A stretch of DNA of 57,760 bases, filler included, from Sphacelaria rigidula (GCA_964200075.2; 4 parts of 4 records of this genome joined end to end with filler, not necessarily neighbours in it); one strand, 5' to 3'. Counted from the first letter of the whole stretch, positions 1-57,760 are shown. Program-made: numbers and translations. Notes: generated by a model not told the origin, from the letters alone.

Positions 1-11
1 GTAATGTGTGA

Positions 12-182
12 CACATCGGGAGGTGGCGTTGGTTTGGGAGGGGGTGGGGGGGGGTGGGTGGTGGGGGTACTCATGATCTCGCATGCCCTACTGTAGCCAC
101 ATGACCGTTGACCTCGCATCCCTACATAGCCGGGACGAAGCACACCGGGTTTTCCCCGGACCAGGCGAACATTCAATCACCA
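12..182 (+). repeat. Dispersed ~170-bp repeat, second copy at ~14103-14263
   Basis: Shared string gtactcatgatct...tagcca(c/t)atgacc..tgacctcgca..cctaca..gccgggacg..g...ccggaccaggcga.ca.tcaatcacca at both sites, each preceded by a G-rich run. Confidence 0.7.
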
Positions 183-576
183 AGCGCGAAGCGCCGGGAT
201 GTGCTCGGCGAGTCGCATGAAGGGTGAGCTGCATCCTGCCAAGATTATTCGGCCCAAAGCGTACTGGTTATCTTGCATATGGATGACAACTTCTAATAAG
301 TTGCTTTATTTTCTGCTGTGGCCACTTCCAGAGGCTGCCGCAGGTTACACATTGCCTAATGATTGTCCCACCATTTCAACACCACGTATTACGACTATCC
401 TCTTCGCGCGGAGTCGAGGTTCTCCCACCCCTCACAATATGATTTACCTTAAGCACCATCATGGTTACCGTCAAAAAGCGAAGACGAGCAAAAAATGAAA
501 GCCTGGTTGCCTAGCTTACGCAGTGAGTGACGTCTTTTACAGAATCGCGGGCGCACGCGGGAGGGGGGGGGGATAT

Positions 577-775
577 TGTTTGCTTGCCTCAGTCATTTGA
601 TCGTTGACTATGCATCCCTTTCGAGAATGGAGCACCATTCTCACTCATAATAGAGACACCTCCAACGTTTGGGCACTCATAACATTTCTTCAATTTATCA
701 TTGCATGATAAACTACCTTCCACCCATTTCATGACCCTCACTGTTTCGCCGCCTGCGGGTACCATCCACCTCCTG
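577..775 (-). mobile_element. Diverged repeat, probable LINE 3' end fragment (same family as 3761-4050)
   Basis: Aligns by eye with 3767-3955 (gcttgcctcagtca.t.ga.c.ttgac.atgcatc.ctttcgaga). Confidence 0.5.
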
Positions 776-1990
776 GTTTAGTGATAATTTTTTTCGCTTT
801 TGTATCTAATACACCGAACTTGTTCATTGTAACATTCACCCAGTTCCCTTGTCTCAACACGTCCTGTTCCGTGATATTGCAGGTGAAGCAGGTGAGATCT
901 ATGCAAGAATACGTGCATCACAAAATAAAAACATGCTTCCAAAAGGGTGTGATGGGTGGGGTATTTCCTACATCTGAATTTTGAAAAGTCGTACTCCAAG
1001 GCTACTTCTTGTGTGTAAAAAATAGTGCCCCTGAAGAAATGTACGTGAACAATGGTTGGTACTCGATTTTACTTGATTCAAGACTAAAGAAAGTTATGAG
1101 AAAATTCATGGTTTGAAGTAGGTGAGCGGTGATGAGAAGTAGACCCAGCTCGTCCACAACGTGCTTTGGTCCCAAATCGGCTCCAAGGCGTCGATTTGAG
1201 CTCTGGCAATACATGCTTTGTCTAAGAAGCACTTTTCACCCCCCTTGCCCGAGGGTTCTCGGTATGCCTTGATCAGGGTTAGGGTTATGGTTAGGGTTAG
1301 GGTTGGCAACATCTCCATAATATCAACCATTGTTTACGTACATTTCTTTCGGTCCCCTCATGAAAAAAAAAAATGTTGCTTTTTTTCAACAGAACGTTTT
1401 CCAGCAGAAATTTTGAACTAGCCCTTCTTACGTGATCGACGTTATCAAAATTGAGAAACCAGTGTTCATCGTTTTCTACCAGGCTTCTGGGCATAATTTC
1501 AAATTCTGGGGCGCGCGAGAGAGACACACATAGCACTCTGCTGTCGTGTCGCAGTGTACGGTCCGTGCTGTCCGTCTGTACTGCTGTAATACTTTGACTG
1601 AGCCGTACATGGTGGGTTGCGTGACGCAAGACGATCAATAAAAACACCGCCTTGCTGTACTGACTGTAGAAGTGACGGTTGTGCTTTTTCGCTGCACGGT
1701 AGTACTTGACTGTACGGACAGCACGGACAACACCACAGACAACAGTGCTGTTTAGTATAAATTGGTTGTAGTACTACAGTAGTAGTACTTCTTGGAGTCT
1801 TGTCTATACAGTCAGTACGCTCCTGTCTCCACAAGGCTTGGGTGCGTGGGCAGTCTGTACTGCCTCGTGATTGCTGTTCGCAACACGCTGCATGCACAGA
1901 CCTGAACTGAGCTACAATACTGTACGGACTAGATGAAGACTGTCTGCACAGAACAGCCGATCATCGAATGAGATAGCTCTTCATTGAGAG

Positions 1991-2160
1991 TGAGAACCCG
2001 CAGGATTAAAATATTCGTATCCACACCAAATCTTCGAAATATGGTTCCAATCCTTCACCACTGGTAGCTATTGGCAGTTACTACACGTCATACGAATTTG
2101 GATTTCGATAACCGAAATGTTGGGGTCCTAGGGGAAAAACGAATTCGGGGAATTTCGGTA
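1991..2160 (+). repeat. Dispersed ~170-bp repeat, copies at ~36798-36970 and ~39861-40010
   Basis: gaacccg.aggattaaaat.ttcgtat.cacac.aaatcttcgaaatatggttcc...accgaaatgttg.ggtcct recurs three times in the same orientation. Confidence 0.75.
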
Positions 2161-2789
2161 ATCTGCCTACTTCTCATGTATCGCAAACCAAACGTGTTGA
2201 AAAGTGCAGTTTTGGTCCTTCTTCGTCGTTTTCCCCCCGAGAAGAGGGCTAGGCGGATGTTAGACACCTTGAAATGGCCTGCTCTATTTGCTGAGACCGT
2301 TCCAGACCACCTTTTGCGCTTCCCGTAGGTCATAGCTGCGTTTTCGGCCAAACTTGCCATTTCAATAACACGATAAAGTTATAAAACAACAGGGGGGAAA
2401 CGGTCAAGTTATTACTTTTACTTTTAATTAATTTCCCGTCACACTAGCTCGATCTCTCGAACCTGTGGTCACAGAAGTGCGAGGAGCACATCATTCATCA
2501 TTCATACCCATGGACCAAAAAAGCAACAGAGGAAGGCTAGAAACAAACTCTCTCTAAATAAGAAAAAGGCACCGGCACTGCGAAATTCCATAAAAGATCC
2601 GTCAAACCACAGGACACTGGCTGGAGCTTAGTAGAGACAAGCGATATAACCCCACACTGGGGGGCGGCGTACAAGCTGGTTCAGATCGAATACCCAAAAT
2701 TTATTCCACGGTTAATGACGAACGCAATACCCAGCCAATATGCACGAGTGTGGTATCATACTGACCGCAATGAACAGACCAAAAGGGTG

Positions 2790-3345
2790 ACGTAGCGGGA
2801 TTTTTGTTCAAGGCTATAGCGGTGGCGCAATGGACAAAAATATGTATTGACCAACCAGCGCCTCTCAAATTATTCCAAAATTGAAAACACGAATTCCAAG
2901 CCCAATTTTCACCGAATCTCCACATGGTTTAAATCGTACTCACCGTCATCAGCTTGGGGATTTAACGGGAGAAACATATTTGAAAACGGTTCCAATGGGG
3001 TCGAATTTCGCCCCAAACCGTAATGTTTCGGTGATGTGGAGCTTTGGCGTCGTCTAATTTCCACTCATGATACGTAGGAAATACAAACAGAGCCTCGAGA
3101 CGATTTCCCTTTTATCCGTTGGAGAAAAGCTCAGATCATCCTCAAACTAGGCAGTTCCGTAGGTATTGATGCTCCAGATGGAAAAATTATATTCTCGGCA
3201 AGATTTCAAAGCTTCTCCGTTCTCTACCGGCTTCTGGGGGTCCCAGCATAGACCCCAGGAAACCGGTAGAGAATGCCCCAACACCAAATTTTTGACATCA
3301 TAGGGTTAGGTGGTATCCCAAGGAACATGTGCACCAATTTCCGTT
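2790..3345. repeat. Dispersed ~550-bp repeat with inverted copy at ~16590-17160, probable DNA-transposon relic
   Basis: ggcgtcgtctaatttccact and ggcagttccgtaggtattgatgctcca here match the reverse complement of agtggaaattagacggcgcc and tggagcatcaatgcctacggatctgcc in 16750-16890. Confidence 0.65.
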
Positions 3346-3760
3346 TTACCGTGAAAACAACTTCCCAAAAGGGCGATTCCGTACTTAAATCAAGTAGTTA
3401 CAGACTACATTATACTTCAGCGCACGTTTTGGCTTTTCCTCACGCCGTTTTTTCGATTTAGACCACGAAAATTTGCACACGTTCTGGAGGGCACTATCTA
3501 AAACTCGAAGATTGTTTTATTATTATCATTTTTTCTTCGTGGCTTTTCATCCAAGGTCGCGGTTGACCTACTGGACCAGGGGAGGGGTCAGATCCCGACT
3601 ATCTCGACACCAACAACCCTCCCACAAAACCCCCGGTCTTCAAGTTTTAGATAGTGCCCTCAAAAACATGTGTGCAAATTTTCGTGGTCTTACTCGAAAA
3701 AACGGCGTGAGGAAATCCCGGGGAACGATTTTTGGGCGTTCAATCTGAACCAGCTCGTAC

Positions 3761-4050
3761 TCATTTGTTGCTTGCCTCAGTCAATCGACCATTGACCATG
3801 CATCTCTTTCGAGACGGAGTACCGATCTTACTCATAATAAAGACACGTCCGAAATTTGGACGCCCATGACGTTTCTTCCATACATCGCACACGAGAAGCA
3901 TTTGACCGATCTTATTCCCTTCCTGTTTCGCCGTCTGTGGCCACCACCCATCTACCGGGATCGCGATCGTTTCCTCTCTACTGTCTAATGTACCAAACGA
4001 TCTCATGCCACCTTCGTTAACTTCCCACATTTCCCCCTCTGACACATCCC
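3761..4050 (-). mobile_element. Probable 3' end of a non-LTR (LINE) retrotransposon ORF2
   Basis: Minus-strand ORF ends ...DGWWPQTAKQEGNKIGQMLLVCDVWKKR...TEASNK*, resembling a LINE ORF2 C-terminal tail. Further copies at 577-775 (-) and 14467-14520 (+, cut by the gap) reach the same 3' end. The family call is inference. Confidence 0.5.
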
Positions 4051-4656
4051 GTTCCTACTTGTTAAGTTCACATTTTGCCACCTCAGGAGTTCGACTCTCT
4101 ATTTCCTTGGGTGGGGGGGAGTTGAGACCTTGTTTCAGTGGAAATCAAGACATGAACCCACAGGCAGCCAATAGCTTGTGATCTGAGGACTTGAAGACCT
4201 TATTATTATTATCATTATCTTTCTCATTATCATGGAAACGTTAGCTCATGTACATATACAAGTCAATGTTCAGTTCCGTAGCACTACTGTTGTAGCATAG
4301 TACATCCTGTCGGTCTAATGCGTGTCGGTTTGTGAGTAACGTATGATATGCGGAGGAACTACTTTGCTATGTTCTATGGCGGAGGTCACTCCAACTCCTC
4401 CTTCTCCTCCTCCCTGCTGATCTTACTACTGTCCTGTCTTCCAAGGACAGCTCCGTCTTATGGACTTTAGGGTACTCTGTGATTTATATTTGTGTGTGTG
4501 TTGGTCACCTAGGCGCCACCAACATCATATCATCTCTGCTACACAGAAGAATCATCTTGCTTCTCTTCGGCTCTCCACTGCCGAGTGTCCAGTACCTCGA
4601 CTAGCCTAGAGAGGCACAGCTTCTGCCACAGTGCCGAGGTACTAAAAGTTACCATA

Positions 4657-4689
<33 letters not shown>

Positions 4690-4690
4690 C
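4657..4690. repeat. (TAT)n microsatellite
   Basis: Direct reading of tattattattat... Confidence 0.9.
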
Positions 4691-4966
4691 TACTGTTATT
4701 TATTATTTTAATTTTTATTATTATAGAGTAAGTGTCCCTATTATGGAACAGTACCAATTGAGGAACAAGATGTTTGAATAATGCATAGCTCCGCAAAATG
4801 TTGATCGTTTTCCATTCTGCTTTTTGCTGCGTGTGCACGAGAGCACGACGCTTCGTTTGAGCTACTGCACATGCCTTGAGCATGAAAAAGCACCATCCCA
4901 TAGCACTGCGAATAAGCGTGCGTGTCTTTCTCCAAAATCAGCTTTTCGGTGGATTGGCTGCTGAGT

Positions 4967-5490
4967 ATGCAAAGAGTAAGGGTGGACCCAGGACGTGCAG
5001 CAAAGGCCGTAGAAGCGGTACGCAGCGGTCGCATGACCTTCCGTGCTGCTGCAACAACCTTTAGTATCTCCGTTGGTTCGCTGCAGAAGTGTTGTCAGTG
5101 GTACCGTGGGCATAGCTGGCAGGGTTGGCCTGGGTACTGTACTGTCGACGGAGGAAGAAATTCCATCGAAGATGTGCTGAAATTTGCCGCAGCTCGTCAA
5201 CGGGCCTGAAAAGAGATGGCCTGAAACGGGCGGCTACGGCACTCAGCAGCGACAACCGACCGGTACCATTGGATCCGGCAGTAGGCTCAGGTTAAAATTG
5301 GCTCGACTTGTTCCTTCGGAGGCACCCGCGGCTAGGTGAGCGCAGCAGCCGCATCTACAAGGCCGACAGGGTGGTGCGGCCGACGAACAAGATCGCATGC
5401 CGGAGTTTTAAGCGGCCTATGAGGACTACGTGGACAAGGAGAAGCCAGCAACCAACCACAGGTTGAACACTGACGAGACAGGTGCTTTGC
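4967..5490 (+). pseudogene. Degenerate pogo/Tc5-type (CENP-B-like, DDE_1) transposase
   Basis: HTH-psq-like AAKAVEAVRSGRMTFRAAATTFSISVGSLQK, then WLDLFLRRHPRL (CENP-B HTH-like) near 5298-5335 and NTDETG (first catalytic Asp motif) near 5466-5483. Broken by frameshifts and stops, and truncated. Confidence 0.7.
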
Positions 5491-5724
5491 AGTCTGTCAA
5501 GAGCCGTTCCGTTTATGTGATGCAACAGATGTGTCTAGAGCTAGAGCCAGCGGCTGTTGCTGTGGGGTGGTATTTGTCTGCTCTGAATTATGCCGCGTTT
5601 GAAACGGTCGACGCGAGATAGGTTTTTGTCGAAATTGGCGCCTGCGGCGTCGATTTCAGGTATGCCAACACACACTATGCCTAATGCACGTACGTACAAC
5701 GCGAATCGGATCTTTAGGAGTGCT

Positions 5725-6840
5725 AACAGTCAGTACAATGCCCTTAACTCATGAAAAAAACAAAAACTCGTGTGCACTTGTATTTATTTTTATTATGCCC
5801 TATGCATTGTCCATACCAAATTTCCGGGTCGAACGCTAAATATTGGCCGGTTAATGGGTCGTGTCGTGACGGGGTAGAAATCCGCACCAGTATTTCGCAA
5901 GCCACTCACCGGCCCACGTTTTGTGTTTGTGTATTTAAATTTTGTGTGGGCCCTCGCTAGGGTATAGTTGACAAAACAAAGTGGGTCAGGTTGATTATTA
6001 TTTTTCTTCATTGGCTTGGGGCGTTTTAGTATGGAAACGACCATTTTTTTACGAGAACGCCCCAACCTCTCCAAAACAAAATGACCGCTCATTTTTTGTA
6101 TTCAGGATACCTCTGTGGTTCTTCATGCTCAATTTCGGATTACAATGATGAAAATTGAGATAAGGCCCAAGAGCAGTGTTCATTTCTCATCTGAACTGCC
6201 CTAGGAACGGATTTTTTTTTCTGAAAACGCTGTTTCTTTCAGCTGTATCAGAGGTATCTCAAACTCGGCGATCCTGGATCATTGGACGAATAGTTCAGGA
6301 TGTCTTGGATCACGAGTTCGATAGAACTCAACGGAGATCCCGAAATGACATCAAGGATTCTCCAAATTGACCTCTGAAAAAGATCCCTCCCGGTTTATGA
6401 CGTGAAGGGGAACCAAGAACGGTAAAGAACAGCTTTCATTTGACAGTTTCACCAACTATTGGTGTGATGCACATCGCCACGTCACGTTTTTCGATCCTCA
6501 TCGTTGAAAGTTCGAAATAAGCTCGCGACCGTTCCTTGGCCTGCGAAATACTGGTGCGGATTTCTACAGACCCCGTCACGACACGGCCCATAAACCGGCC
6601 AATATTTAGCGTTCGACCCTGAAATTTGGTATGGACAACGCATAGAGCATAATAAAAACAAATACAAATGCACATATGGTTTTGTTTGTTTCATGAGTTC
6701 AGGGCAATAGTCAGTACAATACCCTTAACTCATGAAAAAAAAACTTCTGTGCACTGGTATTTGTTTCTATTATGCCTCATTCATTGTCCATACCAAGTTT
6801 CAGGGTCCAACTGTCAATTTTGGCCGGCTAATGGGCCTGC
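5725..6840. repeat. Three copies of a ~130-180-bp repeat: direct 5725-5905, inverted 6538-6705, direct 6706-6840
   Basis: ttaactcatgaaaaaaa...tattatgcc.t...cattgtccataccaa.ttt..gggtc occurs on both strands; the ORF track shows the same pseudo-peptide (HLYLFLLC...CPYQISGSN) three times. Confidence 0.75.
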
Positions 6841-7183
6841 AAACTACAAATTCGCTCCTCGACGGGCCCAGCTCGTAGGTGTTCCATTTTTGTAGTCACT
6901 GGCGGTTTCTGGTAAAAAAATGGGGGATTGGGGGGCATCACTCAACGTAGTTCATGGTACCTTAATCGTAAGCGATGGACACCAAAATTTGGGATATTAC
7001 AATCAAGACGTGTTCCGATGGGTTGAAAAAAAGAGGAGAGGATTTTTTTTTTCGTCGAGTGCGGTGTTGCCAAACACAGCCTTAATGGCCAGATTCGTTC
7101 CGAAAACTAGGCGATAGGCTATTTTCATCCCCGCATTTTTTTTCCTTTTTTCCCTGCAAAGCGGACTGCACTAATCTCATAAA

Positions 7184-7520
7184 TGTTATCATAATCTCCA
7201 GATGACCCGACCCGCTCACCAATAACCCCGGGCTAGTCGACCCGGACCGTCTTGCCGGGCCTGTCACCCTGGGACTGTCATCCTCCAATCCCCAGTCTGG
7301 GATTGTTATTCTCCCGTCTCGGAGGCTCCTCGTCGGAGCCCCCTACCCAGGCACTCTATGTTCCAACCCCAGCCCTGCCTTGCGAAGTCCGTCCCGTTCA
7401 AGTCCCGCCTCGGCTCCGCACACTTCGTTCCCTTTCACCACCGAGTGAGAAGCTACAGCATACACCCACCCACCGTCCGGGTTAGATAAGTCACACCCGC
7501 TGTCCGCGCCTGTGTCTTAT
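7184..7520 (+). repeat. 5' LTR
   Basis: 337 bp, highly similar to 12912-13250, followed by a TGGCG primer-binding site resembling the complement of a tRNA-Ser 3' end. Confidence 0.85.
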
Positions 7521-7596
7521 TTTGGCGTCGATGGTAGACTGCTAACCTACGCGTGAAATCACAATGGGTTTCCAATCCATCTCCTCAGCCACTCGG

Positions 7597-7811
7597 ACGG
7601 GACGGACTTCGCAAGGCAGGGCTTGGGTTGGTAACACAGAGTACCTGGGTAGGGGGCTCCCACGAGGAGCCTCCAAGAGGGGAGAATGGCGATCCTGGAG
7701 TGGGGATCGGAGGATGACAGTCCCAGGGTGACAGGCCCGGCAAGACGGTCCGGGTTGACTAGCCCGGGGTTATTAGTACGCGGGTCGGGTCATATATAGG
7801 TCAAAATAACA
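7597..7811 (-). repeat. Inverted partial third LTR copy
   Basis: Reverse complement reads gta|TGTTATTTTGACCTATATATGACCCGACCCGCG..., i.e. the 5' ~215 bp of the same LTR. Confidence 0.85.
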
Positions 7812-7822
7812 TACTTGAACGG

Positions 7823-8140
7823 AATCTGTGGCAAAATGTGGCCGTTAGTCACGCTATTTTCCCACAGAAGAAAACCGAAACAGGAAAATATGAAAAGGTC
7901 AGCAAATCAGCAGACAAGCCGAAGGTGAGGGCGGCTAAAACGGCGGCGCCAGCACCGGCGCCCGCTGCAGTGACGCCTGCTGCAGAAGACGCTGCAGCGG
8001 GCGCCGGTGCCGGCGCCGCCGTCTTAGCCGCCCTCACCTTCGGCTTGCCTGCTGGTTTGCTGACTTTCGCCTATTTTCTTGTTTTGGTTTTCTTCTATGG
8101 GGAAGTGGCGTGACTAGCGGCATTTTTTCGTGCACGGATT
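7823..8140. repeat. Long imperfect palindrome (fold-back / MITE-like)
   Basis: Arms such as gccgaaggtgagggcggctaa / ttagccgccctcaccttcggc and tagtcacgc / gcgtgacta pair across a centre near 7980; ORFs on the two strands give mirror peptides. Confidence 0.85.
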
Positions 8141-11100
8141 TTGTCAATCGTTGTAATATATTTCGTTAAGCGCATCACCTTATACATGGTAGGTCACATT
8201 ACCGAACCTCTTCACGAGGCACACCTTCTAGCGTTTACAGACTGTCGTCCTATCCGTGACTGTATCGTCGCTGTTGAGCCTCGAGTAGTCACAGCAGATG
8301 AAATGTCTAGAGTAGACCGTCCCGTCGTCTTCCAGTCGTTGATAGTTGCACGTACCTTGTCCCACTTGTCAGCGGTAGATGGTTCTGTAGTAGTCCAAGT
8401 TGCAAACACATCGTCTGAAGCCGTGTCGTCACCCATAGGCTTGGTTCTTGGTACCCTGTACACTGTCACTGTAGTCGATCCTGCTCTACTGCGCGTAAAT
8501 GCAGTAGCCAAAGTCCCTCCACTCCTATCGAATTGTGTACAGCTAAGGATGATCTCCAAGAACCTCTGTCTTCTGCTTTTAATGATACGACCTTCACAGT
8601 AGAGCAGCAGAACCGTGTTCGTGACTTGTGTACCGAATTTCGGCCCGCGTTTTCATTGTCTATGCGAGAGCTTGGTACTTGCACCGTGGCGGAACCCACG
8701 TTTCCCGTTTCCGAAAATACTGCTCCAGTCGACAAACCACCGTACCGTTCCAACCCCCGTACAGGCGAAGCCATCGAGAAATGTGTCGAACATATGCTCG
8801 AACGGAAAATCATTGAAGAGCGCCCTAGCGCTTGGGGTTCCCCGTCATGTATCGTCACAAAAAAGGATGGCTCGCCGAGATTCTGCGTTGATTATCACAA
8901 CACTCTCAACAAGTATCTGATGCGTAAATCTTGGCCCTTGCCCAAAATGGATACGTGTTTGGACGCCGTCCGCGTTGCTCGTTTCATCACGGTGGCGGAC
9001 GTCATGTCGTCGCGGCTGAGGATGCAGACAAGACAGCTTTCACTACCCCCGTCCGGTAAATATGTGTTTTTACGCATGCCGTTTGGTGTCATGTGTGCCC
9101 CTTGGTTGTATCAACGTATGATGTCAATCGTTTTTGGGCATCTGGGTCCGGACTCTGGTATACTGCGTTACACAGATATTTTGCGCATCACCAACACATT
9201 TGACGAACACCTCAAGTCCCTTCGTCGTATGTTTTCTGCATTACAAGCAGCAGGTCTGACCCTCAAACCGTCCAAAATTCAGTTCTCTCCCAAGGAAGAG
9301 TATCTAGGTCATGTCATCACTGCCAAAAGTGTCTCCATCGGTAAAGACCGCATTAAATCCATCTGCGATCTCGAGCCCCCCAAGTCAATCAAACAACTTC
9401 GGTCAGTCTTACGTATGGTTAATTTTATCAGGCGTTTTATCGAAGATTACGCAGTTGTGAAAATAAATATAACTTCTTGAAAGCTTGGGGTCCTGAACAG
9501 TCTGCAGCTTTTGATATCATCAAGCGTGTGTTGACCGCTGCACCAGTCTTGAAATTTCCGGATTTCACAAAAGAGTTCACAGTACACACAGACGCCTCAG
9601 AGGTTGCTCTGGGTGTTTTTTTGGTAACACCACCTCAAACTCCAAGTCCCTCGATGATGTCAGTATTATCACGTGATTTAGTAGACGCTTTTCCAAGTCT
9701 CAGCCTCACTATAGCTCAACGAACAAAGGATGTTGCGGCGTAGTCTCCACGCTCATGCATTTCCGTCCGTATTTGTGGGGTAGACATTTTACGGTCTACA
9801 CAGATCATCAAGCACTCTGCCATCTTTATCAGATTCAGGGCACCAGTAACATGCTGACCCGTTGGTCGATTCAACTGCGAAGCTTTGATTTAACAGTAGA
9901 GCATGTCCCGGGTAAATGAAATGTCGCACCCGATGCGTTGTCAAGTTTGTTTGGCGATACTAACGGCGAGGATGTCGTGTGTAAGCATCGCCTTGCGGCA
10001 ATTTGTCGGAATGTCTCTGAAGATCTACCCCGTGAGTTTGAGGTTTCAGCTCACAATCTGGATGATGTCGCCCTCGTCGACAGTGATCGCGACTCATTCG
10101 CGAGTGCTGTGTTAATGTTCCCCCTTGATCCCGACCAGTTCACCACCCAACAGGGAGCGGAGTACAGTCAATATTTTGCAAACCTGCGTAGACCAGAGTC
10201 TAGTCCACTCCCACGTAAAGAAACCAAGCACATGATGAGTCATTTCTTCCTTCTTGAAGAACGGCTTTTCAGGTCATACCTACCGGGTAATTTGCGGATA
10301 ACGATCGGATTTTCGCCATCAGTTGGTAGTTCCCAGCGCATTTTGGTCGTCAGTCATGAACGCGTGTCATGATTTACCCGCGTCAGGCGGTCACTTGACC
10401 TTCAAAGCCAATTTTGACCAAGTCTATCCATGCCGATGTTCAACGGCATATTGACCATTGTCAGTCTTGTCAACACCGTCAGACGTCTCGCCGCACACTT
10501 CAGCTCCGCATGGGACCCCGGGAAGTCACCCGCGTCTTTCAGTGTGTAGCAGTGGACTTGGTCGAGTATAAAACTCCCTCTCAGGGGAACCGTTATATCT
10601 TGTCTGCCATCGACCATTTAACTCGGTTTGTCGTTTTAATCGCCGTGCCTGACAAGCTCGCGACTACCGTCGCCCGTCAGCTGGTCACATGTGCCATTTC
10701 CGTCTTTGGTCCACCAGAAACTTTACATTCCGACCAGGGCAAGGAGTTCGAGAACCAACTTGTCAAGGAGCTTCAAACTGTCTTTGGGTACATGAAAACT
10801 CGTACCTCTGCCTACCGTTCCAAAGGCATATCTGTCCTTCAGCGTGTTCAAAGTATTGTCTACAGCATGCTCGCTGGGTACAGTGATATTGCGTGTCGCA
10901 ATTGGGCTGATTTTTTGCCCTTCGTACAACTCGCACATGATACTGCCTACTCTACTACGCAACAAGAAACGCCGCACTTTCTCATGTTTGGCCGTCCCGC
11001 AGTGTTACCAGCAGATGTCATCCTCGGTGTCCCGTCGACATCGGCTCCAGAGTTGTCGTTGGAGTATACTAGGCAGACCGTCGAGCGGATACAACTCGCG

Positions 11101-11630
11101 TATGAGTTACCCCGACGTAATCTTAAAGAGCGAGGTTATTCATAAGCATCCGTCAATGCTAAGTTGTCATTTCCCCAATTGAAAATGGGAGAGCAAGTCA
11201 CCGTCCGTACACTACAACTGATGGACCAAACCCCAAGCTCGTCAGCCCATGGCGTGGTCCTTACACTGTCCGCGCTCAGTTGTTTCCCGTTTTTTACCGT
11301 GTCAGCAAAGATGGGGAGATGTCTCAAATCACTGTTCATCTCGGAAGGTAGACAAAATACAACCCGCCCCTCGATTCGTCTGTCCCTGATCTCTCAGCGC
11401 TCGATGACTTATTTTTAGGTACAAAGTTGCCAGTCCCCGACCTCGAAGGCTCCCTCAGTGCTGTCAAGCTGGGTCCCTTCACGGTCGAAGGGATCGACGA
11501 TCGCAAGCGCATAGTTGCACCGCGTCGCCGACCAATGTCCGTACCACCTTTTGTTGAAAGGTCATCCACCAGCTATGGAAGTTTGGAAGCATCATAAAGA
11601 GGTTCCCTAGTGTCGGGGAATGATAGGTCG
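8141..11630 (+). pseudogene. Ty3/Gypsy pol (RT, RNase H, integrase, chromodomain remnant), frameshifted
   Basis: RT: PYRSNP, SAWGSP, KKDGSPRFCVDY, MPFGV, YTDI (degenerate YxDD), YLGHVI. RNase H: FTVHTDAS, VYTDH. Integrase: GGHL, HCQSCQ, VDLV, IDHLTRF, HSDQGKEF, TPHFLMFGR. Chromo-like FTVEGIDDRK...YHLLLKGHPPAMEVW at ~11479-11630. Confidence 0.9.
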
Positions 11631-12911
11631 TTTGTCAATCAATGTAACCTATTGTGTTTAGCGCGTCATATTCTACATGGTGGGTCACATTGCGTATCAG
11701 CTTTATTTTTCTCTCGTTTAATCTTGTTCCTGACATATATTTTTTCGTACTTTGTGCACTTCAGTACCGTAGTAATTCATTTATATATATATATATATAT
11801 ATTGTTATTGTGTGTGTTCTCATTGCAATACAACATGACTGCGTCACAGAGTAAAATTGCGTCACAGAGTGAAGTGGTTCCCTGTCTTCGTATTTTTTCG
11901 TTGGTGAATCCCGAATTTGGTTCTCTGGATTTCAAGGTCAGTGCGCCTCGCCACTATGTTACTAGGTTCACTGGATTTAATGAATGCTCGTCCTTGTCGG
12001 ACTCTTGCACTGCTCGAAATGTTGGGAAACAACCACTAACCTCGCACCACTGATGGATTAGGACCCCGGTCGGTTGCAAATGTTGCGTGCGCGTTCACTC
12101 CATCATCACTTCAAACTCACACTTCCACGAAACAACGAGTTGAACTCTGATTTCTCGATCTTGGACCTTCGAAGAATCGAAAAGGTGGGTATTACACGCC
12201 TGTTGAATTAGGACCCCCGGTGGTTGTACCAGAAAACATGAATACATTTCGGTATTCATCGTCGTACGTTCCCCTGATGCATTGATCATTGGGCAAAACA
12301 AGATAAACGATGATGGATTAGGACTCAAGAAAACAAAATGTTTTGCACACATCATTCATCTATCGTCTTGCATACGTCCCGTTTCGTCTTGTCAAGATAT
12401 TCTTCACGGCCACATTTTGTCACAGGTTCTGTACAATCATGACCATGTTCAAGTAGTGGTGAAAATATCCATGTCTTTCGTCAGAATAAACCTATCATGC
12501 TTCAAAGACGTCTTCTACCACACTTCAGTCAACATTTTTTCAAAAGTCACATGTGTGTCATAAGTGTCTCATGTCTGGGCAACAAGTCGTTCTGCCCCAC
12601 ATACGCGTATGTCTGCGAACACATTTGTCAAAACCCTGCCGGTTTGTCGTCAAACTGACTAAACAATATACATGTATTTGCTCCTCCGTTGAGCTTTTTT
12701 TCTGAAAAAAAGTCACGATATTGTCTCGTCCAAGTCTTTCCAAGTGTCGACCAATGTACGCATATCTCCACAACGTCTCGTGGAATGTCTCATGCCACAT
12801 AAGTGGATTGGACATTAATAAACTCGTCAGGTCTTGTCCCTAGAGGTTCAAATCCCAGTCTTTAGCTTCAGCGGAGTGGCGCGCTAACACCGCTCTAGCT
12901 GGGGGAGGGTA

Positions 12912-13250
12912 TGTTATTATGACCTACATATGACCCGACCCGCGTACTAGTAACCCCGGGCTAGTCGATCCAGACCGTCTTGCCGGGCCTGTCACCCTGG
13001 GACTGTCATCCTCCAATCTCCAGTCTGGGATCGTCATTCTCCCCGTCTTGGGGGCTCCTCGTCGGAGCCCCCTACTCAGGCTCTGTATGTTCCAATCCAA
13101 GCCCTGCCTTGCGAAGTCCTTCCCGTTCAAGTACACGCCTCGGCTCCGCACACTCCGTACCCTTTCACCACCGAGTGAAAAGGTACAACCTACACCCACC
13201 CACCGTCCAGGTTAGATACGTCACACCCGCTGTCCGCGACTGTGTCTTAT
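12912..13250 (+). repeat. 3' LTR
   Basis: 339 bp, preceded by the polypurine tract, matches 7184-7520. Confidence 0.85.
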
Positions 13251-13334
13251 GTAAAATTTGTAAAAAGGGAGAAAACCTGAAACGTCCCAGGTCTTCTATT
13301 TTCGTAGTCATCATCGATTTCTGATGAAAAATGA

Positions 13335-13630
13335 GTGATTAGGGGGCATCACTCAACGTGCGTCATCGAGTACCTTCATCGTCACCGATGAGCACCAAAC
13401 TTTGGGAGATTACTGTCCAAGCGTATTTCCATGTGTTGAAAAAAACAAAACGTTTTCGTTGAGTACGGCATTGCCAAACACAGGATTCATGGCAAAAATT
13501 GTTCCGAACATTAGGGGATGGGCGATTTTCATCCCCGCACTAAATTGTTCTCGTTGTGCTTTCTGCAAAACGGACTATACTAATCTCATGAACATTTGTA
13601 CCAAAGGAGAAAGGTCTGAAACGTTTTTGG
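13335..13630 (+). repeat. Second unit of the repeat that hosts the LTR element (first unit 6920-7183 plus 13251-13290)
   Basis: gggggcatcactcaacgt...ttgccaaacacag...attttcatccccgca...ctaatctcat is shared with 6930-7180. Confidence 0.75.
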
Positions 13631-16600
13631 TCGCAAGAAATCAACTATTGCGAGAGGCGTACCTTAATTGAAACAGAGGGTATTCTGGCTGCATTTTTCA
13701 CGTCGATAGACCCACACTTCACTGCTACTCCTGCAACTTGGTGTGGTTATTTTTCAACGTTGAAACGATTGGGTGATAGAGGGCTAAATTGTCTCTCTCC
13801 AGATACTCTTGGAATTGTTCTACGTGCCGTGGTTCCCACGAACCAGAGTTTTTCTCGTCAGGTGCCGTGAACGTACCTTAATTGGGACATCTACCTCTAG
13901 GACCTTAGCAGAAGGAATACTCGTTCGATACACTTGATACGGTACAGCGAACGGAAATCAAGCATACACACACGCACACACGCACACATGTACGCACCTC
14001 TAAAGCCATAGATATAGCTCGGAGCGCCCCAAGTGACACCCATTCCTCCGCGTGTGCTCCTTTCAGACCTCCTTCTGCAGCGCAGAGCACACTGTCGTAA
14101 TCCACATCGTGGTACATGTTCAGGGGGGGGGCGGGGGCAGGGGGTGAGGAGTGTACTCATGATCTTGTATGCCATAGCCATATGACCACTGACCTCGCAC
14201 ACCTACAAGGCCGGGACGGAGTACGCCGAGTTTTCGCCGGACCAGGCGAGCAGTCAATCACCAGTTCACCAATTTGTCAAGGGGGGGGGGGGGGGGGGGG
14301 TGGAAAGAAAAAAAGGAGGGTAAAAAAAGAAAAAAAAAAAGTGGGCAAACTGTTTGTTGGCTGCAANNNNNNNNNNNNNNNNNNNNNNNNNNNNNNNNNN
14401 NNNNNNNNNNTTAATTAATTAANNNNNNNNNNNNNNNNNNNNNNNNNNNNNNNNNNNNNNNNNNNNCGAAAGGGATGCGTGGTCAATGGTCAAACGACTA
14501 AGGCAAGCAACAAATGAGTACGCCCCCATCCCCCCTCCCAATCGGCCCCAAATGGAAAAAAGTGAGTGTGGGTCCAGGGACATGTTTGTCTCTCGCCCTT
14601 GGCCAACAAGGCATTTTTTCCCACGCTTTATTTTGCAGCGCACTGAAAAGGCATACGACCTATATTTTATCCTTTCGACTTGCGTCACCCCCGGGAGGCC
14701 CGTACCAACCTCCCGAAGGGGAACCTTGTATAATATACATATTACCCCTGTCATAGGTCGCCGACTCCCAGTGTGTACTACATCTTGTGATAATGATCCT
14801 TTTCGCGTAGCTTTATATGACATGCTTATTTCGCAACGAAAATCATGCTTCCTCTTGCGTCGGTGCATGCCGAGCTGTCAATATACCCATCGCCGGCGGA
14901 AAAATGCATGTTACGGCAGGTTGTCCGGGGGCAAACTCGTGTCTAACACGCACTAGCACGAACCTCCCCATCTTGACGGTTTGAATGCATATACTGCTGC
15001 AGCAGTACCCCTAGCGAGGGTTCAAACAGAAAGATATAATTAATACCAGAATTTCTTTTGGTTTTACGCACTTTGAACCCCTCTCTTTCCTGGGGACGAG
15101 TCTGTCGTCTCAAGGGATCAACTCATCTCTCCCTGGTAATATGCTGTCGATATGACGTGTCGACATGCAGTACGAACGCTCACTGACCCGAGTAGGGTGT
15201 ATACTATTCACGACAAATCCCCGACAAAATTCAAGTCCGTACTGCAGAAGATATTATCTGCTGATTTCGCTGTCTGAGCTGAACATCATCGCGTAGTGTA
15301 TGATATTTTTATGAAAAAGCCCCATTGCCAAGCAAGAATACATCGACCGAGTCTTTTTCACCTTACTCGGCTGCAGACCAGTAGCGCGTTCTGAACTACA
15401 TCTGTCTCAAATTGGTTTCAGTCACTGAAGTCCAGCGGTCGACTTTCGACTACATAGTGAAAAACCTCGTATACCATCCGAATCATTGTGCTGCACTCTG
15501 CGTGCTTTTCGCAGTGATGGGCGAGCCCCACCAACATGTGCATACGCCGTGACTACTGTACATACCGACCTGCGATAATTCTGCTACAATACGGCACGGT
15601 GCACATATAGCACAACACAACACTCTTCAAAAGGTAACTTCCGCACGTTTCGATGTAACCCCGGTAGCACTTCCATGCGCTCTCATCTTTAGAAGGTGAT
15701 GAGGTACATCGGATACGCCTGCCAGTCCCGGTATGTCACCTGCGCCCGTTAACAGCCACCAACAGTCAGAAATCGCCGCCGTGAGTGTGTGTGTGCGCGC
15801 GCGCGTCCTTCCTTGTCTTGACTGTTGAGGTAGGTTTCTCGCAAATGATATGTTGCTTCGAATTCAATATACCAACGAAGCTACCACATTACGAGACAGT
15901 GTTCACAACCGTTTACTCTCCCCGCCATTGTAACATTCGTGAGTGTTAATTTCCAGCTGAATAGACCGCTTCGGTAACTCGTGTTGCTTCCTGAGCACGA
16001 TGACTTCTCCTGGTTCTGTGTGGAGAGGAAACGACATCACAAACTGTCCAGTGAGCTATATGTGAACACTCCCGAAACTTGTGGTAATTCATGAAACGGA
16101 TTTAGAAAATATCTCCAGTACATGCTGGCTCTCGCGCCTACCAACCTAACACACATCCACGAAACTTCACGCCGTTTTTTGGAGTTAGACCCTGAAATTT
16201 TGCTCAATTTTGTCAAGGTTCATTGCTTATTTTTCAAAGATCAAGTTTCATTTTCAAAAAAACGTTGGGACTTTTGCTACCGTTTATCGGGGATCCCGGG
16301 GTTCTGAGGGGAAATTTAGATCCGGTCGGACCCCCGAAAAAAGACGGAGAAAAGTAAAAGATTAGAAAAACCTTCATGCATCGAAATTTGCGTAATGTCT
16401 CATACCACATTTGTGCAAACTTTCAGGGTCTTGAGTCCTGCAATCGGCGTGAAGATTTGCGCGTTTTTGCGACGACGTGAGCTCGAAACGTGCAAACTCC
16501 TCAATACTTGGTTTTAGTATGAAAACGTCTTTTCCCGGTGGGTTAAGGCGAGAATGTGTATTATGGGGTTCCCGAGTGTCTCGGCCAAACTTTGCACATA

Positions 16601-18608
16601 TGTTCCTTGGACCACCCTGGGAAGCATCATTCTTTTTCTTTTCTTTTGAGGCATCCTGCACCGTCTTCCATGGGTATGCATACTGGGACCCCCGGAAGTC
16701 GATAGTACACAACGGAAATACTTTGAAAACATTGTAAAAAACGAGTTTTTTTCATTTGGAGCATCAATGCCTACGGATCTGCCAACTTTGAGGGTGATCT
16801 CAGCTTTTTCACGACACGTGAAAGGGAAACCGTCGCGAGGCTCCTTCGGTCTTGCGTGTGAATAATCAGTGGAAATTAGACGGCGCCAGAACCCCACATC
16901 ACCGAAACACTACGGTTTCGGGTATTTTCCGATCCCGTGAAATCGGTTCTCAAAAATTATTTTCCCGCTAGGTTCCCGAGCTGATGGCGGTTTCTACGAC
17001 TTGAAGCACGTGGAGATTGAGTGAAAACTCAGCGTGGATTTCGCATTTTCGATTTCAGAACAATTTGGAGGGCGCTAATTGGTCTAAGTACATTCTGAAT
17101 CTTCTTGGCGCCGCCACCATGACCTTATAGACCACAAATCCGGCTATGTCACGCTCTTCAGCTGTTCATGGCGATCAGTATGATATCATGTATGCGATTA
17201 TTGGGTGCGCACTGCGAAAGACATTTATTTGTTGATGACACAATTTTGGGTGATGAGGTGAACCAGCCTTCAAGTCTGTCATAGCTGCACATGACAAAGT
17301 TGATGGAGCACACGCGTACATGTCCTCCGCTACCACCACGCAGCACATCGAATGACTGGGATATTCGACGCCTATCCCAGTAACACGTCAACACTCACAA
17401 TTATCCCCGGGTTGTCGCCACCGTTGCTTGTGGAGTCGTGGGTACCAGCGGCACCGCCCGGAAGGGCGGGAGGAGTCATCATGTTCGACTTGCCTACCGC
17501 GTGCGAGCCCACTAGAACAGCAGCTAATATCATCTGCATCGGGCAAGGTTTTCGGAGGGTGCGGAATCCCGGGTAGCCGAATAAGACGCAACGGCCTTGT
17601 TTCGTTACGAAAAAATAACGCCGGAAGCACGCGTAGGATTCAGTGTGGAGCCGGAGAGAGTGAGTCGGGGAGCTGAATGTGCCTGATCACGACGGAGCAA
17701 ACGTGTTGTATAATAGCGTACCTCATTGGCGCCGGGCATGTATTGTTCGGCATGTCCCGCATCTCTGGCGAAGTAGCAGCCATGTCCGAAAGACTGCACC
17801 ACGTGCACGATTGCAGACCATGTTCGAAAGCAAAGAATGACAGGACAATAGCTGTGACATGTGTGATGGACGGTTCGGACGCCAATAGTTCGAGGATATG
17901 GCAGGGGGTAGCGAAAAACCATTCCTGGACACATCGGCCCCAGGATCGAAGAACTGAGTTTTTGACGGCGGGGGGGGCATGTGGGAGGGGGGGCACCCAG
18001 TCGTGTGTACCCTGCTTCATTCTCGAAGCGTTGGCGGATGCGTTCAGCTGCCGTGGACAGTAGAGATCCTTATATATGTTGTATATATGTACATGTATCA
18101 TTCAATATTTTTCACCACTTTTGCCGAGTTTTCCTTAGTGGCAAGGCATCTTATCACGCGCTCTCTTTTGCAGTGCACGAAGAAGGCGCAGCGGTACATT
18201 ACCTTTCAGGTTTGGCTATCATCTGATACCTGTGGCGCGTGTTCTGGCCATCGAAAGTCGCCCACACTGGCTCTTTTTCGCGGAGTGTCGATCCTGAACC
18301 ACAAAAGCCTCATCACGTTTATGGAATACTTCAAGCTGCAGGATGCTTTTCGTCGGGTTATTCTCCCCCTGTGTATCTCTTTGTCGTTTTGGGAGCACGA
18401 ATACACCGGTTATGCCGCCAATGTCACGAGGACATGAGAGCAATGCACTTGGAAACAATTGAACATTGCCTTCAGTGCCTTCATTGCCTTAGTCAGCAGC
18501 AAACACAAGACCGTGCAATGAGCCGTTGATGAGTTGAGCAAGGCACACACATGGGCAAACGTCCCCACGGTGGGTCACCTGTCTGTGTAGGACAGCAGCG
18601 AAGGGGGG

Positions 18609-18819
18609 TGTCATGCGTGAGAGGACCGCGTGCTAAGAGGACCGCATCAGAATTTAACCATCTCCATGGTTAGAGTTAGGGTAAGGGTTAGTTTTGGGGT
18701 TGGAGTCAAGAGCGTGACCCCTGCAGGGACCGGCCCGATTGGTTTTGAAAAAAGTCGATACTGAGGTGTTTTGGATAACGATGTGGTCGTCTCAGCACGC
18801 GGCCCTCTCATGCATTCCA
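18609..18819. mobile_element. TGT...ACA MITE with telomere-like core, diverged copy
   Basis: TIR tgtcatgcgtgagaggaccgcgtg / cacgcggccctctcatgcattcca, flanked by GGGG on both sides. Confidence 0.8.
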
Positions 18820-19675
18820 GGGGGTGCCGAAATCCCTGTGATCATGCAATCCGTGGCAGAGAGCCCCCTTACAGGATGCCAAACCCGTGAAGAAGAGCTC
18901 CCTCACAGGGTGCACCTGTGAAATACAGGCGCAGCAGGGATGTCCTTGTGACAGAAATGACAGGTTTATCCTTGTGACAGGGATAACAAGGAGAATAATA
19001 GTAGGATGCGCTTCATGCATTTTTCGACGACTTAGTACCGTATTTTCAGTACAAGTCAAGCATTACTTTGCTTGTGGATTTCCCCGCCGTGTCTGAAACA
19101 AGTCAGCCTGAAACTTGGCACAGAGGTAGACCACAATACCGACAGCATATTTCCGGATCGGCGGCACGTTTCACGTGATGCGCCAGACGCACGAAGCGAA
19201 TTCGAATTGTGGGCAATGCCATCGATACGCCCTCAATACGTAGTCCCCTCGGCCTAGACTGCGTGAGACGTCCGTGAGTGCACATTATGTGGACACGCAC
19301 ATGAACTCACTTCCACATCATGACCTGCTGGGTGGCTCCTGCCTCCGCAAACGAGCACCGATCTGTAATGGGCACACTCTGGATTATGTAACTTTACGCA
19401 GTGCCTATCTTGGTATCGCCTGTAGAGGTACTAACTTCAGGAGGCATGGTCTGCAGGCGCTGTCAGTGCGTTTACGCGCAATGTATATTATGTACATGTA
19501 TATTTTATCTTTTGTTGTTATCGCTGTTCCCTTTCTTCTTTCCTTTCCGAGGCCGTTGCTTCTGTCCTTTTCTGCTCCTTTTCTTATTTTCTCTTATATT
19601 GTTACGTTCTTTGTTTTGCTGCTCCTGACCACGGGCTGGATTGTTGCAATCAGCTAATGTGAGATAATCGTCATT

Positions 19676-20160
19676 TGTCATGAAGGAGCACATTAGTCTA
19701 GCATATTAGCTGATTGCAACAATGAGTCTAGACAGTTATTGGTTCAGGGTACCTCGAAGACTGCAGGTCTGTTCAGAGTTGGTCAATACGAGTATGAACG
19801 GGTATAAAGCGAGGGGGTGCCTATCTGTCACCCCCCCCCCCCCCCCCATCGTTCGGCACTACTACTTGCCACCCAAGCTCTCTGCAAGGAAGCTAAGCAT
19901 CGGTGAGATTATTGAGTGAACGTGAGAGATTGAACGTGAGAGGTTGGATAAGCAGAAACTTGCGACCAAGCATTTGACGAAGAGATATACTAAACCTATA
20001 CGTGAGATCAAAATAATATCTTGGACACATCAAGAAGAGTCACACAGCCTCGTGCACTCTGCTGATTGCTCCAGCCCGTTGTCGGGCTCTTGTCGTGTCT
20101 ACTGACTGAGTATTGCATAGCGACTCGTGTTCCTCATACACGCGGCCTAACCTCTTGACA
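19676..20160 (+). repeat. Putative 5' LTR
   Basis: TG...CA ends with short terminal inverted repeat (TGTCA/TGACA), TATAAA near 19804, immediately followed by a TGG primer-binding site. No partner LTR in the window. Confidence 0.6.
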
Positions 20161-20950
20161 TTGGCGTTCGACTAAGGAATAATATCCCTTGCGGCTGTGT
20201 TTCCCCTTTTTACAACGGGGTGGTCTCTGTGTTTATCGAATCGCATCACGTTCCCGAAGCTGTCTTTGGTTGCATTTACAGGTACCGACGTTCCCTCTTT
20301 TTGTTCTTGGATTTTCGTTTGTAGTAGTCAAACCTATTTGTAGCTCCCCCGGAGCTAGTTGCCTCCGCTTGCTTCATAGTCAGTTCGTAGCTACTGCATA
20401 AGCTTTTTCTCCGTGTGTGTACCGTACATAGTACCTGTGCCTTGCAGCTTTTTGCGGCTAGCAGCAGACTGCTGCAGCAGTCGTTTACACGACTTGTGCA
20501 TATATTTTGGTACGCATCTGCACTTTCCTGCTTCCCCTATATCTGCACGGGCACCCTTCCGCTGTTTGTTCATATAAAACGGCTACGCGCCCCTGCTTTT
20601 CTGGCGCGCGTCTTTAGCTTTGTCGCCCCGCCCCTTTTCTCTTTTAGCGAGGCCAAACCCTCTGCCACAGGTCGTGGTAAGAAATGCTGCACCAAGTGCA
20701 TCGCTGCTCATAGCCAGCTGGTGTATTTGACCTGGACTCAGCCCCCGCCTCTTTTGTTCACCGGTTGTTTGCGTAAAACACCCGTGCGAAAGCCGTCCGG
20801 TGCCCACGAACATCTCTACAACGGACGCGTATCCGTTTTGGCATCTTGCCCACTTTCTGATACCCGTCATTATTGCTATAGTTCTGCTGCCCCTTTTTAG
20901 TGTCCTCGCACCTCATTGCGCAACACCGTCCTCGTAGAAGCGCTGCTCAC

Positions 20951-21650
20951 GTACAGACACTATTTTTCCGTCTCTACCACCACAGGTATTATGGTACAGA
21001 TAGTCGCCCGCCATTGTTTCTATCTGTTTGACACCCCGCCGGGGCACAACATTTGATTGCGTGCAGAAAATATTTTTCTGTCTTCACCGGCACAGGTCTT
21101 TTAGAGTACCGACAGTAGGTTGCCCTCGTTTCTGCCTGTTCGACGTTACGCCCTGGCACAACACTGATTGAGTACAGACACCATTTTTCCGTCTCTACCA
21201 CCACAGGTATTATGGTACAGATAGTCGCCCGCCATTGTTTCTACCTGTTTGACACCGCGCCGCGGTACAATATTTGATTGCGTGCAGAAAATATTTTTCT
21301 GTCTTCACCGGCACAGGTCTTTCAGAGTACCGACAGTAGGTTGCCCTCGTTTTGACCTGTTCGACGTTACGCCGTGGCACAACACTGATTGAGTACAGAC
21401 ACCATTTTTCCGTCTCTACCGCCACCAGTAGTTTGGTACAGATAGTCGGACGCCATTGTTTCTATCTGTTTGACACCGCGCCGGGGCACAGCATTTGACT
21501 GCGTGCAGAAAATATTTTTCTGTCTTCACCGGCACAGGTCTTTCAGCGTAACGACAATAGGTTGCCCTCGTTTTGACCTGTTCGAAGTTCCGCCATAGTA
21601 CAGCATCGACTGAGTACAGATATGAACGTTTTCTGTCTTTTCCGGCACCA
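20951..21650 (+). repeat. Tandem array, ~221-bp unit, just over three copies, in the retrotransposon 5' leader
   Basis: gtacagaca..atttttccgtctctacc recurs at ~20951, 21172 and 21393; the minus-strand ORFs 20989-21204 and 21210-21425 are near-identical and offset by 221. Confidence 0.9.
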
Positions 21651-21822
21651 CATTGCCTGGGCGCAGAAATTACAGGTCCTTCGTAGTACAGGTAACAGGC
21701 TGCCCTTGCCCCTACCTGCTTGCCATTGCGCACCTTGCGTACATCGGGCCAAATCGTCTTATTACTGTTCTACACTTGTCGGACCATAAGTTTGATTTTT
21801 CTGTACTCCTCCGTCCCCCAGA

Positions 21823-24800
21823 ATGTCGCAACCCATTAGCCCCGTTTCCTCCCCGGGGTCGAGCGACAAACGGTTCCACCGTACACGCAGTCAAACTTTG
21901 AATCGTCTCCGCCACAGTGGGAAGGATGATACTCCACAATCCGCTCTTCAGCAGCATCTGAAGAGCAACGCGCCACCTACGGGCCTTGATGACCAGCAGC
22001 CTACAAGTACGAGCAGGCCTCACGACGTAACATCTCGTGACGGCTCTACAGCGGTTTCGACTGCAACTCCCATAACCCACGAGTTAACATCCCGTGACGT
22101 TCCGATACGGTTCCACGATGTACCATCCCGTGACGATTCGATGCCGTCTGGTGCCGATGCGCCCCCCTTGCTGAGGCATGCTCCCACGGATGCCGTTTTA
22201 GGATCCGTGGCTCAGGAGACACCTTCAGTTGAGCCTCGGAAGCGGTTTCGGCAACAGCGTCCAGTTCGGAAACGAAGCGATCCGCTTCCTGAGCTCGAAA
22301 CCCGTCTACGGGTGCTGCTCGTGTTGGTAGCCCTCAAACGGCGGCATCTGAGAGTCCAACGCGCCACACCCCGCCATCTGGTCTCGGCACCATGATTGAG
22401 GCCCTCTTCAGAACTCTGTCAAGTCTCCACCTGGCTCCTCTGACGATCCGGGTGCACAACGTTTCTCAGCGCTCAAAACTTTCTACGGTGATACGCCACA
22501 GCCTCAGGCGTGCCCCTCTTATGCGCAGGTCACCCGCGGCGCTCGCAGTACCGCGACTACTGCAGCTCGCACTGATACCGCTTTGATCCCTACGCGAACT
22601 GTGCAGTCTCCGCGAGGAAGCCGAGATGGAAATCACTCTCGTCTATCCTCCGCTCCCTACGGACGACGAGCCCGTGCCCTAGAACATTCTACGTCATAAA
22701 TCTGTCAGTGACAGCCACTCCCATGGGGGCAACACAGGCCACGGCCACCGCTCTTCGCGTGGCTCTAGACAATCATCCGGCCACAGTCACACAAGTAGTC
22801 GCGCTCCGTCTACCCGATGTTTGCAACATCGACAATCCTCACGCCATAATGACACCGTGCATGTGAAAGATGTCAGATATATTTTCTCCAATTCATCATC
22901 GGACCCAGCTTCCTCGACTAAGAAAGCTAGTGACAATTCCTTTCATGCACCCCGGCGTCATCGAACACGAGCTCGATATAACCACGATGTCCCATCCGGC
23001 GCCGCTGTCGATGCCGTCACTACCCGTACGCTCCAACAGCAGGTCTCGGACTTACAACACTCCCTTCTACAGATCATGTCGGCCAAACAGACATCAGTTA
23101 CACATTCGGCGGCAACGACCCCTACTTCGGCTTCTCCTTCCGCCGCCAAGCGCGCCACTACGGCATCCTCGGCCGCCTGAAAGGCTGCCCCTCTGGTGTC
23201 GACCGCCCCTGCCGCCGCCACAACCGCTGTCTCTTTTGAGACCGCCGTGCCTGCGGCAGCACTCACGAGCGCTCGCGGCGGCCAGACCGCGACGCCCTCC
23301 ACGGCCAACGGTCCCCCGCAGCCGCGACTTCCGGCGGAGTTTTGCCCCACGGGGTACCCCCAGTGCCTCTTTCTCGCGCATGATAAAGTCCGGCAAGACG
23401 AGATCATCGCTCGGTATGGAGCTGCCCCCCCGGGGCCAGCCATGCCGAACCAGCCGGCGGTCACTCCGGCGCAGACCCCGCCTCCCGCGGCCGAAGATAG
23501 TGCCGACGAAACTGCAATCCGCCTTCTTCGGGAGGAATACGCCACAAAACAAGCAAATTTGCAGCGGAACTCCACTACCGCCGCACCAGCACACTCCGCC
23601 ACCCTCCGGGCCCAGGCAGAACATCAATCGGTAGTGGCCGACAGGAAGCGGAAGGCTGCCGAACTCGCGGCCCACATAGACCGTACTGCGGAGCACGCCA
23701 TGTCGGCGAAAAATCTACTTTCGGCACATCAGGCTTCGCGCACACGCGCCACGTCGCTTTACCCTTCTCCGCCCGCACAGCGGACCACCGTTGACACCAC
23801 GCCATCAGGCTCAAGATCTTCGCCACCTGCCGGGTATCACATCCCCCGCAAACAAGATACCGGCTTCCCCGATGCCGCCCCTGCAGCCACCCCCGACCTT
23901 TCTCTCGCTCCCCACGAGGCCACCTGGCTAGTGCATACGGTTCGCGACTCCTCTGGAAAGGTTTCCATCAAGAACCCCCTGCAGAGCTCATGGACTGCCT
24001 GGGATGACATCCACTACAGCGCTCTGGTCGCGTTAGATTCATACATCGACAAGGGCGCGCCACTCCCGTTTAAGGACCCCCATGACCTCACGTTCGCCCA
24101 GCTGGTGGCCCATGCCACCACGAGTCCCAACAGCGGCGCCGGCGTATACAAGAGTGCGGCCCATAACCATTTACAGGCTTTCCAGAACGCCGTTTAGCCC
24201 GGCACTTCTGCGGACGACGACCACGACGATGACGATGATGGATGGACTTCGGTCACCGCCAACTGTCGCCCGCCTAGAGGCAACAACGATCATGATGATC
24301 GTCAGGGCGGCGGACGAGGCGGCCGCCGTGACGGCTCCGGGTCCAGCGGCGGGAGACTTCGAGGCGTCAACAGCCGGCGGGCCAACCGTGCTGCTCAGCA
24401 CGCAAATTGGCTCGTCGAACAGTTCTTCTCGAAGGCCTCGAAACAGAGATGAGTCGTCAACGGACCCTCCTCCTGTGGAGTCCATCGACGTTAGGCACGA
24501 CACCCCTCGTTCAGCTGATGTTTCCCGCGATACGTAAGGTTTGTCTGACACGGATGATAAAGTTCGGCCTTAATCTTCAACCTCTGCCCGCGCTTTAGCT
24601 GCCGCCGCTGTTAGCCAAGCACAGACTACAAAACGTGAGGCTGCAGCAGCTGCCGAAGTTGAAGCTGCTCGCGTTGCTGCCATACAGAGAGAGTACATAC
24701 AGATGGATGTCAAGAAACTATGGCATATTAACACCATGCCTGCGGCAGACAACGAGGACTCTGGACAGTTTACGTCGGGTCTTATTCAATCCATCCGCCG

Positions 24801-26052
24801 TACTGCAGGCAACATTCTGCAATTAGCGGATCGCACGGGTGTACAGCCGTTCGAAAGTTCCGTTTGGGTTGATGGTTGGCAGACCCCGCTTCACAAAGCC
24901 TTACATCGCGTCATCTCTCGCCGCTCGCCTGATCGTGCTTCTTCACTGACGCAGATCATCGATGGATTCATCACAGCGATGGATTCGGACCGTGCCTCGG
25001 GGCGACCTGGCCCCACAATACTCAGTAATCTGGAGCAGCGCTTGACCGATTACTTTGATCGGAGCACACAGGGTAGCTCCATACAACGTTTAAGCTCGTT
25101 TGGTGTAGCCACCAACGTTAGTTTCGCCGACTACCTTCGGCAGTTTAGGTTGTTGGTTTCCAGCACCTTAGGAACTGGCCGCCAGAGCGGGCCTTCCGAT
25201 TCTATGTATCAGTCATATGTCCGTACGAGCGTCTCCAAGCAGTTTCCGGCATTGATGCCGTCGTTGTTTCCGGGTGCCTTAGCACATTGCGAGGTGCTTT
25301 ACGCCTCTGTTGATGCGATGTGGACGGCTTTCGTCCACCAAGAAAGCAACCTCACTCCCGCCATTCGGGGTGACAAGCATTCGTCTTCGCGTTCACAGCC
25401 TGCCGCTGTCTCCCCCGCGAACACCTACGGGTCTCGCGGACGGAACCCGAGTTCACCTCGTAGTACATGGACCCCCGACTCTGTCGCCGGTTCAGTAATA
25501 AATGTTAAATAAACAAAGACCATTTCTGCGCGAGTTTCGACGGATGTCCGTACTCTGCCGAGACATGGGACGATGTTTATTTGACTTCTACGACAGCTTT
25601 TGACACAGATGACCCCCATTTGTGGAACCCGCTTCTGTCTTATTCGGCTAGACAAGACGCTTTTGGTTGCCACGCCAACAACTGTATCAATTGCAAAGCA
25701 CAAGGCCACAGCATGCGCAATTGCACCAAATCATGCATCAACGCATTCGACCTCATGAACCCTGCACTACAGGACAATGAACCCCGCGTGGCGCCGCTGG
25801 CAAAAACGGATGCGCGATCATCGTGCTCCGAGTGGTAATAATCGCAACCACTCGAACACCCGCGGCAACAATCGCTCTGACCGCACGCGCCGGCAAAACA
25901 CCAACCACGGTTCCGGAACTCGCCAACAGGATCGTATATCTCGCGCCAATCATTGCTCCGCTGATAGACACCAGCGGACGGGACCGGCACATAGCTCGAA
26001 CCCTAACGCCGGAAACCCTGGTACCTTCACTTCGGATCGCTTAGACCCATGA
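21823..26052 (+). pseudogene. Long gag-like ORF, disrupted, with CCHC zinc knuckle
   Basis: Successive plus-strand ORF fragments (21823-22395, 23196-24197, 24703-25512, 25581-25838, 25777-26052); CINCKAQGHSMRNC matches CX2CX4HX4C at ~25683-25724. Confidence 0.7.
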
Positions 26053-26658
26053 CGCAACAACGCCGGCGTTTTCAAGTCTTCGGCGCCGCCGACAGCACTT
26101 TCGAAGCTTTTTTCAACACTGCCCGCGGAGTCCGTGACTCAGATTGTTCACCTGACTCCACCGGCACTACACAGGAGTGCAACTGATGGCCGTCCAACTC
26201 GACCCCCGTCTTCGACCTCCACACACTTTGCAACACAGGCCGCAGAGCCCGCGACTAAGAGTGTCCGCCCGGCTCCTCCGGCAATATACAGGAGCGCAAC
26301 TGACGGCCGTTTATTTCGACCCCCGTCTCCACCCCTTCGCACACCGCGTAACAGTTGTGTCAATCCGTGACTCATACCTAAACCCGGCCCTGACTTTGGT
26401 CCTTCAGTACCGAGTGTAAGTCTGAGGTGTGGGAAGACCAACCGCCAGTCTCTGAGGCAACGGCTTCCCTCAGCGATCCCACGCACAGGTAGTCACAAGC
26501 TTTTTTCAGCTGACCCCAGGGTTGCTGATTTGAATTTGACCACATCGGATCATGTCGTCCTTCATCAGCTGGGTCGAGCTCCTTCCTCGCGATTTTCAAC
26601 CCGCGCAGAACTACCTTAGGCAAGTTTAAATAACTACCGCCCCAGAATACCTTCGGCC

Positions 26659-28758
26659 ATGTCTCCCCCGCGAAGCTTGCCTACGGAAAGCAGCCCACAA
26701 GCTTCGCCCCATCATGCCCCGATGCTGACCCCATCCACCCAACTGGACGCAGTTGTAGTCTCATCCCCAAATGCTTTGGAAGTTCCCCGCCCTTTGTCAT
26801 GGCGAAAGAGAAAGCCCCGTAAGCATGCCCCCAAGGACCCGCGCGCATCACTACGTACCCCTCTTTCGAGCGGACATCCTCGACCTCAATCCCTCCAAAA
26901 TGCGACGGCTTTGAGCTCCACGGCCCTGTCAAGTATCACGGAAGAAACGGAATCAGATAGTTCTGACGCCTCTTCTTGTTCAATGGACGACTCCAGGCAT
27001 ATACAATCTGGATCTGCCTTAGACGCTAATCTCTGCCAACCAAAGACGATCATTTATGAAATCGCTAATGGTCATCCTAACCGTGCCACACCTGGAAATG
27101 ATAAACCGTCCACCCCCTTCTTTGGTGAAGAATCTGACCCACCGGTGGACCCACCGCCTTCTGTTTTTGCTGCCAGCCACGCCGATCCTGACCAGTGTAC
27201 CTTGCCGGAACACGGTCCGGATTGTCGGCGGCAAAGTGTCTGTAGATCCGGCCACTTTCACTTCTTGCGTTGCGATCCATGCCGGTCCAAACGCTATCAC
27301 GCCTACGAAATGCGTATCTTTGTTGGACGGCGGCAGCCCGCAGCCATTTATTCGAAAATCAACATGGAAACACATGAAACAAACTGGCGCTGCTACTTCA
27401 GCTTGCGAAACCACCACCAAACCTCGCGTGTGGGGCGGTTTCGGTGATTCTGCCGCGCCACTGACGACACGAAAATCCTTACGTCGCAGTGTACAATTCT
27501 TTCACAGCACCACTCGATCTGCCAGCCTGGCAGTCTGGGCATACATCGTCCCCGACAACACAATGCATCACGCCATATTATTGGGCAGAGGTAGCTGTAT
27601 GCGATTTAATAAACGAACCTATCGCACGCTTCCACCACCAACGCCACATTCCACGCCGCGTAGAAAATTTAACCTCGAGCACTTCGGTACTCGCCACGGC
27701 GCCCTGGCTTATCAGAAGAATCCTCAAGCGACCGGAGCTGCTTACCACCTACGATATAACGGTAGCGTGGGTATTACACTCTACGACGACCCTCAACTTC
27801 TTGAAGTTGCACTAGTTCGCCGAAATGGCATGCCAGCACTTACGGGCCACAATCTTGCTGAAATGTTACCCTGTATTGGCGCACCAGCCGACACAGAATA
27901 TTTTGTGTCGGCGGGACAACAACTCCTTCCTCTTACGGGCCATGCTAATTTGGAACCCGGCGATGTTTTAGGAATCGCCGCTGCTGCCCTGATGCACATC
28001 CCACTCGAGACGTGCGTCACAGAGCCTGCCGCGCCTAACGCCATATCTCCGGCGGAGTCAGTCCATTGTGTCGATGAACCCTATTTCGACCATGCCTCCG
28101 CGACTCCACCCCAGGTCCACACCGTGGATCCTGCCCAGTCAAATTCCGATCCTCCGGCTGAAGTGCTTTAACGCTTATCACCAAATTCTCGGAATAGTTT
28201 CTTGCACATGTGGAACCAACTGCCGCCACACATGCGCGACATCAATTTTGACCTTCATGGGCTCGGCTGGGAACCGACAGTCATCCAAGAACTCAGTGAT
28301 GTCCTGTTGCAGTACCACTATCGATTTTCCCGATCCAAGACGGATCTTGGGCATTGCAAAACACTGCCCTTTGAGGTTACCCTCCAACCCAGCGTCACGC
28401 CGATCTCTTCCCGACCATACAGGACGAACCCAATCCTTACCAAAGAGGTTAACGCCATCTTGAATGCGTATTTGGGAGCAGGACTACTACAACATTCCTC
28501 CTCTCCTTGGGCCTCGCCACTTTTGGTTGTTCCTAAAAAGGACGGAAACATACGCATCACCGTGAATTACCAACGGTTGAACCGCGTCACCGTGATTGGT
28601 AAACTTCCAATCCCCCGCATTGATGAAGTCTTCGACTAATTAGGTGAAGGAAAAATATTCAGCACCTTCGACCTCGCTTCTGGATTCTTCCAGAATGCTA
28701 TCCACCTTGACACAGTCCCACTTGCGGTTTTTTGTACCTCGTCCGGGCTTCATGAATG
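26659..28758 (+). pseudogene. Gypsy pol: aspartic protease and N-terminal RT, with stops and frameshift
   Basis: Protease LLDGGSPQPFI ... ILLGR; RT SRPYRTNP, SSSPWASPLLVVPKKDGNIRITVNYQRLN, LPIPRIDEVFD*LGEGKIFSTFDLASGFFQ. Similarity ends before YxDD. Confidence 0.85.
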
Positions 28759-29187
28759 AACAACACATTGTGCGAATTGAGGTTTAACTCCGAGATGAGG
28801 TTCAAGCCTAAAACAGTGCTTTCCCCACACTTNNNNNNNNNNNNNNNNNNNNNNNNNNNNNNNNNNNNNNNNNNNNTTAATTAATTAANNNNNNNNNNNN
28901 NNNNNNNNNNNNNNNNNNNNNNNNNNNNNNNNGAACGAACCCAAGCGTGGGAATTCCCAGCCCCTCGTTGTGCTCGGCGTTTCCCATTTCGGTTGACGTG
29001 AAGATTTTGCCTCCCAAAACCATGCACTTTTGCGGGGGGGGGGCTATCGTAGAAAGTGTTTGGTGATGAGCCTTAATGTGGGAAACACACTGTCTAGTGG
29101 TTTTGATGCGTGCATCATGCTGACATCGAGTTCTATTGGCATGAACACTGCCGCCTCAGCAACGTTGTAACGAGCGAGTGTACACGA

Positions 29188-29287
29188 GTGGCCACTGGGG
29201 TGCCCGCGACCCCAAGTTTGGACGTTACAGACGTTGCACAAGATCTGTAACGTCCAAACTTGGGGTTGCAGGCACCCCAGTGGCCAC
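29188..29287. repeat. 100-bp hairpin (inverted repeat); one arm recurs at ~42874-42912
   Basis: gtggccactggggtgcc.gc.accccaagtttggacgttacaga / tctgtaacgtccaaacttggggttgcaggcaccccagtggccac. Confidence 0.85.
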
Positions 29288-29525
29288 CCGTCTACCGTCA
29301 CAGGGCTCCGGCGACACCGACAATACATTTTATCTGATGACTGATCTCTGGTGCCTTTTGTCATGTGTACTAGAGAAAACGCTCGAGACAATCAGCGGTC
29401 ACACAGCCATGATGACCGTCTATGTGATTCCCACGGAACCCACAGTGTGAAGCGAGCATGCTGTGCTGTGGACAACACCCATAGCGAACACCGGCCTTGG
29501 GGTGTTGCGTTCTTGGTTGACTCAC

Positions 29526-32500
29526 CCTTCTCGCAACATTCGCGCTTGTCGCATTCGTCGCGGCACTTTTTGTCACCGACGTTCAGGAAGCCGCTGGGGC
29601 ACCTGTAGTCGTCCTTGCACGTCTTCACCTCTGAGAATGACACAACAGTCAACGGACGAGTCACATCTTGGCGTGAAGTATTAACTGTACACTGGAGAAA
29701 AAACCATGTCGGAATGACGCTTCATGGTTTTTAGTACTTGTGATCATTTTGAGAACACCCCAAACAAATGTATACAACCATGTATTGATATGTGATTCAG
29801 AGCGGTATCGTTGGCCCAAGATCTCTAGCGATGCTCGGCTCTCCGTGTCCAAGTCAGGATCGTGATCAGGGCGACTGATTCAAAGAGAGAACGACTCTCG
29901 CAGTCTAAATCAAAGTTTGGGCACGTTTTTGCCGACAGCTGCGCAAGGTGGCACGACTTTGAATCGAGAAATCCTGCAGTTTGTTGACTCGATTGTGATC
30001 TTGAAACGCATGCCGGTGTGTATGTTTGTGTACTTCCTGTCCCATGAGTGAGGCCGGCTATGTCACACGGGCTTCAAAAGATGACCGACTACTTCGCGTT
30101 TCTCAGTTCGAAAGGTTTGCCTGTTTTGGTCACGCACGCCTTGATGTAGGCGAGGGGCCCCAAACAATCCAGGAACCCCAAAATTGTCGTATTTCGCCTG
30201 ATTCCAGGCGGGAAAACCGCACAATCGGCTCACTTTATTTGTTGATCGCATTCCAATCAGGCATCGATCGCGACTGCAGATGTCGCGTCGTCCAAGACAC
30301 TCACCTTTCTCGCAACACTCGCGTTGGTCGCACTTTCCACGGCACTTCTTGTCACCGCGGTTCAGGAAGCCGCGGGGGCAGACGAAGTCATCCTTGCATA
30401 TCTTGACCTCTGCAACGAAAACGGCATCCAATGGCCGAGTGTCATCGTGACATCCGAGCGAGCATTGCATGCTATCCCTGGCCTTAAATGATGTGATGTT
30501 GACTGTCCTTCACGGTGTACCAATGCAAGGCTGATGACCTCCAAGTGATCACGTCATTTACTCCACCACGCCGTTTTGCCAAATGTATGACTTGCACGTT
30601 GTACCGAGCTCTACTGTCCCGTAGGGTTTCTCATTTCCTCTCCACGTGACACTTTCGACAGGTACGCGGGCCAGCTGCTTCGAACGTGTATGTGCCAATA
30701 ACGATCAACTGAAGGGTTTGCTTCCCCCAGACACTCACCCTTCTCGCAACATTCGCGCTTGTCGCACTCGCCGCTACACTCCTTTTCACCGCGGTTCAGG
30801 AAGCCGCTCGGGCAGGTGTAGTCGTCCTTGCATGTCTTCACCTCTGAGGCGGACACGGCAGCAGTGACTTCCTCTTGAATGAGATGCGGTAGCTGGTTTG
30901 TAGTACGCGAGATCTGCGGTTTGCGTGAAGATTTGCTTCTTCGATCGCTCATGCTGGATTACTCCGACTTTGCCGGCAACTCGACCCACTCTTCGATCGA
31001 GTGGGGTGCTTTACTGTACTGTGATGATCAACGTAGTGGCGAAGGTAACGAATGCATGACGACTCGTGACGCTTGGCACTGTAGTAGTCAGCATCAGAAG
31101 TTTTCAGAATTCGTATTTGCGTAGTCAGCATCAGAGTTTTTTTGGAGTGCCGTTTTTCACAACAACTTGAAAGTACGCACGCCGGGAGATCTAGAGAGAA
31201 GGCGTAGGCCGAGCTCAAACTGCAGTGCTCAAATTGGTGTTCTTGGGGCGATACTGACTTGACCGTTTTTGATCCAGCATGAGCAGTTTCCCCGCTCTTC
31301 AGCGACGAAACGGTAGACATTCAGATATTTGATACGTATAAAATTCTTCACGATAACGATCAAGATCGTGTTCCCCTCCTATACTGCACAGACCTCAGTC
31401 TAGCGTTTTTTGTGAATATCCTATATTCGGGATTTTCTCGCATAAAACTTTCCGTGAGCACTCAAAAGTTCTAGCGTCGATAGTTTTGGCAAAATAAGCA
31501 AACGGTGCTCAGGTCACGATCGCCCAAGTTGGTGTCGTTGGGGCGAAACCGGGTCAAGACCCCGTTTATCAGGGTGTTATGGACCGTAAATAAACGTAGT
31601 TTGCCTGTTATGCTTAATGACCAGGTGGAATTTCAGAAAAACATCCCTTTCGAGTACTCATATAATCCGGATCAAGTCCGTCCACCAACAATACCGAAAA
31701 GCTAGAGCCTGAGATAGTATTTTCGCAGGACCCCCGAAGATCGGTCAAGCCCGTTAGTCACTCATAATTGATCGCAGATGATATTTTTTCGGTATTTGTC
31801 GAGAGGTTCAAGATATTTCCGGATGCCCATTTTTTGGCATTCCACACTCATTGTGATGAGCGGTGGCGAGCAAAACAAGGTTGAACAATCTTCGAGAAAC
31901 TAGGAAAATACGGATTCGCACACTTTTGACGCTGACTACTGTACAGCGTCACGACAGCAACTTCGATGATGTATTTGTAGGGTGGCTCGGCAGAAAAAAA
32001 CACGAAGTTCGCGCCCGGCCAGGAGTCAGGGCGGTGACAAGAAGACCCCCTCCGTCGTCATGGTCGTTGTGCTAGATGTATACCCTCAAGATGATGGCAA
32101 AATGTTCTGAAATGATAGCTGATCTCTTGGACCGTATCCAAGCCGATTGTACACTACATACAGCTGCAGGTATTGCTCCTCCCAGACCCTCACCCTTCTC
32201 GCAGCATTCTTTCTGGTCGCACTTTCCACGGCACTCCTTGTTACCGAGGTTGAGGTAGCCGCGGGGGCACTTGAAGTCGTCTTTGCACGTCTCCTTCTCT
32301 GTAACGGCCAAAGGACATCAATAGAACACCCGCGTTGCTTCGTTTCGCCGGACCTTCCACAGACTAGAAGTGTGGCCGTTCACAACCAAGATTGTGATCG
32401 ACGGCATAAATGCGGCTCGATTGTTGCACACGTCTAATGGCGTGGGCGATGGGTTTTCAACACGTTGCACTCCACAGACAACAGCGGGGCTGTGTGTGTA

Positions 32501-35500
32501 CTGACGGTGCACTGCAACTCTACGCAGTGCTTCCTGAATAAACTCACCCTTCTCGCAGCATTCGCGCTTGTCGCACTTGCCGCGGCACTCCTTGTTACCG
32601 ACGTTCAGGAAGCCCCTGGGGCACGTGTAGTCGTCCTTGCAAGTCTTCACCTCTGCGACAGACACGGCAGCCAAGCGGTGGAAATCGTCATAGCGTCTAA
32701 CCAACGGGCGTGCTGGGCCACTTTCACAGTAGAGAACGTACCGGTAGGACCCATGGTTTTTCACCTCGACAAACTTCCAACTACTTCAAACCTGATCTGT
32801 CCCATCTAGGTAACATTTTCGGTGATCTGCGCGTTTATATGGATTTTAGAGGGGTATACTTTCATCTGGTGACTCTTGACCTAATACTCAGATCACGTGT
32901 AGTTATTAGAAGCGATCCAGACGTATTCAGATCAACTTTTTTCCGGGATGAAACCGAGGTTCAAAGGGTTCAACGCATGCCTCTAGCGGTACACATGCAA
33001 CACATACGTGAGTATATCGAATCGGACCAGTACACCTGCACCACGTCAACTCGCATGCGCATCTGCCGAGAACGATACTCGGAATCACCGGACCCAGGGG
33101 TGCCAGCTGTACCATCAGGTCACCGTTGTTGTGCGTGAGTGAACCGCGTGCTGAGAGGATCGCGCCGTAGTTCAAAACACCTCAGGATCGACGTTTTTCA
33201 AAACCAATCAGGTCAGTCCCTGGCGGTACCACGCCCCCGACCATGGGGATGTTCAAATTCGAATGCCGTCTTCCAAGCACGCGGTCCTCTCTCGCATTAC
33301 AACCGGGTCGCGGAGAAAACCCTCCATGAATATGAATTGCCTTGTACACGCTCACAGGCCTCGGGACTGCTACTTGGTGAACTCCCACAATTGCCATGTC
33401 GTATTGTTTGTCTCAAACGTACTGTGCCATGTCCGCAACCACCAAATAGTCAGCGAAAACACATTCGCACCAGTTCTTCATCCCACTTCTACAACACCAA
33501 GGGCACATGATATTGACTGCAGTCGACGGTAGATGTTACTCCTCTCGGGCACTCACCCTTCTCGCAACATTCGCGCTGGTCGCACTTGCCGCTGCACTCC
33601 TTGTCACCGCGGTTGAGGTACCCGTCAGGGCACTTGAAGTCGTCCTTGCACGTTTCCTTTTCTGTGACGACCAAATGAGCGACATCAAAAATATCGAGTC
33701 GGGAGAGCACGAAGGGGTTGGCGGGAGGGAGTTGATTGTGGTCGGCGTATCTTTTCACATCACCTGATTCCAGCGCGGATTCGCCTCCTGCTCGAGCCTA
33801 GCACGAATTCCACTGAAGCACAACACGGTCGGATACAAAAATCATATTCGGCAGCGTTCGCGGGTCGAATACAACATGCGTACACTCCACGATCGGAGCC
33901 TTTGCTATCGTTTAACCCGGGACGTTATATTGTTCGGTGAGAAGGGCTCTTTTTTTCAGCCATAACACCTTGTACCATCGAAATCGCCGACCCAACGACC
34001 TCAACCGCTGACCAAAAGCGGACCTCGACCAATACTGACTTGCGGAGTGAGCGGACTAGTCCAGTCTCACACACCAAGAGCATGGATATCGCCTTCTCAA
34101 GGCGTTGCATATGAGTGTCAACGGCGAAACCATGCATGTCCTGTCCGTGCACCACAGCACGTGTCGCTCCTCTCGGAGATTCTCACCTTTCTCGCAGCAT
34201 TCGCGCTTGTCGCACTTGCCGCGGCACTCCTTGTTACCGACGTTCAGGAAGCCGCTGGGGCACGTGTAGTCATCCTTGCAAGTCTTCACCTCTGCGATTG
34301 ACACGGCAGCCGGCGGGTGGGCGTCGTCATCGAGTTCCAGCGAAGCTGACGCACCTTGTAACTGAAGCGTGGTGGGCCGCTTCAAAGAACAGTGAGTACG
34401 AATCGCCATTACTGGCATTATTGGTGTACTGTTGTAAGTGCGTGAGAGGACCGCGTGCTTGGAGGACCGCATCGGAATTCGAACATCCCCATGGTTAGGG
34501 TTAGGGTCAGGGTTAGTGTTAGGGTTATGGTCGGGGGCGTGGTACCTGCAGGGACTGGCCCGATTGGTTTTAAAAAACGTCTATCCTGATGTATTTTGAA
34601 CTACGGCGCGGTCCTCGAAGCACGCGGTCCTCTCACGCATTACACTGTAGTTCGTTATTTTTGTTGTACTTCCAACCCTTCTTGCTCAGGACGAGCCCTT
34701 GGTCTCACCCGGTACAGGCCTTCATTTCGGTATCGCAGGTTGACTGAACATCCCCGCACGGTGCCCAGTCTCGTCAGATTGGCTTCGCAGTACAATCTCG
34801 TCATACAAGCAATATATGCGTCATTTGTATTGAGCAGCTCCATGCCCGCGTTCACTGCCGTATGCGATATCCCAGCCCCCCCGTCACATCCAAACCGAAT
34901 GCTGTAGACACTCACCCTTCTCGCAGCATTCGCGCTGGTCGCACTTGCCGCGGCAATCCTTGTCACCGCGGTTGAGGTAGCCGTCAGGGCACTTGAAGTC
35001 GTCCTTACATGTTTCTTTTTCTGTGACGCACAAGTAAGACCAATAGATCATGCAACATGTCGTGCATGGGTGTGTCAATCTCAAGCTTGCCTCATTCAGC
35101 AGGTCCTGCTTCGAAGCATCGTGGGTGGCCATAGCAATGGGTTCGGCACCGGCAGCATACGCGCTTCAGGTGTACGCAGTTCGTACCCATTGTAATGCGT
35201 GAGAGGACCGCGTGCTTAGAGGACCGGATCAGAATTTGTACATCCCCATGGTTGGGATTAGAGTTGGGGTTAGGGATAGTGTTGGGGTTATGGTCAGGGG
35301 CGTGGTATCTGCAGGGACTGGCCCGATCGGTTTCAACAAACATCGATCCTGAGGTGTGTTGAATTACGGCGCGGTCCTCTCACGCATTACACGCATGACC
35401 CAATTCTTGGCCATCCAGGACCGATCCAATAGCTTCAACGATGACGACCACGAGAGTTGCGTTGCCTCCTACACACGGGTCGATATCCTCACGACAGCCA

Positions 35501-36566
35501 CATGTTCATGATGCGCTGGTTGTTCCGGCTCTTTTCAGATTATTCCTCGCCACCAACGATATAATAATATTGCCATCCACGACCAACTGATTCATCGCCG
35601 TTGCCACGTCGTCGTGAAACTAGTGACTAGTGCACTATTTCCGACCCAACTGCGATGGTCTTGTACTGCGTGGGAAGACCGGGTGCTCAGGGCATTACAT
35701 CGTAGTTCATAACACCCCAGGATCGACGCCTTCCATAACCAATCGGGCGGGTCTCTACAGGAACCATGCCTCTGACCCTGACCCCAACCATTAACTCCAA
35801 TGCAGCCCCCCAAGCACGCTGTTCTCCCACAAATTTCATGTCTTCTCGAATAACGTTCCGATCCGGTTTCGCAAGTGGTGGGCATTTCTAATCGATTTCG
35901 ACTGTCGACTCATCGTCCACCAGCAACACATGCAACAGTCCGGACGTCGCTTACCCTTGAAGCAGCAGTCATACTTGTCGCACTTGCCACGGCATCTCTT
36001 GCGGTCGTCGCCAATTGGCTTCCACTCACCGGGGCAAGAGAAATGCTTGCACTTGTCACGCTGCTTTGTGGAGTGAGTAAACCGGTGTAGGCAAGAAGCA
36101 AACAGCACACATCATGTTGGTGATCAGTAATGCATCACATGCCGGCAAATAATTGGCCAGCGTTCGTGCCTCATGCCCTCTAGTTTTCAGTTGACAGCGA
36201 CGACGCTTCTGGTATAGATCTCATCTCGTCTTAGGCCCCACCTTCCGTATGCTGCCTCTGCGGTGCTAATCGCGCGCGAACCTACACATTCCCCGAGGAA
36301 TACTGCCGAGTAGAATATACGTCGTGAAAACGTGTACTAACGTGAAATAATTTGCGATGCCTTACCAAGTGGCACATCATGCATACGGTGTGATGGCAGT
36401 CTCCACACTCCGGCTCTGCATCCCCGGGCCACAGGCATTCCTTTCGACCGCACACTGAGTAGTGCAGGAGAATAACTGGCCTGAAACCAGATAATCTGGG
36501 CGAAGGCACCTTTGTCCTCCTTCTTTTCCCAGCATGGCTTTGTGGCCATGGGCGCTAGATTTTCGG
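29526..36566 (-). CDS. Multi-exon gene (partial) encoding a tandem six-cysteine-repeat protein, one repeat per exon
   Basis: Eight 105-nt phase-1/1 exons with CAG acceptors and GTGAG donors: 34916-35020, 34187-34291, 33557-33661, 32548-32652, 32194-32298, 30739-30843, 30305-30409, 29526-29630, e.g. EVKTCKDDYTCPSGFLNVGNKECRGKCDKRECCEK. Upstream, phase-compatible exons: 35955-36060 (RDKCKHFSCPGEWKPIGDDRKRCRGKCDKYDCCFK), 36366-36454 (CGRKECLWPGDAEPECGDCHHTVCMMCHL) and, less certain, 36510-36566. Start and stop codons not located. Confidence 0.85.
33127..33301. mobile_element. TGT...ACA MITE, copy lacking the telomere-like core
   Basis: Degenerate left TIR, right TIR cacgcggtcctctctcgcattaca, flanks ACCGT/ACCGG. 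Confidence 0.75.
34433..34644. mobile_element. TGT...ACA MITE with telomere-like core
   Basis: 24-bp TIR, internal ggttagggttagggtcagggttagtgttagggtt, TSD CTGT/CTGT. Confidence 0.9.
35191..35391. mobile_element. TGT...ACA MITE with telomere-like core
   Basis: TIR tgtaatgcgtgagaggaccgcg, flanks CCCAT/CGCAT. Confidence 0.85.
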
Positions 36567-38148
36567 CTGGTGATTGTGATGAAACACGTTATTGCTAAAC
36601 TATGTTGAATGAAGCCATACTAGAGCAAAGAGACGTTGACTATACAGGGAGCTCAGTAGATGAGAATTTCGGGCCCTCCTCGCGGAGGATATTTCAAATT
36701 TCGCGTGCCAAAATGTTTCCCGTGCGTAGTCAGTCTACTCTGATACAGGTACAAACAGCCGATCATCTATGTTGAGGATGGTGCTTTTCAATGAGGATGA
36801 GAACCCGGAGGATTAAAATCTTCGTATTCACACTAAATCTTCGAAATATGGTTCCCTTTCTTCACCTACTGATAGCTAATTATAACTGCTACATGTCCCA
36901 AACATTTGGATGTCAATAACCGAAATGTTGTGGTCCTACGGGAAAATCCAATATCGGGGAATTTCGGCGATCCGGGTCCAATGTTATGAGGAGGATGAGA
37001 TCTACAATGCAAAAGAAAACAAGGCAGGAAACAAAATACAAACGCAGGGGGATAAGGAAGGCCATGAGTTGTTCCGAGCTGTTCCAAATCCGCTTTGTCC
37101 CCAATCATCTTGGTTGAAGTACACAACTCTAGTGCTTGCATCGCGTTTCCTCGCGCAGCCGTTGTAAAACGCGTCCAGAATAGGGCCTCAAGTCAGTCCT
37201 GATTCCCCACATAACTGTAGTTGTCTAGAATCAGGTTTTGGGTTCTTATTCGACTCCCCTTCCCGGGGACATATAATATCTCGTGGGTTCCACGCCCCCT
37301 CGAACGAATTTCAACTAGTCGAGGTATGGTACCTCGATTCCATTTGCGCCCCCACCCCCCCTCCAGGACAATGCTAAACTCAGCATCGTGACCACCATGA
37401 TGAACTGTACCGGATGCAAGTAAGTGGTGAGTGATGCCGCGAGAGTCATTCTCGAGCCAGCCCAAAAATTGTGAAAAAATTGAGGCTGCATGAGGCGCCT
37501 CGTTTGGGCGACATAGGTGAAAACGACCCAAATCGTGGCAGTTCCGAACTGCTTGGTGCGCTCTTTTGCTGATTTGATTCGTTTGTGATGTATGCGATGT
37601 ATGTGTGTGTTGTCGTCCCACCTATTCTGGGCGCCGGTCTGCACCTTTCCGTGTATATGAGCGCAGCAGCCGGGGTCACCGGAAGGTCAACAGAGGAGTC
37701 TTTTTTCCTTTGTTGTTGGTAATCCATCTTTGTTTTCCGGTTCTTGCCTCTGTTTTGTTTCGCGAGAGGGGTCCAGCAGCCCTTTCTGTCGTCGACCATC
37801 GAGTCCCGTGTGCCCTTGTGGGCACAGCGTCATAGATCCGTCAGGCTGTCATCGCCGTGTTCCCGGTCATTATCCAGAATCCACTCAAAATCCTCCAGAA
37901 TCCCCATGTTCGGTCATTATCCAGATCACGACCAATTCAACATGACGTAATTTCGTCAGTACCGACGACATAGTCGCTCTTCACTGTTGAGCATTGCGTG
38001 AGAAAAAATCTCAGATTGCTTCCAGATTTGAATACATGACCCAACCGTCAGAGGGTTTCGAGGTTACCGACTGAGCCACCGGGGCGACCGACAGTGACTC
38101 ACGTGTAGATCTCGCCTCCCCAAACCAGTCACTGTCACGCGGGGCGCT

Positions 38149-38470
38149 TGTAATGCGTGAGAGGACCGCGTCCTTAGAGGACCGTGTAGTAGTCCAAAAT
38201 ACCTCCGGATCGACGTTTTTGAAAACGAATCGGGTCAGTCCCTGCAGGTACCACGCCCCGGACCTTAACCCCAATACCAACCCTAACCAGGACCGCGTCG
38301 TAGTCCAAAATGCCTCCGGATTGACGTTTTTGAAAACCAATCGGGTCGGTCCCTGCACGTACCACGCCCCGGACCCTAACACCAACACCAACCCCAACCC
38401 TAACCCTCACTACGGGGGTGTTCAAATTCCGATGCGGTCCTCTAAGCACGCGGTCCTCTCACGCATTACA
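38149..38470. mobile_element. TGT...ACA MITE with an internal ~110-bp duplication
   Basis: TIRs at both ends, TSD CGCT/CGCT, segment ggaccg.gt.gtagtccaaaat.cctccggat present twice. Confidence 0.9.
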
Positions 38471-40950
38471 CGCTATCGCAGCATCAGTCTGGTTGACCAA
38501 AATCATCAATAGAGAGATCTCATCGTTAACGTCACGTACCACATGGACACTCGATTCAGTAAAACCACGCTGGTTGTTGTTGTCCACAACGCCGAAGGAA
38601 AAGACTTTCAATATGGTGCCTAACTGAACCAATGTGATTCGGCTTTTCAATCAAAGGGTGGCTCATCTGTTAAATCGTTCAACATGGTCGTTGGCTACCA
38701 CTGCACCCATTCAGCTAAGCGTATATAACACTATATTCGTGAGATACAGAATGTAGTTTCAGATTCAGAGTCAGACCCGAAACAATCGACTTTCCCGTCG
38801 ATTTTGACATCGCCACAGTTCGNNNNNNNNNNAATGAAAGCTGTCACCTACACGGTCAATTTGACACATCACTTGATCGCAACGACGCAGTCAGTCCATT
38901 GCAACAAAAGATCCCCTTCATCAGGAAAAAACGATTAGTGCCTGAAACAGTTCAAGTTCCGGAATGCCCCCCAGGCGTAAAAATGCTTCGGGCGGTATCT
39001 CACCAACCAGACCGCCGAATTCCTCGAATGGGATACTGTACGGTAGCGGCATGCACAGGACGTGTGCTCAAGCAAAAGAAAAAAGTTGGCTGTTAGGAAC
39101 GCTATAGAGCATCCAGTCCGAGTCTGAAACTACGTTGTGAATCTCACGAATTTAGTGTATATATACGTACATACTGTACAAAAACCATTCGATCCCCTCT
39201 GCACTACACTTGCAAAATCTGCATTTCAGTGTACGGCAGTGAGCCAGATTTGTACTATATGTCACCTTGCGGCCACGGGAGGTGAGGTCGCGATGCGTAT
39301 CTGCTGGGTCAAAGTCCTCCTGATCAGCAACTGCGTGCTCCCCGCCTGCCGGCACGAGTGATCAAGGCAGACGTTGGGGTTAGGTCAGCGCATGAGGCCA
39401 CAAACGTGATGCACGGCAGAGACGAGACATTTTTTCACCATGCCGGTGTACCGTTTCAGCAGCCAGCCCAGAAGCTGGAAACCTTCCACAGAAAATATCT
39501 CGACAAGCGCAGCGACACATCACGAAGCTTACCCATTCTTGTGATGGGGGGATCACCATGCTTGTGCTCCGATAGCTTCCCTGTACTCGAGGGTGTTCAC
39601 ACAAAAGATAATGTCGTGACTGCCCGCATCAGAGTGAAGAGAACGTGGGTTAATTTCTCACCAGATGCGTTTTTCGCTTACGAAGTAGAGTGTTTTCATC
39701 GTGAAAGGCGGGAGGATGTGAAGAGAGATGGATTCATCTCTCGAGACCACGGATTCGTCGTGAGAAAGGGGAGGGGTAAATAATGTGTGAAGAAAATGAT
39801 GTGCCGGTAATATATCGGACACGGGATTTTACGAATCGGGGATGGATCTTTCATCACGGATGAAGACCCCGGGGATTGAAATCTTCGTATCCGTACTAAA
39901 TCTTCCAAGTATGCTTCTATTTTTGCACTAACTGGTAGCTTTTGAAAACTACTACACGCCATACAAGTTTCGATTCCGAAAACCGAAATGTTGGGGTCTC
40001 AGGTGAAAAAACAATTTTTGGCGTCCGATCGGACACCAAAAATCGCTCAAATTTGGGGGTGTGCGCGGCCCTCTAGAGCCAAAAATAAGCCTCAATCCTC
40101 CGGTGACGTTCGATTCCTCTGGAGGCTCGAAACGTTTACCCACCTGGAGGAATTTTAGGGGTGGCCAAATTTGCCGAAAGCAGCGCCTGGTTTGCCAACG
40201 CCACACTTTGCCTAGCAAACTCTCTGGACCCCCCCTCGCTCGAGAGTTCTCGGTATGTCTTGGGCTGCGATGAGATTTTGCCAACTGATACTATCACCTC
40301 GCCTTGGCCGGTCCAGGTTGTATCAAGTATTCATGCATTCAAATGAAACTTTCGTTTTCGAACCTCAGGTGTCGCGCATTACACGGTCGACCGCATCGAA
40401 CCCGGACTCCAAATTCAAGACTGTGGAGTTCGTTGGGCGGGGCACATGTCGCATTCCTCTCAGGATGACATTTTTTGAAGTTTCCGGCAGTCGTGCTACA
40501 AGACAGTGTGGATCAAGGCTTCAGGGGATGGACGTTGGGCAGAAGCCGGACATGAACGTCACCTTGATACTCGTGGCACTGGCTCTACGAAGTAACGTGA
40601 CGTTAATTCCGAGATGGGGCATAATAACGCGCTACTCATTTTCGCGCACGCTTGAGGCATTCATATGTATACCGCGGCATGGTATCATGTACCCGCCACA
40701 TGAATCAGCAGTAGCATCGCAGAAGCAACTCCACATTAAAGTGATCTAGTCCGTTTGTAGTATCGAGGATGTCGTGCTGCGCTGGGCAAACTCGTCTCAT
40801 TGTCCGGACCTTCGGCCTTCACTTGCTGACTCCAGTTGAGCGTTTCAGCCCGTCGGTTTCCCTGTACCACTACGGTGAAAGGTCTGGGAACTGAACGTGT
40901 GTCAGACAGTGGAGTTTGCAATATACTAATTATTGTAACCAAAACTCCAC

Positions 40951-41161
40951 TGTAATGCGTGAGAGGAACGCGTGCTTCCAGGACAGCGCCGTAGTTCAAA
41001 ACACCTCAGGATCGACGCTTTTCAAAACCAGTTGGGCCAGTCCCTGCAGGTACCATGCCCCTGACTATAACCCCAACACTGTCCCTAACCCTAACCCTAA
41101 TCCTAGGGATGTTCAAATTCCAATGCGGTCCTCGAAGCACGCGGTCCTCTCACGCATTACA
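40951..41161. mobile_element. TGT...ACA MITE with telomere-like core
   Basis: TIRs, internal ccctaaccctaaccctaa, flanks CCAC/TCAC. Confidence 0.85.
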
Positions 41162-42160
41162 TCACCATCAATCCTGAAAGGACAGTTCAATTCAAACAGT
41201 GGGCACCTGAAACGAGCATAGGAAGTCGATCGTCCAAAATACCGCCGTGGGTGACCTAGAGAAGTGTGCGGTGCCCATGCCGCATCATCCTCGGGATACA
41301 AACAGCACGCTTCAGCCATGCGCTGCCGGATATGTGTCCTTTCATAACGATGTTCTTCAACTGTCCAAATATAATCTGGGAGTTAGTCTGCCCAACTGGG
41401 TACGAATACAAGAGGTTTAATCATGCACCCAAGTCGCCAAGCGACGCCCTTTGAAGGGATACTCGAAATCTCAGTCATCAGCTGCTCACTCTACAACTCT
41501 GCAGGGACACACAGCACGCGATGTTAATACCAGCAAGCAGGTGCAGTAAAAGCCTGCGCGTTGTCAGTAACATACGATTGTATACTTGTTCCCATAATTT
41601 CAAGAATCTCATACGCTATGGAATATACCATGACATCACCACCGTTCGAACAAATCCCACCGCACACTGTTTGCACTGACCTTCAGGTTCAACAACAGCG
41701 GTGGATCCCCATGCCAAACCCAGCAACAGCAACAAAAAGGCTGTTTTCTCGCCTCTGATCTTCATGGTAGACCTTGCTCTCGAGAAGTGAAGCTGCTAGG
41801 AGGCCGAAGGTGGTGTGAAATTACTGTTGCACACTACACCGGAAGGGGAGTAGTCTGGAGAATGAGAGAGGAAGGGGTTATGGTGTGGGATGCGGAGATG
41901 GGGGGTTGCGGGGGGGGGGGTAGGCACGACTGAGAGGCATACCTAAATTATAATATTTCACCGGTGCCGCTCGGAGTATACGTCTTATATTCTGTCCGTT
42001 TTTTCTCATATATGTGTCGGGGTATTCACGTCTGTGTGGTGCAGGTCTGAAAACCCGCACTGGAGCGCCGGAGAAGACCCGAGTTTGAGGCGACCTGAAG
42101 TTTCGGGCGTAGATCTAAGGTTGAGCTTTTTGAACAAACAAAAACAAAAACATCGCTAAC

Positions 42161-42793
42161 TAGAGCTGGGTAATGGTTTGTCTAACCATTAACCAGTTGA
42201 ATGGTTACGGGTAGCGCACTCATTAACCATTTAAATGGTGCATACTGGTTTGGTCATCAAGCAGCGCAGCCGCGACCCACGAAGCCCTCCGCGGTAGAGG
42301 GGGGCCCGCCGGGGGCGCCCCCGGATAGCTTCGGTGGAGGCGCCGTGTAATGTGTGAGAGGACCGCGTGCTTAGAGGACCGCGCCGTAGTTCAAAATACC
42401 TCAGGAGCGATGTTTTTCAAAACCAATCGGGCCAGTCCCTGCAGGTACCACGCCCCTGACCCTAACCCCAAGACTAACCCTAACCCTAACCCTAACCCTA
42501 ACCATAGGGATGTTCAAATTCCGATGCGGTCCTCTAAGCACGCGGTCCTCTCACGCATTACACGCCGTGCCAGAGGCACGTTTTTACGCGATGAGGCTTC
42601 ACTAGAGCAAAAGAATACGTGAAATTTGGACCAATTTTCAAGGGCTGTATGCAGCCTACGTAGCCGGTAACGGTTTCTAAAGCCGGTAACGGTAAATTAT
42701 GGTTCGAAATCATCATCCAAAAAACATATTGCCATTGCCATTATTACCATAATGATAATGGCCAGTTATAACTGGTATCATTTCCGAGCTCTA
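42161..42793. mobile_element. hAT-like non-autonomous element hosting a nested MITE
   Basis: TIR TAGAGCTGGGTAATGGT vs reverse-complement TAGAGCTCGGAAATGAT; 8-bp flanks TCGCTAAC/CCGCCAAC (6/8). Confidence 0.6.
42346..42562. mobile_element. TGT...ACA MITE with telomere-like core
   Basis: TIRs, four to five CCCTAA units, perfect 5-bp TSD CGCCG/CGCCG. Confidence 0.9.
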
Positions 42794-42909
42794 CCGCCAA
42801 CCCTAACCCTAACCCCGACTCAAGGAGTACGAGACCCGTGGGCAACGGGCATGCATGGGTTCCCCTACACCGGTGGCCACTGGGGTGCCTGTAACATCAA
42901 ATTTGGACG

Positions 42910-43125
42910 TTAACCCTTGGACCGCGGTGGGGGTAGTCCATTTGGATCATGCATACTTTTTTCAAGTGAAAATTGGTGCCGATTCAACAGGTGGCTTACC
43001 CTCACGGTCTAAGGGTTAACCCTTAGACGGGTTAACCCTTAGTACGCGAGGGTAGTCTTCTGTTGAATCGGCACCAATTTCAAGTGAAAAGAAGTATGCA
43101 TGGTACAGAAAGACTAATCTCAGGG
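42910..43125. mobile_element. piggyBac-like MITEs: a complete ~102-bp copy and an inverted diverged copy
   Basis: TTAA|CCCTTGGACCG...CGGTCTAAGGG|TTAA (42910-43019), then TTAA|CCCTTAG at 43032 starting the reverse complement (gttgaatcggcaccaattt). Confidence 0.7.
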
Positions 43126-43142
43126 GATGATGGTCTGCCCGT

Positions 43143-43228
43143 CGGTCCGGTTGCTCAGTTGGTAACCTCGTAACCTTCTGATGGTTGAGTTATGGGGCTC
43201 GATTCCCGGAGCGATCTGGGGTTTTTCT
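43143..43228 (+). other. tRNA-derived (SINE-head-like) or pseudo-tRNA sequence
   Basis: A-box-like TGCTCAGTTGG and B-box-like GGCTCGATTCC at tRNA spacing, followed by a T run; stems do not pair well. Confidence 0.45.
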
Positions 43229-45117
43229 TATATCATGCTCAACAGTGTATAGCGACTATGTCGTGGGTACACAAAAATTCGACGTAACGGTCGACGNNNN
43301 NNNNNNNNNNNNNNNNNNNNNNNNNNNNNNNNNNNNNNNNTTAATTAATTAANNNNNNNNNNNNNNNNNNNNNNNNNNNNNNNNNNNNNNNNNNNNCCCT
43401 GCTTGCACTGGGTCTGTATACATGTGTGACATCAGTCTCTGATATGTCACTGCAAAGAGATGTCTCCCATACATATAGGTGTCTTGCAGACAATTTCTTG
43501 TCTTTATTTTCAGTGGCTACCAACCACTCTTTCTATCAGTGGTTTCCCAGCCACTCATGGGGTACAGTTCTGAGGTTCTCGACATTTCGTTCTACTGTAC
43601 GTGAGACTGTTTCCCTTCATTGCATCATCACACCCCCAACGAACACACGGGCGTTCCATTTCCTCTTCGCCCGTTCTTCTCCTCATATTTGTACACCTCA
43701 TGTGGGGAGTTATGTTCACTGCGGTTCTTCTGTTATGTGGGTCGCAGTTATGTTCACTATGGTTCTTTTGTTATGTGGGTCGCCTCCCGTTTCATTTACC
43801 ACATCTTCTACGTTCCAATCTAGGTTCGAAATACCATTATTTGTTCGTCTTCCCCACGGAAGATTTGTGTCTGTTTCCCCTCACATTTCACATATATCGG
43901 TTCCTTCTAGAACAACGAGCGTCCGTATCCACACAAATAGACCTCTCCATCATGTTGGACTTTTTCAAATTTCGGACTGCCTTACGTTTGGCTTTCCTCG
44001 TCACGACGGCGTTTTCTCCACCGTGTCTTCTCATCCGCCTCTCTTGCCGTGCAGTGGCATGTTCATCATAGCTCATGGGTGCAAGCTGCTCACCACCATG
44101 CTCGCACCGTATTCGACGTCTCTGCCCGGCTCACGCTCGCCTGGGCTAGCTCATGACGCTCATTTCTCTCCACATAGTTCCGGCGTTGTTCGCATGTCAG
44201 GTTCTGACTCGCTTTTTGGCACTGGCTACTCTCATCGCTCTCAGCATGGTTCATACCTTGTTCAGGCGCCACGTTTACCCTGGTTCGTTGACACTGGCCG
44301 TTCTCCTTATGGTCGCCATAGTTCATGCCTTGTTTTCACGTTCAAGTTCATACAGGCTCCTTGACACTGACGGTTCTGACTGCTTTCGGCATCGGCCACG
44401 CACTGTTCACGTTTCACGTTCATACCGGCTCTGGAACCGCTTGTTCTTCACCGTGCACGGACTTGGGTTGAAGCTTTCCGTCCAGTTCACGTTCCAACGA
44501 ATTCGCCCGTTCTTTGCTTATTTCCCTCCCATTTGCTCCTGCTCAGCAAATGTTTTACCTGCCTTGCCTTGTTCGAACCCACTTACAGGGTCCGGCATAC
44601 GCGAGCCCGAAATCGCTCAAGTTCATGGCTATTATTCGTTGCACTTGCGTTTCGCTCCATGTTCTTTGGGTACACAATGCGAGTCTCGGCGCATCCCAGA
44701 TAGCGGTTCCTTGCTTGAGGTTTCCGATGTTCATTTCAACTCTCACGATCCACTTATGAACCGACTTCACCGTCGTCTAGACATGAATGAAGGGTGTGGC
44801 AACCAACCCTCGCGCTTGAAGGGTTCAGACGATCCCCTTCTGAATCGAGTTCACTATCGTCTAGACATGAATGTGGATGGGGCAAGTCAGAAGCTGGACC
44901 ACCGTTCAGGGTCGCTCGTTGTATTGTTCAAATGTATCGGTCAATACGTGGTTCATACTTCCGCCCCCTCTAGCAATAGCCCCCCCCCCCCCCCTATTAT
45001 GGTGGTTTATCAACTCATTTCACACCGATATTGTATTTCATTTAATGAGATACCCAGTTCTGTGCAACTTTCGTTCAATGTTTAGCTCCCACGACACGCG
45101 CTCACAGCCCAACGTTC

Positions 45118-45813
45118 TTGTTGTTGGCGACCTTTGTTCTCTGCTCTCAGTTCAAAAGCCTGTTCTGTTCTTTGCTGACGGAAGCCACTGCATGCAAGTC
45201 AGTCGGACATTTGGACGACAGCAGGAAGCTACCGCTTATCCAGGGCATATACTGCGCAGTTCGTGAGCTACTCCGTTTATCTCAGATGGACCCCGACCTC
45301 AAACAAGAGCGGGCGTTTATCGCAACGCTAGAAGCAGGTCTCGAGCACTGCCTGCTCGGAAATAGGTTAGATGCCGCGGCCGTTTGGACGCACAACAAAT
45401 TGATGAGTGCCTCTGAGCAAGGGAGGCAAGTCGATATGGACCAAGTAGTAAAAGAGCTCGCAGGGGTCACCAAATTTCTTGGGGGCCCCAGGAGCGGTGG
45501 CAGCGGGGCTGCAGCTTGGGCTGTTCCTCCCGGACAACCCCTCATGCACCCCAGACACACTGGGGGGTACTACCAACAGATGTGGTCCCCAGCGCCCGCG
45601 CATGTAGGCGTCAGCGTGCAAGGCCAGCATGGCCCGACACGCGGACGCGGGGGCGGTTTTAGTAACAGTGGAAAGCGTCCCGCCATGTGTAATCGGTGCA
45701 AGGATGCTGGTAAGCGGGGTGCTGATATTTTGCATTCGTACAGAGTGTGTCCTCTCGTAGAGTGCAGGAAGTGCCACCAGTTTGGGCATATCCGGCGTAG
45801 CTGCCCGAATTGA
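45118..45813 (+). CDS. Gag-like protein with C-terminal zinc knuckles
   Basis: CNRCKDAGKRGADILHSYRVC followed by canonical CRKCHQFGHIRRSC (CX2CX4HX4C). True start uncertain (ATG at ~45286 or a splice acceptor just before it). Confidence 0.75.
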   Translation: MLLATFVLCSQFKSLFCSLLTEATACKSVGHLDDSRKLPLIQGIYCAVRELLRLSQMDPDLKQERAFIATLEAGLEHCLLGNRLDAAAVWTHNKLMSASEQGRQVDMDQVVKELAGVTKFLGGPRSGGSGAAAWAVPPGQPLMHPRHTGGYYQQMWSPAPAHVGVSVQGQHGPTRGRGGGFSNSGKRPAMCNRCKDAGKRGADILHSYRVCPLVECRKCHQFGHIRRSCPN

Positions 45814-46572
45814 TAGGCGTCCACGGGCGGGGTATTTTGCTTATATACTCTGTCGATGTAGACAGTTGCAGTTGATCCCCACACTCAGTGGGTGCAGTCT
45901 GTTGGTCTGCCTTCGTCTGTTCCTCTTATTTTGCTCTACACTCCGTACAGTAGTTCCAAGTTGTTGCCGACATGTGTGTGTCACTGTCGCAATGTGAGAC
46001 CTCTGGGGTACATGATGTTATTAGTACCGAGGCATAATGAGACACGAGGAAGTTAATATTTCTTACTCTTCCGAGACGGGTTTACTTCCTTTCTAGGCAA
46101 GCACGGGAGGCCATCCGGGGTTATGGTCACTACGCCCGTTCTCGACCAATGCAGTGTCCAACTACATTCGAGCAATACAAATGAGTATGGTGGCTGGTCG
46201 CTATCGAATCCTGGTGTGATGATTCGATCTTCTGTTTCCCCTTACAGCTGTCGCAAAGGACAAATCGCCTATCCGAATATTTGACATCATGACTTCACAT
46301 GATGAAATATTCCACCCGAGTCCAGACACTCTCCAAATACCTCTGCACCTTGCCCTTTTCTTGGCTCGGACTTTGGTCGATGATTGAGCGCGCGGATCGG
46401 TCTTTTATTTATTTTGAAAAATCGCTTAGTTTTCTCACACCTTTTGTTTCATCATCACCTTTCTGTTGCCCCGTGTGACAACAGAATGTTTCTCTTCGAA
46501 CTGTATCTTCACGTAGATATGACTCATAATTTACACATGTTCACAGTACTGTCCTGTAGATAGCTCGCAACG

Positions 46573-48923
46573 GTGTCTTTCACACGAAACAAACCCCAAT
46601 CTATGTCACACGCAAATTCCTTTACACGCATCCAACATCGTAATACGCAGGTTGGATTGGGGGCGAATCGTTTTTTAGCCGAGCGAGCACAGCGTACTGC
46701 AGACGTTCGTACACAGAGTGTGAGCGGTGCGATTCTAAGCGAGTTGCAAGACCGGAGCTCAACCATCGACCTCACCAATAATGAAGTCCTATTGCAAGAA
46801 CAGCGTACGCCACAACACGCTAGGATATGGATGGCAGATGATTTTGTTCCAGCTCATCTCCAGTCGGCACTTCCGTTCTGGAAAGACGTAATCTTACAGG
46901 AAACTCCAGAGGCCGAACGTGACACCCTCCTTGGCTGGGTTCATGGCGTTAGTGTATATGATTTTGTTGACCCCACCGCTACCGGTGTGTTTCAAGGCCG
47001 CAGGTACAATGGGGCAGACCTTACACAGGCGCATTTTCCTAATCATGTTCCAGATGAATACCGTCCATGGCTCACCGAGGAAGTCGCAGGGCTTGTACAC
47101 AAAGGATGCGTTGCTCGCTGGACAGACGTACCTGATACGGCAACCCACAGTAAGCCCCATATGGTGTTACCCTTGGGAGTCGAAACTGCAAAACCGAGGC
47201 TTATTTGGGACGCACGTTGGCTCGATTTGATGTGCAAGTATATCCCTTTTTTACCATGGACGGGGTAGGTAAGGTGGCTCAATGTGCATGGCCAGGAGCC
47301 CATCAGGCGACAATCGACCACAAGGCCGGCTATCACCATGTAGCTTTACAACCGGATTCGTGGTAATATTTCGGTTTCGAATGGGGAGGCGAATATTATG
47401 TGTTCACCATCCTAGCCTTCGGTTGGTGCTCAGCACCGGTGATTTACACCTCTTTGTCTGAAGCTGTAGCTCGATACTTACGTTCCAGGGGCGTTCCAAC
47501 CCTTGTATGGATCGACGATTTCTACATAACGAATTTCAGGTCTACTAGTGCCCTACAGCCAACTGCGCAGTTTAAAGCCGCAGAAACTGCAACTTACCTG
47601 ACATTGGAGGTGTTCTACAGAGCAGGATACTTCATCTCTATCCCGAAGTGTCAACTTCAACCCACCACTCGTTTGGTGTTCCTGGGTATTATTTGCGATT
47701 CGGTTTCTTGTCGTTTTGAGGCTCCCGAGGAAAAGCTCGATAAGCTGGAGGAAATTCTTTCTGACGCAGTATCGTCTGGAAAGATTACGTTTCGGATGCT
47801 AGAAAAATTAGCTGGCAAGTGCACAAGTCTGTCGGTAGCTGTTCCCGTGGCTGCGCTATACACGCATCACATGTACAAACAGATCGCAGTTTTCCAGCGT
47901 ACAGGGGGGAAAAGGCAAAATATGGATATTGACATTCCGGCAAATAGTGGCCTCATGTTCGAAATCAAGCAGTGGTTGCAGGTACGAGCACAGTTTAATG
48001 GGGCCTCATGGTACAGAGCGGAACACAAAATGCTTTCTTTGACTGGGGCATCTGATGCATCTTCGAGCGGACGGGGTGGTCTGGTTCGTAGCCCTGGACA
48101 ACCCATGTTTAAAGCAGGGGGCGATTTTCCGCCACAGGTAGCGCAAGAACACATCAACGTACAGGAAGGGTACGCGTTGCAGCAGACTTTGAGTTTGATC
48201 TGTACTGATCACCCTGGCCAGCTCACCGGTTCTACTCTCATTTCAGATGTAGACAACAAGGTCCTTCATGATTCTTTTCAACGAGGCAGGGCGCGGAATA
48301 CAGCCATGCACGGCATCATTACCCGACTATTTTGGATGCAAGTGGAAGAAGATTTTACTCTTAAACTCCGATGGGTAAAATCCGCCGCAAATGCAGAAGC
48401 AGACGGTATATCACGACTTGGGTCGGACGAGTATGTAAGACTAGACGAGTTCGTGTTCGGAGAGTTAAGTGACTGGGCCGGCGGTTTTGATATGGATTTG
48501 ATGGCTACTCCTACGTCGGTTCATAAACGTTGGGTGGCAGGAAAGTGCACAGAGGAAAATTTACCGTTTTATTCGCGCTATCATACCCGAGGGTGCGCGG
48601 GGGTCGACGTATTTACACAAAATGTCAGTCACATGCCGGGATCAAAAAGAGCATGTTTTGGTTTCGTTTCCCCACCAACGCGTATGGTCGGGATAATGCT
48701 GCAGCATCTTGAGGAATGCAAAGCTCGAGCGGTTATGGTTGTACCGGATAGGAAACAATCGTGGTTCCCTAGACTAGCTAGCGCTACAGTACGGTCTAGA
48801 AGGCTTTCGGTTCCAACAGGGGTTTCGCCCTTTTTCAAGGTTCATCACCAAAAGGGTGAGGAGCGTTTCTGTTTCAAAACATGGGGTATGATTGCAGTTG
48901 AGGTCGATTTCACGAAGGAATAA
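46573..48923 (+). pseudogene. DIRS-type reverse transcriptase / RNase H / N6-adenine methyltransferase-like polyprotein with two lesions
   Basis: KPRLIWDAR, IDHKAGYHHV, LAFGWCSAP, WIDDF (YxDD), FLGI; RNase H SDASS, HINVQE, DVDN, WVKSAANAEADGISR; MT-like DMDLMA...FYSRY...GVDVFTQ...FVSPP...VVPD...WFPRL. Frameshift at the T run ~47247-47252 and in-frame TAA at 47364-47366. Confidence 0.9.
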
Positions 48924-48938
48924 TAAAATTATCATCGA

Positions 48939-50486
48939 ATGATCTCAATAACTCTCGCCCCAACTTACACTGACTGTATCGCGAACTATGCCCAGGCTTT
49001 GCGAACTATGTACACGGCGCTCACTCTCGCTCTGAGCATTCTGGGAGCCCTATTTCGTTCTGGACACCAACCACGCACCGAACAAGGCAACGCTCGCCCG
49101 CTTCTCAGGGTATCTGCTTCAAGGGCACGCGTGTTGTGTCCTACATGTCACAGTGAAAATGACGAGGGATATCGGTTTTGCCAATCATGTGGCGACACGG
49201 TCTCGGATGGCCATGGCCAACACGACGATAACCTGTTACAGATAGATGAACAAGCAGTCCACAAAAGATATGTACAGTTCACAACCGCTTGGGCACAAAA
49301 AGCGTCCACTAGGAGTAGATCGGCAACATGGGAATTGTTCAGTAGGTTCCTGCGCTCGCGATCTACTCGTACGAGCACGTGTATCGAAAACGCTCAATCC
49401 CAAGACGTTGTGGAGTTTCTCTGTTGGTTGGATGCGTGTGGATCTAGAAGAAGAACGGTGGTGCATGCTAAACACTGTACCGCAGTAGGTACTACTGCTC
49501 TTTCAGCTTGCTCAACCATAGAGGGAGAGTGTGATCTCCGGTGCGCTTACGATTCTCTTCGAACGAATCACGTATCGAAATTGGCCATGGTGTTTGAAAA
49601 AGAACTGAGGATAGTTACATCGTGGAGTAGTACTTTACAGATTGGCAACCCTGTACGGAGTGAGCTCGTAACTCAGTACATGGCGTTCACTACGGCGGAA
49701 CAGAAACAGGCAGGGGTTCTCGTAAAACAAGCCCCAACAATCTTACCTAGTCATTTGGGGACCATACTCGGACCCATGCGAATGCGGCTACAAAACACCT
49801 CATCCGCAACAGAGAGAGTGTTACTAGCTCGTGACATTGCCTTTTTTACAGTGGCCTTTGGTACGACCAAGAGGGGAGCGGAGTTGACTGCGACACTGAT
49901 CCAACGCATACTCAGACTCCCAAACAAAAGCGGGCTCATGTTCAATTTTCAATGGGGAAAAACCCAACGCGACGGAGCAGATCACATCATCACGGTACCT
50001 TACGAAGATGATTATGTGGCTATTTGTCCAGTTCGGGCGGTAGAACAATGGGTAACTGTAGGAAAAAGAGTTGGATGGGACATGACATCAGGTTACTTGT
50101 TTCCAGATGTTTCCGCCAAAAAAGATGGCACGCCTACACGAGGTCGTTTGCCCGTGACAGCGTCAAAAATGTCGGCTGAATTGAAGCGATATGCCCACAC
50201 TGCAGGTGAAAATCAAGAGTTTTCCCTGCATTATTTTCGATCGGGTGGGGCGCTCACACGAGCCTTAGCAGGAGATTCTTTGTCGACAATTATGCAAAAG
50301 GCGTACTGGAAAGATCCCAAGACAGCGTGGCGGTATATGCGTTTGATCGAAGTGGTCGCCCCGGGATGTGAAGGCACGGGTATGGTCAAGGGTGTTACTG
50401 AAGAGCAATACAGAGAACTTAACGACTTCCCCCTTAGTGAACAGAGTCGTTCATGGGCAGCTTTTAGTGGAAAGCCCCTGCTTTGA
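48939..50486 (+). CDS. Tyrosine recombinase with N-terminal zinc ribbon and ALOG-like DNA-binding domain
   Basis: Open 515-aa ORF. Catalytic set R (TKRGAEL), K (GKTQR), HxxR (HYFR), W (AYWK), Y (WRYM). CPTC...CQSC zinc ribbon. DVVEFLCWLD...TVVHAKHC...C...C.LR.AYDSL...NPVRSELV..Y matches the ALOG pattern. Confidence 0.9.
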   Translation: MISITLAPTYTDCIANYAQALRTMYTALTLALSILGALFRSGHQPRTEQGNARPLLRVSASRARVLCPTCHSENDEGYRFCQSCGDTVSDGHGQHDDNLLQIDEQAVHKRYVQFTTAWAQKASTRSRSATWELFSRFLRSRSTRTSTCIENAQSQDVVEFLCWLDACGSRRRTVVHAKHCTAVGTTALSACSTIEGECDLRCAYDSLRTNHVSKLAMVFEKELRIVTSWSSTLQIGNPVRSELVTQYMAFTTAEQKQAGVLVKQAPTILPSHLGTILGPMRMRLQNTSSATERVLLARDIAFFTVAFGTTKRGAELTATLIQRILRLPNKSGLMFNFQWGKTQRDGADHIITVPYEDDYVAICPVRAVEQWVTVGKRVGWDMTSGYLFPDVSAKKDGTPTRGRLPVTASKMSAELKRYAHTAGENQEFSLHYFRSGGALTRALAGDSLSTIMQKAYWKDPKTAWRYMRLIEVVAPGCEGTGMVKGVTEEQYRELNDFPLSEQSRSWAAFSGKPLL

Positions 50487-50620
50487 TTTCATGTAATAAG
50501 GGTCTCGCTCATGAAACCACACCAGGCTCGACACGTTTATGTCTAATATTACAGTATGGGGTATATTAGAAGCCCTTCAAATGACTTCGGTCAACTAGAA
50601 AGCTTCTGGAGTAAAGGAAG

Positions 50621-51101
50621 GAGTGGATACACCGACCGTGGAAGGTGATACCACTGTTTTGACCCCATACTGTCTGAGGAGAAGAATGGACTCGAAAATA
50701 CTGGCGTATTATCAACAAAGTTATTTGATAAAGATGAAATCTTTTCAAACTACGTCATGAGATAAGAAAGGCAGGCCTGTGAGATATCAGCCACTCTCCT
50801 CACTTTCAATTTCATCCCCTGTTTTCCACAGGAAAATAGAGACAAAACAGTAATCTGTTGAGACACCACCCCCCCACCCGGCAGAATTATTTTCAGTCCA
50901 ATCGTTACTCCCAATTTATTACAGTCAGGAATAGTTAGAAGGAAGTGAGTGTTGCTTAACCGCTCATCACCAGTTTAAGCAACACTCATTCCTCTTCCTA
51001 TTCACGACGAGTGGATACACCGACCTCCGTGGAAGGTGATACCACTGTTTTGACCCCATACTGTCTAAGGAGAAGAATGGACTCGAAAATACTGACGTAT
51101 T
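50621..51101 (+). repeat. Split direct repeats (B1 50621-50710, B2 51009-51101) at the 3' end of the YR element
   Basis: gagtggatacaccgacc...gtggaaggtgataccactgttttgaccccatactgtct.aggagaagaatggactcgaaaatactg.cgtatt occurs twice, ~300 bp apart. Confidence 0.85.
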
Positions 51102-52361
51102 TTGTTACTTTGGCTGGATTTGTTCGGGGGTCAGGCAAGGGCCAAGCAAGGGTCAGATTATGTGCCCCGATCAATCAACAATCATTGAGTCCACACGTGA
51201 ATGTTGCTGTCTAAATCAACTACAGTACGTCGTAACACTGAAATTGAAACTCCCTGGTCAGGTAATTACCAATCCAACCCAATCGATATTTTCTATTTTC
51301 CCCACTTGTTGGTGTATGGGCGCGCAGCGAAGGCGACGGTATTTTCGCGCGCACCCTGCTTGATGACCAGAAGATACCGCTGTCGTCACCCTGGAGACAT
51401 GTGGCGTGCCATGCTTTCGGTTAGTCATTCGTAGCGTGTTATTTGTACGCCATGGATCAGTTTAGTGCCATCTCCTGCATGTATCATTCTCTTCCTGTTC
51501 AGCTACTGTACCATACTGTGAGGACTGCACATCGTGGTGCTGTGAAGAATGTAAGACAACCGGGGGCATGTCGAGAGAATCGTGGACTGCATGTACATCA
51601 CTGCTGACACACGGTACTGTACTGTGCGTTAATTCTGCAAGTAGTGTACGCACGGCGACGTTTGCAGCATCTCACATCTTGCACAGGCTGTACTTTTGAT
51701 GTATGGAACATGCACGGTTCATGTGGAGGAGCGTGTTGGGCAGCCAGAGCATTTCTGGCGGTATCTTCCGGATGTCTTCTGGCTGTCACGAGTAACAACA
51801 CCCCCCCCGCGCCGCCCGCCTCCCGGCCTGGACTGTACAGCAGGCGAGCGGCCATTTACCAGTTCTTCGGAATAGGATAATGCGACAGGTGAAGTTGATA
51901 AGGAGCGTGCTGCTCTCTCGCGGGGCAGCTCATGTGCCACAGCTAGGGAGTGAGTATCAATCGCACAACCTAGTCAAGCTTAGTGTCCACGTTCAGTAGG
52001 GAAAAGATTTGAATGTAACACGCGCACCTGCCGAACGCTGTGCATGTACCGATGCTGTTGAACGGAAGGGACGGTAAAGATCGAGCCGGCAACCGTGTTG
52101 AGTGTATCGAATCAATTCCAGCACGTAAGCCTGTGATCCATTTCATCGAACTTCCACCTCGCATGTCGCTCGCTCCCGACAGCCGAGGGTCGTACTATTA
52201 TACCTGTGAACGTCAACTCAGGGCGTGTGCGGGTCTGAGAAAGCTTGATATAAGTGAAGATTCGCCCCCATCTCTGCCCGTAGCAACCAGACGCAAAGGT
52301 GAATCCACAGCTCACCCTTGGCTCACCGACTGATAAGTGGGTCTTTATACTGGTGGACGCA

Positions 52362-55300
52362 ATGCGTTACTTCTTACTGAACAAACCAAGAGGTTGCATC
52401 ACATCTACTGTCGATGATGCTGGCAGAGGAAGACCGACAGTCTACGAGGTCGCCCGTGCAGCAGGTGACTCGCTATGCCCCGACGCTTACTCGACCTTAA
52501 CAGCCAAGTTTAGCCGCCGTCCCTTGTGTACACTTGTACTTCACACCTCTGCGCTGTGGTAGACCTTGTGTAATGTTTATTCCCATTAATTCAGCTGGCT
52601 CAACAGCAGCGGAAAGCGTTCGACGACAGCGTGAGGAGTCACTGGTCTGTATCCACATGAAACTTGAGCGAACGATATCCTAGCTCATGTGTGTCGCATA
52701 TGAAACTGTCAAAAAGTGCTCATCTCCCACACAAATTATGGCAATACAACTTTCGTATTGGTCATGTGTTTGTTTCCACAGTAATCGGTACAATCCTGAG
52801 ACTAGAGGTTGGCACCGGCAGCCCAGTACCGGCGAGTACCTGGTATGATATCCATTTTTTGAAGGGATTCACAGTACCTGGCACATCGTCAAAATACAGG
52901 CGGATTTCCCGCCCGGTATCGCCAGGGAATGCAAATATACTACGTTGAGTATCTTTGTCATATCGTTTGTCTACAGGCTGTCCAGGGTGAACGACCATAA
53001 ATTTATTCCCCAGCGGAAGCTCACGCCGCTTTTTCGAGTCAGACCCTGAAATTTTGCACATGGGTGCTCTAAGATATTTAGAAAGGCTATACGTATGAAT
53101 GAGGTCTTGCGATTTTTTGGGACCCCGGATACCTGGCGAAGAAAAACTCGAAGGACCCCTCTCATACAGCCCTTCCGAAAATCTCATAGCACCCGTGTGC
53201 AAAATTTCAGCGCCTGACCTTGGCCTGACTCGAAAAAATTATGTGAGCTTCCGCCCGTGGAATAATGTGAAGCTGTGTTTGTACCATTGCAATGGACGAA
53301 CTCTCCAACAATCCGCAAGGACATGGCTGACACAGTTATTCACGCCTTGTCCGGTCGGTGTCGTTTTTCGCCTTCACGTAAAGTGCTGGCAGTATCGACG
53401 GGTACCCGGGATCCGGTTTACCGCGTAATTTTTTTCGGTACACACCGAGTTTTTCTACCGAGTGCTGTACCGGCAAGTACTCGCCGGTACTTCCCGTTTT
53501 ATCTCGAAATGGCGCCTCCATATTCTAGTACCCGTTCTTATATTTTTACACCCAACACCAACCTCTACGCGAGACAGTGTGAGTCGTTTCATACCACGGC
53601 TTCCCACGAGCTAAGATCATGATGAGAATTTTCACGGTGCTATGATGTGTGAAGTATCCCTCGCTACTCGACCTCTCCAAACGGGGGCCTCGCTGATTGC
53701 AGGTACCTGTTTTGCAATTCAACTGAATTATTATACAATATGCAAACAAATGTTGGTGCCTGCATTATTGGAAAACCTCCGTTTCTTGCCATCCAAGAGA
53801 CGGCACAGATCAGGCTGCCATACACGTTCCCACTTTTTGGTGTAGCTTCAGCTGTCGTGATCTGACACGAATAACTAGGGTGTTTCAGGCAAGCTTACGG
53901 CACCAGAGAGCGCCCAGAGAGCACTGGGTCGTTACATCCGCTGTAGAGATCGATGCCGTACAGTACGTAGAGTGAAGGTTGTAAGTGTTGGCGGTGTGCA
54001 CAATATTGAAAGAACATGATTCGGGTGAACACTTGCACACGCCCGACGATTCATGACTCGTGCTGACGCGAGTCCTACGCGTCAATTCGGAAAACGAGGG
54101 CGAGGTTGACTCGAGTTCTACGAGTCATTTGTGACAGTGCGGACGACTATGACTCACTCAACCATGTAAGCCATTTGGGAATAAGGGCGAGTATAGTCTT
54201 GAGAGTTGTCTGGGTATACGAAGACAAGTATGACTCAAATTCATCACGAGTCATTATGCGAAATCCGAGACGAGTATGACTCGAAGTCATCACGAGCTCT
54301 CTGGAAAACTAGTAGACGAGTATAAGTAGATCGCATCCTCACGAATCATGAAGCAAAACGAGGGATGAGTATGAGCCGAGTCGTACGAATCATCTTGGGA
54401 GAAGGGAGGCGAGTCTGATGTGATGAAAAATAGTGAACGCGGAAAGTTGAAAGCTGCCACGACTATGAGGTCTAGTGCTTGCGAGTATGAGGCCCTGTAC
54501 CTGCGAGAACATGGTGAAATTATTTTCGGCGGAAACCTTACCCATAAGAAAATCTAGTCAACCTGTGTGTCCGTAATGCATTTCAAACGATGGTGTTTGG
54601 GGTTATTTTACCGCCCTCCGTGTCATAGTTGACACACGTATATTTGATACAATTGTGGTTTCAATCATCGCGGAATACTTTACTTTTCACGTGAGCATCT
54701 TCCGCTTGCCACTGTGCACAATAGGGAACCGACGACGGCTATTACACAGAAAGAGCAACAGCTCAAATATGGCCAGAATTGGTCTTGGCTTAATGCATGG
54801 CTCGCGTTGTACGGCAAAACGGGGACGAGTATATTATGACACGAGATATTGTAGGAAATGAGAACGCGTAGGACTATTGTAGACGCGAGTTCTTCAGTTC
54901 ATATCGGAAAATGAGGACAATTGTGGTTTCAATGATCGCGGATAATTTGGCAGAATGAGGACAAGTATGATTCAATCCGACGAGTCGTTCGAAAAACAGC
55001 CCACGAGTCGTGACTTCTCGGGCGAGTCACATGAGTCCGACTCCGATTCGTCGAGCGTGTGAGTATCAGCTTGCCCGATGTATTGTGGGTGCCTGGTCTT
55101 TGGTGCCTCTGCCACATACCAAAATGGACTCCGTTTGCCCCGCTTTTGAAAAGAACGAGTATTCATGTGATGTGAACCGATTGAGCCCATGTCCCTTTGA
55201 GACAAGCACCACAGCTCTTGCATGCACGAGATTGAAAGGATGCACATACCAAAGGGTACAGACCACACAAATTAAAGGGTGGATATCAGCTATCTTGCTC

Positions 55301-57190
55301 TATAGTGCCCGGTTATGGGCTTGGTGCTTTTGGATTTCCAGGATTGATTGTCATAGGCGTGCTTGTTTGTGTGACGGCAGGACAGGCGCAACTTATCCAC
55401 CATCCCCCAGGAGAGGTGCTTGATTGAGTGATCGATCGATTGGTTGATTGTCGCACATGAGCTGATGCCGTATCATTATTGATGATAATATCATTGTATT
55501 AGCAATAGTAGGAATTCAGCCTTGATCACAAGATAAATGTACCCCAGGTAGATGAAAACGGAAATGCTCCCTAAAGGAAGCTCAAGAAAGGGAGAAGATG
55601 AAGATGGAGAGACAGAACAGGATGAACCGAAAGTGAGAAATAGAACAAAAACAAAACGCGAACACACGCACATACTTTTACACTCACACGCAGGACAAAG
55701 AAGAAGAAAGGGAAAAAGAAAGAAGGGAAGCGAAAGAGGAACAACGCTTCACATGTCTGTACAACAGCTCACCACCGTGCCCCATAAGATTGTCCGTATT
55801 GCTCGTGGACCGACGTGAGAGCATTTTTTCTCTGAACAGAGAACCCCAATCATGGGCCGCGGGTGTGAAAAGTACAGTACTACTGTTATTTTGGTGGTGG
55901 GGCGGGGGGGGGGGGGCGTGGTTGCATCACAGGTGGAAGTCATGATGTACCACAGCGCTGCTTGCGTCGGTGTGGCCCCATTTGAATGATTGACAACCCC
56001 ATTGGAACAATTTTCGTTCCGCAATTCACGGTGGACAGTGGACAGTGATAGTACGAGTAGAACCACACTCACGAAAGCAGTTCTGTATTTTATGGCGGTC
56101 CCCGCTATGTATCTATGCAGCAATCGAAACTGTATCTGAGTTTGTGGAAGATGGGCTCCTGTCCTGCGCAGGGAACCGTTTGTCTTCAAATAATACTATG
56201 AAATAAAAAGCTCATACCTGGTATGTTGAAAAGGGATAATAATACGGCAGAACACGATCTGTGCCGCCCCCGGCCTGTGAGCTTTCGAGAGGGCTCTGGA
56301 GTTGCATCGGTTCTCTACCTAGTGCTCGTGCGCCTCGCGACACAGGTGAATATTTTGCAGAAAATCGTTTCGTCTTTGGCTCTGGGGACGAAAACGTGGG
56401 AATGATGGACCACACCAAGACTTGAGGAGATGGTAGCTGTAAACCAGGGTAGCGGTCAGAGTTGGCTTGGTATGTCGTCTCAAATACGTCCTCATCCATG
56501 TGCCGGGTTCACAACGCGGCAATGTTGGCCCAAAGCTCACTAAAACAACCACTCTGAGCAAATCATTTTGGATCTTCATTTATACAGCAGTATTTCCTCT
56601 ACGCCGATAACGAACAACGTGCTGTGATCAATCGTACTCGGTCGTGAACGATATGTACATGCAGGCATCCCTAGCTTCGGCCCAGTCGGCAGGCTAGATT
56701 TTGACACTTCCGGCGTGCTGATCTTCACGGATGATATCAAGCTGAAGAAGGCCATATCGTCGCCCTAGTGAGTGAGACGTGTAATCTGATTGTCAATTCG
56801 TATTCAAGGCTCTTACAGTTGCCCAACAAGCACAGATGAATTATTTTGGGCGCGGGGGAATCAAGTGCGGAGATCTCTTCTGGGTTGCAATGCATGCTAT
56901 ACTATTGTCGTTTGTGCATGCCCCAGCCTTAGCGCTTGCTGGTTTGCTGACACCTTCATAAGGACACGAGCATGGGTTGTATTTCCAGTGCGGACTGGCG
57001 ATGGCTCGGCCAACTGTAGCGGAAGTAGCCGTAACCATCAATTTCACCTCTTGTGTACTTCCTGGCGTATCTCTGGTCATGTGCATCTTGGAGCAGCTTC
57101 AAGGGTAAGGCGGAGGTTGGCACCGTGCCATCCATGGAGAAGGTGTACCACGCTCTCATTGCTGGGACAGTGGATCCAGACGAAGAAGCG
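52362..57190 (+). CDS. RNA pseudouridine synthase, RsuA/RluB/RluE/RluF family (partial, three exons)
   Basis: Exons 52362-52464 (MRYFLLNKPRGCITSTVDDAGRGRPTVYEVARAA), 56665-56767 (GIPSFGPVGRLDFDTSGVLIFTDDIKLKKAISSP) and 57097-57190 (YFKGKAEVGTVPSMEKVYHALIAGTVDPDEEA). GT-AG junctions are phase-compatible; LNKP, catalytic GRLD and KxY motifs are in order. The gene continues beyond the window. Confidence 0.88.
52803..53567. mobile_element. hAT-like non-autonomous element in intron 1 of the pseudouridine synthase
   Basis: TIR TAGAGGTTGG / CCAACCTCTA, subterminal GTACCGGC motifs at both ends, 8-bp flanks CCTGAGAC/CGCGAGAC (6/8). Confidence 0.7.
54050..55065. repeat. Degenerate ~46-bp minisatellite rich in GACTCG/CGAGTC motifs
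   Basis: gac(g/a)agtatgactc..a.tcatcacgag recurs at ~54223, 54269, 54315, 54364 and more loosely at ~54825-55040. Confidence 0.55.
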
Positions 57191-57760
57191 GTGAGACCTG
57201 TCACTCGTCCTCATCGAGCATATGTGGACATTGTTGGCGTAGCCAGCCTCGGACACCCGCGTTATTTCACGCGTTTTTCTGTCACTGCGGCTATTGTTAT
57301 ACGGGTACGTTTACTCGTGCCCCGTTTCGTTTAATTTCATCAACCCAGAGATTTGATTCGTGTGTGTTCGTGTGTTGAAGTCTCCGACGGGGCAGAACCG
57401 TCGTTGTTTGGAGGATAGTGTGTCGGGAACGAATATGCCGACCTTCGATACCCTGTTGTCTATCCGAGTCCATTCGACTACGGGCGAGTCTGACTGCGCA
57501 CTTCTGCCCCGAGATTTATTTTTGATCAGGTACATAAAATGAGAGAGCCGCTGCACTTCCATCGAAAGCTGGACGGACCAGGAGGTGAGGTCTTACCGTA
57601 GAGCGTGTCCACAGGGTCGAATTTTGGCTTCGACTGCGTATACAGTGTGGATGGAGCCTTTGACTGCGATACGATACAGGCAGGCGTAGAGTGATGCTAC
57701 GGCAGGGGTACAGAAATAATTTCTGAGGTTAGAATTGTTAGGAGCCCCTTATCTCATCCA

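Follow-up and report, generated by a model that had tools for sequence, protein, structure and literature searches.

Class 1-1 metazoan modules, Patthy's exon-shuffling modules, are disulfide-rich, encoded one per exon and flanked by phase-1 introns on both sides. These phase-1/phase-1 extracellular modules occur in matrix and plasma proteins, the EGF-like modules being one example (PMC8001218). In Ectocarpus each LRR of the ROCO genes is described as a single 72-nt exon (PMC3341825), and the LRR-ROCO and NB-ARC-TPR products are described as intracellular LRR/TPR solenoids with positively selected sites (PMC3341825, PMC11378527). The short Cys-rich repeat EsV-1-7 (IMM) is lineage-restricted, expanded in brown algae and regarded as a putative zinc finger (10.1101/2024.02.19.579948, 10.64898/2026.04.27.720984). 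It is the only Cys-rich brown-algal family in the excerpts of the literature that were retrieved. Diatom frustulins contain ACR domains, described as repeated, acidic, Cys-rich, secreted, wall-associated and thought to bind calcium. Frustulins are recognized by the hexapeptides C-[QE]-G-D-C-D and V-P-G-C-S-G within such domains and by the presence of three or more of five frustulin features (PMC4712521). The structural proteins of the brown-algal cell wall are largely unknown. The gene described here, apparently well transcribed, is a concrete candidate for one, with a domain that neither Pfam nor the solved structures contain.

The window, by which we mean the whole stretch of 57,760 nucleotides that was analysed, is made up of several contigs joined by N/TTAATTAATTAA linkers, with one linker at 28833-28932. 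The gene lies on the minus strand of the contig at 28933-43296. Because the contig covers this interval and stops at 28933, the gene lacks its 3′ end, and the range 29526-36566 assigned to it by an earlier sequence-only reading lacks the 5′ exons. The gene model has 11 exons of 85, 80, 106 and 8 x 105 nt (Table 1). All ten introns are GT..AG, and the 370 codons are open without a stop. Charged residues make up 170/370 of the model (46%), so that the earlier estimate of about half was fair; Cys accounts for 54/370 residues (14.6%) and Trp for two. A terminal exon was sought in 28933-29525 by reading three frames, and none was assignable there. The missing 3′ part may encode a transmembrane anchor, a further domain or a different architecture. 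Contig cover in 28933-29525 falls on a repeat of high copy number, where the X1 depth is 1.5e5.

Table 1. Exons of the gene model, with positions counted from the first letter of the window.
Feature	Coordinates	Strand	Description
Candidate exon 1	41681..41765	-	85 nt CDS from ATG at 41765; ends in phase 1 at GT donor
Exon 2	39266..39345	-	80 nt; entry phase 1, exit phase 0; acidic linker/pro-region ending R-G-R-K
Exon 3, divergent module	35955..36060	-	106 nt; C-x4-C-x13-C-x3-C-x4-CC; HMM E 0.0023; joint to exon 4
Exon 4, subtype B module (start E-K-E-T-C)	34916..35020	-	105 nt, phase 1-1; regex, HMM; joint to exon 3
Exon 5, subtype A module (start E-V-K-T-C)	34187..34291	-	105 nt, phase 1-1; regex, HMM; joint 33661>34187
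Exon 6, subtype B module	33557..33661	-	105 nt, phase 1-1; joints 33661>34187, 32652>33557
Exon 7, subtype A module	32548..32652	-	105 nt, phase 1-1; joint 32652>33557
Exon 8, subtype B module	32194..32298	-	105 nt, phase 1-1; own joints not among the 15 of 180 listed
Exon 9, subtype A module	30739..30843	-	105 nt, phase 1-1; regex, HMM
Exon 10, A-type start and B-type end	30305..30409	-	105 nt, phase 1-1; regex, HMM
Exon 11, subtype A module	29526..29630	-	105 nt; GT donor after; frame still open

A six-frame search with the regular expression C-x5-C-x(9-13)-C-x3-C-x4-CC returned exactly eight matches, every one of them on the minus strand and with x11 as the variable spacing. The corresponding exons are each 105 nt long, are bordered by ..cag upstream and gtgag downstream, and begin with 2 nt that complete a split codon and end with 1 nt to spare, which is phase 1-1 (8/8 in each respect). 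The regex scan and the splice borders bear out the sequence-only reading, which had proposed eight such exons, each encoding C-x5-C-x11-C-x3-C-x4-CC. All eight are symmetric class 1-1 exon modules, a term that denotes an architecture and not a homology family. Alignment of the modules revealed 19/34 invariant columns, including all six Cys. Conservation is among the highest in the loop C-P-x-G-[FY]-L-N-x-G, and the modules are devoid of His. The eight modules abut without linkers, the junction being ..C-C-E-K followed by E-[VK]-[KE].., and an alternation of A and B subtypes is still visible along the array. A divergent ninth module had also been noted and is real: it occupies 36060-35955 and scores E 0.0023 with the module HMM, versus about 1e-21 for the eight 105-nt modules. 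Its exon, exon 3, has an entry phase of 0 and an exit phase of 1, and exon 2 (80 nt) and exon 3 (106 nt) together form one phase 1-1 block of 186 nt. Since all module exons share the 105-nt length and phase 1-1, any subset of them keeps the frame, and for the same reason the array is likely to have grown by in-frame exon duplication.

Transcription was examined in contigs from runs X6, X7 and X8, which are RNA-like as judged from empty introns and splice-type joints, and from X1, which is DNA-like. Summed contig depth in X6-X8, a quantity not usable as an expression ranking, was 1e4-1e5 in most bins holding module exons. Three single-copy bins, 29923-30252, 36193-36522 and 37183-37512, had a depth of 0 in these runs, against 24.4, 20.9 and 53.4, respectively, in X1. 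In X1 the exon bins reached 10-50 times the single-copy bins, although contig depths summed in this way do not measure copy number. Joints at the predicted borders with CT..AC ends (35020>35955, 33661>34187 and 32652>33557) were found in X6-X8 and in 0 X1 contigs, the first of them in one contig of each of the three RNA-like runs. These make up 3/8 of the predicted neighbour junctions of exons 3-11 among the 15 of 180 joints listed. Several contigs differ from the window by a few letters and so come from alleles or paralogues. Spliced exons 5-6 match the database protein P0002 (CAM9170217.1) in 60/61 residues, and the match reads through the predicted junction. Spliced transcripts joining the exons are therefore present, both in contigs of three RNA-like runs and at the P0002 junction. 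The locus is a real nuclear gene, transcribed and spliced, with one module per exon; its host is a brown alga, either Sphacelaria rigidula or something closely related.

Beyond 36062, one RNA-like contig runs on for 20 letters as a loose end; these letters, taken together with AG, match 39266-39287 exactly (1 match, 0 expected). A GT donor directly follows exon 2 (39266-39345), and the entry phase of this exon is 1 because an in-frame stop 18 nt upstream leaves a single AG acceptor. The sequence-only reading had instead placed a further Cys/His-rich exon upstream of the ninth module, at about 36330-36500. This was wrong: bin 36193-36522 has 0/0/0 cover in X6-X8, and the exon 2-3 junction bypasses the candidate, the ninth module being joined to 39266-39345.

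Upstream of exon 2, candidate exon 1 encodes an N-terminus with positive charge, then a hydrophobic core of 12 residues rich in Leu, and small residues after that. It has the top hydrophobic score of the 30 ATG-ORFs upstream of exon 2 on the gene strand and is in the top 1.0% of the 1082 ORFs in the window by that score. Its GT donor at codon 28 is in phase 1, the one phase that exon 2 requires. The splice of exon 1 to exon 2 and the signal peptide are predictions from sequence, contig mapping having covered up to 38822; the signal-peptide call comes from our own hydrophobicity scan. A near-homologue search of the database with the exon-1 ORF found no similar proteins. An extracellular location, considered probable before, is plausible because a signal-peptide-like first exon lies upstream in the right phase, and it stands as a prediction of that kind.

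Our preferred reading, to which we assign a probability of roughly 0.6, is that this real, spliced gene encodes a secreted, disulfide-stiffened beads-on-a-string protein of the cell wall or matrix with at least nine six-Cys modules. The product would be a pre-(pro-)protein in which the putative signal peptide of exon 1 is followed by a short acidic stretch. This stretch would end in the dibasic motif R-x-K-R, a possible convertase site that spans the exon 2/3 junction, after which at least nine 35-residue modules would follow one another without a break. The six invariant Cys of each module presumably form three disulfides. Each module would be about 46% charged and nearly net-neutral, and its Lys/Arg and Asp/Glu surfaces would bind anionic polysaccharides of the wall (alginate, sulfated fucans), directly or via Ca2+. 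We infer secretion, disulfide formation and pro-peptide cleavage, and likewise the wall or matrix role of the six-Cys modular protein.

With R-x-K-R directly before the first module, the same pre-pro-like architecture would suit a polyprotein precursor of the defensin-like or knottin type, from which individual 35-residue peptides with three disulfides would be released for antimicrobial, defence or signalling roles. Peptides of this kind typically have the size of the module and its six Cys, and the sole PDB Foldseek row is a beta-defensin, albeit at chance level (E 9.3, prob 0.02). However, the eight-module array lacks linkers, its junctions contain no dibasic or other recognisable processing site, and the K-R of C-D-K-R-E-C-C sits between cysteines. 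Moreover, no similarity to any peptide family was detected in Pfam, PDB sequences or Foldseek. We regard cleavage into single peptides as unlikely.

Mean ungapped identity between modules is 0.83 in exons versus 0.24-0.25 at 51-100 nt away, and in 28/28 pairs local similarity ends no more than 39 nt upstream and 30 nt downstream of the exon. BLAST between introns returned one 164-nt match of 76% between introns I1 and I2; the remaining matches were between or within I1, I2, I3, I4 and I6, mainly at positions read as MITE copies. The description of the introns as largely unrelated and MITE-invaded thus holds. dN/dS was 0.06-0.44 in 28/28 module pairs, with mean pS of 0.405 versus mean pN of 0.126. 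Purifying selection, which had been invoked for the exons, is supported by these values but not as the sole explanation of the contrast between exons and introns. Synonymous divergence between modules is as low as 0.11 beside introns that cannot be aligned, suggesting that exon-limited homogenisation or synonymous constraint also operates. In the reading that we favour, purifying selection would have kept the exons alike, together with gene conversion confined to exons or with synonymous constraint, and the introns would meanwhile have decayed and gained MITEs. A decaying tandem repeat or pseudogene, with open frames left over from recent duplication, might be suspected from the incomplete 3′ end of the model and from the NCBI family products, all of which are "partial". 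Spliced contigs in three runs, 370 codons without a stop and dN/dS well below 1 while introns are unalignable make this scarcely credible.

Equal-length phase 1-1 exons, any subset of which stays in frame, would also suit a diversifying recognition or adhesion protein whose isoforms arise by skipping, swapping or duplicating symmetric exons. RNA-like contigs do contain joints between non-neighbours (33661>34916, 32652>34187, 29630>33557 and 30843>34916), and loose contig ends place an A-type exon after exon 7, at a position that a B-type occupies in the genome. The shorter sides of these joints are 19-28 letters long and lie in exons that are 78-94% identical, and 1480/3990 X6 contigs fit two places. 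Because the short sides fall in near-identical exons and other copies of the module are expressed, the non-neighbour joints are unassignable; paralogues or de Bruijn chimeras explain them equally well. Exon skipping, which had been suggested, is therefore not supported. Neither is the term "diversifying", since dN/dS is below 1 in 28/28 pairs and 19/34 columns are invariant. The modules are conserved rather than diversifying, and we consider a diversifying protein quite improbable.

The sequence-only reading had not recognised the repeat as a named domain, and the searches agree. hmmscan against Pfam-A at E <=10 returned 0 families for two single modules and 0 for P0003 (CAN0019027.1); P0002 gave only Shisa_N with 14.2 bits (cut-off 22) and E 0.046. 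The EGF-like, Sushi, TNFR and FOLN profiles of Pfam did not match a module at E <=10. A profile search of PDB sequences found only complement receptor 2 at E 2.1, a Sushi likeness at chance level. AlphaFold2 modelled one module from a 21-row alignment with a mean pLDDT of 81.6 as a short hairpin with helical turns. With this model Foldseek returned one PDB row at E <=10 (1bnb, beta-defensin; E 9.3, prob 0.02, TM 0.32) and 0 at E <=0.001, and one BFVD row at E 3.3 with nothing above chance; sensitivity is low for a model as small as this (34 residues, pLDDT 81.6). The ESM Atlas yielded nothing above chance (best feature score 0.77, TM by query <=0.40), and a metagenome scan with the module profile gave 170 pattern matches, of which 0 were confirmed. 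A single-sequence AlphaFold2 model of P0003 had a pLDDT of 54.9 and was set aside. As judged from Pfam, PDB sequences, Foldseek and the ESM Atlas, all without a match above chance, the module belongs to no described domain family. No description of the six-Cys module was found in the literature searched, although the Phaeoexplorer supplementary tables (orthogroups, expansions), which lie outside that search, might list the family.

Tandem-domain protease inhibitors such as the multi-Kazal, pacifastin or antistasin arrays are usually built from 30-40-residue six-Cys domains, often with one domain per exon. A secreted inhibitor of this kind, directed against pathogen or grazer proteases, would fit the tandem six-Cys, one-per-exon build and the putative secretion signal. 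Yet searches at E <=10 turned up no inhibitor family, either by sequence or by fold, and the C-P-x-G-[FY]-L-N-x-G loop is highly conserved rather than a variable reactive-site loop. This makes an inhibitor very unlikely. An intracellular metal-binding (metallothionein-like) or zinc-finger repeat, with Cys binding metal as proposed for EsV-1-7, appears highly improbable. Brown algae are reported to have expanded one Cys-rich putative zinc-finger family (10.1101/2024.02.19.579948), and the Cys content of 14.6% (54/370) would agree with metal binding. On the other hand, there is no Pfam match at E <=10, the modules contain no His, and a signal-peptide-like first exon is present. The Cys count is even and invariant per module, and the CC pair would be typical of disulfide knots. 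The modules described here follow a signal-peptide-like exon and have no Pfam match at E <=10, which would set them apart from EsV-1-7 provided that the Pfam-A library includes the EsV-1-7 model.

In architecture the gene resembles the metazoan class 1-1 modules, with one module per exon, phase 1-1 borders and, as predicted here, a signal-peptide exon that ends in phase 1. The Y-x-C-P-x-G-[FY] hairpin motif of the module resembles the EGF and Sushi hairpin, whereas its C-x3-C-x4-CC pattern differs from the EGF Cys pattern. Since the host is a stramenopile alga, a class 1-1 architecture shared with metazoa would be convergent. The layout parallels the assembly of animal matrix proteins and so provides a test of whether a lineage that became multicellular independently has built modular extracellular proteins along the same genomic path. 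With the Ectocarpus LRR-ROCO and NB-ARC-TPR genes the locus shares a fixed-length exon per repeat, so that exon gain and loss stay in frame. Unlike those genes it encodes a module that is rich in Cys, probably secreted and subject to purifying selection. LRR, TPR, ROC-COR and NB-ARC had no Pfam match, the one-repeat-per-exon layout being all that is common to both. The ACR hexapeptide C-Q-G-D-C-D, as described for frustulins (PMC4712521), resembles C-[RS]-G-[KED]-C-D of the module, a likeness of one hexapeptide. V-P-G-C-S-G, a polyglycine or proline-rich linker and a Trp-rich domain are absent from the 370 residues. No frustulin was recognised among the 19 proteins that the module profile retrieved at E <=1e-3, and frustulins were compared by description only. 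The likeness to ACR domains is at most a functional analogy.

The gene probably encodes a secreted modular protein that is rich in disulfides and restricted in its lineage, with the cell wall or matrix as its probable location. Far more tentatively, and with doubt outweighing confidence, we suggest that an exon-shuffled extracellular block of metazoan style arose independently in brown algae, with an undescribed three-disulfide fold and class 1-1 exons. It would be an abundant wall or matrix family of Sphacelariales or a few lineages, with module number and order varying across paralogues, strains and possibly transcripts via skipping. Short-tract gene conversion would keep its exons uniform while introns turn over.

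An exhaustive search of 1,835,955,588 representatives with the module profile identified 19 proteins at E <=1e-3, of which 13 are true relatives, all of them fragments. The other six, P0015-P0020, were rejected as relatives; their match covers the Y-x-C-P-x-G-Y hairpin alone (profile positions 6/7 to 17-29), the other cysteines being absent. The nearest proteins to the module that carry a species name are from Sphacelaria rigidula, which fits the brown-alga context. They are the unnamed partial products CAM9170217.1 (P0002, 61 aa) and CAN0019027.1 (P0003, 97 aa). Beyond these two, current annotation contains the family only in the form of single-exon ORFs, so orthogroup and expansion analyses will miss it. 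A search for longer homologues of P0002 gave two single-exon ORFs, and a near-homologue search with P0003 recovered only P0003 itself. P0004-P0014 (n=11) each correspond to one module exon and share the read-through borders ..E-x-x-T-C.. and ..CCEKG-E.. with the gene. None of them is encoded in the window, where the nearest module is identical in 24-28/29 residues. The absence of these 11 single-exon relatives from the window shows that the family is multi-copy. P0002 and P0003 have the same module, Cys spacing and module-to-module junction as the gene, but they are unnamed fragments without domain or function, come from other contigs and are not present letter for letter in the window. The module pair of P0003 is more divergent, and one of its modules has C-x4-C spacing as in exon 3.

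Exactly eight matches to C-x5-C-x(9-13)-C-x3-C-x4-CC were found in a six-frame scan of the whole window, all on the minus strand and all with 11 residues in the variable spacer. Each is encoded by an exon with ..cag before it and gtgag after it. With the frame set by the cysteines, 8/8 exons are 105 nt long, begin with two bases completing a split codon and end with one spare base, giving phase 1 on both sides. The sequence-only reading, which had described eight exons of this length and phase encoding C-x5-C-x11-C-x3-C-x4-CC, was thus correct. The modules adjoin directly without linkers, and 19/34 columns are invariant, including all six cysteines, P11, G13, G18 and the terminal E-C-C-E-K. 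Two subtypes, A (start E-V-K-T-C, later C-D-K-R-E-C-C) and B (start E-K-E-T-C, later C-D-Q-R-E-C-C), follow the order B A B A B A (A/B hybrid) A along the gene. A profile of the eight modules recovered them from the six-frame translation at E about 1e-21 and a divergent ninth at E 0.0023; no further match in the whole window was better than E 0.31. The ninth module, also noticed earlier, is exon 3 and has the cysteine spacing C-x4-C-x13-C-x3-C-x4-CC.

Contigs of one DNA-like run (X1) and of three runs called RNA-like from contig behaviour (X6, X7 and X8, none recorded as RNA) were placed on 28933-38822. The summed depth of X6-X8 is 1e4-1e5 in most bins holding module exons and zero in the single-copy bins 29923-30252, 36193-36522 and 37183-37512, where X1 depth is 24.4, 20.9 and 53.4, respectively. 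Joints ending in CT..AC (GT..AG on the gene strand) lie exactly at predicted borders in X6-X8 and occur in no X1 contig. Exons 3-4 are joined (35020>35955) in one contig of each RNA-like run, and exons 5-6 (33661>34187) and 6-7 (32652>33557) are also joined in X6-X8. The 15 joints listed, of 180, do not include the remaining five junctions between neighbouring module exons. The annotated partial Sphacelaria rigidula product P0002 (CAM9170217.1, 61 aa) crosses a module junction as predicted, with 60/61 residues identical to spliced exons 5-6. Because splice-type joints occur and P0002 reads across a junction, the gene is real, and the earlier proposal that these exons form one spliced gene holds. 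The transcripts derive from this locus or else from almost identical copies.

Non-neighbour exons are also joined in RNA-like contigs (33661>34916, 32652>34187, 29630>33557 and 30843/30838>34916 among the joints listed), and some loose ends show an A-type exon start after exon 7 and exon 4 in letters unlike the next genomic exon. Both could reflect exon skipping. The shorter sides of these joints measure 19-28 letters and lie in exons 78-94% identical to each other, and 1480/3990 placed X6 contigs fit two places. Because of these short sides in near-identical exons, the two-place contigs and other module copies, the non-neighbour joints cannot be assigned; isoform variation may occur.

The 5' region was traced from an X7 contig on the ninth module, which continues past 36062 into 20 letters unlike the adjacent DNA. 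This loose end, with the border-ambiguous AG (gene strand), occurs once in the window, at 39266-39287 (0 mismatches, 0 expected), and a GT donor directly follows on the gene strand. Since an in-frame stop 18 nt upstream of exon 2 leaves a single usable AG, the exon's start and phase 1 are fixed. Exon 2 has no ATG and therefore requires an upstream exon ending in phase 1. The best candidate would splice to exon 2 from a GT donor that follows codon 28 and one further base. In hydrophobic score it ranks first among 30 same-strand ATG-ORFs upstream of exon 2 and within the top 1.0% of the window's 1082 ORFs; a search for database proteins resembling it found none. In animals, the hallmark of shuffled extracellular modules is phase 1-1 symmetry plus a signal-peptide exon that also ends in phase 1. 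A further Cys/His-rich upstream exon had been proposed at about 36330-36500. It was rejected: bin 36193-36522 is without cover in the three RNA-like runs, and the exon 2-3 junction found in the X7 contig bypasses it.

The assembled model has 11 exons, 1111 nt and 370 codons with no stop, and 10/10 introns are GT..AG (249-3205 nt). No stop has closed the reading frame by exon 11, and the contig carrying the gene (28933-43296) continues for just 593 nt more, so the 3' end is missing; the gene is truncated on this side by the assembly. The earlier extent (29526-36566), like the upstream exon, needs correcting. A near-perfect hairpin (29180-29295) sits a short way downstream of exon 11, in a bin of very high X1 depth. 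Its 57-nt arms are 89% complementary and separated by 2 nt, and it is probably a further small foldback or MITE element.

Coordinates of the 5' exons, the divergent module and the MITE-like copies
Feature	Position	Strand	Description
Candidate exon 1	41765-41681	minus	ATG, basic start, Leu-rich 12-residue hydrophobic core, small residues, GT donor
Exon 2	39345-39266	minus	X7 loose-end match and GT donor; phase 1 start
Exon 3, divergent module	36060-35955	minus	106 nt, not 105; phase 0 in, phase 1 out
MITE-like copy	33127-33302		terminal repeats, TTAGGG-like core
MITE-like copy	34439-34644		terminal repeats, TTAGGG-like core
MITE-like copy	35190-35382		terminal repeats, TTAGGG-like core
MITE-like copy	35661-35788		terminal repeats, TTAGGG-like core
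MITE-like copy	38154-38465		terminal repeats, TTAGGG-like core
MITE-like copy	40956-41156		terminal repeats, TTAGGG-like core
MITE-like copy	42351-42557		terminal repeats, TTAGGG-like core
MITE-like copy	18614-18814		terminal repeats, TTAGGG-like core

The predicted 370 residues include 54 cysteines and 170 charged residues (46%), nearly balanced between K 58, R 29 and D 42, E 41. The exon 2/3 junction reads R-G-R-K then R-D-K-C, which places an R-x-K-R motif after an acidic stretch and just ahead of the first cysteine. Judged from sequence, this motif is a possible pro-peptide cleavage site. An AlphaFold2 model of one module (21-row alignment, mean pLDDT 81.6) has a short hairpin and two helical turns.

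Nei-Gojobori dN/dS is 0.06-0.44 in 28/28 module pairs (mean pS 0.405, pN 0.126). Selection on the modules is plainly purifying, as had been proposed; the additional suggestion that the family is diversifying is therefore unsupported. Within the exon, modules show a mean ungapped identity of 0.83. In the flanking introns this falls to 0.41 and 0.39 over the first 50 bases on either side, and to 0.25 and 0.24, the random level, at bases 51-100. In 28/28 pairs, local alignments extend at most 39 nt into intron sequence upstream of the exon and 30 nt into that downstream of it. Even the most similar pairs, exons 5/7 (92.7% over 150 nt, dS 0.11) and 4/6 (94.2% over 120 nt), keep to these limits. 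Old duplicates under protein-level selection alone would not be expected to combine unsaturated synonymous divergence with unalignable introns, and we infer either exon-confined short-tract gene conversion or strong synonymous constraint.

The introns had been described as largely unrelated and MITE-invaded, and both the identity of 0.24-0.25 beyond 50 bases and the MITE-like copies within them agree with this. One 164-nt, 76% BLAST match links introns I1 and I2; the others fall between or within I1, I2, I3, I4 and I6, mainly at placed copies of a MITE-like element, about 200 nt long, that has inverted repeats at its ends and a degenerate telomere-like (TTAGGG)n core. Its terminal repeats match the window 13 times versus 0 expected, and several copies, five by our reading, lie inside this gene's introns. 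Summed X1 contig depth is about 1e5 in MITE-holding bins versus about 25 in single-copy bins, which suggests a very high copy number. Within the element in intron 2, a 111-nt unit is tandemly duplicated at 38178-38399 (2.0 copies, 90% matches).

The module had not been recognised as a named domain, and database searches gave the same answer. Pfam at E up to 10 matched neither single modules nor the relative P0003 (CAN0019027.1, 97 aa), and for P0002 returned Shisa_N alone, sub-threshold (14.2 bits vs a cut-off of 22). A profile search of PDB sequences gave one chance-level Sushi hairpin match (E 2.1). Foldseek of the module model returned one row each in PDB (E 9.3) and BFVD (E 3.3). In the ESM Atlas the best feature score was 0.77, and TM by query did not exceed 0.40. 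Of 170 pattern matches in JGI metagenome contigs, the module profile confirmed none, and the accessible literature gave no account of the module. An exhaustive HMMER profile search of 1,835,955,588 representatives yielded 19 proteins at E up to 1e-3, 13 of them the family itself, with a 33-position profile of limited sensitivity under which distant few-repeat relatives would score below threshold. Eleven of the 13 (P0004-P0014), like another three cluster members (P0021-P0023), consist of one module exon each. The window encodes none of them, and each is identical to the nearest module here at 24-28/29 positions. The two named relatives, P0002 and P0003, are each an 'unnamed protein product, partial [Sphacelaria rigidula]', which makes this brown alga or a near relation the most likely source of the window.

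The other six matches are not relatives, being limited to a Y-x-C-P-x-G-Y hairpin with the other cysteines absent. P0016-P0020 (446-806 aa) carry 6-10 matched copies each of Y-T-C-P-S-G-Y-T-x-S-G-x-x-C and match profile positions 7 to about 20, where the hairpin lies. They are apparently bacterial, and their motif looks like an unrelated two-Cys hairpin repeat; it recurs and can give false matches.

The earlier observation is essentially right and now has splice evidence behind it. The product is most likely secreted, zwitterionic and rich in disulfides, presumably formed between module cysteines, with a beads-on-a-string layout. It would belong to an undescribed, lineage-restricted family and is probably part of the wall or matrix. 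The array would have been built through in-frame duplication of a class 1-1 exon, its uniformity being kept by selection and probably also by conversion. Rival functions (a peptide polyprotein, a protease inhibitor, a diversifying receptor or metal binding) are less likely alternatives, each lacking an expected feature. The one-repeat-per-exon layout is shared with Ectocarpus ROCO genes, in which each LRR occupies one 72-nt exon; the authors' screen of the whole genome recovered very few such loci other than LRR or TPR (PMC3341825). Diatom frustulin ACR domains have a C-x-G-D-C-D-like hexapeptide and a wall context in common with the modules, which lack their other defining features (PMC4712521). 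EsV-1-7 is the sole Cys-rich family discussed in the accessible parts of the brown-algal genome papers (10.1101/2024.02.19.579948; 10.64898/2026.04.27.720984).

The window consists of separate contigs, not necessarily genome neighbours, joined at 14367-14466, 28833-28932 and 43297-43396 by linkers of 44 N, TTAATTAATTAA and 44 N that carry stops in all six frames; a plain 10-N gap lies at 38823-38832. The region 22000-28200 (+) has a GC content of 0.54-0.60 versus about 0.48 elsewhere and long open frames (255-382 aa), of which 0/4 tried matched Pfam at E up to 0.01. ORFs at 8419-11145 (+) match RVT_1 (E 6e-12) and the integrase core rve (E 7e-13), identifying them by homology as the predicted pol of an LTR retrotransposon. 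Two adjoining ORFs of 518-519 aa at 47367-50486 (+) resemble a DIRS/Crypton-like tyrosine-recombinase retroelement: a weak reverse-transcriptase match falls in the first, and the second matches the ALOG domain, a zinc ribbon and, weakly, a tyrosine recombinase (Phage_integrase).
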